The notes beneath the pieces are model-generated. The model was not told the origin of the DNA. It saw only the letters and a list, made by a program, of their open reading frames with translations, and searched no databases. Shown here one piece after another: positions 1-64,000 of a stretch of DNA of 64,000 nucleotides; positions within the stretch are counted from its first letter, which is position 1, and each line of letters opens with the position of its first letter. The stretch is taken from contig CAVTUQ010000025.1 in assembly GCA_963737905.1 (NCBI GenBank), forward strand, positions 160,001 through 224,000, given 5' to 3'. The position numbers and the translations under genes were made by a program. The stretch is from an uncultured delta proteobacterium. GTDB lineage: Bacteria; Desulfobacterota; Binatia; UBA9968.

Positions 1-629
<629 letters not shown>

Positions 630-720
630 TTAAGAATTAATTACTTGTTTGGTTCTGGGTTGTCAATGATTTCGGCCGTTGTTGCAACTCTCGGAAAGTT
701 CATGTTACCTATCCATTCAG

Positions 721-796
721 GGCGGCGTACCCAAGTGGTTAAGGGAGAGGTCTGCAAAACCTCGATGCAGCGGTTCGAATCCGCTCGCCGCCTCCA
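721..796 (+). tRNA. tRNA-Cys(GCA)
   Basis: GGCGGCG/CGCCGCC acceptor stem, GAGGT-CT-GCA-AA-ACCTC anticodon arm, GTTCGAATC T-loop, encoded CCA. Confidence 0.97.
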
Positions 797-828
797 AACT
801 TGCCAAGGAACACTTGGCCCTTCCAATC

Positions 829-1087
829 TCAGCTAATTTCGAGCAAGCGATCCAGTTCCCCGGTGGAGTCAAGTCGCTGGGCTTTCGTCGTAGCCGCCAA
901 TAGACTGGTCATTGATAAAGATCTGCGGCACGGTTCTCCGGCCGGACAAGCGCTCCATTTCGGCTCTGCGTTCTGGATCATCGGTGACGTCGATTTCTTC
1001 GAACTCAACGGTCTTTGAACGCAGTAGGGCCTTGGCGCGAAAACAGTAAGGACAATAATTTGTCGTATAGATAACGACTCTGGGCAT
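829..1087 (-). CDS. grxC: glutaredoxin 3, apparent +1 frameshift near 884
   Basis: CPYC active site, TVPQIFI, IGGYDE; removing one base at 883-885 restores the typical tail AQRLDSTGELDRLLEIS*. Confidence 0.88.
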
Positions 1088-1180
1088 TCCCGTTGAAGCC
1101 TTGTTAATCTAATAATCGGATATCTTTGCCATTGGCTTTAAATCTTTCTTGAAACAAAAGTCCTTTTTTGCCATTAGTGG

Positions 1181-1780
1181 ATGGTGAAATTGATGGGCTT
1201 GACCGGCGGAATCGCATCCGGCAAGAGTACGGTCGCCGCGATCTTGCGCCGCCTTGGCGCGGCGATTATCAACGCCGATGAATTATCCCGCGAGGTCGTA
1301 CAACCGGAACAAGACGCATGGAAGGAAATCGTCGCAGCGTTTGGTCCTAACATTCTGCAAGAAGACAAGACGCTAGACCGAAGAAAACTAAGACAGCTTG
1401 TCTTCGAGAATTCCGCAGCGCGAAAGAAACTCGAAGCGATCATCCATCCGCGAGTCCGTGCTCTGGCGGAGAGAAGAATCAGCGAGCTAGCGGCGGCCGG
1501 CAGTTCCATTGTTGTCTACGAAGTCCCGCTTCTTTTCGAAGCTCAAATCCATCTTTGGCTTCGCCCCGTGATCTTGGTCGCCTGTGACATTGAGACGCAA
1601 AAGAAAAGGCTGCTCGAAAGAGATCATTTGACGGAGCGCCAAGCTCAACAGCACCTCGATGCGCAGATGAGCTTGGAGGAAAAACGCAAGCTAGCCGACT
1701 ATATCATCGAGAACAACGGCAACCTGGAAGAACTCGAACATCAGGCCCGCGCGGTGTTGCAAAAGATTCAGGCTACTTGA
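1181..1780 (+). CDS. coaE: dephospho-CoA kinase
   Basis: GLTGGIASGKSTV P-loop, IIHPRV, EVPLLFE. Confidence 0.95.
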   Translation: MVKLMGLTGGIASGKSTVAAILRRLGAAIINADELSREVVQPEQDAWKEIVAAFGPNILQEDKTLDRRKLRQLVFENSAARKKLEAIIHPRVRALAERRISELAAAGSSIVVYEVPLLFEAQIHLWLRPVILVACDIETQKKRLLERDHLTERQAQQHLDAQMSLEEKRKLADYIIENNGNLEELEHQARAVLQKIQAT

Positions 1781-2336
1781 CCCGCTCCAGATACGTCCCT
1801 TCGGAAGGATCCACTCTCACCTTATCCCCCACCTGGACAAATGGCGGGACTTGAATCGTCACTCCCGTCTCTAACTTCGCCGGTTTATAAGACGCGCTCG
1901 CCGTCGCCCCTTTCATCGAGGGTTCCGTATCGACCACCTGAAGGTCAACCGTCGAGGGTGGGCTGACGCCGATGGGCTTGCTGTCGTACAATTCCACTTC
2001 GACCACTTCGTTGGGCAAGAGAAAAGACAATAACTTACCTATATCTTCCGCCGTCAAGGTAATCTGCTCGTAGTCCTCCGTGTCCATAAACGTGTGAAGA
2101 TCGCCTTCGGCGTAGAGATACTGCATCTTTCGGGTCTCTAGCGTAGCTTGTTCGACGCGATCCTCCGAACGGAACTTATACTCGGTCCCAACCCCGGACT
2201 TGAGATTCTTCATCTTCGTCTGCATGAAGCCGCGCTTGTTGCCGGGGGTCAAATGGTGAACGGCAAACACCCGATAGAGTTGACCTTCATGAATAATAAT
2301 CATGCCCGGCCTGAGCTGTGTCGCCTGGATCAACAT
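1773..2336 (-). CDS. efp: translation elongation factor P
   Basis: 187 aa; KPAKLETG, VPPFV, YLER motifs; loop reads TPGNKRG. Confidence 0.95.
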   Translation of the reverse strand: MLIQATQLRPGMIIIHEGQLYRVFAVHHLTPGNKRGFMQTKMKNLKSGVGTEYKFRSEDRVEQATLETRKMQYLYAEGDLHTFMDTEDYEQITLTAEDIGKLLSFLLPNEVVEVELYDSKPIGVSPPSTVDLQVVDTEPSMKGATASASYKPAKLETGVTIQVPPFVQVGDKVRVDPSEGTYLERVK

Positions 2337-2429
2337 CTAGATTCTTTCCTTACCAATCTCCACCCTTGTTGTTAACAGTTTATCCCAGCTGCTTCAACGC
2401 GCTTCCATTGACATTCGCGCGTTCTCACT

Positions 2430-3689
2430 TCAGGCGTAAAGACCGCGCCAAAGCATAGCCCGCGCGACGCGATCGATACCGATCATCAATGCAGCTAATC
2501 GCATATCGACCTTTTCTCGCTGGCTCATATGAAGCACCTCGTGGAAGGCCCGAACTAGGATGTCTCGCAGTTTCTGATTCACTTCTTCCTCAGTCCAGAA
2601 AAAATTCTGTAGGTCCTGGACCCATTCAAAATAGGACACCACTACACCACCCGCATTGGCCAAAATATCGGGAATGAGGAAAACCCTCTTCTCCTTGAGA
2701 ACGGCATCGGCCTCCAAGGTTGTTGGGCCATTAGCCCCCTCAGCGAGAATTCGACACTGCAGCCGTCCCACATTTTCCTTCGTGATCTGCATTTCCATAG
2801 CAGCGGGTACTAGGATGTCGCACCCGAGCTCCAGGAGCGCAGCGTTGCTGATTTTTTCGCCGTAGGGACAGCCCTCCAAACTGTGATTTTTGTCGGCCAC
2901 CTCGAGCAACTTTGCGACCGGCAATCCCTTCGGGTCGAAAAAGCCGCCCGTTCGATCGGATACTCCGATCACTTTCACTCCGATGTTGGCAAGTTCTTTG
3001 ACCACTACGGAGCCGACATTGCCAAACCCCTGGACTACCGCGGTGCACTGGATCAGATCGATGCCCAAGTGTTTTGCCGCTTCGATGATCGTGTAGACGA
3101 CACCCCGACCGGTTGCTTCGCGCCTCCCTAGCGTGCCGCCAATGGCCACCGGCTTTCCGGTGACAACCTCGGGAACGGCGTGCCCCTTGTGCTGAGAGTA
3201 GGTATCCATGATCCAGGCCATCACCTGCTCGTTGGTGCCCATATCCGGTGCAGGCACATCCACTTCCGGACCGATGAAATTCAGAATTTCCGCTGTATAG
3301 CGCCGCGTCATGGACTGGAGTTCGTGACGTGAGAGTTCGGCAGGATCACACGAAACACCCCCCTTCCCCCCACCCAACGGCAAGCCTACAAGCGAGCATT
3401 TCCACGTCATCCACATCGCCAGTGCGGACACTTCTCCGAGATTAACTGCGGGATGATAACGAACCCCCCCCTTAAACGGACCCAATACGTCGTTGTGCTG
3501 CACCCGATAACCGGTAAATACGTGGACTCTGCCGTCATCCATCCGAGTTGGCACGCTGACAACTAAGGCCCGCTCCGGCCTCCGCAACCTGGCCGCCACG
3601 TTGGGGTCAAGAGCGAGCTTCGCTGCAGCGATATCGAACTGCTGGACCGCCATCTCGCTCGTCGGGCTTCGCCATTCAACGGTTGCCAT
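2430..3689 (-). CDS. gdhA: Glu/Leu/Phe/Val dehydrogenase (glutamate dehydrogenase)
   Basis: GPFKGGVRYHP, GGGKGG, PAPDMGT, QGFGNVG, EGANGP; ATG 3689 with GGAGG RBS. Confidence 0.92.
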   Translation of the reverse strand: MATVEWRSPTSEMAVQQFDIAAAKLALDPNVAARLRRPERALVVSVPTRMDDGRVHVFTGYRVQHNDVLGPFKGGVRYHPAVNLGEVSALAMWMTWKCSLVGLPLGGGKGGVSCDPAELSRHELQSMTRRYTAEILNFIGPEVDVPAPDMGTNEQVMAWIMDTYSQHKGHAVPEVVTGKPVAIGGTLGRREATGRGVVYTIIEAAKHLGIDLIQCTAVVQGFGNVGSVVVKELANIGVKVIGVSDRTGGFFDPKGLPVAKLLEVADKNHSLEGCPYGEKISNAALLELGCDILVPAAMEMQITKENVGRLQCRILAEGANGPTTLEADAVLKEKRVFLIPDILANAGGVVVSYFEWVQDLQNFFWTEEEVNQKLRDILVRAFHEVLHMSQREKVDMRLAALMIGIDRVARAMLWRGLYA

Positions 3690-3733
3690 CAAACCTCCGA
3701 TTTCTATCTGGACTGCGAATCTATGCTCCGTCT

Positions 3734-4079
3734 TTACCCCGGCGGCCAACGAAAGTGACGTCCGCCCAACAGATGAAAATGCAGATGAAAAACGGTCTGG
3801 CCCGCGTCAGCGCCTGAATTGACAACCACCCGAAAACCGCTATCGGCAATACCCTGATCGCGCGCCAGTTTCGCGATAACAAGAAAAATCTGACCAACAA
3901 CGGCTTGGTCATTCGCTTCCAGATCCAAAATCGTGGCGACATGCTTGCGCGGCACGATCAAGATATGAACCGGCGCTTGGGGACGGATATCTCTGAAGGC
4001 GACCACGGATTCGTCTCGGTAAACGACATCGCCCTTAACTCGGCCTTCAACAATGCCGCAAAAAAGCACAATCACTCAT
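3734..4079 (-). CDS. histidine triad (HIT) nucleotide-binding protein, probable 1-nt indel near start
   Basis: PQAPVHILIVP, GQTVFHLHFHLLGGR; ATG 4079 gives canonical MSDCxFC if one base near 4060-4067 is removed. Confidence 0.9.
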
Positions 4080-4120
4080 CGAATCATCTCCCTCGACGCA
4101 CTTTAGGCTTTCAATTCGGG

Positions 4121-4498
4121 TCATTCCAATGAGGGGTAGTGGACAAAAATCTTTTCACCCTCCATCTCGAGGGGCACGCTCTGGAGCGAGGCGCCTACGC
4201 ACGGCCCCCAGATACATTCCCCCGTTGCCGGCTCGAAGGTCGCACCGTGGTTGGCGCACATAAGGTAACGGCCATCGAGAGTAAAAAACTGGTTGTCCAC
4301 CCAATCCAACGAAATGCCAATATGGGGACACCGGTTCAGATAGGCGTACAGAGACCCTTGGTAATTGAGGAGCATGCCTTCGACGGTATGTTTCCCGTTG
4401 CCCAAAATAAACTTCTTGCTCATGCCGGGCGCAAGCTCGCCGACTTTGCCGACGAGCTTGCCTCTGACTTGTGCTTTGGCTCGGTTCCTATTTTCCAT
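4121..4498 (-). CDS. Rieske [2Fe-2S] protein
   Basis: NRCPH ... CANHGA ... GPC. Confidence 0.9.
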   Translation of the reverse strand: MENRNRAKAQVRGKLVGKVGELAPGMSKKFILGNGKHTVEGMLLNYQGSLYAYLNRCPHIGISLDWVDNQFFTLDGRYLMCANHGATFEPATGECIWGPCVGASLQSVPLEMEGEKIFVHYPSLE

Positions 4499-4977
4499 TA
4501 ATCAGCCAGGTGTGAGATATTTCCTTCCGGGCAGCTCACCAAGATGTCGCCTTGGTCTACGCAAACCGGCAGCCGATAAAGAGACTCGCCTTTACACGGG
4601 CCAGAGATACAGCGCCCGGTTTCACGCTCGTAGAGCGCCCCGTGCGTGTAGCACATGAGATACTGCCCGTCCTCGCTGACAAACTGATCCCGTATAAAAT
4701 CCAAGGGCGTCGCCATATGCCGACAGCGATTCACATAGGCATGAAAGCATCCGCCATCATTCACCAGGAGGCCGGCCACGCGGTATTTCTGACAAATGAT
4801 CCAGAATTTCTTTACTGCGCCCGGCTCCACGTCGGCTACGTGGCCGACGATCCTACCCCCGGCACGGCTCTCCTGCTCCATGCGCCGTTTGTCGCGTAAA
4901 AAAAGGCTCCAATGAATCGCCAGCCCGACGAGATAGGCGACAAGAAAAAAAATGGAAAGATAAATCGTGATCGTCAT
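4498..4977 (-). CDS. Rieske [2Fe-2S] protein with N-terminal TM helix
   Basis: Hydrophobic N-terminus; NRCRH ... CYTHGA ... GPC. Confidence 0.88.
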   Translation of the reverse strand: MTITIYLSIFFLVAYLVGLAIHWSLFLRDKRRMEQESRAGGRIVGHVADVEPGAVKKFWIICQKYRVAGLLVNDGGCFHAYVNRCRHMATPLDFIRDQFVSEDGQYLMCYTHGALYERETGRCISGPCKGESLYRLPVCVDQGDILVSCPEGNISHLAD

Positions 4978-4997
4978 TTTTGACCAGATTCCGGTCT

Positions 4998-5321
4998 CTA
5001 CTTAGAATCCTTTGTCACCGTATCCCGAATCCGCTTCACTCCCTCTGTCGTTTGCTGGCCGGCGATTCCCATGACTTTCATCAGCTCGGTGGTCATCTCA
5101 GCGGTGACCTGATCCTGAATACTGCCGCTTCCGTCGGGATCAGCCTTGAGAAACGCCATGATCTTTTCTTTGGCAACCCCCGTGCGCTCTAAACCATCGA
5201 GGAACTGTCCATAACCGACTCGGCCCCGTAGTTCTTGAACACACGCCATTAACTTCTTACAGTCGCCACACATGCGGGCCCAAAACGCAGCCCGAGCACC
5301 ACAATAAGCACAGCGTGACAT
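4998..5321 (-). CDS. hypothetical protein with N-terminal CxxC-CxxC zinc ribbon
   Basis: CAYC...CGDC; fits operon spacing. Confidence 0.7.
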   Translation of the reverse strand: MSRCAYCGARAAFWARMCGDCKKLMACVQELRGRVGYGQFLDGLERTGVAKEKIMAFLKADPDGSGSIQDQVTAEMTTELMKVMGIAGQQTTEGVKRIRDTVTKDSK

Positions 5322-5350
5322 CGTAACATTCCCCGGGCAACAACGTTTCT

Positions 5351-6145
5351 CTATTTCTGGACCAGCACCTTGGCCACCAAACCCTGTATTTCGTCAGTCA
5401 GCTTTTCGTTCGCGGCGACGATGCCATGGTGCCGGGTCTCCCGCCGATTGAACAAGAGTGTCTTTCCATTACCATCGACCACCTTGCCCCCCGCCTCCTC
5501 CACCATCAGCGCACCGGCGCAGACGTCCCACTCGTGAATCGACCGGAACGTTAACGTGCCGTCGCCCTCTCCACCGGCGACTTTCGCCAGTCGAAAGGCA
5601 ATGCTGCCAACCGATTGGATTTGACAAAGGTCCACGAAAACTTGAAATTTCCGCAGCGGCTCCGAACGGCTCACCAGCAACAACGCCCCGTGTATTTCTC
5701 GTCGGGGAGTCACGCGTATGCGTTCTTCATTGAGCTCCACCCCTTGTCCCGCGGCGGCTCGGTACAGCCGGTCCTCAATCGGATTATAGATCACCGCCAC
5801 TTTCGGTCGTCCCTCCACAACGAAGCCAATCGAGACGGCAAACTGGGGCACTCCTTCAATAAACTCTTTGGTACCGTCGATGGGGTCGATGATCCAAACC
5901 CGTGATGCAGTCAATCTGCTAGCATCGTCGCTGTCCTCTTCAGAAAGCCAGCCATCCTCAGGGAACCGCCCCTGAATAATTTCACGGATCCTTCGGTTGG
6001 CTTCGAGATCTGCCGTGGTCACGGGGTTGTTTTTGCTTTTCTCGTGGACGTCAAACTTTCCCTTAAAGAGCTTGCTAATGATCAATCCCGCTTCCCGAGC
6101 TGCTCGTTCGGCGGTGTTTAGTTCTTCATCGTATTGGGACATCAT
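5351..6145 (-). CDS. inositol monophosphatase family / CysQ-like bisphosphate nucleotidase
   Basis: LSEE, DPIDGTKEF, EWDVCAG. Confidence 0.88.
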   Translation of the reverse strand: MMSQYDEELNTAERAAREAGLIISKLFKGKFDVHEKSKNNPVTTADLEANRRIREIIQGRFPEDGWLSEEDSDDASRLTASRVWIIDPIDGTKEFIEGVPQFAVSIGFVVEGRPKVAVIYNPIEDRLYRAAAGQGVELNEERIRVTPRREIHGALLLVSRSEPLRKFQVFVDLCQIQSVGSIAFRLAKVAGGEGDGTLTFRSIHEWDVCAGALMVEEAGGKVVDGNGKTLLFNRRETRHHGIVAANEKLTDEIQGLVAKVLVQK

Positions 6146-6283
6146 AGGGATCCTTATCTTCGCGTATCAGACCGATGGGATCAAATGGATGCCGGATTGT
6201 GCTATTTCGACAGCCAGCCTGACCGAAGGTTGAGCAAGAGGCGAAACGGGTAAAGGTAAAAGTTGGTCGGGATGCTCATGAGT

Positions 6284-6883
6284 CTACGTAGGCTTTTCGA
6301 CAACTTCTGGTAAGTCCGCCGCAATCTCTGCGCCCGCATGAAGCATTTGTCCGATGGCGCGCTCCGAATCTCCAGGCTGCAGATTCACGCCGCGAACAGA
6401 GTCCGTGAGCAAGACAACCTTGAATTTTTCTCTGAGACCGTCGAGCACGGTATGTTTAACGCAATAGTCCGTTGCCAATCCGCCGACAAAAATGCGCTCG
6501 ATACCTCGCTGTCGCAACAGATCAACTAGTTTTGTTCCGCTGTCATTGATTCCGAGAAAGCCTGAATAGCCGTCTTCATCCGCGCCCATTCCGGCTGATA
6601 CGATCACCGTGTCTGGCGGTAGTTGCAAGTCCGGATGAAATTGGGCTCCCTTGCTCCCTTGGATACAGTGCGGCGGCCAAGGACCGCCATACGTGTTGAA
6701 ATGAGTCGTCTTCTCCGGATGCCAGTCGCGAGTGGCAAAGATCGGCAAGCCGGCTTTAGCGAATTGATCCATGTAGCGGTTAAGCACAGGGACAACCTGG
6801 TCGCCGTCCTTCACCGCCAGTGCCCCCCCCGGGCAAAAATCGTTTTGGACATCGACCACAATCAACGCGTCTTTGCTTGGCAT
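6284..6883 (-). CDS. pncA: nicotinamidase/pyrazinamidase
   Basis: VDVQNDFCPGG, DWHP, WPPHC, GLATDYCV. Confidence 0.92.
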   Translation of the reverse strand: MPSKDALIVVDVQNDFCPGGALAVKDGDQVVPVLNRYMDQFAKAGLPIFATRDWHPEKTTHFNTYGGPWPPHCIQGSKGAQFHPDLQLPPDTVIVSAGMGADEDGYSGFLGINDSGTKLVDLLRQRGIERIFVGGLATDYCVKHTVLDGLREKFKVVLLTDSVRGVNLQPGDSERAIGQMLHAGAEIAADLPEVVEKPT

Positions 6884-6930
6884 CGATTTCCATTATAGAG
6901 AATGATACTTTGGTTGCAATCGTGAAAGAC

Positions 6931-7638
6931 ATGGCCATCAAGGCAATCTTCTTTGATGCCGCTGGGACACTTATCAGACCCGCTCGAAGGGTTGGGGAAA
7001 GCTACGCCGTCTTTGCGCGAAAATACGGCATCGATGTTTCGGCCGGGGAAATCGCGGAGAGATTTCGTGTTTGCTTTCATTCCGCGCCTCCCCTGGCCTT
7101 TCCCGGTGTCGCCGCAGCACGTATCGAAGATCTAGAGCGCGCCTGGTGGAAACAGCTGGTGCGCCGCGTCTTTGAACCTTGGAACGGGTTTCAGCGATTT
7201 GACGACTATTTTGCCGAGCTTTTTGCTTACTTCGCCCAACCCCAAGCCTGGCTTCTCTATCCGGAGGTCGCAGAAACCCTGTCGGCCTTAGAAAGACGCG
7301 GCATGATCCTCAGTGTAATCTCCAACTTTGACTCGCGTCTGATCGGCATCCTCGAAGGCCTCGGTACAGCGCCTCGGTTCGAGCATATTTTTGTCTCGAG
7401 CCGGGTTGGCTATGCGAAACCCGATCAAGAAATTTTTCACACAGCGCTGAAATGGCACAGTTTGAAAGCCAGTGACGCGCTCCACGTCGGCGATAGTGAA
7501 GATAAGGATCTTCACGGCGCCAACAAGGCCGGCCTGAAGGGAGTGTTGGTCCAACGTAACGGCGAAAGCGATTCGAGTCTTTCGCCACGAATCACGACTT
7601 TGAGCGGCATTTTTTCTCTTTTGGATGACTTAGCTTGA
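6931..7638 (+). CDS. HAD-IA family hydrolase
   Basis: FFDAAGTL, SNFD, KPD, HVGDS..D. Confidence 0.88.
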   Translation: MAIKAIFFDAAGTLIRPARRVGESYAVFARKYGIDVSAGEIAERFRVCFHSAPPLAFPGVAAARIEDLERAWWKQLVRRVFEPWNGFQRFDDYFAELFAYFAQPQAWLLYPEVAETLSALERRGMILSVISNFDSRLIGILEGLGTAPRFEHIFVSSRVGYAKPDQEIFHTALKWHSLKASDALHVGDSEDKDLHGANKAGLKGVLVQRNGESDSSLSPRITTLSGIFSLLDDLA

Positions 7639-7905
7639 CGTTAAAAAGCAACTTGACAGGTCGAGACGGCTGCGGTACACGGCTGCTAGCTCTGGAGTTA
7701 AGGGTTAGCGTCCGGTTGGTGACAGGTCGCACAGGGGCCTGATCGACGGAGAAATCCGCCTTGACAGCTACAGCTTGATATTACCCATGACCAGGCGTGG
7801 GCAACGACCTTTTCGGTGAGCAATCTCTCTCACTCTGAGCGGTCTCGGGGCATGGGGGTCGAGAAATTCGGTTGACCGACTCTGTAACCGTAGTATTGGA
7901 AACCC

Positions 7906-8589
7906 TTGAAGAACAGACGGAATAGCAGGGCCAGCCTTCAAAGCGCAGTTGCCGCGGCAGCCGTTCAGGAGGAGCGGCGGCGCATCTCCCGGGAGCTGCA
8001 CGACCGTGTACTCCAGCTGCTGACCACCATTCAGTTGCGCTCCGAGATTTGCCTGAACGAACTGATAGGCAAACCCGAGCAGCTTGAGCGGGAGCTTAAA
8101 ACGATCGCGGAAGCCTCCTACAAAGCCGCGACGGAGATTCGGAGCCTTTTGCTGGAGAAACAGGTCGTCCATTTGACTGCCGGCACTCTGGAGCGAAGAC
8201 TCAAAGATGAAATGGAGATCTTCCGTGCACGGACCGGATTGAAGCTCAAGTTCGAATGCACCATTGACGCGCATAGTCTTCCCTATGCAGTGGAGCAAGA
8301 GCTGTACTTTGCGTTACGAGAGGGAATCATCAATGCCATACGCCACTCCCGCGCAACCGAATTGAATTTGTCCCTGACGCAGAACCAGAGCACTTGTTCT
8401 GTCGCCCTGAGGGACAATGGAGTTGGATTCGATAAAAGCTCGGTCGCAGGAGGGGGCGGTTTTGGTCTTAAGGGAATGAGAGAAAGAATCGAGAAGGTCG
8501 ACGGTCATCTTGCCATTGAAACGGCCCCAGGCAAAGGGACTTGTCTCTCCATTGAAGTGCCTCTCCGTGGCCGGACCAACACGAAGTGA
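7906..8589 (+). CDS. NarX/DesK-type histidine kinase core (HisKA_3 + HATPase), no sensor domain
   Basis: ERRRISRELHD, EGIINAIRH, DNGVGF, GFGLKGMRER, GKGT. Confidence 0.85.
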   Translation: MKNRRNSRASLQSAVAAAAVQEERRRISRELHDRVLQLLTTIQLRSEICLNELIGKPEQLERELKTIAEASYKAATEIRSLLLEKQVVHLTAGTLERRLKDEMEIFRARTGLKLKFECTIDAHSLPYAVEQELYFALREGIINAIRHSRATELNLSLTQNQSTCSVALRDNGVGFDKSSVAGGGGFGLKGMRERIEKVDGHLAIETAPGKGTCLSIEVPLRGRTNTK

Positions 8590-8616
8590 TTGCACCTACC
8601 AGGACCGCATCTCCGG

Positions 8617-9117
8617 TTACTGAGCGGCCAGTTCATCCAGGCTCTTACCTGTGATTCGAAAGACCGTCCACTCGCTCATCGGCAAAGCGCCTACCTTCGT
8701 GTAAAAGTCGATGGCCGGCTGATTCCAGTCGAGCACCGCCCATTCGAGCCGGCCGCAATCCCGTTCCTTCGCCAGTCGCGCTACATGCAGCAATAACGCG
8801 CGACCGTAGCCGCGCCTGCGGTAGTCTTCATCCACGAAGAGATCCTCGATGTAGAGGCCCGGTTTCCCTAAGAACGTGGAATAGTTGTGGAAGAATAGAA
8901 CAAACCCCACAGGCTTCGTTTCGAAGTATCCAATGGCGACTTCCGCTGTTCGCTGTTCACCGAACAGAGTTCCCCGAAGCAGCTCTTCTGTGGCGACGAC
9001 TTCATGCGACAGCCGCTCGTAGCGGGCAAGCTTTTTGATAAAAGAAAGAATGACTGGAACATCAGATTCGGCCGCCGATTTGATTTGGAATCCTGGAGTA
9101 TCCGTCACAATCATCAT
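8617..9117 (-). CDS. GNAT N-acetyltransferase (diamine acetyltransferase-like)
   Basis: LARYE, NYSTFLG, EDLFV, RRRGYG, WNQPAIDFY. Confidence 0.9.
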   Translation of the reverse strand: MMIVTDTPGFQIKSAAESDVPVILSFIKKLARYERLSHEVVATEELLRGTLFGEQRTAEVAIGYFETKPVGFVLFFHNYSTFLGKPGLYIEDLFVDEDYRRRGYGRALLLHVARLAKERDCGRLEWAVLDWNQPAIDFYTKVGALPMSEWTVFRITGKSLDELAAQ

Positions 9118-9150
9118 TGGCTTTCCCCTATGTTCGACGTGGGTCGTTGA

Positions 9151-11373
9151 TCAGGTTGATGATTTCTGTTGCTTCAATGCCCGCCACACCCGCTCCGGAG
9201 TGAGCGGGAGATCCCTTATGCGGACACCCGTGGCTCGGGCAAAGGCGTTCGTCACCGACGGGGCTACCGAAAGAAGTCCTCCCTCACCCATACCTCGGAC
9301 GCCGTAGGGACCAGGCCCGTCGTGGTTTTCCACGAGGACCGTGTGAAATTCTTCCGGTATATCGCTGAAGCTGGGCACTCGATAGTCCACAAGATTCGGA
9401 TTAAGTAACTGCCCGTTCTGATCGTACACCATCTGCTCAAAAAACGTGTGGCCAATCCCCATCATCACCGCACCCTCTTCCTGGCCTACGCAACCTTCGG
9501 GGTGAATGGCCCTTCCGACATCGGCCACCGAGACAAGCCGCTTGATCCGTACTTCTCCGGTCTCCTCGTCAACGTCCAACTCCACCATTCCCATACCTAC
9601 TTCCCAAAACACGGGTAACTTGTTGTCCGTGATATCGGGGCCCGTCTCTCCCGTCCCGATGAGCTCGCCTCCCCCCCCCTTACCGAAGCGCCGCTCCAAC
9701 ACCTCCTTGAAATCCAAGCGGGCTTCGCCGCAAACCAGCGCGCCATCCTGTAGCTTCACTTGGCCTTGGGGCGCGCGAAATGCCTCGGCGGCGATTTTGA
9801 TGAGCTGCTTCTTCAGATCCCGTGTCGCGGCCTGCACCGCGTTGCCCATACAAGTCGTCGAACGGCTGGAACCGGTGGAGCTATCATAGGGGGTGACTTT
9901 TGTATCCGTGCCTAGGATGCGAATCTGATCCAAAGGGACCGTAAGCTCTTCAGCCGCGATCTGCGAAAGAACCGTTCGCACGCCTTGACCCATTTCGGTG
10001 CTGCCGGCCAGGATATTCACGACTCCGTCTGATTGCATGCGGGCCATCGCAACTGAGACCGGCGTTGCACCCGCATTCGTCACAGCGCAGGCGAGGCCCA
10101 CGGGAGCGCGTTTTTTCTTCGCCGACCTTTTCCACTGGCTCGCGTTGATGAGCTTTTTTATTCCTGAAGCCAAATTGGCATCGATGCCTTTCAATCCCGG
10201 ACGCAGCTCTTGACCCGTTTTTAATAAATTCTTGAGTCGGAGCTCCGCCGGGTCCATTCCCAAACCAGCCGCCGCGATGTCGATCTGAGATTCGCCGGCG
10301 AAGATCACCTGAGGTGCCCCGATAGCGCGAAAAGATCCTGCGGAGCCGGAATTGGTGTAAACGGAGTAGGCGTTGGTCAGGATATTGGGAATCCGATAAG
10401 GGCCCAAAATGCGCGTCGCCGCGCGAATCGTCACCTGTGGCCCATTGTCGTCGTAGGCACCCGTATCCAGATAAATCTCGGCCTCCCGTGCCATGAGGGT
10501 ACCGTCTTGTTTGAAACCAGTTTTAACCCTGACCCTGGCCGAGTGGCGCCGCACCGTCAGCATCGAATCAGAAACGGAATTGCACACGCGTACCGGCGCG
10601 CGAGCCTTGCGCGCGAGCGCCACCACCAGCGGTTCAAATTTCGTGTAGGACTTGCTGCCGTAGCCGCCTCCTAAATAGGAAATCACCATCCGAACTCGAG
10701 ATGGCGCAATGTGAAATAGTTTGGCAATGTCGTTACGTACCTGGAACGGATGTTGCGCCGAAGACCAGACCGTCACACCCTCATCGTTCCAATGGGCGAT
10801 CACAGAGTGAGGCTCCATGGCGTAGTGATAGACCATGGGGAACGTAAATTGATCCTCGACGACCAGATCGGACTGAGCGAACCCTTCCTGTATGTTGCCT
10901 CGTTCGACCCGTTCATGGCTACAGATGTTGTCACTGTGATCTTCATGTATCAGCGGTGCGCCGCTGGCGCGGGCGAGGTCGATCCCGATGACCGGGGGCA
11001 GCTCTTCGTATTTCACGTCGATGAGCGATATCGCCTCGTCAGCCGTTGCCAAATCGGCTGCCGCCACCGCCGCCACTGGCTCGCCGACGTAACGCACTTT
11101 ATTCACACCAATGACCGGCCGACCATTGTAAGCGGGAACAACGTCACCAAGATCGACGGCCGTGAGCACCGCTGCGACCCCGGGTAAAGCCTCTGCCTTC
11201 GAGGTGTCAATGGAAAGAATCCGCGCATGGGGATAGACGCTCCGCAGAATCTTGCCATGAAGCATACCCGGAACGATCAAGTCCCCGAGGAACTTCGCTT
11301 GGCCCGTAACCTTTTCAATTCCGTCGACCCGCGGGACGCTGTGACCTACGTACTTCAATCGTCGCGTTGACAT
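9151..11373 (-). CDS. xanthine dehydrogenase family molybdopterin-binding subunit
   Basis: RVDG..KVTG, GGGYGSK, SFRAIGAPQ, EMGQG, GMGEG. Confidence 0.92.
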   Translation of the reverse strand: MSTRRLKYVGHSVPRVDGIEKVTGQAKFLGDLIVPGMLHGKILRSVYPHARILSIDTSKAEALPGVAAVLTAVDLGDVVPAYNGRPVIGVNKVRYVGEPVAAVAAADLATADEAISLIDVKYEELPPVIGIDLARASGAPLIHEDHSDNICSHERVERGNIQEGFAQSDLVVEDQFTFPMVYHYAMEPHSVIAHWNDEGVTVWSSAQHPFQVRNDIAKLFHIAPSRVRMVISYLGGGYGSKSYTKFEPLVVALARKARAPVRVCNSVSDSMLTVRRHSARVRVKTGFKQDGTLMAREAEIYLDTGAYDDNGPQVTIRAATRILGPYRIPNILTNAYSVYTNSGSAGSFRAIGAPQVIFAGESQIDIAAAGLGMDPAELRLKNLLKTGQELRPGLKGIDANLASGIKKLINASQWKRSAKKKRAPVGLACAVTNAGATPVSVAMARMQSDGVVNILAGSTEMGQGVRTVLSQIAAEELTVPLDQIRILGTDTKVTPYDSSTGSSRSTTCMGNAVQAATRDLKKQLIKIAAEAFRAPQGQVKLQDGALVCGEARLDFKEVLERRFGKGGGGELIGTGETGPDITDNKLPVFWEVGMGMVELDVDEETGEVRIKRLVSVADVGRAIHPEGCVGQEEGAVMMGIGHTFFEQMVYDQNGQLLNPNLVDYRVPSFSDIPEEFHTVLVENHDGPGPYGVRGMGEGGLLSVAPSVTNAFARATGVRIRDLPLTPERVWRALKQQKSST

Positions 11374-11487
11374 CAACACTCCAAATTTAAGCCATCACCC
11401 ATCGAAACTAACAAAGCGCTATTGCCAGTGCAACAAAACCTACCTCCCGGTAGGATTTTTCTCGCGTTTGATCTATATTTTCCGATC

Positions 11488-12183
11488 ATGCGCTTCCCGT
11501 CCCGTTTGATCCGCGGAACCTTGATCCAACGCTACCAACGTTTTCTAGCTGACGTTCGCCTGGCCAGCGGCGAGATTGTCACGGCTCATTGCACCAATAC
11601 AGGTAGTATGACGGGCTGCAAGGAGCCCGGCAGCGTGGTGTATATCTCACGGAGCGACAAAGAAAGCCGGCGGCTCCTTTACACCTGGGAAATCATCGGA
11701 GTCGGCCGAACTTGGGTGGGCATCAACACGATGCATCCGAATCGGCTTGTGGCAGAAGCCGTCGCAAGCGGCGAGATTCGGGAGCTAAAAGGCTACGACG
11801 CTATCCGCCGTGAAGTCGTCACCCGTCAAGGGACACGGCTGGATCTTTGCCTGGAAGGAAGTAACGGTCTCTGTTTCGTGGAAGTAAAGAACGTCACCCT
11901 TACGGTCGACGGGGCGGCAGCGTTTCCCGATGCGGTCAGCGAGCGCGGGAAAAAACACCTGAAGGAACTTATGTGGCTTCGGCGCAAAGGCCATCGTGCT
12001 GCGGTAGTGTTTGTAATCCAGCGCAATGATTGCAGCGTGTTCAGGCCCGCCGACGAAATTGACGAGGAGTATGGCCGCTGGTTACGCAGAGCGGTCAAGG
12101 CCGGAGTGGAGGTATTGCCGTACCGCGCGCACGTGACACCCAAAGAAATTGTTCTTACCGAACGTCTTCCAGTTAGACTCTAA
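11488..12183 (+). CDS. sfsA: DNA/RNA nuclease SfsA
   Basis: RYQRFLADV, HCTNTGSM, VEVK, FPDAVSERG.KHL. Confidence 0.93.
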   Translation: MRFPSRLIRGTLIQRYQRFLADVRLASGEIVTAHCTNTGSMTGCKEPGSVVYISRSDKESRRLLYTWEIIGVGRTWVGINTMHPNRLVAEAVASGEIRELKGYDAIRREVVTRQGTRLDLCLEGSNGLCFVEVKNVTLTVDGAAAFPDAVSERGKKHLKELMWLRRKGHRAAVVFVIQRNDCSVFRPADEIDEEYGRWLRRAVKAGVEVLPYRAHVTPKEIVLTERLPVRL

Positions 12184-12227
12184 CCGCCACGTGTGGAAAT
12201 AGGTATCTCAAGCCAGCATCGTTCGCC

Positions 12228-13025
12228 TTACTCGCCTCCGTTCACGTCAATAATGGCTCCATTAACAAAGCTGGCGGCGTCCGACGCCAGAAATAGAGCC
12301 ACGCTGGCTACTTCATCAGCATTGCCGGCCCGTCCGAGTGCAATCTTTTTTACCGCTTCGGCTGCCAGTTCCTGTCGATTAGTACCCTGCGGTCGAGGCG
12401 TGTCGATAATGCCTGGAGCAATGCAGTTGACGCGTACTTCCGGCCCCCATTGGTGAGCCATGTGAACGGTCAAGTTCATTACAGCAGCCTTGGCACAACC
12501 ATAGGCAGCCATGTCCGCTCTTTCCTTTTTGGTTCCGCGCCCGGAGATCGATCCAATATTGATGACGCTCCCTTTTCCGGAAGCTTTCATAGCGGGCACA
12601 ACGGCCTTGGCACAAAGAAAAGCGCTCTTGGTGTTGACTTCATAAGCCATCACAAAATCTTCAGGAGACAGTTCGAGCAAAGGAGCGCGTTTGAATGAGG
12701 GCATGTACGGGTTTCGGCTATAAGAGCCTCCGGCTACATTAACTAGAACATCTACACGGCCAAACTTTGAAAGAGTTTGGTCAACCATGGACCTTACCTG
12801 CCCGGCATTTGAAACGTCGATCGACAACCCGAAGCCTTCGACCCCCATCGCTTCCGCTTCCTGCACCACGGGAGGCACCGAGTCGGGGGGAAGAGATGCG
12901 ATGACAATGTTGGCGCCGGCTTTTGCAAACGCGCGGGCGCAAGCCCTTCCTATGCCACCACTGCCACCGGTAATAATGGCCGTCCGACCTTCCAGGGAAA
13001 ATCGCGATAGATCGATCTTATGCAC
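12228..13025 (-). CDS. SDR family oxidoreductase
   Basis: TGGSGGIG, YGCAK, VNCIAPG. Confidence 0.92.
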   Translation of the reverse strand: MHKIDLSRFSLEGRTAIITGGSGGIGRACARAFAKAGANIVIASLPPDSVPPVVQEAEAMGVEGFGLSIDVSNAGQVRSMVDQTLSKFGRVDVLVNVAGGSYSRNPYMPSFKRAPLLELSPEDFVMAYEVNTKSAFLCAKAVVPAMKASGKGSVINIGSISGRGTKKERADMAAYGCAKAAVMNLTVHMAHQWGPEVRVNCIAPGIIDTPRPQGTNRQELAAEAVKKIALGRAGNADEVASVALFLASDAASFVNGAIIDVNGGE

Positions 13026-13130
13026 GGCAGTCTCCTTCTAGCGCAGTTCCTGCTTTAAACAGTGTCACACTGAATCTTGTGAGGTCTGTCTTGCAAGCTT
13101 TTATACTAGGACCTATCAAGTAAAGGTAGG

Positions 13131-13306
13131 CGTTATGTTATCAACAAAGCCGGCAACGATTGGGTGGTTACGGCCACGGACTTCTCGCACGGCGATGCTT
13201 TCCCCCAGGACCAGCTCGCCAATGGCCTGAAAGCTCGCGGCGATTTGAGCGACCAAACGATAGAAAAATTCTTTGTGCCAATCCGCAACGGTTTTATCAC
13301 TTCTAG
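13131..13306 (+). pseudogene. C-terminal remnant of an amidohydrolase_2-like gene
   Basis: YVINKAGNDWVVTATDFSHGDAF...RGDLSDQTIEK, then (shift) ILCANPQRFYHF*; in-frame stop just upstream and no start. Confidence 0.55.
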
Positions 13307-13323
13307 CAGACAATTTGCCGCCC

Positions 13324-15386
13324 CTACTCGCCCCATAGCTCTTGGATTAAGAAGGTATAGCCTAACGCAGACATGGTGGCGGCCTGCTGGTTGTCGGCTG
13401 CGCCGCTGTGCCCGCCTTCGATGTTCTCGAAATAAAGAACATCGTGGCCCTGCTCCTTCATTTTCGCGAACATCTTTCTGGCATGTCCAGGGTGGACCCG
13501 GTCGTCTCGGGTCGAGGTCATAAAAAGAACGCGGGGATATTTCCGATCCTTCCCAACCTTTTGATATGGGGAATACTGGCTGATGTAAGACCAATCTTCC
13601 GCCTTTTCCGGATCGCCGTATTCATCCACCCAACTCGCTCCCGCCAACAGTTTGTGAAAACGTTTCATGTCAAGGAGCGGCATCTGGCAAACCACCGCTT
13701 TGAAAAGGTCGGGACGTTGCGTGAGCATGACTCCCATCAGCAACCCGCCGTTCGAGCCGCCTTGAATAGCCAAATGCCGTGGCGAGGTCACTTTGCGGGC
13801 GATCAAATCCTCGGCCACCGCGATGAAGTCGTCGTACGCGCGTTGGCGATTCTCTTTCCGAGCCGCGTAGTGCCAGTTCGGTCCAAACTCATGACCACCG
13901 CGTATATTGGCCACAACGTAAATGCCGCCGGGCTCCAACCAAGCGGCGCCGACTGACGGAGTATAATTCGGAAGCAACGAAACTCCAAAGCCCCCATAGC
14001 CGTACAGCAACGCAGGATTTTTTCCATCTAGACGCAGGCTCTTTCGGCTGACTTCAAAATAAGGGATTTTGGTTCCGTCTTTCGATACCGCCTCGTGCTG
14101 GCTTACCTGCAAACTATCCACAGCAAAAAAAGCTGGAAGGCTTTTTAGCTTTTCCTGCCGTGGCCGGCCGATCATGCCAAAATAAAGACTCGACGGCGTG
14201 AGGAAATCTGTCACGGTCAGAAAGTAGTCATCGGATTCGTCGGGATCGATACCGTGCATGCCGATTGAGCCGAAACCCGGGGCTTGCAGCGATTCCCGTA
14301 TCCATTGCCCGGCATCGTGCTTCATCACAAACAATTTGTTCCGGACGTTTTCCAGTTCATTTAAAATCAAATAACTCTTTGTTGCGCCCAGGCTCGCCAG
14401 AAACTTGCGCTCGGTGGGTTCAAACAGCACGGCAAAACAGCGGTCGCCTTTCAGATAGGCCTCGAAATCGGCAGCGAGCAGAGCACCCGCCGGGTACATC
14501 CTTTCGCCGATCGACCAATCAGAGCGTAGACGTAGAAGTATCTGGTCACCGAAGGTGTCGAGCTGTGCGTCATCCGGCTTATCGATCTTTGCCCATTCAT
14601 CGCCGAGGCGGATATACACTTTATTCGTAAAAAACGTTATCCGGCGCCAAACGAATTCATAGATGCGGCCGTGGTCGTGCGCCACCACTGCGCTCACGCT
14701 GACGTCTTCAGGTTGTCCTTCCAAAATGGTTATCGCGTCTTTTAATTCAGACTGAGCGCTTCCATTCCTTGACGATGCGCGGATATCCGGAGCGAGTGAG
14801 TGACCCCGGACCGAAGTCGGTTCCCACGTAAAGCGCGTCACGGTTTCGCCAGCGTCGCGCCGGTCTTGGCTTCCGGTAAAAGGAATCCGTCGGAGATAAA
14901 TTCTTTTGTGTTCAGGTCAAATTCCCGCACGACAGCCGCGTCCGCTCCGCCGCGGGAAAGAAAAATAAGCGCACGATCGTAAGTCGGTCGCAGTACATCA
15001 GAGCCCTTCCAAACCCAGTTCTCGTCTTCGGCCTTCCCCAGCTGGTCGAGGTCAAGCACGGTCTCCCATGCCGGATCGGCCTTCCTGTACTCCTCGAGTG
15101 TCGTTCGCCGCCACAATCCCCGCACATGGGCGGCGTCCCGCCAGAAATTGTAGTAGCGAGCGCCGTGTTTGTCGACATGGGGAATACGCTCTTTCGAATC
15201 AAAGATCGCCACCAGACGTCGGCGCAGGGTTTCGAAATCACTCGACACTCCCAGCTGCCGCACAGTTGCGGCGTTTTGTTCCCTGACCCAAGCCAACGAT
15301 CGCTCACTGGTAATATCCTCCAACCACAGGTATGGATCATCGCCAGTCTTTAGATCGATGGCTGAAGTCTGCGGCGTCGGCTTCAT
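13324..15386 (-). pseudogene. prolyl oligopeptidase (S9A) split by two frameshifts (~14852, ~14755)
   Basis: DPYLWLED N-terminus; GGSNGG, DDRV, GGH triad motifs; bridging frame WRNRDALYVGTDFGPGSLTRSGYPRIVKEWKR. Confidence 0.85.
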
Positions 15387-15434
15387 GAGTGCATGTTCTC
15401 TTGATCTCGATAGGGCGATTGCCCCCCTGGGATC

Positions 15435-15461
15435 GTTCAAACGGTTCAAACTGTTTAAGTC
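15435..15461. repeat. 9-bp tandem micro-repeat (GTTCAANNN x3)
   Basis: gttcaaacg gttcaaact gtttaagtc; reverse complement of the unit at 24688-24723. Confidence 0.55.
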
Positions 15462-15504
15462 GGCTTCCTGCTTCGCATCGCCCTTACAACTCATCTTACC
15501 GCGT

Positions 15505-15543
15505 GAAAAAGAAAAGGGTAGCTGCTGAGCAGCTACCCTTTTC
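15505..15543 (-). terminator. intrinsic terminator after UbiD gene
   Basis: GAAAAGGGTAGCTGCT/AGCAGCTACCCTTTTC inverted repeat with T-tract on minus strand. Confidence 0.85.
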
Positions 15544-15565
15544 AACTAGCAAACTACGAAGCGCC

Positions 15566-17053
15566 TTAGCCTTCGATCACTTTCTTCCACTTCGCGCGAA
15601 TCTTCTCCTTCAGTTCCGGAGTGGATTCCGCGACCGGCGGGAAATCCTTCATCCATTCAAACGGACGGCAGGCATCGATGACAGCGCGGGAGTTGAAGCC
15701 CTTCTTGCCCGGTTGAATTCGCGGATCCAGCGGGCCGCTCCAGCAGCGGCGCAAGATCTCGATGGACTCAACGGGATCCGAGCGGCTGGCCAACGCCCAA
15801 ATAACGTCGAACGTATTGGTCGGATCAATATCCTCGTCAACGACGATGACATAGCGGCCCAAATAGGCACCCGCGTGGACCTGTGAAGCAGCGAGCATCG
15901 CCTGTCGCGCATGGCCTGGATATCGCTGTTTGATGGAGATGATGTTGAACAAGCGGCCCCCGCCCGCCTCGTGGCACCATACGCCCTTAACATCGGGCAC
16001 GCCGCATTTCTCAACCTGCTCCCAGATGAGCGCCGATTTCACCATGCATTTGGCAATGGAATAATCCGATGGCGGGCGGCCGGGTCGAGCACACGTGAGG
16101 ATTGGATCGTTGCGATAATAGATGTTTTGCACACGAACCACAGGCTCCGGCCGGCTGGAGCTCGCGTAGTATCCCGTCCATTCACCAAACGGACCCTCGG
16201 TCTTGCGATCACTAGGGTCCATGAATCCTTCGATGACGATTTCGGCATGGGCCGGGAAGGGTAGCCCGGTGGCTTTGCCTTCGATCACCTCGATAGGCGA
16301 TCCCTTCAACCCACCGGCGTAGTCGAATTCCGAAACGCCGTAGTCAATCTCGTTACCTGAGACCATAAAAAGGACCGGGTCTTGACCGACCGAGATGATA
16401 ACCGGGCACGGTTTACCCTTCTCGAAGTATTTCGACCGCTGGATGGTGCCATGTTTACCGGGGGATATGTAGCAGCTCATGCTCTTTTCGTCTTGCACCA
16501 TCCCGCGGTAGGCGCCGAAGTTGACCCAGCCCTCTTCCGGATCGCGGGTAATAACAAGACAAGCCGTGCCGATAAAGCGTCCGCCATCCAGTTCGTGAAT
16601 TAGTGGAACCGGGAATTTGAGAAGGTTGACGTCGTCACCCGACATCACGTTCTCCAGGATCGGGCCCTTCGTGACGGTCTTGGCCGGAATTGGCTGGTGA
16701 GTTACCAGCTTCTGGCGCAGCGCCCGAACTAAATCCAAGTTGGCAAGATCCATCGGCAAACCCAGATTCAAAGCCATCCGCTTAAACGAAGCGTTCTGAG
16801 CGAAAAGAGTCCGGTAACCTTTGGGATAACCCTTGATGTTATCGAACAAAACCGCTGCAACCGGCCCTTTGCTTTCGCGGGCAATCAGCTCCGACAACGT
16901 CCCCATCTCCAGATTCCAATCGACACCATCAACCTTTTTGAGCTCACCAAAGCTATCGACTATTTCCAGCCACTCGCGCAGGTCTGTGTAGCTCGGAGTT
17001 TTTCCGGCTCTTATATCTTCTTCGGCGAGCTTTCGCGCTTCCAATGCAGTCAT
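15566..17053 (-). CDS. UbiD family (prFMN-dependent) decarboxylase
   Basis: DLREWL, DGGRFIGT, EGPFGEWTGY, VVDEDID, IDAC. Confidence 0.93.
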   Translation of the reverse strand: MTALEARKLAEEDIRAGKTPSYTDLREWLEIVDSFGELKKVDGVDWNLEMGTLSELIARESKGPVAAVLFDNIKGYPKGYRTLFAQNASFKRMALNLGLPMDLANLDLVRALRQKLVTHQPIPAKTVTKGPILENVMSGDDVNLLKFPVPLIHELDGGRFIGTACLVITRDPEEGWVNFGAYRGMVQDEKSMSCYISPGKHGTIQRSKYFEKGKPCPVIISVGQDPVLFMVSGNEIDYGVSEFDYAGGLKGSPIEVIEGKATGLPFPAHAEIVIEGFMDPSDRKTEGPFGEWTGYYASSSRPEPVVRVQNIYYRNDPILTCARPGRPPSDYSIAKCMVKSALIWEQVEKCGVPDVKGVWCHEAGGGRLFNIISIKQRYPGHARQAMLAASQVHAGAYLGRYVIVVDEDIDPTNTFDVIWALASRSDPVESIEILRRCWSGPLDPRIQPGKKGFNSRAVIDACRPFEWMKDFPPVAESTPELKEKIRAKWKKVIEG

Positions 17054-17091
17054 AGATTTGAATCTCCTTTCACGAAAACCGATCGTGTATT

Positions 17092-18240
17092 TTAGTCGCC
17101 CAATATACTTTCATCAATACCTTCCGTATCATCCGCAGGTAGACCATTGCAACTCTTGGGATCCAAGTGGAGATAGACCTTCTCTCCCGGGCTGATGCTG
17201 TGAAAGGGATGGGTATGGACAGCCAAAACGTCATCCCCTACAGCGATCTTGCAATGATAAGCGTCGCCCATGAAAATCGCCTCTTTGACCGTTCCTTCGA
17301 CCACGTTTTCTAGCGAGTGCGGCTTTTCTTTATGCACCGGGATATTTTCCGGCCGGATCGAAATGACCGCAGCTTGGTCCTTTTTCAGGCCCGGTGCCGG
17401 GATGAAGCTTAGGACGCCTTTTTTTGTCTCCATTTTGCCGGGCATGGAATCCCCGTCCACCTCCAGCACTTTGCCTGCGATCAAGTTCGTAAGCCCCAAA
17501 AAGGTCGCCGTAAACCTTCGCTTCGGACGACTGTAAAGCTGATGCGGCGAGCCTATTTCAATGAGTTTCCCGCCGTGCATGACGGCGATCTGGTCCGAAA
17601 TGGCCAAGGCTTCTGCCTGATCGTGGGTCACGAAGATCGTCGTAATGCTGGTTCTTCGTTGCAATGCCTTAATTTCAGACCTCATCTGGACACGCAACTT
17701 CGCATCGAGGTTACTCAACGGTTCATCCAACAACATGACCTTGGGCTCGTTTACCAGGGCTCGGGCAAAGGCGACCCGCTGCTGCTGACCACCGGAGAGC
17801 TTCGGAGCAGGCCGATCTTCCAGCCCGTCGAGACCGACAATCTTTAGCACATCAATCACCCTCTTTTTGATCTCGGCCTTTGGCCGGCGTTGAATCGTCA
17901 AGGGATAAGCAACGTTCTCGGCCACGGTCATATGCGGCCAGATCGCATAGGATTGGAAAACCATGCCAATGGGTCTCTTGTTCGTGGGAACGTAAACCCG
18001 CTCACCAGAGGCGAAAACGGTTTGACTTCCTATGTTTATCTTACCCCCGTCCGGTCGTTCCAAACCCGCAACACAACGAAGAGTTGTGGTCTTGCCGCAT
18101 CCGCTCGGACCCAAGAACGTATAGAGAGAACCCTCGGGAATGTTAAGCGAAACACCCTTGAGGACATGCACTCGCTCCTTGTCTTCGCCAAAGTATTTTT
18201 CCAAGGAATCGATCTGCACCATATCTCTTTTCTCTGCCAT
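17092..18240 (-). CDS. ABC transporter ATP-binding protein (Fe3+/polyamine type, TOBE tail)
   Basis: GPSGCGKT, LSGGQQQR, LLDEPLSNLD. Confidence 0.92.
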   Translation of the reverse strand: MAEKRDMVQIDSLEKYFGEDKERVHVLKGVSLNIPEGSLYTFLGPSGCGKTTTLRCVAGLERPDGGKINIGSQTVFASGERVYVPTNKRPIGMVFQSYAIWPHMTVAENVAYPLTIQRRPKAEIKKRVIDVLKIVGLDGLEDRPAPKLSGGQQQRVAFARALVNEPKVMLLDEPLSNLDAKLRVQMRSEIKALQRRTSITTIFVTHDQAEALAISDQIAVMHGGKLIEIGSPHQLYSRPKRRFTATFLGLTNLIAGKVLEVDGDSMPGKMETKKGVLSFIPAPGLKKDQAAVISIRPENIPVHKEKPHSLENVVEGTVKEAIFMGDAYHCKIAVGDDVLAVHTHPFHSISPGEKVYLHLDPKSCNGLPADDTEGIDESILGD

Positions 18241-18301
18241 TGCGCCTCCCGAATTCGTCAACTGTCATGAGCCGCCAAACCATCACGTTTTGAATGATTC
18301 T

Positions 18302-19993
18302 CTATTCCGCGATCCCTATTTTGGCGCCTAGCCTACGCGCGGTAAATGCCATCACGAGGAGCAATAAGACCATCAACACTCCTAACGCACACACATAGGT
18401 GTATTGACCGCCCTCCCATAAGTCAAATGCCATGATAGAAAGCACCGTGCTGTTGTACGAGTAAAGTAAGATCGAGGTTGAAAGTTCCCGCAGTGCAATG
18501 ATGCTGATATAGATCCAGCCCGCGGTGAAACCTGGCATCAAAAGCGGCAGAATGACTTTTCTGAAAGTTTGAAACCAGGTGCCGCCCGCAGTCAGTGAAG
18601 CCTCCTCGAGTTCCTTGTTAATTTGGATCATCGAAGCCGATGCGGCCCGAATACCGTAGGGCATGAACTTGGTGATGTAGGCCAAAAGCAAAACCCAAAT
18701 AGTTCCGTAGATCGGAATCGGCAAGGTCAAATAGACCCAGATGAGACTCACCCCCAGGACGATTCCCGGCATGGCGATTGGGATAAATGTCATGTTATCC
18801 AGCAGTGCCCGCCCCGGTAATTTTGTTTTGACCGTGATCCAGGCGATGACCGAGGTCAGCAGCATCACCACGGTGGCCGAGCCCACGGATAGATAAAAGC
18901 TATTCTTAAACGCGGTTAACGCCAGCGGATAGTTCAAAATATAGTGAAAGTTTGCCCAGGTCATTTTTCCCATGAGCTCGCGAGACGGTACGCCGTAATA
19001 GGGAATGAACGAAGACCACAAAAGAACAAAGACCGGAAAAATCACTGCGAGGAAAAATATCAGGAAAGAAATCCCGCAAGTCAGGTATTTCCATCCACCC
19101 AGGTCTATGACTCGCGGCCGATAGCCTTTGCCGGTCACTGTGGCGTAGCGATCCTCCCTACGCGTGATTCTTCCGTAAATCAGCACGCCGGTGGTGCTAA
19201 TCAGCAGCAGCGTCACCGCATAAGCACCTGCCAAACCGAAATCCGACGGGAATTGGTGAATGGCGAGAAAAATCTTGGTGGTAAACACCGAGATCTTGGC
19301 CGGCACGCCGACCAAGGCCGGGACTTCGAAAGCTTCGATGCCACGGATGAAGATGACCAAAAGCACACTGAACATAGCGGGTCGCATGAGCGGCAGGGTA
19401 ACCTTTCTGAAGGTCGTAAACGTGCTCGAACCTGCGGTCAGAGCCGCCTCTTCCAAGGAGGTATCCATGTTACGGAAAGCGGCAGACATGAGAAGAAAAA
19501 CCAGCGGATAGAGATGAATAGACTCAGCCCAGATCATCCCCCACATGGAATAGATGTTGAAGGGTGCAGACTCCAGGCCTAACAATCCTTTAATGACGAG
19601 GTTAATCAACCCGATTTTCGGGCTGAGCAAAAGGATCCAGGAGATCGTGCTGAGAATTCCAGGAATGATGAACGGGATCAGCGCCATCACCACGAAGAGT
19701 TTTTTGAATGGTGTGTTAGTTCGTTCGCTAACCCAAGCTAGAAACGTTCCGATCAAAGAAGTGACGATGCAGGTGCCCAAGCCATAGTAGATGGAGTTCA
19801 GAAAAAGTAAGTAAAACTCCTTATCGAAGTAGGCCTTGACGTAGTTCTGTATAGTAAAGGTTGCTCCGGGCTCCCCGATCGGCGCGCTCCGGATGCTACC
19901 GTAGAGGAGCATGAGGAGCGGCACGCCTGCCAGATAAAGAACAAAAAGCGTCGCCCCTATGAGAATGAGGGTCTGGGAGTTAAACCTCCGCAC
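18302..19993 (-). CDS. ABC transporter fused double permease (FbpB type)
   Basis: About 12 TM; two EAA motifs (LEEAA, LEEAS). Confidence 0.92.
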   Translation of the reverse strand: MRRFNSQTLILIGATLFVLYLAGVPLLMLLYGSIRSAPIGEPGATFTIQNYVKAYFDKEFYLLFLNSIYYGLGTCIVTSLIGTFLAWVSERTNTPFKKLFVVMALIPFIIPGILSTISWILLLSPKIGLINLVIKGLLGLESAPFNIYSMWGMIWAESIHLYPLVFLLMSAAFRNMDTSLEEAALTAGSSTFTTFRKVTLPLMRPAMFSVLLVIFIRGIEAFEVPALVGVPAKISVFTTKIFLAIHQFPSDFGLAGAYAVTLLLISTTGVLIYGRITRREDRYATVTGKGYRPRVIDLGGWKYLTCGISFLIFFLAVIFPVFVLLWSSFIPYYGVPSRELMGKMTWANFHYILNYPLALTAFKNSFYLSVGSATVVMLLTSVIAWITVKTKLPGRALLDNMTFIPIAMPGIVLGVSLIWVYLTLPIPIYGTIWVLLLAYITKFMPYGIRAASASMIQINKELEEASLTAGGTWFQTFRKVILPLLMPGFTAGWIYISIIALRELSTSILLYSYNSTVLSIMAFDLWEGGQYTYVCALGVLMVLLLLVMAFTARRLGAKIGIAE

Positions 19994-20016
19994 CCACTTG
20001 TTCCTCCCGGAGATCG

Positions 20017-20832
20017 TTAGTTGTTAATATTATGCACAACCTGATCCGCGACCATGGTCTTCTTCACTTCTTCCTCAATGAGGGTCCAGAGGTGATCCTC
20101 ATACTCGAGAAACTTTTTCTCTCGCTTGACCGCAAGGACTCGCGGGCGCTGGATATCGATCTTTATCGTTTCCTTCACCTTCCCAGGCCGCGCGCCGAAG
20201 ACGATGACGCGGTCTGCCAGGTAGATTGCTTCGTTAATTTGGTGGGTAATAAACAACACTGTTTTGCCTGCTTCGCGCCAGATACGCAGCAACTCTAACT
20301 GCATGATTTCGCGGGTTTGAGCGTCCAGAGCGGCGAATGGCTCATCCATGATCAGAATCTGCGGATCCACGGTCAGTGCCCGCGCTAGGTTACAGCGCTG
20401 CTGCATACCGCCAGATAGCTCGTGGGGGTAATGATCTTCGAACCCTTCGAGGCCCACCAGCTTAATAAACTTGCGCGCGCGCGAGTGCCCATCCCCGTTG
20501 TCTAATCCTTGGCACTCCAGCCCGAAGATCACGTTCTTGAAAACGGTCCGCCAAGGCATCAGACAGGAATCCTGAAAGACCATCCCCCGGTCTGTGCCGG
20601 GTCCGGTCACCGCTTTACCATCGATCGCTATTTGCCCCGCGGTAGGTTTGAGTAACCCGTCGCAGAGGTTGATAAAAGTGGTTTTGCCGCAACCGCTGGG
20701 ACCAACGATGGTGACGAATTCCCCGTCTTCAACTTGCAGGTTGATATTATCCAGGGCTAAGAGCCTGCCGCCAGTTCGTGGTTGATAGTACTCATGCCGT
20801 AATCCTGTCGCCTGTAACTTGGTCTGTGCCAC
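20017..20832 (-). CDS. ABC transporter ATP-binding protein (NitT/TauT type)
   Basis: GPSGCGKT, LSGGMQQR, MDEPFAALDAQTR. Confidence 0.92.
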   Translation of the reverse strand: MAQTKLQATGLRHEYYQPRTGGRLLALDNINLQVEDGEFVTIVGPSGCGKTTFINLCDGLLKPTAGQIAIDGKAVTGPGTDRGMVFQDSCLMPWRTVFKNVIFGLECQGLDNGDGHSRARKFIKLVGLEGFEDHYPHELSGGMQQRCNLARALTVDPQILIMDEPFAALDAQTREIMQLELLRIWREAGKTVLFITHQINEAIYLADRVIVFGARPGKVKETIKIDIQRPRVLAVKREKKFLEYEDHLWTLIEEEVKKTMVADQVVHNINN

Positions 20833-20966
20833 ATTGCCTCCTTAAGAATTGGTTTTGGGTTGCGTCATTTCACGCAAGACGGGCTGCTTCATCGATCGTC
20901 CGCTACTAGAGAACGCACTACGGATTATCATTTTCCTGTCTTTTTTCAAGCTCGCTTGAGGATTTA

Positions 20967-21028
20967 TTGACAACCAAGAATGGATCGGATAGGTTCGCGA
21001 CAAACTTTGCATAAACTTTTTCATGCAA
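20967..21028 (+). promoter_or_regulatory. sigma70-like promoter and candidate operator of gntR
   Basis: TTGACA-17-TAGGTT, then inverted repeat TTGCAT-N10-ATGCAA (21007-21028). Confidence 0.5.
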
Positions 21029-21038
21029 TTCGATGTTC

Positions 21039-21761
21039 ATGGCCTCCCTGTTAGAAAAATCTAAGCCTAGAGCGAAGCGAACCGAGAATCTCTCTGGACA
21101 AGTTTACAGTCAAATCAAAACCCTAATTCTTTGCAATGAAATTTTGCCGGGTCAAAAACTTCACCACCAAGAACTAAGTGAGCGCCTCGGTGTGAGTAGA
21201 ACTCCCGTGCGTGAAGCGTTGACCCGTTTGGTTCAGGAAGGCTACGTCTCCCTCCTGCCGAATCGGGGTTTTACCTGTAAAGAAATTAGATTGCAAGAGG
21301 CGGATGAGCTCTATCAACTGCGCGAAGCCTTGGAAGCCTTCGCCGTAGAAAAGGCGATAGAGAATCTGACCGAGGCGGCCTTCACCGAGCTGTCGGCGAA
21401 GATCAATCTTTACGGTAAAGATGTCCAAAAGCGATTTACTCGCGACCGGTTGGTCTACGATCAAGAAGTTCATCTCGAGATTGCCCGCCTTTCCGGCAAC
21501 GAGATGCTCACCAAGACGCTCGCGCAGGTTATCGAGCGGATCATTTTGAAGCGAAGAACAGACGGCCTCTATGATCCCGCCCGCGGCATCACGGCCCATC
21601 AGGAACACCTCAGGCTCTTGCAAGCCATGAAGAAGCGCAATACTCAAGACGCCGTGAAAATCGTTCGCGCGCATATTCGAGCGGGCAAAGAGAACGTTCT
21701 CTCCGATCTTAAGCAAAGACAGGAGATTCGTGAATTTCGTTACACCGGAACCGTGAGCTAG
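21039..21761 (+). CDS. GntR family regulator (FCD domain)
   Basis: LGVSRTPVREAL wHTH; FCD with EH...AH. Confidence 0.93.
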   Translation: MASLLEKSKPRAKRTENLSGQVYSQIKTLILCNEILPGQKLHHQELSERLGVSRTPVREALTRLVQEGYVSLLPNRGFTCKEIRLQEADELYQLREALEAFAVEKAIENLTEAAFTELSAKINLYGKDVQKRFTRDRLVYDQEVHLEIARLSGNEMLTKTLAQVIERIILKRRTDGLYDPARGITAHQEHLRLLQAMKKRNTQDAVKIVRAHIRAGKENVLSDLKQRQEIREFRYTGTVS

Positions 21762-21795
21762 TTGGAAAACACAAACAAGAGAGAAAGGAAAAAAA

Positions 21796-23166
21796 ATGGC
21801 AGCAGACCTGATTATTAAAAACGGCTGGGTGGTGACACCCACAGAAATCTTTCAGGGCGGCGTCGCGATCAGCAATGAAAAGATCGTGGCCATCGGTTCA
21901 AACGATCAATTGCCTCAGGGCAAAGAGGAAATCGACGCTAAAGGCAAGCACATTCTTCCGGGCATCATCGATGGGCACGTTCACTTCAGAGAGCCCGGTA
22001 TGACCCACAAAGAAGATTTCACAACGGGTTCCACCGCTGCGGTCTGCGGCGGCATTACCAGCGTCGTTGACATGCCCAATACCGTACCCCCGACCGCAGA
22101 TGCCGAGCAAGTAAAGGTCAAACAGCAACTGGGAGAGGCAAAATCGCTCGTCGATTTCGGCGTTACCGGCGTTGTTGTGCAGACCAACACGAAAGATATT
22201 TTGCCCATGGCCGCGGCCGGCGCCATCGGCTTCAAAATCTTCTTCGGAGAAACGATCGGCAATCTGCCCTTCCCCGACGACGGGATGTGCATGGAGGCGT
22301 TCGACTATATCGCTCAATCCAAATTGCCTTTAGGCATCCACGCCGAGAACCGCCAGATCATGGCCTATTGCACCAACAAGCTAAAGACTGAGGGTAAGAA
22401 TGAATCGCGCTATTGGGAAGCTTCCCGTCCCGATATTTGCGAAGCCGAGTCCGTCCACCACGCTCTATTCTTTGCCGAAACTTTCGGAACCAAGCTTCAC
22501 GTCTTCCATATGAGCTCCAAGCAGGCGGCTTACATGGTCCGCGATGCGAAGGCACGCGGACTAAGAGTCACCGCGGAAACCGGACCGCACTATCTCCTGC
22601 GCGAGCCCAACGATATGGATCAAGTCGGCTCTTTGTTAAAAATGAACCCACCGGTTCGCACCAAGGATCACGCGGAGGTGCTGTGGCAAGGTCTCCGCGA
22701 GGGTTTCGTCGATACGCTGGCCACCGATCACTCTCCGCACACGCTGGATGAAAAAGGTTCGGATATCTACGGCAAACTGACGAAGCCGGCAATCTGGGAC
22801 TGCATCTCCGGTTTTTGCGGGGTGGAGACCGGGGTTCCGCTGATTCTGACCGAAGTTAATAAAGGTAGATTAACGCTGAATCAATACGTCAAAGTCGCCT
22901 GTGAAAATCCGGCGAAGGTTTGGCAGTTCTATCCGAAAAAGGGCGCGATTCGCCTGGGATCCGACGGCGATATCACGATCATCGACATGGACAAAGAAGG
23001 AACCATCGACGTCAACAAACTCCATAGCAAGAACAAACCTTCCCCGTGGCATGGTTGGAAGGTCAAAGGGATGCCGGTTTGCACCGTCGTGCGCGGCCAT
23101 GTGCAGATGCGCGACGGTGAGCCTTGCGGCAAACCTATAGGTCGAATGGTGAAACCGCTCCTGTAG
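21796..23166 (+). CDS. cyclic amidohydrolase (allantoinase/dihydroorotase family)
   Basis: DGHVHFREPG, DMPNT, HAE, KMNPP, TDHSPH. Confidence 0.88.
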   Translation: MAADLIIKNGWVVTPTEIFQGGVAISNEKIVAIGSNDQLPQGKEEIDAKGKHILPGIIDGHVHFREPGMTHKEDFTTGSTAAVCGGITSVVDMPNTVPPTADAEQVKVKQQLGEAKSLVDFGVTGVVVQTNTKDILPMAAAGAIGFKIFFGETIGNLPFPDDGMCMEAFDYIAQSKLPLGIHAENRQIMAYCTNKLKTEGKNESRYWEASRPDICEAESVHHALFFAETFGTKLHVFHMSSKQAAYMVRDAKARGLRVTAETGPHYLLREPNDMDQVGSLLKMNPPVRTKDHAEVLWQGLREGFVDTLATDHSPHTLDEKGSDIYGKLTKPAIWDCISGFCGVETGVPLILTEVNKGRLTLNQYVKVACENPAKVWQFYPKKGAIRLGSDGDITIIDMDKEGTIDVNKLHSKNKPSPWHGWKVKGMPVCTVVRGHVQMRDGEPCGKPIGRMVKPLL

Positions 23167-23196
23167 TGGTAAGTTGAGTCGCATGTACTTAGATTC

Positions 23197-24111
23197 ATGA
23201 AGCGTCCCGAACCATTAGAGATGTATCAACCGAGCTCGCTGCTGGAAGCGAGTCGCCTGTTGAGGGACAAAGGTGCGGGCGGCCGGTTTCTTGCCGGCGG
23301 CACCGATCTGGTGATCGCCATCAAGGAAAAAGGGTTGGTCCCGAAGTACCTGGTGGACCTCAAAAAGGTCCCGGGTCTTTCAGGAATTCAGGAAAATGGC
23401 GACGGGAGTATCACCATCGGCGCGCTGACAACGATGCGCGAGATCGAGACGGATCCCCTTCTCAACAATAAATATCCGTTTCTCTGCCAGAGCGCAGCCG
23501 AGGTGGGTTCTATTCAAATCAGAAACCGGGCAACCGTCGGTGGAAACATGGCCAACGCCACACCGTCGGCCGATGTAGCGCCGAGTCTGATTGCGCTCAA
23601 CGCAACGGCAAAAATTGTGAGCGGCGCGGACGCGAGAATCGTGCCGCTCGAAGAGTTTTTTCGCGGTCCCGGTCAATCCGTCATGAACACCGATGAGATA
23701 TTAGCGGAGATCACCATCCCGAAAACGAGCCCGCAACTCGTCGGTGAGTATATCAAATTCTCCCCCCGCGACATGATGGATCTGGCTTACGTCGGGGTTG
23801 CCGTTGCTTATACTATCGACTCTCACAAGCGCTGCAGGGGTGTCGGGATCGTTCTCGGAGCCGTCGCACCGACGCCGTTTCGCGCGCGCAATGCCGAAGC
23901 ATTGCTCGAAAGCCAGCCTCTCACTGAAGAATTGGCCGCGAAAGTAGGCGCTGAGGCGGCCCAGGAAAGTAGACCGATCAGTGATGTCCGGTCGTCTGCC
24001 GACTATCGTCGCGCGATGGTTGGAGCGATGACCAAGCGCGCTCTGCTGAACGCCGCGGTGCCGCGTACGGGAAAAGTCTCCTGGTGTGACAGACGAGACA
24101 GGAGATATTGA
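23197..24111 (+). CDS. XDH family FAD-binding (medium) subunit
   Basis: AGGTDL, QIRNRATVGGN, SPRD, ISDVRSSADYR. Confidence 0.92.
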   Translation: MKRPEPLEMYQPSSLLEASRLLRDKGAGGRFLAGGTDLVIAIKEKGLVPKYLVDLKKVPGLSGIQENGDGSITIGALTTMREIETDPLLNNKYPFLCQSAAEVGSIQIRNRATVGGNMANATPSADVAPSLIALNATAKIVSGADARIVPLEEFFRGPGQSVMNTDEILAEITIPKTSPQLVGEYIKFSPRDMMDLAYVGVAVAYTIDSHKRCRGVGIVLGAVAPTPFRARNAEALLESQPLTEELAAKVGAEAAQESRPISDVRSSADYRRAMVGAMTKRALLNAAVPRTGKVSWCDRRDRRY

Positions 24112-24178
24112 GTGGAGGAGTGGAGTGATGGAGTATGGGTATGGCACTCCGACCATTACTCCGACACCAACACTCCAA
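24110..24178. repeat. REP-like imperfect palindrome (TGGAGT repeats / ACTCC repeats)
   Basis: gagtggaggagtggagtgatggagtatgg...cactccgaccattactccgacaccaacactcca. Confidence 0.55.
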
Positions 24179-24197
24179 CTTTTTATCTGAGGTAGTC

Positions 24198-24677
24198 ATG
24201 AAGACCAAGATCCAAATTACTCTGAATGGACAGAGCATGACCCTTGAAACGCCCAATCATCGTCTCTTGCTGGATTTGCTGCGCGACGAGATCGGCCTCA
24301 CCGGAACTAAAGAGGGTTGCGGTACCGGCGATTGCGGCGCCTGTACCGTTTACTTGAACGGCAAACCGGTGAACTCCTGCCTGGTGCTATCCGGCGAACT
24401 GAACGGCGCCGATATCGTTACCATCGAGGGACTCAAGATCGGCCCGGAGCTGCATCCGATCCAAAAGGCTTTCATCCAAGACGGCGGCGCCCAGTGCGGC
24501 TACTGCACGCCGGGTATGCTGATGATGTCAAAAGCGTTGCTGGATGAGAATCCGAATCCGACGGAAGAAGAAATCCGTTACGCGCTTTCAGGTAACCTCT
24601 GTCGTTGCACCGGCTATGCGAAAATCGTCCAGGCGGTGCAAGACGCCGCCGCCGAGATTCGCGCCAAACGCGCGTAA
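24198..24677 (+). CDS. XDH family 2x[2Fe-2S] (small) subunit
   Basis: GCGTGDCGAC, QCGYCTPG, GNLCRCTGY. Confidence 0.94.
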   Translation: MKTKIQITLNGQSMTLETPNHRLLLDLLRDEIGLTGTKEGCGTGDCGACTVYLNGKPVNSCLVLSGELNGADIVTIEGLKIGPELHPIQKAFIQDGGAQCGYCTPGMLMMSKALLDENPNPTEEEIRYALSGNLCRCTGYAKIVQAVQDAAAEIRAKRA

Positions 24678-24687
24678 TCCGGACAAC

Positions 24688-24723
24688 GGCTTGAACGTTT
24701 TGAACTACTTGAACGACTTGAAC
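24688..24723. repeat. 9-bp tandem micro-repeat (NNNTTGAAC x4)
   Basis: ggcttgaac gttttgaac tacttgaac gacttgaac. Confidence 0.7.
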
Positions 24724-24741
24724 ACGTTTTAGGAGAAAAGG

Positions 24742-27057
24742 ATGGCGGAACTTACGGTCATCGGCAAACCTGTGACTCGTGTCGATGTTAACGAGAAGGT
24801 GACGGGCGAAGCGATCTACGGCTACGATCTCGTCCTGCCCAACATGCTCTATGGCAAGACGCTGTTCAGCCCCAAAGCCCACGCCAAAATCAAGAGAATC
24901 AACACGGAGAAAGCCAAGAAATTGCCCGGCGTCGTGACGGTGGTGACCGGCGAGGATGCGCCGTGGAGTCACGGCGAGTCCATCAAGGACAAGCCATTCT
25001 TGGCCCAAGGCAAGGTTCGCTACATCGGCGAGCCGGTCGCCGCTGTCGCCGCGGAAGATGAAGACATCGCCCAGGCCGCGGTGAAGTTAATTGAAGTCGA
25101 GTATGAAGAGCTGCCGGTTTATACCGAGCCTGAAGAAGCTTGCAAACCTGGCTGCGTAGCGATTCACGAGGATTTCGCCAAATATCGCAAAGTCGATTTC
25201 ATCGTCGGCTCTCATCTGCCGAACGTCGCCGAACATTTCAAATTGCGAACCGGCGATGTTGAGATTGGATTCAAGCAATCTGACCTAGTCGTCGAAGAGA
25301 GGTATTTCGTTCCCATTATTCAACACGCCGCGATGGAGCCCCATTCTGCCCACGCGCAATTCGATAAGGAAAGCGGCCGGCTGACCATCTGGGTCGCCAA
25401 TGACGCTCCGTTCCGCGCGCTTCATGAGATCACGGAAGCGCTCAACATGCCCAAAGAGAAGATCCGCTTCATCAACCCGCTCCAGGGAGGCGGATTCGGG
25501 TCCAAAGGCGGCCTCAAAGTCGAACCCATCGCAGTGGCACTTGCTTTCCACACCAACGGCCGTCCCGTGCGCGTGAAGTTCAACCGCGAAGAGACCTTCA
25601 TCTCGACCTTGACGCGTCACGAGGCGGTGGTTTATTGCAAGAGCGGCGTGAAGCAAGACGGCACCCTTATGGCGCGCGAGATGACGATCTACTGGGGCGC
25701 CGGCGCCTACGCAGAGAAGAGCCCGACGGTGTGCATACGCGGCAGTCTGCCTGCCCCCGGCCCCTATCGCATCCCTCACGTTAAAGTTGACGGCTACGCC
25801 GTGTACACCAACAAACCGGTCGCTGGCTCGTATCGCGGTTATGGCATTCCTCAAGGCGCCTGGGCTTGCGAGCAGCAGATGGACGAAATCGCCAAGCGCT
25901 TAGGCATGGATCCCGTCAAGATTCGCCTGAAGAACATCTTCGTCGAAGGCGACGTCTCGTACTGGGGCGAGCGACTTCATGCGGTGGGCCTCAAAGAAAC
26001 CCTCATCAAAGCCACCGGGGCCATTGACTGGGGGGAGGCAACGGAGCCGCCGAAGCCCGGTATAAAGATCGGCAAGGGCTTCGCCTGCATACAAAAGCCG
26101 ACCCGCTCGCCGACGACTTCCAACGCGGGAGTGCTGGTGAACGCAAAAGGCGAGGTAACGGTGCTTGCGGGCACCGTAGAGATCGGCCAGGGTTGCAGCA
26201 CGATCCTATCGCAAGTCGCCGCCGAAGAACTCAAAGTTCCCATGGAGAAAGTGTTCATGCACTCACTGGATACCGACATCATTCCGTACGACGCCTCCAC
26301 AACGTCGAGCCGGAGTACTTATCACATGGGCAACGCGGTCCGGCGAGCCGCGATTCATGCGCGCGAGCAGATCATCGAGGCGGCCGGCCCTATGCTCGAA
26401 GCCAACGTCCGGGATCTCGACTGTGTCGACGGCAAAGTTTTTCTCAAAGACCAGCCACAGATGGCGTTGCCCATTGGCGAGGTCGTCAAGCGCAAGCTCG
26501 GCATCAATGGAATTGTGCGCGGCGACGGTTCCTATACCTACGAAATCGGCAAAGACCTCGACCTGGAAACCGGCCACAGCGATCACGCCTCCGCCTTCTA
26601 CATGTATGCGACCCAGGCTGCGGAAGTAGCCGTCGATGAGGAAAGCGGCAGGGTCCGTTTGTTGCGCATGTCGGCCGCCCACGACGTGGGCAAGGCGATC
26701 AACCCGCTCAATTGCGTCGCGCAGATCGAAGGCGGGGTGGCCATGGGTATCGGCTCCGCGCTGCACGAAGAAATGGTCGTCGACAAAACCGGCAAGGTGC
26801 GAAATCCGTCTTTTCTTGACTATCACCTCGTTACATCCTTGGATGTGCCGAAGATGATTCCCATCATCGTCGAGTGTCCAGAGCCCGAAGGTCCGTACGG
26901 CGCTAAAGGATTAGGCGAGCCTGGCTTGGCGCCCACCCCGGCGGCGATAGGCAATGCAGTCGCCGACGCGCTAGGGGTCAGGGTCTACGATTTGCCGCTC
27001 AAGCCGGAAAATGTCTACTGGGCCATCCAGAACAAGAAGAAAAAAGACGCCGCCTAA
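24742..27057 (+). CDS. XDH family molybdopterin-binding (large) subunit
   Basis: GGGFGSK, SYRGYGIPQ, EIGQG, AKGLGE. Confidence 0.93.
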   Translation: MAELTVIGKPVTRVDVNEKVTGEAIYGYDLVLPNMLYGKTLFSPKAHAKIKRINTEKAKKLPGVVTVVTGEDAPWSHGESIKDKPFLAQGKVRYIGEPVAAVAAEDEDIAQAAVKLIEVEYEELPVYTEPEEACKPGCVAIHEDFAKYRKVDFIVGSHLPNVAEHFKLRTGDVEIGFKQSDLVVEERYFVPIIQHAAMEPHSAHAQFDKESGRLTIWVANDAPFRALHEITEALNMPKEKIRFINPLQGGGFGSKGGLKVEPIAVALAFHTNGRPVRVKFNREETFISTLTRHEAVVYCKSGVKQDGTLMAREMTIYWGAGAYAEKSPTVCIRGSLPAPGPYRIPHVKVDGYAVYTNKPVAGSYRGYGIPQGAWACEQQMDEIAKRLGMDPVKIRLKNIFVEGDVSYWGERLHAVGLKETLIKATGAIDWGEATEPPKPGIKIGKGFACIQKPTRSPTTSNAGVLVNAKGEVTVLAGTVEIGQGCSTILSQVAAEELKVPMEKVFMHSLDTDIIPYDASTTSSRSTYHMGNAVRRAAIHAREQIIEAAGPMLEANVRDLDCVDGKVFLKDQPQMALPIGEVVKRKLGINGIVRGDGSYTYEIGKDLDLETGHSDHASAFYMYATQAAEVAVDEESGRVRLLRMSAAHDVGKAINPLNCVAQIEGGVAMGIGSALHEEMVVDKTGKVRNPSFLDYHLVTSLDVPKMIPIIVECPEPEGPYGAKGLGEPGLAPTPAAIGNAVADALGVRVYDLPLKPENVYWAIQNKKKKDAA

Positions 27058-27157
27058 TAGCTACATTCGAATATCTCGCCGTTTTCGTTTAAAATTCAAG
27101 ATACTGAAAAGAGACGTGGGCGTCGGTCAGTAAAACTACGTCTGGCGGAGGTCACCG

Positions 27158-28354
27158 GTGACTAAGCGTTATCAAAGGTTCTATCTCAACCTGGCTGTGG
27201 CTATCGCCATTGCGGCTTTTGCCACATCGAGCCCCCTTGCGCTGGCAGCCGAACAAGCGGGTAGCTCGGCGTCACGAACCGTCCAACCTCTCCCCGGTAT
27301 GCCTCCAGTGGTGGACCCCAACAATCTCTACAGCGAAATCCGGTCAGATAAGCTCAGCTCTATTGTCGCGAAACACCTCCCGCGTGTCTACGTGCCTAAT
27401 CGTAGCTCCAATGACGTTTGGGTGATCGACCCGGCTACATTCAAAGTCATCGACAAATTCCGTGTGGGCGTTCATCCCCAGCATGTGGTGCCTTCATGGG
27501 ATCTAAGAACACTTTGGGTCAATAACAACGCGGAAGGGCGCAACGACGGCAGTGTGACACCGATTGATCCATTGACCGGTAAGCCGGGTAAATCTATTAC
27601 CGTCGACGATCCCTACAACATGTACTTTACCCCCGACGGCAACGCGGCCATCATCGTGGCCGAAGCGCGCAAGCGGCTCGATTTCCGCGACCCGCATACG
27701 ATGGCGATGAAGTATACCGTCGATACTCCGAATTGCTCCGGCATCAATCACGCCGATTTTTCCATCGATGGGCGCTATGCCATTTTCACCTGCGAGTACG
27801 GGGGAAGTGTCGCCAAGATTGACATGGTCGAGAAGAAAGTAGTCGGCTATTTGAAACTCTCAAAAGGCGGCATGCCCCAGGATGTTCGCATCTCACCCGA
27901 CGGCAAAGTTTTCTACGTAGCCGACATGAAAGCCGAAGGGGTATTCGTGGTCGACGGTGACAAATTCGTGGAGATCGGCCACATCAAAACCGGTCCCGGT
28001 GCCCACGGACTCTACCCGAGCCGGGATGGCACGCATCTCTATGTGGCCAACCGAGGGGTCGCTCGCGTGTATGGGCCGCCCAAGGGCAAAGGAAGCGTTT
28101 CCGTCATCGACTTCGCAACCCGCAAGGTCGTCACCAACTGGCCCATCCCCGGTGGCGGCAGTCCGGATATGGGCAATATCAGTGTCGATGGAAAACTGCT
28201 TTGGCTATCGGGTCGCTACGACGACGCGGTTTACGTCATTGATACGACCACAGGAGGAGTGAAAAGCATCCCGGTAAAGAAAGAGCCCCACGGCCTTACG
28301 GTTTGGCCACAACCCGGCCGGTATTCGCTCGGTCATACCGGCAATTTGCGCTAA
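27158..28354 (+). CDS. exported YVTN/YncE beta-propeller protein
   Basis: Signal peptide; repeated YVxN / PQH / PHG blades. Confidence 0.82.
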   Translation: MTKRYQRFYLNLAVAIAIAAFATSSPLALAAEQAGSSASRTVQPLPGMPPVVDPNNLYSEIRSDKLSSIVAKHLPRVYVPNRSSNDVWVIDPATFKVIDKFRVGVHPQHVVPSWDLRTLWVNNNAEGRNDGSVTPIDPLTGKPGKSITVDDPYNMYFTPDGNAAIIVAEARKRLDFRDPHTMAMKYTVDTPNCSGINHADFSIDGRYAIFTCEYGGSVAKIDMVEKKVVGYLKLSKGGMPQDVRISPDGKVFYVADMKAEGVFVVDGDKFVEIGHIKTGPGAHGLYPSRDGTHLYVANRGVARVYGPPKGKGSVSVIDFATRKVVTNWPIPGGGSPDMGNISVDGKLLWLSGRYDDAVYVIDTTTGGVKSIPVKKEPHGLTVWPQPGRYSLGHTGNLR

Positions 28355-28369
28355 GCTTTAGGGGTTTCA

Positions 28370-30595
28370 TTATTTCCAGTTAATGACTCGAAGTATATTG
28401 GAGTAGTCATCGGTCCACAAGTCACCGGTGGAGCGGCCGGTGAGAGGCTTCCAGCGAGGATCAGAGAGGAACTCCGTGAGAATCGCTTGGCGGCGTGCCA
28501 TGACAACCCAACGGGATGGGAACTTGCCATCTTCGCGCTCCGCCTGTGTGGGCTGATCGTCGTGGCGCACCAAGGCCAGCAAACTGAGGTTCGAAGCCAA
28601 GCGATCCAAAACCGGCACCAGGTTCATGTAACGGTTTGAGATATGAAAAAAGAGAATGCCGTCTTCATCGAGTTTGGACAGATAAAGCTGGAGAGCCTCG
28701 CGCGTCAAGAGGTGAACGGGTATCACATCCGAGCTGAACGCGTCCAACACGAACAGCCGATATTGGCGATCGGACGCCAGGGCCAACGAGATTCTCGCGT
28801 CGCCTATAACCACGTTGATCTGCGGCGGACAGTCTCGTAGGAAGGTAAACAGATTCGCATCGCGAGCGATTCGCTCCACCAGGGGATCGATTTCGTAAAA
28901 CGTAAATTTCTGGCTCCGCGTTCCCTCACATGCGAGAGCGCCGGTCCCAAGCCCCACGATGGCGACGCTGCCGCTTCGGTAAGTCTTGGAAAACACCGAG
29001 AATACCTGCCCCACCGGTCCAGTTGGGTAATAATAGCCGCTCGGCTCAAGCCGTCTTTTCGGATCCGTTCTTTGGGTTCCATGAATCGTCGTGCCTTGAA
29101 ACAACAGATGGAACCTCTCCTCCTTGTCGACCATTGCCCGATAAACCCCGAAGAAGCTGCGATCGGCATACAGAAGCTCCCCATAAGGTCGAGTATAAAT
29201 GGTCGAAACCAAAAACAGCGCGACCATACCGAGTCCGAACCGTAAAGGTCGACAGGCGAAACTCAAGCACATTACACCGGAACCTCCGAATGCCAGAAGA
29301 TGGGCGGTTCGCGGCGCCAAGAGGGAATTGTCTCTTGACCATAAAATAATAGCCGCAACCACCAGCCCAAGTCCCGCGGGCAGCGCGACATCCAGCCAGC
29401 GGTCGGACTGAGTTTTCGGGTTCTGGCCGATGTAGGGTCGAGCGATCGCGGCGCCAATCATGGCCAACGGATACTCTTCGACTCCTTTGAAGATCAGAGG
29501 CGCCAGCAAAGCATTGAAAAAGCCACCGCAAACTCCACCGATGGAAATCCAAAGATAGAACTCCGTCAAATGGCGCGCCGGAGGTCGATCCTTCGCCAAT
29601 TCGCCGTGACAGACCAGCGCCGTCGCGAAGAAGGCGATCAGGTGCAGCGGCACGAGAATCCAAACGGGAGTCGTGGCTTGGACGAAAACCGTGAGCGCAG
29701 CAGCCAGCAACAAAAAGCCTTGCCTACGAACGATAAAAGAATGAGAGATCCAATTCCGCCGAGAAAAAGTCAGAACAAAAGACAACAGATACAGAGCGAG
29801 GGGAATAATCCAAAACAATGGAGCCGATGCAACGTCAGTGGTCACATAGGTTGTCACGCCCAAGAGCAAACTCGATGGTACCAAAGCGAGCACGACCCAG
29901 CGCATTCGCCGCTCAAAGGTCAAATCGCTGGAGTTCATCCGCAGTGACTCCCCACCATTCGTCTCTGCAGTATGATTTGGCAAATCTTCATCCGCGGGGG
30001 CGAAGAAAGATCGCCACAAGACCAAAACACAAGTCGATATGAACGCTACGAGAGCAAGGTAGCCATAAAACCAACTGCGGCTTTGTTCGGCGAGGCTAAA
30101 ATAGGGTTCTAAGACCGCAGGGTATGCAAGTAAGCCAACCATGCTCCCGAGGTTGCTGGCGGCGTAGAGAAAGTAAGGATCGCGCGCCACGGGATGGGCC
30201 GTGCTCGCAAACCACTTTTGGAGCAGGGGCGAGCCCGCAGAAAGCACAAAAAATGGGAAACCCACTGCCGCGAACAACACGGATAGAACCAGCTTCGCCG
30301 GTTGATCGACGGAAACGGAAAACCACTGATGGGGAATGAAGACGGGCAGGAACGAGACGGCAAAGAGCACCATTGTTAGATGCACAATCGCGTGTCGCTT
30401 GGTTCCAAGCCAGGTACTTCCCAAATGGGCATAGAGATAACCCGCCAGCAACAATGCCTGAAAGAAAAAAAGGCTCATGTTCCACACCGCCGGTGATCCG
30501 CCCAAGAAGGGCAAGATCATCTTGGCGATCATCGGCTGAATCAAAAACAGGAGAGCCGCGTTGACGAAGATCGTTATGGAGTAAACCAGAAACAC
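28370..30595 (-). CDS. fused membrane (MFS-like)/spermidine synthase-like SAM-binding protein
   Basis: About 13 TM then IVGLGTG, EIDP, GDAR, DAFSSD, WTDDYS. Confidence 0.88.
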   Translation of the reverse strand: MFLVYSITIFVNAALLFLIQPMIAKMILPFLGGSPAVWNMSLFFFQALLLAGYLYAHLGSTWLGTKRHAIVHLTMVLFAVSFLPVFIPHQWFSVSVDQPAKLVLSVLFAAVGFPFFVLSAGSPLLQKWFASTAHPVARDPYFLYAASNLGSMVGLLAYPAVLEPYFSLAEQSRSWFYGYLALVAFISTCVLVLWRSFFAPADEDLPNHTAETNGGESLRMNSSDLTFERRMRWVVLALVPSSLLLGVTTYVTTDVASAPLFWIIPLALYLLSFVLTFSRRNWISHSFIVRRQGFLLLAAALTVFVQATTPVWILVPLHLIAFFATALVCHGELAKDRPPARHLTEFYLWISIGGVCGGFFNALLAPLIFKGVEEYPLAMIGAAIARPYIGQNPKTQSDRWLDVALPAGLGLVVAAIILWSRDNSLLAPRTAHLLAFGGSGVMCLSFACRPLRFGLGMVALFLVSTIYTRPYGELLYADRSFFGVYRAMVDKEERFHLLFQGTTIHGTQRTDPKRRLEPSGYYYPTGPVGQVFSVFSKTYRSGSVAIVGLGTGALACEGTRSQKFTFYEIDPLVERIARDANLFTFLRDCPPQINVVIGDARISLALASDRQYRLFVLDAFSSDVIPVHLLTREALQLYLSKLDEDGILFFHISNRYMNLVPVLDRLASNLSLLALVRHDDQPTQAEREDGKFPSRWVVMARRQAILTEFLSDPRWKPLTGRSTGDLWTDDYSNILRVINWK

Positions 30596-30682
30596 GTGTA
30601 AACCAACCTAGACCGGGCGGTGCTTGCTGCTGCGCTGGATCGCTAGGGCATTTTGAAGGAACACGTCAAGATCGGATTTTTG

Positions 30683-30699
30683 AGCAATGAATGTGCCAA
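30683..30699 (-). promoter_or_regulatory. sigma54 -24/-12 promoter
   Basis: Minus strand TTGGCACATTCATTGCT = TGGCAC-N5-TTGC, about 90 bp upstream of the 30595 start. Confidence 0.75.
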
Positions 30700-31022
30700 T
30701 TTTTAGCCTCGATGGAGCAAAAGGTTTTCAAACTCGAAAGAAACACGAGAGACTAGCGGTAACCGGGGAAACTGGCTGAGCGATGGGATGCCAGAAGAAA
30801 CTGCCGAGCATCCCTGGCAAGACTTGTTCGGACCGGATACAAAAAATGTACGTCCGGCTTGCTTGCTATGTTCATTTCTGTGCTGCATCCGCCCTTATGA
30901 ATCCCGCAGGCTAAAATGTTTTATCAGCCATCTTGTTGCGTTATTGCATTGACAATCAGCGTGACACTTGGCTAAAGATGGGCCTGTCCTAAGTGCGATC
31001 ATTCTGGATGTTGGGAGAGAAC

Positions 31023-31220
31023 ATGGCACAAGAAATTACGCTGGCGGAATTGAAGGCGATGGCACAGCGGTCGGAATTGCCATTGGCCGACCAAGAACTA
31101 GAAAGGCTGCTTCCAGGGGTCAATCATACCTACCATCAGACACGGGAACTTCGCAGACTCATCACGGATCGCACCGAGCCGGCAGCCGCTTTTGTCGCTT
31201 GGCAAATTGAAAACAGGTAG
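31023..31220 (+). CDS. small GatC/AtzG-like amidase partner protein
   Basis: 65 aa helical protein ending EPAAAF, directly before an amidase; GGGAGA RBS. Confidence 0.6.
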   Translation: MAQEITLAELKAMAQRSELPLADQELERLLPGVNHTYHQTRELRRLITDRTEPAAAFVAWQIENR

Positions 31221-31227
31221 TTGACCC

Positions 31228-31857
31228 ATGATACCAACCGAGCTGTCTTATCTTGATATAATAGAAGCTTCGATGAAAACAGGGGGACTGAACCAGAAAC
31301 TGAAAGGCTTTTCGACGACGCCTTGAAGACATTGGAAAGCCTTGGTGTCACTGTCGTTGAAATTGACGGACGACCCTTTTCATTGGCCCGTAAAGCGAAC
31401 CAGACAATTCTTGTCGCGGAAGCCTATGCCTATCACGAAAAGCGATTTCAAGAAGCGCCGCAGAAATTCGGCAGTTCCGTTCGAAGACGAATGCTCGAAG
31501 GCGCCTTTCTGAGTGCGGCGGATTACATAAGCGCTCTGCGAGCCCGAACCGCCTTGAATGAGCAAATTCGTGCAAACTTCTCCCGGGTGGATGTTTTCGC
31601 CACGCCGACTGCGCCGCGTCCACCTGAGGCCTTTGAAGCCATAGACCCAAATGAACAGAACCTGCGCCCGAGCTTTACCAATCCCTTTTAATCTGACGGG
31701 ACTGCCGGCCATTTCCCTCCCCTGCGGCTTTACCAAGGACAACCTGCCAGTCGGCCTGCAGATCGTTGCACAGCCCTTTAGGGAAAGTACCGCGTTTCGG
31801 GTCGCCTACGCATACGAGCAGGGAACAGAGTGGCATAGGCACAGACCGAAACTATGA
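31228..31857 (+). pseudogene. amidase (AS family) with large internal deletion and frameshift
   Basis: N-terminus MIPTELSYLDIIEAS joined out of frame (~31270) to the C-terminal part ...PTAP...NPF/NLTGLPAISLPCG...LPVGLQ; amidase signature absent. Confidence 0.8.
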
Positions 31858-31892
31858 GCAGCACCCATAGAAATTTGAAATTGCCATTCTAG

Positions 31893-33359
31893 TTAAGTAT
31901 CGTTGAAAATCTGGAAATACATTTCCGCCAACGCTGGCTCCATGGTTTTCGCAGCCGCCATTTCTCGCTCAATCGCAGGATTGAGCCGCTCGCGGGCTTT
32001 GGTAGCCAGAGCGAGAACTTCCGTCTCATCGAGCTTCGCTAAATGTCCGCCTTGTACGACTACTTCTCCATTAACAATCACGGTATCTACGGAGCTGCCG
32101 TTTTCACAGAAAGCCAGCTGACTCATCACGTCGTTCAGCGGCGTGAAAGAAGGCGTATCCAGCCGGAGGAGAACCAAATCGGCTAGTTTGCCCGGCGCCA
32201 AAACTCCGGCATCGAGGGCGAATGCGCGCGCACCGTTGCGCGTGGCCATAGCCAGCACCTGGGTTGGCATCACCCAATGGTTGAAGTCGGTGCCGGCTTG
32301 GTTGTGAATCAACGCCACCAGTCGGAGGGCGTCGAACATATTCTGTCCATCATTAGACGCCGCTCCGTCCGAGCCCAGGGCTACCTGCACCCCTTTCGAA
32401 AGAAAATCACGAACCGGCGCGAGTCCACTGCCGAGGCGCAAATTGCTCGCAGGATTGTGCACTGGCGTCGCGCCGCTTTTGGCGAAAAGTTCAATGTCCG
32501 CAGTCTCGATCCAGATTGAATGCGCCGTTGAAAGATTGGGACCGAGGATACCCAACGAATCCAGGTGCTGAAGCAACGAAGTTCCGTACAGCCGTTTGCC
32601 CATCACTGCCTGGGCTTTCGTTTCGGCGAGATGGATGTGGATCGGCAGCTTTCTTTTGTAGGCGATGTCCGCGGCCCCACGTAGAAGCTCATCCGAGCAA
32701 CGCTGGACTGCCGACGGTCCCGGACAACAAGTCGTTAACCTATCCGGGTCATGAAACGTATCGATGAACTCCTCGCATTCGTCGAGCCAGGCTTGTGTCG
32801 TCTTCGCTTCGCTCGCACTCATGAGTTTGATCTCTTCAGTCAGGTTTGACCCGGTTTTGCTTAATGGGATCGTTTCTTCATAGTTCTTGTCGGAAAGCGT
32901 GAGCGAAATGACATGGCGCAACCCAAGATCGCGCATGGCTTGAATCGCCGCACCCGCGCCCATGAAGCGGCACATTTGATTGCCAAAGAAGTGATCGAGA
33001 ACTGTAGTCGCGCCGTTCTTGAGCATTTCCATCCCCCCAAGCAGGGCACTTGCGTAAAAATCCTCTTCGCGCATGTCACGCAGCGACGCGCGGTAGTAGG
33101 CGCGCCAAATCTCCAGGGGCTTGCTCGGCATCATGCCGCGTACGAGATTGGCCGGCGAGTGGCAGTGAGCATTGACCATGCCCGGCATGGCGATTCGCCG
33201 ATCGCCTTCGATGGTGATGTCGAAGGGACCGGATGGCGTCCATTCGGCGGGTCCAACATAAACTAGCTTGTTGCCATCGATAGCGACAGAGCCTTTTTCG
33301 ATGACTTCGCTCTGCGCGTTCATCGTCACAATGAGAGCGTTACGAATCAATATTTTCAT
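31893..33359 (-). CDS. amidohydrolase family deaminase (MTA/SAH, AtzA/TrzA-like)
   Basis: NAHCH, HIHLAE, AHSIW, HNPASN, LGSDG. Confidence 0.88.
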   Translation of the reverse strand: MKILIRNALIVTMNAQSEVIEKGSVAIDGNKLVYVGPAEWTPSGPFDITIEGDRRIAMPGMVNAHCHSPANLVRGMMPSKPLEIWRAYYRASLRDMREEDFYASALLGGMEMLKNGATTVLDHFFGNQMCRFMGAGAAIQAMRDLGLRHVISLTLSDKNYEETIPLSKTGSNLTEEIKLMSASEAKTTQAWLDECEEFIDTFHDPDRLTTCCPGPSAVQRCSDELLRGAADIAYKRKLPIHIHLAETKAQAVMGKRLYGTSLLQHLDSLGILGPNLSTAHSIWIETADIELFAKSGATPVHNPASNLRLGSGLAPVRDFLSKGVQVALGSDGAASNDGQNMFDALRLVALIHNQAGTDFNHWVMPTQVLAMATRNGARAFALDAGVLAPGKLADLVLLRLDTPSFTPLNDVMSQLAFCENGSSVDTVIVNGEVVVQGGHLAKLDETEVLALATKARERLNPAIEREMAAAKTMEPALAEMYFQIFNDT

Positions 33360-33440
33360 GGCACACCTCGAGTTAGACCCAGTGAAACCAGGCGGAGAAA
33401 TAAAGCTGCGAAAAACAATTCTAAAGGGCAGGGAGAAGAG

Positions 33441-33506
33441 TCGTTGGGTTCCTCGTCTCCCGTTTTTAGTTAACTCGAAACCAGGAACACGAAACCCGAA
33501 GCCGTG
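33441..33506. repeat. intergenic 7-bp periodic imperfect inverted element
   Basis: aactcga aaccagg aacacga aacccga facing a tcgtt/cgttt-rich left arm. Confidence 0.35.
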
Positions 33507-33521
33507 GACAATGGATTGAGA

Positions 33522-34190
33522 TCACACAAAGCCCATCTTGCGGCCCCAATTCTCGGGGTCTTTGAGAAAATCGACTATCTGCTTGCTGGCGTTTTCAGCG
33601 AAGTAGCTCTTGCTGAGACCCGTGTCGAGCACATCGTCCCAGTTAGCGAGCACGTGCAGGTTGATGTCATTTTTCGCGAGGTTGTCTCTCCCCTCGTGCT
33701 GATTCAATCGGTCTGAGGCGTAGTCGAAGACGCACAGACAATGAGTCATCTTCGCTCCCGCCGCGCGAATACCGATGTTGAAGCGAAGCTTGCTCAATCC
33801 GTCCGTGATAAGATCTTCAACCAACAAGACTCTCTTCCCGGCTTCCAGAATCCCTTCGATCTGTTTTGAGCCACCATAACCTTTGGGTTGCTTGCGGATA
33901 TAGATCATCGGCTTCTTGATCAGATGAGAAACAAACGAGGCGTAAGGAATACCCGCCGTCTCTCCTCCCGCAACGATATCGATATTAGCCAAGCCAATGG
34001 CGGTTTCCGCCTTTTCGGCAAGCTCAGTTACGATGTACTCGCGCTCTTCGGGGAACGAAAGAATTTTACGGCAATCGATGTAGACCGGCGAGATTCGACC
34101 CGAGACAAAGACAAAAGGTTTGTCCTTGTAGACTTGGATGGCTTCCGTCCGAAGCAGCATCTCTGCAATTCTTTGGGCAACGTCGCTCAT
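33522..34190 (-). CDS. pyrE: orotate phosphoribosyltransferase
   Basis: SGRISPVYIDCR, GGETAGIP, RKQPKGYG, LVEDLITDG. Confidence 0.9.
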   Translation of the reverse strand: MSDVAQRIAEMLLRTEAIQVYKDKPFVFVSGRISPVYIDCRKILSFPEEREYIVTELAEKAETAIGLANIDIVAGGETAGIPYASFVSHLIKKPMIYIRKQPKGYGGSKQIEGILEAGKRVLLVEDLITDGLSKLRFNIGIRAAGAKMTHCLCVFDYASDRLNQHEGRDNLAKNDINLHVLANWDDVLDTGLSKSYFAENASKQIVDFLKDPENWGRKMGFV

Positions 34191-34360
34191 AGAAAACTAC
34201 CCTTCGCGTCTCTGGAATACGCAGGCTATAACATAGCCCTTTCCCGTTTCCAACATTAGGATCACCTAACGAGCGCGGTTTTTATCACGGGATCTAAGCT
34301 GGTAGAATAGAATTTGTGAAATTGCGCCAAGACGTCCCGGCATCACCACTTTCAAACAAT

Positions 34361-35614
34361 ATGGCTATCAACAAGCGCCGTCTGCTCCGCGATCTTAATG
34401 CGGTGTCACGTATTGGCATCGGCGATCATGGTTCGGTTACAAGGCTGGTTTTTTCAATTAAGGAGTTGCGTAGTCGCCAATTTCTCATTCACCAAATGCG
34501 TCAAATCGGCCTGCAGATCCACATCGACCGGGTCGGCAATATTTTTGGGAGGCTGGATGGCCACAATGCGAAAACGCCCGCTCTCCTCGTCGGTTCGCAT
34601 CTGGACACGGTTCTCCATGGGGGAAAGTTCGACGGTACCATGGGTGTTATTGCAGCGCTCGAGGCGGTACGAACGCTCAAGGAAAAGCACTTTGCCTTAG
34701 CATCGCCCGTAGAAGTTGTTTGTTTTGTCGGCGAGGAGTCAAGCCGCTTCGGCTATTCGACTCTTGGGAGCAGCTTAGTCGCGGGAGAAGTTCACGCCAA
34801 GGACCTTGCCTATGCCGCGGATGCCCAGGGAACCAAACTGTCGGATATCTTGGCGAGCATGGGCATCTACCGAAACAACCTAAGATCCATGCGTCGCGAC
34901 CCATCTACCATCAAGGCTTATCTGGAGCTGCACATTGAACAAGGACCCATTCTGGAAGCAAAAAGAAAGTCCATTGGTGTCGTCACCTCCATCGCGGCAC
35001 CGACCCGATTTAGAGTTGTGTTCGCCGGTCAAGCCGATCACTCCGGCACGACTCCAATGGAGATGCGCAAAGATGCTCTTGCGGGAGCCTCCGAGTTCAT
35101 CGTCGCCCTGGAAAAAATTTGTCGTCAATACTCGCGGATGGAGAAAGGCCGGGTGGTCGGCACCGTCGGCGCGATAAAGATCGAGCCCGGAGTGATTAAC
35201 GCGATCCCAGGGAGAGCCGAACTTTCAGTCGACATCCGTAGCATCACCGCAGATGCCAAAAGACGAGTGGTCCGGTTGGTTCACGCTCGAATCCGCCAAA
35301 TCGCGCGGCGCAGAAAGATCCAAGTCGAGATCTTGCCCTTGCGCGAAGAAGACCCCGTTCCCCTGGATAAAAGACTCATTCGTCTGCTAAAAGAGTGCTG
35401 CGAGTCGAGAAATATCGCGTATGAAATTATGCCTTCGGGAGCTGGGCATGATGCCATGCAGATGGCCAAGGTTACGCCCGCCGGAATGCTGTTCATTCCC
35501 AGTCGGCGCGGCATCAGTCATAGTCCGTTGGAATGGTCCGAGCCAGAGGACATCTGCTTGGGTGCGCAACTGCTATTGGATTCCATAATTCGAGTAGCCA
35601 ATGAAACGACCTAA
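34361..35614 (+). CDS. M20 N-carbamoyl-amino-acid / allantoate amidohydrolase
   Basis: GSHLDT, FDG, EESSRF, ELHIEQG, GAGHDA, SH. Confidence 0.9.
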   Translation: MAINKRRLLRDLNAVSRIGIGDHGSVTRLVFSIKELRSRQFLIHQMRQIGLQIHIDRVGNIFGRLDGHNAKTPALLVGSHLDTVLHGGKFDGTMGVIAALEAVRTLKEKHFALASPVEVVCFVGEESSRFGYSTLGSSLVAGEVHAKDLAYAADAQGTKLSDILASMGIYRNNLRSMRRDPSTIKAYLELHIEQGPILEAKRKSIGVVTSIAAPTRFRVVFAGQADHSGTTPMEMRKDALAGASEFIVALEKICRQYSRMEKGRVVGTVGAIKIEPGVINAIPGRAELSVDIRSITADAKRRVVRLVHARIRQIARRRKIQVEILPLREEDPVPLDKRLIRLLKECCESRNIAYEIMPSGAGHDAMQMAKVTPAGMLFIPSRRGISHSPLEWSEPEDICLGAQLLLDSIIRVANETT

Positions 35615-36140
35615 AACCGTACGAATCCTGAACGCTCCGGACATTAAGACAAATCTAGAGCGTATGGCCCATTCAATCCTTCGTCAAAACAAAGCGTTGG
35701 ACTCGCTCGGATTTATCGGCATCCGGACCCGCGGCCTTTTCCTCGCCAAACGGCTGTGTGAGATTATAGAAAAGTCAAATGGCAAAGAAGTGCCCCTCGG
35801 AGAAATGGACATCACGCTATACCGAGATGATCTCAACGCTCTTCTGCCCCACGGCAAGGTGGATCACACGCAAATTCCCTTCGATATTAATAACAAGACG
35901 ATCATCTTATTTGACGACGTATTACACACAGGCCGGACGGTACGCGCGGCGGTAGACCATCTCATCGATCTAGGCCGCCCCAAAGCTATTCATCTTGCGG
36001 TGCTGATTGATCGCGGCGGACGTGAATTTCCCATCGCCGCCAGTTTCATCGGCAAGAAGATCAACTTACCAGGGAAGGGCGAGGTTCGATTGAAACTGAG
36101 GGAAGTAGATGGCAAAGACGAAGTCGTAGTCACCAGATAA
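35601..36140 (+). CDS. pyrR: bifunctional pyr regulator / uracil phosphoribosyltransferase
   Basis: GIRTRG, DITLYRDDL, DDVLHTGRTVRAA, DRGGREFPI. Confidence 0.92.
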   Translation: MKRPKTVRILNAPDIKTNLERMAHSILRQNKALDSLGFIGIRTRGLFLAKRLCEIIEKSNGKEVPLGEMDITLYRDDLNALLPHGKVDHTQIPFDINNKTIILFDDVLHTGRTVRAAVDHLIDLGRPKAIHLAVLIDRGGREFPIAASFIGKKINLPGKGEVRLKLREVDGKDEVVVTR

Positions 36141-36238
36141 CGCCAATTCCATCTTTCCAGGAAACTGTTTCAAGTAGAAGTGAAAATCGAAAAGATCAAT
36201 GGCGATCTGGAACTGACAGAGCGAAAAACCGTCAACTA

Positions 36239-36940
36239 TCAGGCTACCCGTTCGAGAGTCATTCGACGTCTCAGAACTAAGGCCATGACGTCGCAGCCCT
36301 TACAGTGTGTCTCGATAAACCGACGAAGCGAAGCGAGTTCCACAGGCAAGAAGTATAGCGTACACCTCTCTGTGAGGGCATCGAGAACACTGCTATCAAC
36401 GGTCCCGTAAGAAATCGAGTCGTCCGTGTATGAGATTTCGCTTATTTGAATGCGACGTGGATCGAGGGTTTTCACCACTTCCTTGATCAATCCGATGAAC
36501 AAGTTGATCTTGTCATCATCGGGGCAAGTTGCGGGCGCCCAAGAAAAGTGATTTTTCATTTCTTTCTTAATTTCGTTTTCTTGAATCTCGACCGTTAGGT
36601 CCGTCTCTGTCAGGCGACCGCGAACGAATTCATAGCTCATGGGTTCCTGAATGCTCTTTCGCGAACGGCGCAGAATATAGCGGTCGTGACCGTTGGTCAC
36701 CTCGATATAACCGACACTCATGGGATCCAGTGGCGAGCCACCAGGGAAGAGTTTCTCGCCGCTAGCCCTTAGAGGTTCTAAGCGATGGCCAGCGTGTTGT
36801 GTCATAAACAACCGCCAATCATCGGTTTCCTGTGCTTCGACTGCATCACCTACAAAAACAAAAGCCGGAGCTTTATCAAACGGAGAAACGTGATGGATAG
36901 CGTCACAGACACAGCAATGGATAAACTTTTCGCTACCCAT
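36239..36940 (-). CDS. hypothetical protein with possible CxxC...HxxH metal site
   Basis: 233 aa; CCVC..HH and QHAGH; overlaps the upstream kinase stop by 8 nt. Confidence 0.75.
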   Translation of the reverse strand: MGSEKFIHCCVCDAIHHVSPFDKAPAFVFVGDAVEAQETDDWRLFMTQHAGHRLEPLRASGEKLFPGGSPLDPMSVGYIEVTNGHDRYILRRSRKSIQEPMSYEFVRGRLTETDLTVEIQENEIKKEMKNHFSWAPATCPDDDKINLFIGLIKEVVKTLDPRRIQISEISYTDDSISYGTVDSSVLDALTERCTLYFLPVELASLRRFIETHCKGCDVMALVLRRRMTLERVA

Positions 36941-38054
36941 ACTTGCGCTGCTCCGTGAGCAGGGGAGCCGCGACGCTCGCCTGGGAAGGAAATTTCATCA
37001 GGACGCGAGTGCCTCTGCCCGCTTCACTGTTGATTTCTAGCATTCCACCGATGAGCTCAGCCATCCGGCGCGCGACCGTGAGCCCTAAACCCAACCCGGC
37101 GAAGGAGCGGTGAGACGATGTATCGACCTGGTGAAATGGCTCAAAGATCGAGTCCATCTTATTTTTTTCTATACCGATCCCTGTGTCTGTAACTTCGAAC
37201 TCAATACTCGAATGGTCAGCCGTGGGACGAGCCTTGACTCTAATTTCCCCCTGAGCTGTGAATTTGATTGCGTTGTTAAAAACGTTCTGAAAGATCCTTT
37301 CGACCTTAGAGCGATCACTGACAATTGAAATTCCGGTATCAGCCATTTCAATCGAGAGCGCGAGTCCCTTCTCGGCCAGGATCCGCTCGTATCGCTTGAC
37401 CGCTTCACGCACGACTTCACGGGCGTCGAATTTTTCGATGGTTGCTGTCGCATCGCCGGCGTTGAGAGAAGTCATCCAGAGCACATTATCGATGAGTTCC
37501 AATAATTCCTCGGAGTTACGGTAGACGGTTTCCAAAACCTTTTGTTGCTCCTCGCTCAGTTTGCCAATCACCTGGTTCAGGAGCAGGTAAACAAAACCCA
37601 CCACCACACTCAGGGGAGTTCTCAGCTCATGTGAAATATTAGAGAGAAAATCCGATTTGACCTGTCTTAACTTGCTCTTCGCATTCCGGCGCTCAAGCCC
37701 GCGGCGAACCAGAGATAGGATGTGATTTACATCAAAAGGTTTGGAAATATAGTCAAATGCGCCCAGGCGCAACCCCTCGATCGCCGTATCCAAGGACCCA
37801 TACCCGGTGATGATTATTGCTTCGATATCCGGATCGTACTCCTTCAGCTTTTCGAGCACATGGATTCCTGAGACCCCGGGCATTTTGAGGTCCAACGTCA
37901 CGAGATCGACCGGAAACTTGCCGAGCATTTCAACTGCCTGTCCACCGCGCTCCGCAACGTGTACGTTATAATAGGGGTTGAGAATCATCTTTAATGATTC
38001 CCTGGGACCCATTTCGTCGTCGACAACAAGAATGTGAGGCTTGCTTGTATCCAT
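36933..38054 (-). CDS. cytoplasmic hybrid REC-histidine kinase
   Basis: VVDDE, LDLKMP, KPF; SHELRTPL; NAIKF, DTGIG, GLGL. Confidence 0.93.
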   Translation of the reverse strand: MDTSKPHILVVDDEMGPRESLKMILNPYYNVHVAERGGQAVEMLGKFPVDLVTLDLKMPGVSGIHVLEKLKEYDPDIEAIIITGYGSLDTAIEGLRLGAFDYISKPFDVNHILSLVRRGLERRNAKSKLRQVKSDFLSNISHELRTPLSVVVGFVYLLLNQVIGKLSEEQQKVLETVYRNSEELLELIDNVLWMTSLNAGDATATIEKFDAREVVREAVKRYERILAEKGLALSIEMADTGISIVSDRSKVERIFQNVFNNAIKFTAQGEIRVKARPTADHSSIEFEVTDTGIGIEKNKMDSIFEPFHQVDTSSHRSFAGLGLGLTVARRMAELIGGMLEINSEAGRGTRVLMKFPSQASVAAPLLTEQRKYG

Positions 38055-38067
38055 GCCCGCGGCTTAC

Positions 38068-38084
38068 AGCAAGGAGCATGCCAA
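38068..38084 (-). promoter_or_regulatory. sigma54 -24/-12 promoter
   Basis: Minus strand TTGGCATGCTCCTTGCT (TGGCAT-N5-TTGC) just upstream of ATG 38054. Confidence 0.7.
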
Positions 38085-38174
38085 TGAATAGGAAAAGCCC
38101 AAATGACGAATTTACAAGCGTAATTTTAAGCCAAGGAAAGGAATAGAGAGAGTTAAGGGAACAATTTTGTCCAA

Positions 38175-39581
38175 TTAGGTCGATAATTTGACTTCCTCAC
38201 CCCCGTCATTAGGTTCGTGGATTTTTAGTTTCTCGATCCGGTACTTAAGAATACGACGGCTGGTTCCGAGAAGTGAAGCGGCTTTGGTCTGATTGAAGCC
38301 GGTTCGTTGGAGAGCCTTAACGATGAGTTCGCGTTCAAATTCGTCTACAGCTTCGCTTAACGGTTTCGAACCACTCAGTACATCCTCTTTGAGCGTCGCG
38401 GTCTGATCCGTGGAACGCATCCCCGCCGGCAGATCCCGCAACATGATCGTTTCGTGTGGCGTAAGGATCGTCAGCCTTTCGATCAGGTTCTCCAGTTCCC
38501 GAATATTTCCAGGCCAGTAGTACGATGTGAAAAAATCCACCACCTCCGGAGACAGGCTTTTGGGCGCCATAGAATGCTCTTGCGCCTTGAGTCTTAAGAA
38601 ATGATCCAAAAGCAGCGCTATGTCTTCGGGCCTTTCCCTCAGGGGAGGGAGGTAAAGCGAAACGACATTGAGCCGGTAGAAAAGATCAGGACGGAACTCC
38701 CCAGCCTTGGCCATCGTTTCCAAATCGCGATTACTGGCAGCGATAACTCGGACATCAACTTTGATTTCATCCGTGCCACCGAGACGGGTAAACGTTTCCT
38801 GCTCTATAGCGCGTAGGAACTTCGCCTGAGTCCCGAGATTGAGTTCACCGATTTCATCGAGAAAAAGCGTCCCCGCATGGGCGAGTTCGAAGCGACCTAC
38901 CTTCTTCTGCGAGGCGTTTGTAAAGGCGCCTTTCTCGTAGCCAAACAATTCACTCTCGATCAAAGTGTCGGGGAGAGCCGCGCAGTTCACCACAACGAAC
39001 GGCTTGGAGCGCCGATCACTATTGTAGTGAATCGCCCGTGCGATCAGCTCCTTCCCCGTTCCACTTTCGCCGGTAATCAGCACCGTGCTTTTTTTGGCCG
39101 CAACCATGCTGACCGCCTTAAACACATCGATGATCTGTTTGGATCGCCCGATGACGTGCTCAACCCCGTACTTGCGGCCGACTTCCTCCTTCAACCGCTC
39201 CAGTTCCCTGAATAAATGGACTTTCTCGAAAGCATGCTCGACTCGCAGGCGCAACTCCTCCACATCGAAGGGCTTGGTCACGTAATCGAAAGCCCCTGTG
39301 CCTTTGGCTGTAAAGGCCGTTCGCGCGGTGTTGAGAGCAGTCAACATGATGACCTGACAATCGGTATGGATCGACCTCATTTGTTTGAGGACGGCCAGAC
39401 CATCGGCACCCGGCATGACAATATCCAACAAAACTACGTCGGGTTTTTCATCCGCAAGCTTCTGAATCGCCTCGTCGGCCGATGTGGCTTCTAAGACACG
39501 ATAAAGCTTGTTAAAAACAAGCTGCAGCGATTGTCTCACTCCAGCCTCGTCATCGACGACTAGCAATAAGGGTTGGCTCAT
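38175..39581 (-). CDS. sigma54-dependent response regulator (NtrC/AtoC type)
   Basis: REC (VVDDE, LLD), GESGTGKE, ESELFG..GAFTNA, FLDEI, WPGNIREL, Fis HTH. Confidence 0.95.
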   Translation of the reverse strand: MSQPLLLVVDDEAGVRQSLQLVFNKLYRVLEATSADEAIQKLADEKPDVVLLDIVMPGADGLAVLKQMRSIHTDCQVIMLTALNTARTAFTAKGTGAFDYVTKPFDVEELRLRVEHAFEKVHLFRELERLKEEVGRKYGVEHVIGRSKQIIDVFKAVSMVAAKKSTVLITGESGTGKELIARAIHYNSDRRSKPFVVVNCAALPDTLIESELFGYEKGAFTNASQKKVGRFELAHAGTLFLDEIGELNLGTQAKFLRAIEQETFTRLGGTDEIKVDVRVIAASNRDLETMAKAGEFRPDLFYRLNVVSLYLPPLRERPEDIALLLDHFLRLKAQEHSMAPKSLSPEVVDFFTSYYWPGNIRELENLIERLTILTPHETIMLRDLPAGMRSTDQTATLKEDVLSGSKPLSEAVDEFERELIVKALQRTGFNQTKAASLLGTSRRILKYRIEKLKIHEPNDGGEEVKLST

Positions 39582-39600
39582 TTCTCGCTTCTTTTCTAAT

Positions 39601-41493
39601 TCAAGCAATTAGGAACTCCATTTTCAAAAGGTCTTTTTCGGTGTCCGAATAGTCGAGGGTCATATGGCCGCCGTTGCGCTCGACCAGTTGTTTTGCGAGC
39701 AGGATGCGTAAGGAGAGTACGGTTTCGCTCGGGCTCGACGACGATTTATCGAAATAATGCGTGATCGACGCGACACGCCCCACTTCACGAAAATATGAGA
39801 TTGCAACGCATCCTTGTTTCTCGACGTTGATCTCAATTTCGCTTCCCATTTTTGCCTGCGACAGTACCGCCAACAGCACGTTCTTCAGAATGTACTTGAC
39901 CTGAGTTTCGTCGGCTTTAATTTCACGGCTATAGCCATTCCCTTTCCAAGTGATTTGGGCCTGCCTCCGGGCACATTCGTTGCTGAGTTCATTTAACGCT
40001 GAGCGAAGTTTTTCCTGCAACGCCACCTTGCTCCAACGGGGCTGCGCGAAGTCGGCAAACTCGATCATCAGCTCAAGCAGGTCATCCATCCGTTCGATAT
40101 CGCCGCCCACGACATCTTGGAAACGGGCCCGGAAATTCTCGTCCTGGTACCTGTCCGTTAGCAGCTGTGCAAAGGTTTTGATGGTGACCATCGGGTTCTT
40201 TAATTCATGGGCTAGCTCATGGATCAAAACGCTTAGGTCCTCTCTTTGGGCATGACTATTCTCTGTGCTAGCCTCCGCGTAGACGCCGTTAAGGGGTTGC
40301 GTCAGACTTTCGGCCCTATCGAGATCGCTTTTTTCTTGAACTTCTGAATGGACCAAGGCTTCAAACGCGGGGATCTCTGGCAATTCTCCCGGCGCCGAAA
40401 AATCGAAAATCAGATCGGCTGCTTCGACCCAGCTCTTCCGTTGCAAGGCCAGCGTCCGGGCGATGACTGTCTCCATTTCGTTTAAGTTTCCAAACCAAAG
40501 GTAGTTGCTGAGACGCTCGTTAGCACCTGCGGAAAGACTCACTTCTCCCAAGCCGAGATAGCTGGCATAAAACTGGCAAAACCAACTGGCGATTGCCGGT
40601 ATATCCTCCCGTCGCTCCCTTAGCGGCCGAAGCGACAATTTCAAGGTGGCGAGCTTATAATAAAGAGACTCCAATAACTCATCCCGATAAACTTTCTCCA
40701 AGATATCGACCCGCGCCGTTGTGATAAGACGGCACTTGCCGAATTTGGCTTCCTCTTCTTCTAAGAAATTCAAGAGTTCCGCCTGGCAGGCTAACGAAAG
40801 CCAATCGACATTCTCAATGATCAATGTAACCGGCGGCGCTTCGCTGCTACGACACCATGACAGTTGAAGGCTCTTTTGATCCAAATAGGCATTGTTGATC
40901 TCGGCCGCATTCAATGAAACCCAGCTACCGAAACGAGCCCCTAAAAAATGAATCCCACGGGCCACGCGTTCCTGACCGCAACCAATCTCCCCCGAGATCA
41001 AAATTGGCAAGCCGGTGACTGCAAACCGATGAACCAGGCTGGCCGCGGCTCGAGCAAGATAAGGGAATTCAAGGTACCGGGTAAACTCTCCTCGAGGCTC
41101 GACTCCAGGATGGTAAAGAGCCTCGGATAGAATGTTTCTGCGGGCTAAGAGTTGCCCCACCTTCTCTTTTAATTCATAGGGGCTAAAGGGCTTGGCTAAA
41201 CAGCCAACCCTTTCTCGGTCATCGATCGCCCTTGCAGCTGATTTCGAATCCACCAGAAACAAAACCGCGAAGGGCGCTTTGTCCGCAAATCTCAAGAGAC
41301 TAGAGGGCTCCTTCCCGATAGCTGGTGTGACGCCGAGAATTAGTAGGTCCACATCGCGGTCAGTTTCAGCAAACGAAAAGGCGCCTTTTCCAAAAGGCCT
41401 CTTTGCGACGACAAACTCCCGCCCCAAGATAAGGGCCAGGGTCTCCCGCACGACCTCAGACTCCTCAATGACTAAGATTCGCTTCGTTTGCAT
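39601..41493 (-). CDS. degenerate REC + sigma54-AAA + HisKA + HATPase-like chimeric protein
   Basis: LVIEE..LLILG..KPF; GEIGCGQE; LYYKL; WFGNLNE; AHELKNP; no recognisable G-boxes. Confidence 0.85.
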   Translation of the reverse strand: MQTKRILVIEESEVVRETLALILGREFVVAKRPFGKGAFSFAETDRDVDLLILGVTPAIGKEPSSLLRFADKAPFAVLFLVDSKSAARAIDDRERVGCLAKPFSPYELKEKVGQLLARRNILSEALYHPGVEPRGEFTRYLEFPYLARAAASLVHRFAVTGLPILISGEIGCGQERVARGIHFLGARFGSWVSLNAAEINNAYLDQKSLQLSWCRSSEAPPVTLIIENVDWLSLACQAELLNFLEEEEAKFGKCRLITTARVDILEKVYRDELLESLYYKLATLKLSLRPLRERREDIPAIASWFCQFYASYLGLGEVSLSAGANERLSNYLWFGNLNEMETVIARTLALQRKSWVEAADLIFDFSAPGELPEIPAFEALVHSEVQEKSDLDRAESLTQPLNGVYAEASTENSHAQREDLSVLIHELAHELKNPMVTIKTFAQLLTDRYQDENFRARFQDVVGGDIERMDDLLELMIEFADFAQPRWSKVALQEKLRSALNELSNECARRQAQITWKGNGYSREIKADETQVKYILKNVLLAVLSQAKMGSEIEINVEKQGCVAISYFREVGRVASITHYFDKSSSSPSETVLSLRILLAKQLVERNGGHMTLDYSDTEKDLLKMEFLIA

Positions 41494-43633
41494 GAGCGCG
41501 CCCGTTGCTTAATTGACGAATCGGCTTACCCGTTGGCAAATTTATAAAAAATGTTGTTCCAACACCGACTTTACTCTCAACCGTGACAAATCCCCCATGT
41601 TCCTGGACAATTTGATGGGAAATCGAAAGCCCCAGGCCGCTACCCTCGTCTTTGCTGGTAAAAAATGGATCGAAGATATGGTCCAAGTTCTCGGCTGGAA
41701 TCCCTATCCCTGTATCGCGGACCTCAACTTGAACAAATTGGCCCGAGTGTCCTGCTTCGTCTCTGGAAATGAGTCGTGTGGATACGAAGATTGACCCACC
41801 CTCTCTCATTGCCTGGATGGCATTAAGTATAAGGTTCATAAATACCTGCTTCATCTGCTCCCTGTCAATCCAGACTCTAGGCAACCCCGGGCCAAAATCC
41901 CTTGTAATCTCAACACCTTTCTCCTTGGCCTCGCTCTCCAAGATACGCGCAATCCCGTCCACAACATCATTCATATTTTCTTCCGCGACATTGGGGCGCG
42001 ACGGCCGTGCAAAACTCAAGAGATCGTTGATCAAGCCGCAAATGCGATCCACCTCCTTCAGTGCAATGCCCTGAAATCCCTCACGAAATTCAGCGTCATT
42101 GTAACGCTCCGGCAAAAGCTGGGTGAAAGTCCGGATGGCGACTAAGGGATTGCGAATTTCGTGGGCGAGTCCGGCGGTAAGTAGTCCCAAAGAAGAAAGC
42201 CGGTCCGCCCGGCGGAGCGTATCCTGGGACTGCTTAAGGTTTTCATAGAGTCGAGCATTTTCTAAAGCAATAGCGGCCTGATTGGCTAAAGTGGACAAGA
42301 GTTCCAAATCTTCGCTAGAATAGATTTCCTTCTCCCGCTTGTGACCCAAATTGAGGATCCCGATAAGTTTCTCTTTGGAAATGATTGGCACGCTAATTTC
42401 TGCACCGAGTTCTCCCATTTTTTCCGCAACCTCGAGTCCAGAGACCCTATCCTGAGCCATTTCTAGTTCTTCCTTAACGACTCCCTCCTGGCTACCCGTC
42501 AGCCGCTGAATCAGTGGATCACTCTTCGAAAGCAAGGCTTGAAGGTATCCGTTTCTCTCCTGACCGATGTTTGCTTTGAGATTATAAACTCCCTTGGTCT
42601 CATCCAACAAATAAAAAGATGCGGTTTCAGTCCCCAGAGCCCGGCTAACCGTCTTCACCAGACTATTGGATAAATTTTCTAAATCGACGATAGATACCAT
42701 TTCCTTGCTGGAACGAAGAAGCGTTTCCCGGTAATTGACGCGTTTCTGGAAGAGAACTCTTTCCAATGCGTCTTCAGTCTTGAATCGAACCTTCGGAAAA
42801 AGAAATCCCACCATAATAAAAAGCATGAGGGTAACCATGGAGAACGTGTAATTGATACTGTCGAAAGCAAGCTTTTGCCCCCAAACAACCACGAGGAAAC
42901 AAGGAACTAAAAGTGCCGCCAATAGAAGTGCATAAATAAGACTCTTCCTGATTACGACCTCAATATCGAGGAGTCTGTACCGAGCGATGGCATATGTGAT
43001 CGGAGCTGTATAAAGATACGCTAACGGCGCTCCGAACGGCTGAATTCCAGCCTGAATTATTGGTAAGAACGACGTCCCTGCGCCCAGAAAGCCTATGAGA
43101 CTAGCGTAGATAGCATACCTCAGTTGATTCTTTCGAACTGGCAGATCGCTCCGTTTATACCCATCAATCAACCGATACAGTCCGTAAGAAGGGATTGAGA
43201 CATAAAGAACGAAATGCAAAATATAGGCTTTGGTAGGAATTTCGTAGAAGCCAAGCGAGGGATCGGCGCGTACTCCTCGTGTAAGAGCCCCATTAATTAA
43301 CAAAAGAAAATCTACGATCGCTGCGACGTACCCTGCCAGCAGCACCGCCCGGCTTTCATCCTCCTCTCCCAAAAGAGAAACGCAAAAATGAAGATAAACA
43401 GGAGGGACGAATATTGCGGAAAAATAGATCAGATACACAGTTTGCTCTGCAACATACCTCGTTTCAGCAATGGCAATCAGAAAACGGCCTGCGTGCCAAA
43501 CACTAATTGACAAGCACAGTAGAAACCAAGTTCGACGAACGATAGGTTTTGATTGCCCACGGTACAGGACAAATAGCCCTGCAAATAGGCTAAGAAAAGT
43601 TCCCAGAAGAAAGTTTACTTCGTACCAGGTCAT
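41465..43633 (-). CDS. multi-TM + GAF sensor histidine kinase
   Basis: Many N-terminal TM helices; GAF ([29 protein letters not shown]); AHEIRNP; NAIQA, DTGIG, GSGLGL. Confidence 0.93.
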
Positions 43634-43635
43634 GT

Positions 43636-44895
43636 TTATGCGTCAAACTTCCGGATGACGCACGCGGCGTTGTGTCCCCCAAAGCCGCTTGAATTGGAAA
43701 GTATCGTTGAGATGCGCAAAGGTCTCCCGACATTCGGAACGTAATCCAGGTCGCATTCCGGATCCTTTGACGCTAAATTGATAGTAGGATGGACGTATTG
43801 ATTCTCCAGGGTTAAAGCGCACGCTACAAATTCCAAAGCGCCACAAGCACCCATGGTATGACCGACGATTGATTTGGTTGAATTTACTACTAAGCCGTAG
43901 GCGTGGCCACCGAAGGCTCTTTTGATTGCAAGTGTCTCGATCTTGTCATTAAGAACTGTGCCACTACCATGAGCGTTCACATAGTCAATCTCCTTTGGCA
44001 TTACACCAGCATCTGCTAAAGCCTTTAGCATTGCTTTGGCTCCAAATTCAGCCGACGGTAGCGGCTGCAGCTCGTGGTAACTATCAAAGGTAGCAGCATA
44101 GCCTAAGATCTCGCCGTATATTTTTGCTAGGCGTCGCTGCGCGTGCTCAAGTTCCTCTAAGATTACCAAGGCTGCCCCTTCTGCCAGTACGGTGCCGTTT
44201 CGATCCTTGCTGAACGGACGGCACGCCTTGGTCGGTTGATCATTCTCAGTCGATAGGATCCCCGCGGAAGAAAAGGTAGCTATAGCCAAAGGTGTGATCG
44301 GAGCCTCAGAAGCTCCGGCAATAGCAATATCAAAACTGCCATCCCTGATGGAGCGAAAAGCTTCTCCAATAGCGCTAGTTCCAGACGCACATGCGCTTGT
44401 AATTGTTGAGACTGACCCATGTATCCCCAACGCCTTGCCAATTTGGGCTGGGCACGAGCTTGGGAGAGCACTGTGATTAAAAAAAGGAGGGATTCGTCTC
44501 AAGCCTTTCGTAACGAAAAGCGAGTGAATTTCCTCTGCCTGAGAAAACGCACCCAAGGAAGTCCCAAGGACAACACAGGTTCTTTCTCGATCGCAAGAAT
44601 CAAACTGTCTCGTTAGATCTGCATCCTCCCAGGCAAGTTTTCCAGCAGCCAAGCCTAGAAGAGAAAACCTACTCAGGCGACGGGTTAGCTCATAGGGATG
44701 AAAGGCGTGAGGGTCGAAATCCTCCATCTGTCCTGCAATCCTTACGGGATATGTCTCAGCATCGAAACTCGTGATAGGGCGGATTCCTGAGCGGCCGTGT
44801 TTCAATGCGTCCCAAAACTGCGCCTTCCCGATTCCCACTGAGGACAGAATACCCAAGCCAGTGATCACAACCCTACGACGATTAGGTAACGTCAC
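43636..44895 (-). CDS. FabF-like beta-ketoacyl-ACP synthase
   Basis: SACASG, NAHGSGT, KSIVGH, NSSGFGG; Cys-His-His triad intact. Confidence 0.92.
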   Translation of the reverse strand: MTLPNRRRVVITGLGILSSVGIGKAQFWDALKHGRSGIRPITSFDAETYPVRIAGQMEDFDPHAFHPYELTRRLSRFSLLGLAAGKLAWEDADLTRQFDSCDRERTCVVLGTSLGAFSQAEEIHSLFVTKGLRRIPPFFNHSALPSSCPAQIGKALGIHGSVSTITSACASGTSAIGEAFRSIRDGSFDIAIAGASEAPITPLAIATFSSAGILSTENDQPTKACRPFSKDRNGTVLAEGAALVILEELEHAQRRLAKIYGEILGYAATFDSYHELQPLPSAEFGAKAMLKALADAGVMPKEIDYVNAHGSGTVLNDKIETLAIKRAFGGHAYGLVVNSTKSIVGHTMGACGALEFVACALTLENQYVHPTINLASKDPECDLDYVPNVGRPLRISTILSNSSGFGGHNAACVIRKFDA

Positions 44896-45034
44896 ACGTT
44901 GCTCCTAATAGTTCTTAAACCAGGGAATGGCTAACGTAATAAAGAATCGGCTGTTAAATTTTCGCGCGAGTCGTTTTACTCTAATAGTCTGAGAATTAGG
45001 ACTAGGGATTTTCATAACCGTACCGTTGCTGCCG

Positions 45035-45214
45035 TCAGGATTCAATGTTCGAGTTCTTTCTCAACCAATCGTCGATCAAATTCTGCTTGAAACGCCATTG
45101 ACTCCCTACTTTAAAGGCGGGTATTTTTTTTTGGGTGACTAATCGATAAACGGTGAACTTGTCTACCCTTAAATATTGGGCAACTTGGTCGATTGTCAGG
45201 AGTTTCTCTTGCAT
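45035..45214 (-). CDS. excisionase/MerR-like small HTH DNA-binding protein
   Basis: LLTIDQVAQYLRV...TVYRL...IPAFKVGSQWRF. Confidence 0.85.
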   Translation of the reverse strand: MQEKLLTIDQVAQYLRVDKFTVYRLVTQKKIPAFKVGSQWRFKQNLIDDWLRKNSNIES

Positions 45215-45315
45215 AATCATGCCCTTTATGACAGTTTCTGTCATAATCTTTGCACTGTTTGCTTTCTTTTGATAGCCATATATAACAGATAGCAAATTGA
45301 GTCAAACTACCCACA

Positions 45316-45582
45316 GTGACCCCGGATAAATCAAAATCTGTCGAGGAAAACCTTAAGGAATTGATCGCTCAGGAGTTCGGGGTGGACCGGTCCAGAATAT
45401 CTCGTCACTCCAAAGTTAAGGAATTAGGGCGAGACTCCTTAGCGTTGTTAGAGCTCCTAGCTACAGTCGAAATTCAATTTGAGATTTCAATTCCAGACGA
45501 AGAAGCAACAAAAATATCATCCTTTGAATCACTGGTTCATTCAATAGAAAAGCATCTAGAGATGAAGTCAGACTCGACATGA
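45316..45582 (+). CDS. acyl carrier protein
   Basis: LGRDSL phosphopantetheine motif; FEISIPDEEA. Confidence 0.88.
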   Translation: MTPDKSKSVEENLKELIAQEFGVDRSRISRHSKVKELGRDSLALLELLATVEIQFEISIPDEEATKISSFESLVHSIEKHLEMKSDST

Positions 45583-46856
45583 AGGAAAGACGAGTAGTTG
45601 TCACTGGAACCGGATTAATTACTCCCTTTGGTATTGGCCGGAGAAAATTTTGGGACGCAATTAGATCAGGATGTTCAGGAATTTCTAAGATTCGTCAATT
45701 TGACTCGTCTCAGTTGAAGTGCCAAATCGCTGGGGCCTGCCACGACTTTGATCCGGCTTTTTTTTTTCTGGATCCGGACGATTTTCGCAGGATGGATCGA
45801 GTTTCCCAATTTGCTGTAGCGGCTGGATCCTTAGCCGTCAGAGAAAGTGGACTATGTAAGAACAGCTGCGACACTGGTGTTATAATCGGAACAGGGCTTG
45901 GCGGAATAACAACCGATGATGTGCAACATGCATTACTGCACGCAAAGGGAGCAAGGTTCGTTCAACCCACAGCCATTCCGATGATTATGTACAATGCTGC
46001 GGCGAGCCATATTTCTAGCCGTTTCGGCTTCAAAGGGCCAGGGTACACCATTACAACTGCGTGCGCGTCAGGCACACAAGCCATCGGAGAGGCTTACAGA
46101 CTAATTAAACACGGCTATACTCATACTATGATTGCTGGGGGCGCAGACGCACCATTAAGTTTTGGAATTTTCAGCGCGTGGTGTGCTTTGAGAATTCTCT
46201 CAACGAGAAACAGCGATCCCACAACTGCTTGCAGGCCATTTAGCCAGGATAGAGATGGCATGGTCTTAGCCGAAGGCGCAGGCATTGTGGTTCTAGAGGA
46301 ATTACAACATGCTATGAATCGATTCTCACCTATACATGCAGAGGTTATTGGCTATGGTTCGAGTAACGATGCATATCATATCACGCATCCGGACGTGGAC
46401 GGAGAGGCCGAAGCGATAAAAAATGCCATGAAAGATGCCGGACTCGCTCCGAACGATATAGATTATATAAACGCACACGGTACGGGTACAAAAATAAATG
46501 ATTTGGCCGAGACAGCAGCAATCAAAAAGGTGTTCGAGAAGCGAGCATACTCTGTTCCTATAAGCTCTACAAAGTCGATGATCGGACATGCTATGGGTGG
46601 TGCCGGCGCAATAGAATTCATAGTTTGCTGCCTATCGCTCCAACATGATCTTATCCCGCCCACTATAAACTACTACGTTCGTGACCCCGAATGTGACCTC
46701 GACTACGTACCAAATGTTGCTAGGGCGGAGTCACTTGATATAGCCATGTCCAACTCCTTTGGCTTCGGAGGCACGAACGCGGTTCTTATTCTCAAAAAGC
46801 TTTCACAGAATTTGGACGTTGCGGTCGCTCATAGGCCAAATCCGACACCGTCATAA
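45579..46856 (+). CDS. FabF-like beta-ketoacyl-ACP synthase
   Basis: TACASG, NAHGTGT, KSMIGH, NSFGFGG; triad intact. Confidence 0.93.
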   Translation: MKERRVVVTGTGLITPFGIGRRKFWDAIRSGCSGISKIRQFDSSQLKCQIAGACHDFDPAFFFLDPDDFRRMDRVSQFAVAAGSLAVRESGLCKNSCDTGVIIGTGLGGITTDDVQHALLHAKGARFVQPTAIPMIMYNAAASHISSRFGFKGPGYTITTACASGTQAIGEAYRLIKHGYTHTMIAGGADAPLSFGIFSAWCALRILSTRNSDPTTACRPFSQDRDGMVLAEGAGIVVLEELQHAMNRFSPIHAEVIGYGSSNDAYHITHPDVDGEAEAIKNAMKDAGLAPNDIDYINAHGTGTKINDLAETAAIKKVFEKRAYSVPISSTKSMIGHAMGGAGAIEFIVCCLSLQHDLIPPTINYYVRDPECDLDYVPNVARAESLDIAMSNSFGFGGTNAVLILKKLSQNLDVAVAHRPNPTPS

Positions 46857-47108
46857 GTCTACTGGAGCTCTTGTCGAACTGAGCTTCAAGACGGAGGATG
46901 CGGCTGCCCGTTTTAACTGGCTTTAATTCTGGTTCGTCCTGCTACTTCCAGGTTCTCGTTCTTGTCCGACCAGTAAGTCGTTAATTTCTTCAAGTTTTGG
47001 GTTTTCGAACGTGTGGTAGTTTAGCAAAATTTTCTTGCACCGATGCGGTTGTTATGACATCATTTAGCAACAATTAGCAGCCTTATAGCAAAATTGGAGA
47101 AAGTCTGG

Positions 47109-48398
47109 ATGAACCTATACAATTGGTTTCGAATTTTCGCTTTAGTACTTGCTACAATCACCCCCAGAGTGGCCTTTCCGGGTGGATTCATGCTGCCTTA
47201 CCAGACCGCAAGAGGCCTTGCCTTGTCAAACGCGCTCACCGCTGGCATTGATGATCCGTCAGCCGTATTTTATAACCCTGCCGGTTTGGGGGAGGTAACT
47301 GGAAATCAACTTTTGATCAACGGGACTTATATAAATGCCCAAAACAGCGTCGAAAACAGCGGGAGAAAAGTTACAAACAAACATGACAACAACTTCCTCG
47401 CAACTTTTTTTGCGAACTATCACATCCCAGGCACTGATTTCACCCTCGGGATAGGCACCTATACCCCGTTCGGACTCGCGACAGAATATGGAAATGATAC
47501 TTTCACTCGTTTTGCTGCAATCGATACGGAGCTAAAAACCATTTATGTCACGCCTGCTTTGTCTTGGAAACCATCAAATTATTTTTCTTTCGGTGCCGGG
47601 CTGAGTTTTGTTCATTCTTCGGAAGTTGTTTCTAGAGCATTGTGCTTCGATCCCATTTCCGGTTGTACGCAGCCTTTAGGTCTCGAAGGAAAAGTTCGAA
47701 TTACTGACACAGCAGATGCGTTCGCTTATAACCTTGGCTTCCTTGTTAAACCTACGGAGAATCTCAAGTTCGGATTTAGCTACAGATCACGGGTCGACCT
47801 GCGATTCGATAACGCCGATGCAAAGTTCGGAGGCTCGTTCTCGATCCCAACGGTGAAGAGCAATGTCAGACCATTGCCGCTTCCTCCAGTTATTAACGCC
47901 GGACTCTTTTGGCAAATTACTCCTTCATGGGGCGCCGAGTTTGTCTATGAGTACACGCGATGGAGCGAAGTTAAGAGTCTCAGCGCAAGTTTTTCCCCAA
48001 TACCTTTATTTCTACCACTCGGCGTACCAGTATCTGGTTTCAGTTCACCTCAGGAATGGAAAAATACTAGCACCTTACGATTTGGCAGTTTTTACCGGTT
48101 CGACGATAGATGGGAAATACGAGGAGGAATAGGTTTAGAAGAAACACCAATTCCAAACCGAACGCTCAGCCCTGCCATTCCAGGCGCCGACCTTTTTACC
48201 CTTAATACTGGAGTGGGCTACAAATGGCATAGTATGACTGTCGATCTCGGCTATACTGCGGTGTTTTACCAAACACGTCGAATAACTAACTCCGAGCTAG
48301 AAGGACTTACAGGCATACCATTTCTAGGCGCGCCAGGAAAAGATAAATACCAAAACTTCGGAAACCTGGTGTCTCTCACGTTGGGATACCGTTTCTAG
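47109..48398 (+). CDS. FadL/OmpP1/TodX outer-membrane channel
   Basis: Signal peptide; DDPSAVFYNPAG; TPFGLATEY; C-terminal YRF. Confidence 0.9.
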   Translation: MNLYNWFRIFALVLATITPRVAFPGGFMLPYQTARGLALSNALTAGIDDPSAVFYNPAGLGEVTGNQLLINGTYINAQNSVENSGRKVTNKHDNNFLATFFANYHIPGTDFTLGIGTYTPFGLATEYGNDTFTRFAAIDTELKTIYVTPALSWKPSNYFSFGAGLSFVHSSEVVSRALCFDPISGCTQPLGLEGKVRITDTADAFAYNLGFLVKPTENLKFGFSYRSRVDLRFDNADAKFGGSFSIPTVKSNVRPLPLPPVINAGLFWQITPSWGAEFVYEYTRWSEVKSLSASFSPIPLFLPLGVPVSGFSSPQEWKNTSTLRFGSFYRFDDRWEIRGGIGLEETPIPNRTLSPAIPGADLFTLNTGVGYKWHSMTVDLGYTAVFYQTRRITNSELEGLTGIPFLGAPGKDKYQNFGNLVSLTLGYRF

Positions 48399-48685
48399 AT
48401 TCCATTGCGTGCTGCTTTGTTGGTGGCTTGCCCTCTCTTATCGGACCAGCCAATAGAATTGTTCTGTGATCACGTAACTTCATCCCTCCCAGCCAAGTTC
48501 GTTTCTTGCCCGGCCAAATCGACGTAGCCTTTCAAATTATTAGACTAATGAACAGACTGGGAATTGTGAAATTCTATATGGATGCTCGACCGATTTTTGA
48601 GAAAATGCCTGATCTCCCTTGCCAAAGCTTAAATTGAGTTTATTTGTTCGTTCTAGTACTTTCGCTTGTGCAGAAAGTGGAAAAA

Positions 48686-50431
48686 TCATGGACTCTTATC
48701 GCTCTTCCATGCCCTCTCCATCCTTGCCCACGTATCCCTTAATGTTACGGTTCGGTTAAAAACCAGGTGTCCGGGCGAGGAATCGACGTTGTCCACGCAA
48801 AAATAGCCGAGTCTTTCAAACTGATACCGTTCTCCTCCTTTTGCATTCGCCAGAACAGGCTCAACCTTACAGCCGGTCAATCGTTCCAAAGATTTAGGAT
48901 TGATGTTCGTCATCCAATCGGAGCCATCCGAAACGTCATCCGGGTCTTCTTTTGTGAAGAGATGATCGTAAAGTCGAACCTCGGCTTCCAAGGCATGACT
49001 CGCCGACACCCAATGAATCGTCGCTTTCACCTTGCGACTGCTTCGAGATGATCCGCTCTTCGTTTCCGGGTCATAGGTGCAGTGAATTTCTTTTATTTCT
49101 CCTGTCTGGGGGTCCTTCACCACGCCGACGCATTTAACGATATAAGCATACCGCAGGCGCACTTCGCGACCGGGTGACAATCGAAAATATCCTTTGGGCG
49201 GTTCTTCGCGAAAATCGTCCTGCTCAATATAGATCTCTCTGGAGAAGGAAACTTTCCGCGTACCCATGCTTGGATCTTCCGGATTGTTCACCGCATCGAG
49301 TTCCTCAACTTGGCCCGCTGGATAGTTATCGATCACAACCTTAAGCGGTCGCAGAACAGCCATGACCCTGGGCGCGCGTTTGTTCAAATCTTCCCTTAAC
49401 GAGTGCTCTAGCATGGCGATATCCACCGTGCTATTTCGCTTAGCAACGCCGATGCGCTCACAAAAAGTTCGAATGGCTTCGGGCGTGTACCCGCGACGCC
49501 GAAAGCCCGCCAGTGTAGGCATTCGCGGATCGTCCCAGGCAGTCACGTGGCCTTGCTGGACCAGTTGCAATAGCTTTCGCTTACTCAGAGCTGTGTACGT
49601 CAAGTTGAGGCGCGCGAATTCTATCTGTTGCGGGTGGTGGATGCCCAGCTGTGCTAAAAACCAATCGTACAAAGGACGATGGTCTTCAAACTCGAGCGTG
49701 CAGATGGAATGGGTGATCCCTTCTATCGAATCCGACTGGCCATGGGCAAAGTCGTAAGTCGGATAAACGCACCATCGGTCGCTGGTGCGGTGATGGGTCG
49801 CGTGGAGGATACGATACATCACCGGATCTCGCATATTCAGGTTAGGCGATGCCATGTCGATTTTCGCCCTAAGAGTTCGGGCCCCGTCGGGAAACTCGCC
49901 CGCCTTCATGCGGTCGAGCAAGTCGAGATTCTCTTCCACGGATCGTTCCCGGTAGGGACTATTCTTTCCAGGTTCGGTTAAAGTGCCACGGTATTCACGG
50001 ATGTCGTCTGCATTCAAATCACAAACAAACGCCTTGCCTGCCTCGATCAGTTGAATCGCGTATTGGTAGAGCTGCGCGAAGTAGTCCGAAGCGTAGTACT
50101 CCCGATCACCCCAACCGAATCCCAGCCAGCGCACGTCCGCTTTGATGGATTCCACATACTCAACATTTTCCTTGCTCGGATTGGTATCATCAAACCGAAG
50201 ATTGCAGAGCCCATTGAACTCGGCGGCGAGACCAAAATTGAGACAGATGGATTTCGCGTGACCGATATGCAGATAGCCGTTCGGCTCTGGCGGAAACCGC
50301 GTGTGAACTCGGCCTCCATTCTTGTTTTGCTGGAGGTCCTCGATAACTATGTTTCGAATAAAATGAGACGGCGTTTCCTCTATCGGTGCCGCTACAGACC
50401 TTTCACTGCGTCTATTTAAATTCTCGTCCAC
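48686..50431 (-). CDS. glnS: glutamine--tRNA ligase
   Basis: [27 protein letters not shown]; start uncertain. Confidence 0.95.
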
Positions 50432-50558
50432 GGTATTCCCTACAATTCTAGAGATTAACAGGTGCGACGCCATTTGTCATTATGAAACCGCTGCGTAAGA
50501 AGAGTCCTTCAGAGTTCGTGTCGTTGACCCCACTTCGAGTCCTTGTTACTTTGCAGAA

Positions 50559-51974
50559 ATGGCACAGGTTCGCACTCGTTTTGCTCCGAGTCCAACTGGC
50601 TATTTGCATATCGGCGGCGCACGAACGGCTCTGTTTAACTTTCTTTTTGCGGGTCACAACAGCGGCAAGTTCATTCTCCGAATCGAAGACACCGACCGTG
50701 AACGATCAACACCGGAAGCCATCAAGGCTATCCTGGACGCAATGAATTGGCTCGGTCTCGATTGGGACGAAGGGCCATTTTACCAGACGGAGCGCGCTCC
50801 GCTCTACAAGGAAAAGATCCAGCAGCTGCTGGCGGAGGGTAAAGCGTATCCTTGTGTCTGCACGTCCGACGAACTGGATGCCAAGCGGCGGCAGGCTCAA
50901 AAAGAAAAACGAAAGCCCATGTATGATGGCACCTGTCGACCACCGGAAGGCGTGGTTCGGTCGTTACCAAAGGAGAAGCCATATACCGTAAGGTTTCGTT
51001 CTCCGCGCGATGGTTCGACGATTGTAGAAGATGTGGTCAAAGGCCGGGTTATTTTTGACAACCGTGAGCTGGATGACCTTATCCTTGTACGGTCCGACGG
51101 AACTCCTACCTACAACTTTTGTGTGGTCGTGGACGATATTGAGATGAACATCACGCACATCATTCGGGGAGATGATCACCTTGCCAATACGCCCAGACAG
51201 ATACTCCTTTATCACGCTCTGGGCCGCCTCCCGCCGCAGTTTGCGCACGTGCCGTTGATTCTCGGAACGGACAAAGCTCGCCTCAGCAAACGACACGGCG
51301 CCACCTCCGTGATGGCTTACCGAGAGATGGGCTACTTCCCCGAAGCCGTGCTGAATTACCTGGTCCGGCTCGGCTGGTCCCATGGCGACCAGGAAATTTT
51401 CTCCCGAGACGAGCTGATTGAAAAGTTCTCCCTGGAAGCCGTGGGAAAATCAGCCGGTGTATTCAACCCGGAAAAGTTCCTCTGGGTTAACTCTCATTAC
51501 TTGAAGGAACGTCCATTATCCCAACTGGCAGGGGACGTCATCCCTTACATCGCAGCCAAGGGTTATCTCGTTCCTCAGGACAAATCGTGGCTCGAAAGGA
51601 TGGTCAAAACATTACGGGAGCGCTCCAAGACCCTGGTGGAACTCGTTGACTCGGCGGGCTTTTACCTAACGGACGATATCTCCATCGATGAAAAAGCCGC
51701 GGCGAAATTCCTAACCCCAGAAGTCCAGGCGCCTATGATTAAACTAGTCGAAACCCTGACAGCTCTGGATGACTTCACCGAGGCCAATATTGAACGCGTT
51801 TTTTCAGCGGTACTAAAAGAACTGGGGCTATCCATGGGCATGCTCGCTCAACCCGTGCGCGTCGCACTCACCGGCTCTGCTGTCAGCCCCGGCATTCACG
51901 AAGTCATTGCGGTGCTCGGCAAAGACCGCACACTTGGGCGTCTACGATCGGCGCTACAGCGGCTTCAATCGTAG
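50559..51974 (+). CDS. gltX: glutamate--tRNA ligase
   Basis: [24 protein letters not shown]. Confidence 0.96.
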
Positions 51975-51993
51975 TGCCCGCCGTTCCTCTAAC

Positions 51994-52022
51994 TTGACTC
52001 TCCCGGACAATTCTTTTAGTTT
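51994..52022 (+). promoter_or_regulatory. sigma70-like promoter for the tRNA pair
   Basis: TTGACT-17-TAGTTT. Confidence 0.5.
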
Positions 52023-52039
52023 AACTTCGCTGTCAAATT

Positions 52040-52115
52040 TGAGGAGTCGGCTAATTGGTAAGCCACCTGACTCTGGATCAGGCGATTGTAGGTTCGAGTC
52101 CTACCTCCTCAGCCA
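52040..52115 (+). tRNA. tRNA-Gln(CTG)
   Basis: TGAGGAG/CTCCTCA acceptor, CCTGA-CT-CTG-GA-TCAGG, GTTCGAGTC, CCA. Confidence 0.96.
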
Positions 52116-52116
52116 A

Positions 52117-52191
52117 GGTCCCATCGTCTAGTGGTTAGGACACCGGCCTCTCACGTCGGTAACACGGGTTCGAATCCCGTTGGGACCACCA
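52117..52191 (+). tRNA. tRNA-Glu(CTC)
   Basis: GGTCCCA/TGGGACC acceptor, CCGGC-CT-CTC-AC-GTCGG, GTTCGAATC, CCA. Confidence 0.96.
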
Positions 52192-52541
52192 CATTGGGTG
52201 CTACGAAGCCCCGCCAAGAAGCATTCGGTAGAGCTTGCGGCTTTTTGTCTCGACTTTTTCGTTCGCTGGGTACAGTGTCGATAAAGATCCGCTTAGCGGC
52301 GTGACCTTCATTCGTGATCTACTCAACGTAGTACCGCTTGATCCTCCTAGCCGAGTGCCGCACCGTTCACCAACGCTTGCTGTTACACGCAAGCTGACGT
52401 AAATGTGCTGAGTGTTTTTAAAGAGGCTTAGCGGCAAAGGTGCGACCGCAACAGGTTTTGAAACTGCAAAGAATTTATTCTCAATTGTGAGATAAAGCGT
52501 GATAAATAAAGACGAGCACCGCGATCGTGCCCATCCCTTCC

Positions 52542-53996
52542 ATGAAAACTAACTCGAAATCACCCGCGCTACAGACAGCAGAAAGGGACAGTATCATCGT
52601 CTGTCAAACCAGCCAGGGCTACAGCGTCCGGGCAACCCCGCTTCGCATCACACGCGATGTGGTCGCTTTTGAGGTCTATAATCCATATAGCATCCTCCAG
52701 CTCTCCGAGGTTCTACAAGAATTCAGAATCATCGTTAATGAAAAGTTGATTTATTCGGGACGTGCAACGGTCAGCAATCTTCTGAACATAGGCATCATGC
52801 TGGTCTGCGAGGCCACACTAGACGAGGGCTGGCTCGAGGTGGATCTTTTCGCCCTGGTCACTCAGCCGAAAAGATTACGGGCTGATTTCATCGATTTTCT
52901 CAAGGAGTGGGAGAGGATCAACATCATTTTGCCTGAGTACAAGGTAGTCTTGGCCGATATACAGAACTATTTTATCGATCTCAACCGTTGGCTGGAGCAG
53001 GTAGAGTTAGGAATCCGCTCCTCATCCTCCCTCGATCGGCGAAAAATGGAGCTCGAGGTCATCCAAACGTTGGCGCCGACTATCCTACCTTCCATCGATA
53101 CCCTCTTTACAAGGTTCGAAGAGATCGCCGACAAAGTACCCGACGAACTCCTGCCGTTCCATAGGACCTACGCCAAACGGCAGCTCCATCCGCAGGTCCT
53201 CTGCTCGCCCTTCGCATACCGCACGTACCATAAGCCGCTTGGGTACGCCGGTGATTACGAAACAGTGAACATGATTCTGCGAGAGCCCCTGGAAGGGAGC
53301 TCGATGTTTGCCAAGACAATAAACACGTGGTTACTGAAACAACCTTCAGCGGAGGCGCATCGAAATCGGATCAAGTATCTCACCGCGCAACTCGTCAAAG
53401 AAACACATCGCATCGCTCAGCAAGGCTCGATCGCCCAAATTTTTAGTATCGGATGCGGACCGGCCGGAGAGGTAAAGAATTTCCTGATTCAAGAAGAGCT
53501 GTCTAACAAGGCCCGCTTCACGTTGTTAGACTTCAACGATGAAACGCTCCAGCATACGGCCAAGGTGCTCGACGAAGCCAAACAACAGCACCATCGCAGC
53601 ACCGAGATCGAGATGGTCAAGAAATCGGTCCATCAGATCCTCAAGGAAGCAGGCAAACAACCGGTAGATCAGAAGTATGATCTTATTTATTGCGCTGGCC
53701 TTTTCGATTATCTCTCGGATCGTGTTTGCAAGAGACTCATGAATATCCTGTACGATATGCTCGCCCCCTATGGTCTTCTCTTGGCAACCAATGTTCATGC
53801 GTCCAATCCCAACCGTAATAGCATGGATTTTTTTCTGGAGTGGCACCTTGTTCATCGAAACCACGCGCAATTGGAGCACCTCAAACCTGATCTCGCGCCC
53901 GAGGGAAGCTTTAGCGAAAACCAGGAAGTGACGGGCGTTAACATCTTTATCGAGGTAAGAAAGCCCAGTGAAACAAGCCATCTGGAACGATCCTGA
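52542..53996 (+). CDS. PhcB-like class I SAM methyltransferase (putative 3-hydroxy fatty acid methyl ester synthase)
   Basis: KPLGYAGDY, AHRNR, SIGCGPA, LLDFN, YCAGLFDYL; long N-terminal region; synteny with kinase and atypical RR. Confidence 0.75.
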   Translation: MKTNSKSPALQTAERDSIIVCQTSQGYSVRATPLRITRDVVAFEVYNPYSILQLSEVLQEFRIIVNEKLIYSGRATVSNLLNIGIMLVCEATLDEGWLEVDLFALVTQPKRLRADFIDFLKEWERINIILPEYKVVLADIQNYFIDLNRWLEQVELGIRSSSSLDRRKMELEVIQTLAPTILPSIDTLFTRFEEIADKVPDELLPFHRTYAKRQLHPQVLCSPFAYRTYHKPLGYAGDYETVNMILREPLEGSSMFAKTINTWLLKQPSAEAHRNRIKYLTAQLVKETHRIAQQGSIAQIFSIGCGPAGEVKNFLIQEELSNKARFTLLDFNDETLQHTAKVLDEAKQQHHRSTEIEMVKKSVHQILKEAGKQPVDQKYDLIYCAGLFDYLSDRVCKRLMNILYDMLAPYGLLLATNVHASNPNRNSMDFFLEWHLVHRNHAQLEHLKPDLAPEGSFSENQEVTGVNIFIEVRKPSETSHLERS

Positions 53997-56652
53997 ATTT
54001 CAGCAGGCGTTCCTCGACCACGAAAGGCAAGTGCGGATCAACACAGGCAAACTTGCTTGTGCACTGGTCGTCGTCTTAATGCCCTTCGGGGTCTTGCTCG
54101 ATTATGCAGTCTACCCCGATAAAGTTGGGTATTTCTTCAAGTTGAGGCTTCTCTGTTCTGTTTTAGTTGGCATTATCTGGCTGGTTCACCGAACGCGCTG
54201 GGCGAGAAACCATTACCGGCTACTCGGACTTCCGATCGTGATGCTGCCAGCCTTTTTTATTGCCTTCATGATTTTCGTTACCCACGGCGCTAGTTCTCCT
54301 TATTACGCTGGGCTAAATTTAATACTCCTCGCCGTTAGTGCTGTGGGACACTGGAGTTTTCGTGACACAATGATCTCTGTCACCAGTGTTATACTCATGT
54401 ATTTCGGCGCGTCCTATCTAAACGCAGCAAACTTTGACATTAGGAATTTCATCAACAATCTTTATTTTCTTGTCTTGACTGGCATTATCGTTGTTGCCGG
54501 AAATTATCTCTATACTCGACTGCTCTTTCGAGAATTCGAGGTTCGTTTTCAGTTGGACAGAAGTCGGCTGATGCTGGAGGAAAGCAACCGAAAACTCCTC
54601 GAGCTGGATCAAGTTAAAAGCCGTTTTTTCGCCAACATCAGCCACGAGTTGCGCACGCCTCTCACCCTTCTATTGGCTCCCTTGCAAACCCTCCTCCAAG
54701 AGCGTGGCTTAACCTTGGACCCTGAAAAGCGCCAGCTGCTTCTCATTATGCAAAGCAACGGCATGCGACTTCTCAAACTCATCAATGACTTGTTAGACTT
54801 GGTTCGGCTGGAATCCGGCAAGATGGAGGTGAAGCGAGATCCCATCGCCCTGGAGCCATTCTTACACGGTCTGGCCAATGCCGTGAAAAAAAGCGCCGAA
54901 GACCGAGGTCTGCGCCTCGAAGTGACCTCCGATCCGGCCATCAGCACCGTGCTTACCGACAGCGACAAGTTAGAACGAATTTTACTCAACCTATTGTTCA
55001 ACGCCCTTAAGTTTACTCCTGCCGGTGGAAAGGTTGAACTTGAGGCAAGGCACGAGAACGGCGAACTGGTGCTGCAAGTTTCCGACACGGGCACGGGCAT
55101 CAGCGAGGAACAGCTCCCGTTTATCTTCGACCGCTTTTGGCAGGCGGACACCTCATCCCAAAGAAAGTACCGCGGTGTGGGAATTGGATTGGCACTGGTG
55201 AAGGAGTTGGTAGAGATCCAGGGCGGGAAAGTCGCAGTCACCAGCGCGATCGGCAAGGGCACACAGTTTACAGTTCGCTTGCCTTACGAGGAGTTGGGTT
55301 GCCAGTTTTCACAGATGGCGGAAGAGGCTGAACGTCTCACTGCGCTTCCATCACCCCTAGTTTCAGCCGGGACAGATGGGAGACCCGACCCCTGGCCGAG
55401 AAATCTCGACAGGCAGGCGGTATTTTATCCCTCCATGACCTCGCTCAGAGAAACGATTCGGCCCGTGGAGACCTCCATTCACAGCGGGCAACCTCGCCTT
55501 CTCATTGCCGATGACGAGCCGGACATGCTCAAGTATCTGAAATCCCAGTTGAGCGTTGACTTTCAGGTGATCGAGGCGGTGGATGGTCAGCAGGCTGCCG
55601 AAAAAGCTAGCCAATTTTTGCCCGACGTGATTGTGTGCGACATGATGATGCCCGAAAAGAACGGACTTGAGGTTTGCCGTGAACTCAGAGAACGGACATC
55701 GACCCGTTCCATCCCTATCCTCTTGCTTACCGCCCGGGCGGATGAAGAAACCAAGCTCGCCGCGCTATCCGCAGGCGCAAACGACTTCATTACCAAACCG
55801 TTTTCCATGACCGAGTTGAGCGTCCGGCTGAAAAATCTTTTTGATACTCACAACCTGCAGCAGGAACTTGCCCGCCAGAACCAAATTCTCGAGGCCACAA
55901 TCGAGCAGCTGAAAGAGACCGAAGTCCAATTGGTGCACTCAGAAAAACTGGCATCACTAGGACGCATGAGCGCCGGCATTATTCATGAAATCAACAATCC
56001 GCTCAATTTCGCGAAAACCGCACTGTATGTGCTGCGCATTATGACTGAGTCATTGGGCGGAAATGAGAAAAAAGAATTTCGAGAGGTTCTCGAAGATATG
56101 GGCGAGGGTATCAATCGCATCAGCGGCATCGTATCGGATCTCCGCACTTTCACGCAACCCCATTTAACCCAACCCGAGACAGTTTCCGCTATGGAAGTGG
56201 TCAATTCGGCCTTGCGCCTCCTGAGTAACGAGTGGGAGAACAAAGTGAGAGTTGAAAAGGAAATCCCGGAAAACCAGACCATCTGGGCCAATCGCAACCA
56301 GATCACCCAAGTTCTGGTGAACCTGCTGCAAAATGCCCTGCATGCGCTGGCAAAGAAGCATTGCTCTGAAACTGGAGCCACCATCTGGATTCGCGGCCTC
56401 GAGGAAAACGGCGAGAGCCTCATTATCCTCCGGGATAATGGCGAAGGGATTACTTCTGAAAATCTTCCGAAAATTTTCGATCCGTTTTTTACTACCAAAG
56501 ATGTGGGTGAGGGCATGGGACTTGGGCTTAGTATCTGTTACCGTATCATGAAGCAGCACGGCGGGCGCATCCAGGTGCAGAGCGAACCCGGTACCTATTC
56601 CGTATTCACATTACACTTTCCACAGAAACCAATAAACTCAATGCCCGCTTGA
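53968..56652 (+). CDS. PhcS-like membrane sensor with TM-HK-REC-HK architecture
   Basis: About 6 TM; SHELRTPL + HATPase; REC (ADDE, CDMMMP, KPF); HEINNPL + second HATPase. Confidence 0.88.
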   Translation: MKQAIWNDPEFQQAFLDHERQVRINTGKLACALVVVLMPFGVLLDYAVYPDKVGYFFKLRLLCSVLVGIIWLVHRTRWARNHYRLLGLPIVMLPAFFIAFMIFVTHGASSPYYAGLNLILLAVSAVGHWSFRDTMISVTSVILMYFGASYLNAANFDIRNFINNLYFLVLTGIIVVAGNYLYTRLLFREFEVRFQLDRSRLMLEESNRKLLELDQVKSRFFANISHELRTPLTLLLAPLQTLLQERGLTLDPEKRQLLLIMQSNGMRLLKLINDLLDLVRLESGKMEVKRDPIALEPFLHGLANAVKKSAEDRGLRLEVTSDPAISTVLTDSDKLERILLNLLFNALKFTPAGGKVELEARHENGELVLQVSDTGTGISEEQLPFIFDRFWQADTSSQRKYRGVGIGLALVKELVEIQGGKVAVTSAIGKGTQFTVRLPYEELGCQFSQMAEEAERLTALPSPLVSAGTDGRPDPWPRNLDRQAVFYPSMTSLRETIRPVETSIHSGQPRLLIADDEPDMLKYLKSQLSVDFQVIEAVDGQQAAEKASQFLPDVIVCDMMMPEKNGLEVCRELRERTSTRSIPILLLTARADEETKLAALSAGANDFITKPFSMTELSVRLKNLFDTHNLQQELARQNQILEATIEQLKETEVQLVHSEKLASLGRMSAGIIHEINNPLNFAKTALYVLRIMTESLGGNEKKEFREVLEDMGEGINRISGIVSDLRTFTQPHLTQPETVSAMEVVNSALRLLSNEWENKVRVEKEIPENQTIWANRNQITQVLVNLLQNALHALAKKHCSETGATIWIRGLEENGESLIILRDNGEGITSENLPKIFDPFFTTKDVGEGMGLGLSICYRIMKQHGGRIQVQSEPGTYSVFTLHFPQKPINSMPA

Positions 56653-56661
56653 GGAGAAATT

Positions 56662-57924
56662 ATGGAGATTTTTTACGACTATCAGAACTGCGCAATTCTT
56701 TATGTAGACGACGAAGAAATGTCGCTCAAATATTTTACCCGAGCCTTTGGAAGTAAATTCCGGGTTTTCAGCGCGGCCAACGCCTCTGACGGTTACCGGC
56801 TCCTGGAACAACATCGACATGAGATCGGGCTTCTGATGACGGACCAGCGGATGCCGGGTGAAAAAGGAGTGCAATTTTTAGAGCGAGCGCGCCAATTGCA
56901 TCCGCGGGCGATTCGTATTCTGACCACGGCGTACTCCGATCTCGATGTCGCCATCGAGGCGGTCAACTCGGGGGCCATTTATAAATATGTCACCAAGCCC
57001 TGGGACATTCCTCAGCTGGAGGTGACTCTTCGGCGGGCCTTGGAATTTTTTATTGTCCAGCGGGAGAGAGATCTACTTCTCAAAGAAAAGCTTTCAGCGC
57101 TGCAGAGGATGTTGATCACCGACCGGGTCCTCAGTTTGGGAATTCTGGCCGCCCGACTGGGCCACTATATGCGCAATTCACTCGTCGCTGTTCGAACCTT
57201 TTTGGATCTCGCTCCGGAGAAGCTCCTCGAGGAAAAGGTCGATGCGGAACGCATGCGAAATCCAAACTTTTGGAAGGAGTTCTACGAGCAAGCCCAGGTT
57301 CAAATCCGACGCATTACAGGTTTATTAACCGACCTCGTCATTGCGACTGAAAGAAGCGACTCCCCGAGCCTCCAGGAATTGCAACTGGATGAAACCGTTG
57401 CAGGTAGCGTTGAAAAGTTAAAAGACAGTTTGTTACAAAATGGTATCACGGTCATGAATCAAATTCCCGCCGGGCTCCCGCTCTTATTGGTGGAGCATGA
57501 AAAATTTCAACGTCTCTTCGACCTGCTGCTGAAGGATGAGATCATCAGCTTGCCCCCCGGAAGTCACATCTTCCTCACCGCACGCTTGGGCTCCGGGGCA
57601 GAGGAAGAAGTGGAATTTGAGCTGCGGGATGACGGTCCGGGGCTACCTAGAGAGGCGCTACGTTCGGTATTCGATCCCTTTTCTCTTCCCATAGGGGACC
57701 ACCATGAATTCGGTATTAATCTTATGGCCTGTTACTTCATCATCTATCATCACGGCGGGAGAATCGACGTCCAAAACCAAGAGGGTCAGGGTGTCACTTT
57801 CACCCTGACCTTTCCCGTGCGACCGAAAATGGCCTCACCCGAGGAAGAGGAGGAGGCCTTTATCACCAAAGTACTGATGAATGATGCGTTCTGGGAAAGA
57901 CTAGTGGCTGGCGAGAGCCAATAG
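56662..57924 (+). CDS. PhcR-like response regulator (REC + degenerate kinase-like output)
   Basis: YVDDE, TDQRMPG, KPWD; GHYMRNS; DDGPG..FDPF..FGINL; no HTH. Confidence 0.8.
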   Translation: MEIFYDYQNCAILYVDDEEMSLKYFTRAFGSKFRVFSAANASDGYRLLEQHRHEIGLLMTDQRMPGEKGVQFLERARQLHPRAIRILTTAYSDLDVAIEAVNSGAIYKYVTKPWDIPQLEVTLRRALEFFIVQRERDLLLKEKLSALQRMLITDRVLSLGILAARLGHYMRNSLVAVRTFLDLAPEKLLEEKVDAERMRNPNFWKEFYEQAQVQIRRITGLLTDLVIATERSDSPSLQELQLDETVAGSVEKLKDSLLQNGITVMNQIPAGLPLLLVEHEKFQRLFDLLLKDEIISLPPGSHIFLTARLGSGAEEEVEFELRDDGPGLPREALRSVFDPFSLPIGDHHEFGINLMACYFIIYHHGGRIDVQNQEGQGVTFTLTFPVRPKMASPEEEEEAFITKVLMNDAFWERLVAGESQ

Positions 57925-58362
57925 TTAACGCAACAAATCCAAGCAATAAAACAGCCTGTTTCGCCCAGTTGGTTTTCTTAGTGGAGGGGTTGGCATGCCG
58001 TGAGACTAAAACCATAAGATTACTATCCACGCGATAGCGCACCCACCCAACAGTCCAAATATTTTCGCTTTTTATGTCTCGCCTGACTCATGGCTCTTGT
58101 CTGCCATCAAGGCTCGCGGGCCCATCTGACGGAACCGGCGGCCTCGGCACTGCAGCGCGACGATCGGGCTTGCGTAATGCCCGGCGCATAGAGGGAGCTT
58201 GATCTCTCGCGATAAGTCCTCCGCGAGCTGAGTTCTGACGAGGAAACCGGATGCGTGAGGCAACTGCTTTGGGATTTCACATCCCAGATCCCGTTTTATA
58301 CAGGGGTAAAGAATTCGCTTAGAAAGCCTTCTAATAAAATAAAAAATTTGGTATCTAAGCCC

Positions 58363-59247
58363 ATGGCTCGGAACGCCTTCGACGTGCAAGGATATCTGCT
58401 CGAGAGTAAATTGCTCGTTGACCGTGCATTGGACCGTTACCTTAAACCAAACCACAAAATGTCTCTTCTTCGTCAAGCCGTTTGTTACAGTGTCTTAGAC
58501 GGAGGCAAACGGTTCCGTCCGACATTGACATTGGCCGTGGGGGAATTGTTTGGTGCCAAACGGAGAATTTTGTTGTCTTTTGCTTGCGCCATTGAACTAA
58601 TTCATTGCTATTCACTGATCCACGACGACCTGCCGGCGCTGGATAATGACGATTTGCGTCGGGGAAAACTGTCGTGCCACAAACGGTTTGGCGAAGCGAT
58701 CGCCCTTTTGGCCGGAGATGCACTACTCACGGAAGCCTTCTTCGTGATGTCGGATCCCCGGGTGGCACGGCTGTTAGGCGCTCCCCTGATCTCAAAGCTT
58801 ATTCGAGAGGTCTCTGACGCCGCCAGCATTAGAGGAATGATTGGCGGACAGAGTACCGAGCTCGAATTAGTCAAGCGTAAGGTCACGCCCGCTGTTCTAG
58901 AAGGCCTGGACCGTTTGAAGACCGGCGCGTTGATCACCACAGCGGCCCGTGTCGGAGCGATGATCGGCGGCGCATCACGCAGAGATCTCAACAGGGTTAC
59001 TCGATACGCACAATCTTTGGGTTTGGCGTTTCAGATCACAGATGACATTTTGGACGCCCACGAAGTTTCCCGCGACAACTCGAATCACAAAGGGATAGCC
59101 AATTATGTATCCGTAACGGGACCCGGCAGAGCGAATGAACGTGTTAAAAGCCTTTTGACAGCCTGCTTGAGAGAAATGCAGCCTTACGGCAGTGCAGCGG
59201 AACCTTTGCGAGAAATTGCCCGCTACGTGGCCCAAAGAACAGCGTAA
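58363..59247 (+). CDS. polyprenyl (farnesyl/geranylgeranyl) diphosphate synthase
   Basis: GGKRFRP, HDDLPALD..RRG, KTG, FQITDD. Confidence 0.9.
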   Translation: MARNAFDVQGYLLESKLLVDRALDRYLKPNHKMSLLRQAVCYSVLDGGKRFRPTLTLAVGELFGAKRRILLSFACAIELIHCYSLIHDDLPALDNDDLRRGKLSCHKRFGEAIALLAGDALLTEAFFVMSDPRVARLLGAPLISKLIREVSDAASIRGMIGGQSTELELVKRKVTPAVLEGLDRLKTGALITTAARVGAMIGGASRRDLNRVTRYAQSLGLAFQITDDILDAHEVSRDNSNHKGIANYVSVTGPGRANERVKSLLTACLREMQPYGSAAEPLREIARYVAQRTA

Positions 59248-59416
59248 GACGGGGAAGCGTAATCTGATCGATTCGTGAAATCGGAGGGCAGAAAAAAGGA
59301 CAAGGAGCTAGACATGGGCTCCGAATCGACGTAAAGGGGAATAGATCGGATCAACAACACTAAGGAGTTAAACCGCGAGGTTGCCAGCCTTAGCCCTATG
59401 AAAGGGAGGATGAAAC

Positions 59417-60574
59417 ATGCTGCCTTTTAGCAACGAACGCGCCATGTCCAAACTGACCTCGCCTTCTAGGTCAGATCGTATCGATCGTGCGCGGCGAAAA
59501 CTATGGCTCAGCGATGATGATTTTCAGTCGGAGATGTTAAAGGGGGTTTCCCGCACATTTGCCTTGACCATCCCACAGCTTCCGGCGGAGCTTTGTCGAG
59601 TCGTCTCCAATGCCTATCTCCTTTGCCGCATAGTCGACACGATCGAAGACGAGCCGTCTTTGAGTGGCGTGCAAAAAGACTCCTTTTGCCAACAGTTTGT
59701 GAAGACCCTAAACGTGGGCCGAAACGCTGAGCCGTTTTCTCGGCAACTGGGAGCAGCCCTCTCCAGCCAAACACCCACCGCCGAACACGAACTGATTCGC
59801 AACGTTCCTCGTGTCATTCGGATCACGCGCGGCTTCTCTGAACCACAGCGTGAAGCGCTGCTGCAGTGTGTCCGTACCATGGCCAAGGGAATGGGCCGAT
59901 TCCAGCTTCGGGGCGAAAAACATGGATTGCACAGCTTGGAAGACCTCGATCAATACTGCTACTACGTCGCAGGCGTTGTGGGCGAGATGTTAACCCGCCT
60001 GTTTTGTCTTCACTCACCGGAAGTCGCCAAGCAGCGCGATGCCCTGATGGCTTTGGGGGTCTCCTTCGGCCAGGGCCTGCAGATGACCAACATTCTCAAA
60101 GACGTCTGGGAGGATTATCAGCACGGCGCCTGTTGGTTGCCCCGAAAGATCTTCGCCGAAGAAGGCTTCGATCTCAGTGATTTAACGAAAACCCGAAACC
60201 GGCAAGGGTTCGAGCGTGGCGTTCAGCGTCTAGTCGGCATCGCGCATCGACACTTAAGAAACGCGTTGGCTTATACTTTACTGATTCCGAAACAGGAAAC
60301 TGGCATCCGTAACTTCTGCCTCTGGGCGATCGGCTTGGCCGTATTAACCTTGCGCAAGATCAACAATCACCTCGAGTACACGGACGGAAGCCAGGTGAAG
60401 ATATCGCGGCTGAGCGTCAAGGGAACCATCTTAGCAACCCAGCTGACGCGACAAAACGAGACTTTCCTGAAGCTTATCTTCTATTTTGCTGCATGGCCGT
60501 TGCCATTGGATTTTCACCCAACCGGCTCGCCATCACAGGGTGTAAGAACCGATAGAGCGAATCGGGCACTTTGA
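59417..60574 (+). CDS. squalene synthase (single-enzyme type)
   Basis: VSRTFAL, CRIVDTIED, YCYYVAGVVG, LQMTNILKD. Confidence 0.85.
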   Translation: MLPFSNERAMSKLTSPSRSDRIDRARRKLWLSDDDFQSEMLKGVSRTFALTIPQLPAELCRVVSNAYLLCRIVDTIEDEPSLSGVQKDSFCQQFVKTLNVGRNAEPFSRQLGAALSSQTPTAEHELIRNVPRVIRITRGFSEPQREALLQCVRTMAKGMGRFQLRGEKHGLHSLEDLDQYCYYVAGVVGEMLTRLFCLHSPEVAKQRDALMALGVSFGQGLQMTNILKDVWEDYQHGACWLPRKIFAEEGFDLSDLTKTRNRQGFERGVQRLVGIAHRHLRNALAYTLLIPKQETGIRNFCLWAIGLAVLTLRKINNHLEYTDGSQVKISRLSVKGTILATQLTRQNETFLKLIFYFAAWPLPLDFHPTGSPSQGVRTDRANRAL

Positions 60575-60596
60575 GTTCACTGGACGGCCTGACTTC

Positions 60597-62555
60597 ATGG
60601 GGCGCGGCACCGTACTCAGCACCGATCACCAATCAATTCCAAAAAGAAAAATCGAGACTCCGGACCGTCCGCACCAGCCTCAGCTGGCGCGCGCGGTTCA
60701 AAATGCCACGGGCGCTCTACTTGGGCTGCAACATCCGGACGGCTCCTGGTGTTTCGAGCTAGAAGCCGATTGTACCATCCCGGCTGAGTATATCCTGATG
60801 ATGCACTACATGGACGAGTTGGACGAATCGCTCCAGAAAAAGCTTGCTTCTTACCTACGCGGCCGCCAAGGGGAGGACGGTGGTTGGCCTCTTTACCACG
60901 GCGGTGGCGCTGAGATCAGTTGCTCCGTGAAAGCCTACTATGCGCTGAAGCTTGCCGGCGACAACCCTGACCTACCCCATATGGGCAAAGCCCGAGAAAC
61001 GATCCTACGCCTCGGCGGAGCCTCTCGGGCCAACGTATTCACCCGAATTATGCTTGCAATCTTCGAGCAAGTTCCTTGGCGCGCCGTACCGTTTTTGCCG
61101 GTGGAATGCATCCTGCTACCCCGCTGGTTTCCTTTTCATCTGTCCAAAGTCTCTTATTGGTCACGGACGGTGATGGTCCCTCTATTCATCCTCTACACGT
61201 TTAAGGCGCGCGCACGAAATCCTAAGCGGGTCTCGATCAGGGAGCTCTTTATCACTGACCCTTGGCAGGAAACAGACTATTTCCCAACTCATTCAACTCT
61301 AAATCGCGCCTTCCTCATGTTGGATCGACTGGGACTAAGACTCTACCCGTGGATTCCTCAAGGACTGCGCCGCCGCGCCATCAGAAAGGCCGAAGGCTGG
61401 ATATTGGAGCGGCTCAATGGCGAGGGCGGTCTAGGCGCCATATTTCCGGCCATGGTCAATGCCTATGAAGCACTGGGGTTACTCGGTTATCCGGTTGACC
61501 ATCCGCTGCGCGCGATACAACGACGAGCGATCGACGATCTCCTGGTGGTGCAGGATCAAAGCGCCTATTGCCAGCCCTGTGTGTCGCCCGTATGGGATAC
61601 CGCGTGGGCCTGTATCGCGTTGCAAAAGGTCGGTGACGAGCGGGGCAACGCCGCTGTCAAAAGAGCCTTCAAGTGGCTGGCTCGAAAGCAACTCCTAGAA
61701 GAGCCCCAGGACTGGAGGTTCAATCGTCCTCAAGTCAGGAGCGGTGGTTGGCCCTTTCAATTCAAAAATTCCCATTATCCCGATCTCGACGACACGGCGG
61801 CGGTCGCCTATGCGATGGATAAGAGCGGCGACGAGAGTTTGGGTAGCACGGTGCGGCGCGCAGCCGAATGGATTTGTGGCATGCAGTCGAGAAACGGGGG
61901 CTTTGCTTCATTTGATGCCGACAACGATCACACCTACCTCAACGAAATACCCTTTGCGGATCACGGTGCGCTACTGGATCCGCCCACAGAGGATGTGAGT
62001 GGGCGCTGTGTAATGTTGCTTTCGCAATTGGGGACTTCAGAATGCCAATCCGCTAAAAAAAAATGTCTCGACTACCTCTTTCGTTCTCAGGAGCCGGACG
62101 GCTCATGGTACGGAAGGTGGGGGACAAACTACATCTATGGCACCTGGTCCGTTCTTATGGGTTTGGAAGAAGCAGGAATAGGCGCAGAACATCAAGCGGT
62201 AAAGCGCGCCGCCGCTTGGCTTAAAAACACCCAGCGTGCCGATGGTGGATGGGGAGAAGGATGCGACACCTATTTTGATCCGTCCAAACGGGGCCGTGGA
62301 GAGCGTAGCACCTCTTTCCACACCGCTTGGGCTTTACTGGGGTTGATGAGCAGCGGCGAGGTTCACTCGGATTCGGTGGGCCGCGGCATCGATTTTCTCC
62401 TCCGCACGCAGTTGCCCAACGGCGTTTGGAGCGATCCCGATTTCAATGCACCCGGCTTTCCACGGGTCTTTTATTTAAAGTATCACGGCTATGATAAGTA
62501 CTTTCCCTTGCTAGCGCTGGCGCGCTATCGGAACTTAACGGCTGGGGAAAGATGA
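60597..62555 (+). CDS. shc: squalene-hopene cyclase
   Basis: QHPDGSW-type QW repeats, SPVWDT, YPDLDDTA. Confidence 0.96.
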   Translation: MGRGTVLSTDHQSIPKRKIETPDRPHQPQLARAVQNATGALLGLQHPDGSWCFELEADCTIPAEYILMMHYMDELDESLQKKLASYLRGRQGEDGGWPLYHGGGAEISCSVKAYYALKLAGDNPDLPHMGKARETILRLGGASRANVFTRIMLAIFEQVPWRAVPFLPVECILLPRWFPFHLSKVSYWSRTVMVPLFILYTFKARARNPKRVSIRELFITDPWQETDYFPTHSTLNRAFLMLDRLGLRLYPWIPQGLRRRAIRKAEGWILERLNGEGGLGAIFPAMVNAYEALGLLGYPVDHPLRAIQRRAIDDLLVVQDQSAYCQPCVSPVWDTAWACIALQKVGDERGNAAVKRAFKWLARKQLLEEPQDWRFNRPQVRSGGWPFQFKNSHYPDLDDTAAVAYAMDKSGDESLGSTVRRAAEWICGMQSRNGGFASFDADNDHTYLNEIPFADHGALLDPPTEDVSGRCVMLLSQLGTSECQSAKKKCLDYLFRSQEPDGSWYGRWGTNYIYGTWSVLMGLEEAGIGAEHQAVKRAAAWLKNTQRADGGWGEGCDTYFDPSKRGRGERSTSFHTAWALLGLMSSGEVHSDSVGRGIDFLLRTQLPNGVWSDPDFNAPGFPRVFYLKYHGYDKYFPLLALARYRNLTAGER

Positions 62556-63256
62556 TGCTTGGAATTGTTGTTTCGCTTTCTCGGGAACTAAAAAGCCTAA
62601 CCCGTCAAACGATCCCGGTGGGCACATGGAGAGCGATCTCGGATGACACACTAGTTGCTCTGTCGGGAATCGGAGCGGAGCGCGCGCACAAAGCCGGATC
62701 GGTTTTGGTTTCGCAAGGAGCAACAGCCCTGCTAAGTTGGGGGTTTGCGGCCGCACTCGACGATCGCCTACACGCTGGATGCCTGATCCTTCCCGAACGC
62801 ATCATTGGGGCAAACGGTGAAATTCACTCGGTAAGCGCCGCGTGGCATCGACAACTACATCAAACCCTGTCATCCAAACATCCCGTTCGCACAGAGGCTC
62901 TGGTTGAAAGTGATGCCGTTATAAAAACTTCGGCTGAAAAGCGGGCACTTGCCAAACAGACGCAAGCTGCGGCGACCGATATGGAGAGTGCAGCACAAGC
63001 AAGGCTTGCCAATGAGCACCGGCTTCCCTTTGTGGCAATCCGGGCAATTGTCGATACGGTATCGACCGATATTCCTGAAAACCTCCTAAAAGCACTCGAT
63101 CCCCAAGGCAATATTGGCGTCTGGGGACTTCTCACTCGAGCCTATCTCACGCCAGCAGATTGGATCAAAGTTGTGCAACTCTGTATCCAGTTTAACGCTG
63201 CGCAAAGAACGCTAAGCAAGACGCGAGCGCTTGTACTTGGTTCTTCACGGTTTTGA
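62552..63256 (+). CDS. hpnG: hopanoid-associated nucleoside phosphorylase
   Basis: SGIG, SWGFAAAL, DMESAA, RAIVD; directly after shc. Confidence 0.8.
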   Translation: MMLGIVVSLSRELKSLTRQTIPVGTWRAISDDTLVALSGIGAERAHKAGSVLVSQGATALLSWGFAAALDDRLHAGCLILPERIIGANGEIHSVSAAWHRQLHQTLSSKHPVRTEALVESDAVIKTSAEKRALAKQTQAAATDMESAAQARLANEHRLPFVAIRAIVDTVSTDIPENLLKALDPQGNIGVWGLLTRAYLTPADWIKVVQLCIQFNAAQRTLSKTRALVLGSSRF

Positions 63257-64000
63257 CTTATAGTGCCTATTTTCACAAGAGCCGATCACAGCAGCCCGAC
63301 GTCGGTAGACCCTTCCTTTCCAACGGCTTCGTTCGCCCCACCAGTACCGGATTGCAGACGTCCAGGTCATCGCGAGAAAAAGTGCGGCGATCAAAGGCAG
63401 AGCGAGCGCCCACGCCCATGATCGGTGATAAAATTGAAGTATGGGCACGTAAGTTAGGAACATAATCACCAACGAACCCAGTGAAGGATAGCGAAGTATT
63501 ATATTTGACGAAGCACCCACAACGACAGGGACCCCATAGACCAGCACCATCAACAGGGTGCATAGAGCCAACAGTCCCACCGAGTAGTGGAGCTGGGCAA
63601 ACGCCGTGCGAGCTACCATGTCCCATATTTCGCGCAGCTGCTGATAGGTCCGGACACTTTTAACCGAATGCGTCAGCCCCAACCAGATCTTAAATCCTTG
63701 TGACTTCACTCGCCCGGCTAGGGCACAATCGTCGATGACGGCCGACTTGATTGACGTAAACCCACCGATTTGATTCAGCAGCCTAGTCTCCACAAGGATG
63801 CAGCCGCCGGCCGCCGCCGCCACCTTAGCATGATGAGAGTTCACCCGGCGAAACGGATAGAGGATCTTGAAGAAGTGTACAAAGGCGGGCATCAGCAATT
63901 TCTCCCAGGTACCGGACATCGAAGGCATGGCCATGAGAGAAACGAATGGAACACCTTCCCGATCCATCTTCTCTCTAAGAGTCTTAACGATCCCCCGGGC
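63245..64000 (-). CDS. hpnB: hopanoid-associated GT2 glycosyltransferase, HpnB-like (5' end beyond window)
   Basis: AAAAGGCIL, IGGF, IDDCALA, MVARTAF.QL, WKGR. Confidence 0.8.
   Translation of the reverse strand, partial: ARGIVKTLREKMDREGVPFVSLMAMPSMSGTWEKLLMPAFVHFFKILYPFRRVNSHHAKVAAAAGGCILVETRLLNQIGGFTSIKSAVIDDCALAGRVKSQGFKIWLGLTHSVKSVRTYQQLREIWDMVARTAFAQLHYSVGLLALCTLLMVLVYGVPVVVGASSNIILRYPSLGSLVIMFLTYVPILQFYHRSWAWALALPLIAALFLAMTWTSAIRYWWGERSRWKGRVYRRRAAVIGSCENRHYKSKP

Follow-up and report, generated by a model that had tools for sequence, protein, structure and literature searches.

Do ketosynthases that lie beside a membrane kinase and a sigma54 relay make a signal which that kinase reads? 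The question is raised by a locus in the window, a 64,000-nucleotide stretch of DNA from an uncultured member of Candidatus Binatia, which the original prediction described as a synthase-receptor-uptake cassette. The genes it had described from the sequence alone are all real, as judged by open reading frames and domain families (Table 1); the start of the HTH gene was corrected to 45214, and that of FadL is probably 47109. KS1 ends 2 nt ahead of the kinase ATG, as claimed, and both ketosynthases (KS) keep Cys-His-His (KS1 C169/H309/H346, KS2 C162/H300/H337), which rules out a type II PKS KS-CLF pair. The predicted lack of FabD, CLF, cyclase and thioesterase was borne out, as none of these families, nor FabH, was found among the 21 genes scanned at 27-57 kb. 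The absence of FabZ and FabI comes from these family scans only, and that of FabG agrees with a tblastn search with the genome's own FabD, FabG and FabH, which returned only an SDR at 28%, 23 kb away. A methyltransferase family was not found between 36239 and 48398 by domain scan, and the cassette holds no release enzyme; a PhcB-like operon lies apart from it, at 52527-57924.

Table 1. Features of the locus in window coordinates
Feature	Position	Strand	Basis or remark
unk233	36239-36940	-	Second gene of sigma54 operon; N-terminal CxxC; no Pfam/NCBIfam family; putative output
Soluble REC-HisKA-HATPase kinase	36933-38054	-	First gene behind sigma54 promoter; domain families
Sigma54 -24/-12 promoter motif TGGCATGCTCCTTGCT	38083-38068	-	Strict match
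NtrC-type activator REC-AAA-HTH (HTH_8)	38175-39608	-	REC Asp62 (long ORF), Walker A/B, GAFTNA
Chimera (pseudo-REC/pseudo-AAA/DHp)	39601-41493	-	Domain scan and ortholog alignment
Sensor kinase HisKA_7TM-GAF-HisKA-HATPase, whole gene	41465-43633	-	Domain scan
Sensor kinase, GAF + HisKA + HATPase part (kinase core)	41465-42733	-	Inherited with core genes
Sensor kinase, 7TM membrane sensor	42734-43633	-	HisKA_7TM; hypervariable; travels with slot enzyme
KS1, FabF-fold ketosynthase, subgroup A1	43636-44895	-	Trees; proposed signal-defining enzyme
HTH_17 (BldC/Xis-like) regulator, 59 aa	45035-45214	-	Heads KS1-kinase operon
Diverged copy of HTH/FadL divergent promoter	45215-45310		In front of ACP; repeats, TATATA, AGTCAA
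Dedicated ACP	45316-45582	+	Ser41 in GRDSL
KS2, canonical elongating FabF-type KS	45579-46856	+	Own small clade
Relic HTH start and well-kept repeat promoter	47018-47087		In front of FadL
FadL-family outer-membrane channel	47109-48398	+	Toluene_X/FadL match; core neighbour, all slot types

Comparison with its relatives indicates that the locus is a vertically inherited core with a swappable slot. The core comprises the kinase core, the chimera, the NtrC-type activator, the sigma54 REC-kinase with unk233, the HTH gene and FadL. The slot consists of the enzyme gene just upstream of the kinase and the 7TM sensor of that same kinase; in the source genome it holds KS1 and sensor A1, with ACP and KS2 added on the opposite strand. 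Slots were resolved in 46 of 68 loci examined (67 relatives and the source locus, from its own family in Ca. Binatia), and contained a FabF-like KS in 19, a LuxD-methyltransferase fusion in 10, the aldolase-fold protein U492 in 3 and a VTC-MFS-PhnD module, paired with a different sensor, in 14. Kinase operons without KS or ACP genes do occur, which by the prediction's own criterion would formally refute it (in 27 of the 46 family loci the slot carries a different module, and 20 of 20 loci from other families have no adjacent KS); most replacements, however, are other synthase-like enzymes. The sensor tree requires 4 slot-type changes (5 states, 31 rows), the minimum possible, against a mean of 17.2 and a minimum of 13 in 1000 shuffles, and the chimera tree 21 changes over 45 rows (shuffle mean 26.8), the relatives counted not being independent draws. 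Mantel tests on 18 KS loci gave a rho of 0.71 (p 0.0005) for KS versus sensor and of -0.15 for KS versus chimera; for 8 LuxD-methyltransferase loci the values were 0.44 (p 0.018) and 0.20, and kinase core and chimera identities are correlated with a rho of 0.86. As enzyme and sensor are neighbours, linkage alone yields co-variation. Three LuxD-methyltransferase loci (L102, L103 and L105) have chimeras that are 94-96% alike, yet their enzymes are only 41-44% and their sensors 43-46% alike. In a genome of the same genus (G001), the chimera is 91% identical, the slot is of the PhnD type and DNA identity breaks at 42238, inside the kinase gene. If strains used separate dialects of one chemical language, enzyme and sensor should be swapped as a unit before a fixed relay, as is observed here. 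Sensor clade is not one-to-one with chemistry, since U492 and KS-A1 share the A1 sensor clade in the sensor tree; U492 had no usable atlas match and no significant match in a PDB sequence search. The VTC/MFS/PhnD module (14 of 46 loci) does not look lipid-related, and FadL is retained beside it. Reads of runs X2 and X7 lie on the core and scarcely on the slot; such a gap proves nothing, and no contig bridges it.

Enzyme and sensor could also lack any functional pairing, the stretch from HTH gene to kinase core being a recombination hot spot where pieces of the sensor carry unrelated metabolic genes along. GC3 is lowered from the 7TM part to FadL (0.43-0.48; HTH 0.53) compared to the core (0.51-0.61) and, together with the duplicated promoter, shows recent block exchange, which fits a hot spot. 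We nevertheless regard this explanation as very unlikely: the gap between enzyme and kinase is about 0-30 nt in most loci, the KS clade and the kinase remain linked across many families, and the enrichment persists where the kinase lies far from a chimera. This enrichment was observed in a sensor-anchored search outside the family, where 35 of 45 evaluable top loci have a 7TM kinase abutting a biosynthetic enzyme (KS 10, FeeM/GNAT 14, ICMT 5, class I methyltransferase 2, B12 radical SAM 2, SDR 1, START/cyclase 1) and 10 have none. With the same exemplars, 1 of 41 kinases of the source genome adjoins such an enzyme, an undercount because the exemplars missed the methyltransferase before the window's phcS-like kinase. 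The FeeM loci have a divergent ACP with an ACAD and/or a KS, these KS being members of the slot clade, and are flanked by MMPL genes; the source genome has no FeeM homolog. Of 20 chimera-NtrC loci in other families of the class, 16 have no kinase upstream; in the remaining 4, a 7TM kinase is present beside only lipB/meaB, and these 4 genomes gave no KS1 match at 1e-60.

Paired enzymes and sensors need not imply a diffusible signal. The slot enzymes may make or remodel a membrane lipid, with the 7TM domain reading that lipid or the state of the membrane in cis, in a DesK/Des-like loop. Several points would fit: the substrates of all slot enzymes are acyl chains, KS2 belongs to the canonical elongating type, the sensor sits in the membrane, the FeeM loci have MMPL neighbours and a feedback promoter was not found. 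Homeostasis, however, is unlikely to swap four unrelated enzyme classes or to keep deeply split enzyme-sensor types in genomes as nearly identical as those of L102, L103 and L105, and the housekeeping fabF, fabH and acpP sit elsewhere; we consider a membrane-lipid loop unlikely.

KS1 itself is not the housekeeping FabF, as predicted and as judged by the KS tree, where it falls in a 15-member slot clade (support 98/94) separate from a 16-member clade of core FabF (99/100), with KS2 outside both. The core fabF (G000:C26:14591) adjoins fabH, and housekeeping fabF, fabH and acpP lie away from the cassette. The best PDB matches of both KS are FabF. Across the 86 clade members, C169, H309, K341 and H346 of KS1 are conserved in 85-86, Gly never occurs at position 113, and position 403, Phe in FabF, is Ser, Thr or Asn in 81. 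Ser113 of KS1 presumably corresponds to the site of the yeast G1250S substitution. That variant is reported in PMC12014800. Monophyly of the slot KS depends on group A3, which the careful tree places outside, though weakly supported, and quick trees place inside (SH 96-98). Two further arguments were set aside: one on chain length, from the residue before FabF I108 (which corresponds to FabB G107 according to PMC13160055), is weak, and KS1 has Leu at I108; the other, that slot KS have lost an Arg which contacts the ACP, fails since this residue is also missing from the FabF of B. subtilis. The matches listed from an alignment scan of metagenomes with KS-A1 were dominated by general FabF, and the scan served only as a control; in this sample, a 7TM kinase lies directly behind 2 of 3 slot-clade KS, the contig of the third ending there, and behind 1 of 77 KS outside the clade.

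The ACP is 32% identical to housekeeping AcpP. KS2 has no match above 51% in the family (89 genomes), and its relatives form 7 clusters at 70-79%; in 7 cases, relatives of KS1 and KS2 agree in source and in the length of the longest contig, and the two sets diverge in step (rho 0.86, p 0.001). The claim of a cassette with an ACP and a second KS thus holds in that the two-KS-plus-ACP layout recurs, but as an optional subtype, carried by 0 of 45 relatives. Of 45 slot-resolved relatives, 31 carry the HTH_17 gene, and most of the others are cut off by a contig end. The promoter copy on the ACP side contains phased TGGCA-like repeats of about 11 bp, its non-coding part alone being weak (E 0.15 in the window); a model built on 24 relatives finds its best genome-wide match in the FadL-side promoter, where the non-coding part reaches E 0.002. 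A search for an HTH pseudogene in the stretch between KS2 and FadL detected nothing past the first ~20 bases. FadL is present in 35 of 45 slot-resolved relatives, with 9 of 10 misses at a contig or region edge. Co-variation of FadL with the slot was rejected, as over an identical set of 32 rows the FadL tree needs 14 changes and the chimera tree 15; since FadL is core and does not follow the slot, uptake of this particular signal is only a possible role for it. The synthase-receptor part of the prediction fared better: KS1 co-varies with the sensor and not with the core, and the same slot elsewhere holds FeeM, LuxD-methyltransferase or methyltransferases. The near-constant presence of FadL irrespective of slot could also mean that it imports a lipid from the environment or from neighbours, which the slot enzyme converts or inactivates and the kinase reads, as in eavesdropping or quenching. 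LuxD-like hydrolases and aldolase/decarboxylase folds can degrade, and sensor-only loci occur in genomes without a FabF-like match. ACP with KS2, FeeM acyltransferases, radical SAM enzymes and methyltransferases are biosynthetic, however, and an ACP reserved for the cassette suggests that the chain is built in the cell itself; we therefore find an outside cue rather improbable.

On the sensing side, residues 1-225 of the kinase are predicted to form a GPCR-like seven-helix bundle with an outer beta-hairpin (pLDDT 88), a model that aligns with ADGRL3 over 203 residues (Z 16.3, rmsd 4.0). In the chimera, the pseudo-receiver has Gly in place of its Asp in 66 of 77 sequences, and the dead AAA+ domain has Gln for the Walker A Lys in 62 of 77 and no GAFTGA loop. 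The CA domain of the chimera is degenerate; its DHp, which resembles that of the sensor kinase, is intact, with His429 in 75 of 77. The activator has intact Walker A/B motifs and a GAFTNA, not GAFTGA, loop in 58 of 63 orthologs. An intact AAA+ activator and a conserved -24/-12 promoter are features of a sigma54 enhancer-binding protein output; the predicted sigma54 REC-kinase operon was confirmed, with a strict match in 47 of 60 relatives. Family orthologs of the REC-kinase are 56-95% identical, and unk233 follows it in many relatives within and outside the family; the atlas search gave only leads below 0.9 for unk233, none usable. The sigma54 motif scan found none upstream of KS1, ACP or FadL and hence no sign of a direct feedback loop; feedback may run indirectly, by way of the HTH repeats.

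We propose that ACP and KS2, as acyl-chain suppliers, would build a dedicated chain, with FabD/G/Z/I provided in trans, and that KS1, whose acyl pocket and gate are altered, would perform the final, chain-defining condensation or transfer. In relatives, the acyl-derived product may be methylated, reduced or amide-linked by ICMT or methyltransferase, SDR or FeeM. It would reach the inner membrane and bind the GPCR-like 7TM pocket, upon which the kinase would phosphorylate the NtrC-type activator, which would fire the promoter at 38068. Expression of the operon, of ACP-KS2 and of FadL is probably set by the HTH protein through binding to the phased repeats. A short- or medium-chain 3-oxo-acyl-type compound is a doubtful guess for the product. 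Overall, the locus seems likely, on these sequence data, to serve cell-cell signalling with agr-like specificity groups of an acyl-derived signal.

Stand-alone ketosynthases as proposed signal synthases are shared with PpyS and DarABC. DarB is of the FabH type and DarA is an aromatase, and the receptors of both systems are LuxR-type. The suggested kinship does not extend further: PpyS, as described in PMC4578411, is FabH-derived with Cys-His-Asn and a catalytic Glu105, whereas KS1 and KS2 are FabF-type Cys-His-His enzymes beside a membrane kinase as receptor, and no DarABC-type families were found among the cassette genes by Pfam/NCBIfam scan. In staphylococcal agrBCD, according to PMC8768832, the sensing part of the kinase co-varies with the synthase in several discrete types and the regulator follows the genome. 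The present locus, known from sequence, similarly has a membrane kinase linked to a proposed synthase gene (2-nt gap) and co-variation apart from the regulator; unlike agr, with a peptide signal and one synthase family, it has at least four unrelated acyl-type enzyme families, a GPCR-like 7TM-GAF kinase and a sigma54 output. The fatty-acid-derived signal system PhcB-PhcS-PhcR-PhcQ of Ralstonia has, as PMC8578825 presents it, a synthase gene just before a membrane kinase and a downstream receiver/kinase-like hybrid, as here, and methylation recurs in the slot (LuxD-methyltransferase, ICMT); its output is PhcA, in contrast to the NtrC/sigma54 relay, and the cassette has no PhcB homolog. FeeM-type N-acyl amino acid synthases (PF21926) use acyl-ACP (PMC8762209), and a messenger role for their products is proposed only (PMC4897644); in other families, their genes lie where KS1 lies here, ahead of homologous 7TM-GAF kinases, and are accompanied by divergent ACP/ACAD/KS. 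RedE of Myxococcus xanthus RedCDEF is kinase-like, keeps its His, does not autophosphorylate and acts on a receiver (PMC2755868); the chimera's DHp may likewise act as phosphatase or sink on the activator receiver, although, unlike RedE, it adds a pseudo-receiver and a dead sigma54-type AAA+ domain.

A description of such a locus was not found in the open-access literature. A bolder and tentative reading, for which we stop short of calling the balance favourable, is that HisKA_7TM-GAF kinases of this family are GPCR-fold receptors for self-made acyl lipids. The locus would then work as a "language" socket, in which close relatives plug entire synthase-sensor pairs, unrelated in their chemistry, into a single conserved sigma54 relay (FabF-type KS, alone or with ACP+KS2/ICMT/SDR, LuxD-methyltransferase, FeeM, aldolase-fold, even a VTC/MFS/PhnD phosphate-type signal), with FabF-type KS as a new autoinducer synthase class. 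For a bacterial receptor domain that is GPCR-like and an orphan, the locus puts forward named enzymes as candidate makers of the ligand. It also suggests FabF-type KS as a new route to signal lipids in bacteria, and the naturally occurring enzyme-sensor pairs, matched or mismatched, can be tested in E. coli. In an abundant soil family of uncultured bacteria, the relay belongs to the core, with a chimera ortholog in 72 of 89 genomes, and the group comes from soil and water. Related kinases were detected in 45 of 401 genomes sampled from the phylum and 69 of 251 from the class.

The genes of the cassette, their order and their strands are all as originally predicted, with 2 nt between KS1 and the kinase gene and the Cys-His-His triad intact in both ketosynthases (KS). 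The proposed sigma54 motif was matched before the REC-kinase gene in 47 of 60 relatives; no further motif was found elsewhere within 36-48.7 kb of the window, and neither a release enzyme nor a sigma54 feedback site was found in the cassette. Housekeeping fabF of this genome adjoins fabH on contig C26, and acpP lies with plsX-fabD-fabG on C22. The expected separation of KS1 from core FabF was borne out by phylogeny, in which KS1 and 14 other slot KS (98/94), encoded before the kinase gene, lie apart from 16 core FabF (99/100). When nine KS of other families were added, the kinase-linked clade had SH support of 96-98 in quick trees; the divergent A3 group fell weakly outside the slot clade in the careful tree. 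The KS1 clade (86 proteins) retains the triad and Lys341, never has Gly at position 113 and has Ser, Thr or Asn at position 403 in 81 members. From these alignments the pocket and gate appear altered, and the residues do not predict chemistry.

Locations of features in the window, elsewhere in its genome (G000) and in fetched loci of other genomes (L numbers)
Feature	Location	Strand	Remarks
Sigma54 motif	window 38083-38068
KS1	window 43636-44895	-
ACP	window 45316-45582	+
KS2	window 45579-46856	+
PhcB-like methyltransferase, membrane double kinase, REC-kinase-like gene	window 52527-57924	+	4 kb from FadL
Polyprenyl synthase, squalene synthase, squalene-hopene cyclase, phosphorylase	window 58255-63256	+	hopanoid genes; ordinary
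KS, methyltransferase, FAD oxidoreductase	G000 C4:118110-121245		non-housekeeping KS locus
Second non-housekeeping KS locus	G000 C22:66000-77000		presumably aryl-polyene-like, by gene content
Receiver fused to HTH_17	G000 C5:105279-105941 (L124:7280-7942)		receiver 73% identical to PhcR-like receiver
Short paralog (46%) of unk233, the family-less second gene of the sigma54 operon	G000 C26:225384-225770		near another sigma54 activator
U492	L048:9004-10482
VTC (CYTH-like) enzyme, MFS exporter, PhnD-like binding protein, short kinase	L031:6862-11401		also 13 other family loci
Kinase with tandem pair of 7TM domains	L214:10235-13090		behind FadL-KS-SDR-ICMT
GH3 acyl-adenylate enzyme and FabF	L248:3730-9884; L276:873-7248		beside membrane GAF-GGDEF-HD protein

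An ortholog of the chimera (a degenerate receiver-AAA-DHp protein) is present in 72 of 89 family genomes. Around it we collected 67 family-level loci. In 45 of these the gene preceding the kinase is visible, and the remainder meet a contig edge or break at the slot; with the window, 46 slots are resolved. The slot enzyme is a FabF-like KS in 19 (three of which add an ICMT methyltransferase), a fusion of a LuxD-like acyl transferase with a SAM methyltransferase in 10 and U492, a 492-aa protein of no family, in three, while 14 slots hold VTC, MFS and PhnD-like genes with a shorter kinase bearing another sensor. The positions of REC-kinase, activator, chimera, kinase core, HTH and FadL are constant across slot types. 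In the U492 model (pLDDT 92.7) a domain with the class II aldolase fold (Z 13.7, rmsd 3.1, 174 aligned) sits beside a Rossmann-like fold, and the protein has invariant His/Cys residues; among the 329 hits of this uncharacterised family, one carries the name Bacteroidetes. In L048 and L088 an SDR comes after FadL. The VTC set looks like a synthase, exporter, periplasmic binder and kinase for a phosphate-type signal.

Within the window's group the 7TM sensor (residues 1-225) shows 53-62% identity, against about 30% with other groups; the kinase core shows 60-92%. Slot type requires 4 changes for five states on the sensor tree (31 labelled rows), the minimum possible (shuffles: mean 17.2, minimum 13), and 21 on the chimera tree (45 rows; shuffles 26.8). 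At 18 loci KS identity tracks that of the sensor (rho 0.71, p 0.0005; -0.15 against the chimera), as does enzyme identity at eight LuxD-methyltransferase loci (0.44, p 0.018; 0.20 against the chimera), although in all these statistics kin are not independent and neighbouring genes co-vary through linkage anyway. Three genomes with chimeras 94-96% identical have enzymes only 41-44% and sensors only 43-46% alike. The closest relative (G001, same genus) has a PhnD-type slot, and its DNA identity with the window stops at 42238, inside the kinase gene. A further caveat is that the A1 sensor clade is common to U492 and the window's KS subgroup. Slot enzyme and sensor co-vary apart from the core, much as agrBCD co-evolve, unlinked from agrA (PMC8768832). 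The locus probably behaves as a quorum-sensing pair of synthase and kinase that falls into specificity groups.

Searches from other anchors bear on this reading. In a KS-anchored metagenome sample, 3 of 80 loci fell in the slot clade, among the matches listed; in two of them the KS is immediately followed by a 7TM kinase, in one case together with chimera, activator and REC-kinase, and the third contig ends there. A 7TM protein occurs at 1 of the 77 other loci, among the matches listed. Hits to the sensor came from 45 genomes out of 401 in the phylum and from 69 out of 251 in the class. From the best 50 loci outside the family, five with <450 nt upstream were set aside; an enzyme abuts the 7TM kinase in 35 of these 45 best-ranked loci and is lacking in 10, and eight of the genomes overlap an earlier set of other-family loci. 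The enzymes are KS (10), FeeM/GNAT (14; 10 assigned by Pfam, four by a purpose-built profile), ICMT (5), class I methyltransferase (2), B12 radical SAM (2), SDR (1) and START/cyclase (1). With the same exemplars, 1 of the 41 kinases of the window's genome has such a neighbour, the cassette kinase itself, an undercount because a PhcB-like gene escaped the exemplars. Three FeeM loci have divergent companions (ACP+ACAD, ACP+KS and ACP+ACAD+KS), mirroring KS1 against ACP-KS2 in the window. Acyl-ACP is the substrate of FeeM-type enzymes (PMC8762209), and a messenger role has been proposed, without demonstration (PMC4897644). The GH3-FabF loci, where L248 adds a PEMT-type methyltransferase and its GAF-GGDEF-HD protein is 7TM by Pfam, are another candidate synthase-receptor pair.

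Other observations count against signalling. Chimera loci were compared in other families of the class as well, 20 in all. A kinase gene is missing ahead of the chimera in 16, and the other four have a 7TM kinase, beside lipB/meaB. In those four genomes (G563, G594, G454 and G532; 90-96% complete) no FabF-like KS1 match was found at 1e-60, and they are possible listeners without a synthase. Five genomes without a kinase at the chimera were checked: three carry a 7TM kinase at another place, and none was found anywhere in two. Of the predicted synthase-receptor-uptake cassette, the pairing of enzyme and sensor is upheld by their co-variation, but FadL, present in 35 of 45 relatives, does not track the slot and is kept with the PhnD type too. 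FadL reportedly acts on long-chain AHLs in rhizobia.

The predicted KS-ACP-KS-FadL synteny recurs in one genome of another family (G148), where divergent KS genes, ACP and FadL, with ICMT and SDR, lie ahead of the same relay; it fails in the 45 slot-resolved relatives, none of which has ACP+KS2. KS2 is a canonical KS with no match above 51% in 89 family genomes and seven metagenomic clusters at 70-79%. Relatives of KS1 (76-90%) and of KS2 (71-79%) could be matched seven times by common source and equal length of the longest contig, an indirect pairing. Eight KS1-KS2 pairs co-diverge (rho 0.86, p 0.001), about six of them distinct since three are identical. A contig from sequencing run X3 (95% identity) covers the KS1-sensor junction, and the same run holds ACP, KS2 and FadL pieces; the assembly is therefore no chimera. 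The HTH-start/repeat promoter before FadL is conserved (non-coding E 0.002 genome-wide), and a diverged copy precedes ACP (E 0.15 within the window). These copies, with a fall in GC3 from 0.51-0.61 to 0.43-0.48 across the block, HTH excepted, show that the block came in by exchange. The HTH protein is of the BldC/Xis kind; BldC multimers are said to bind direct repeats.

In the sensor model (pLDDT 88) seven helices form a bundle that carries a hairpin on its outer side. The best structural matches of the sensor were GPCRs (Z 16.3, rmsd 4.0, 203 aligned; Foldseek E 5e-4), although helical bundles reach Z ~13 through arrangement alone and the fold shows no function. The chimera lacks the receiver Asp, Walker A Lys, GAFTGA loop and CA boxes and keeps His429 in a DHp domain close to that of the kinase, resembling RedE, likewise degenerate with its His kept (PMC2755868).

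No prior description of such a locus was found in the open-access literature. PpyS and DarABC, originally cited as stand-alone ketosynthase signal systems, are not families to which the locus belongs: PpyS membership was rejected against the features given in PMC4578411, and Dar, type II PKS and Phc membership were rejected too. The PhcB-like methyltransferase near FadL matches, with 35% identity over 93%, a plasmid methyltransferase of Paraburkholderia that heads a kinase-REC-REC operon. Its operon, also near FadL in L032, L046 and L047, is a candidate second fatty-acid methyl ester signalling operon. The receiver-HTH_17 fusion adjoins FadL in L046 too.
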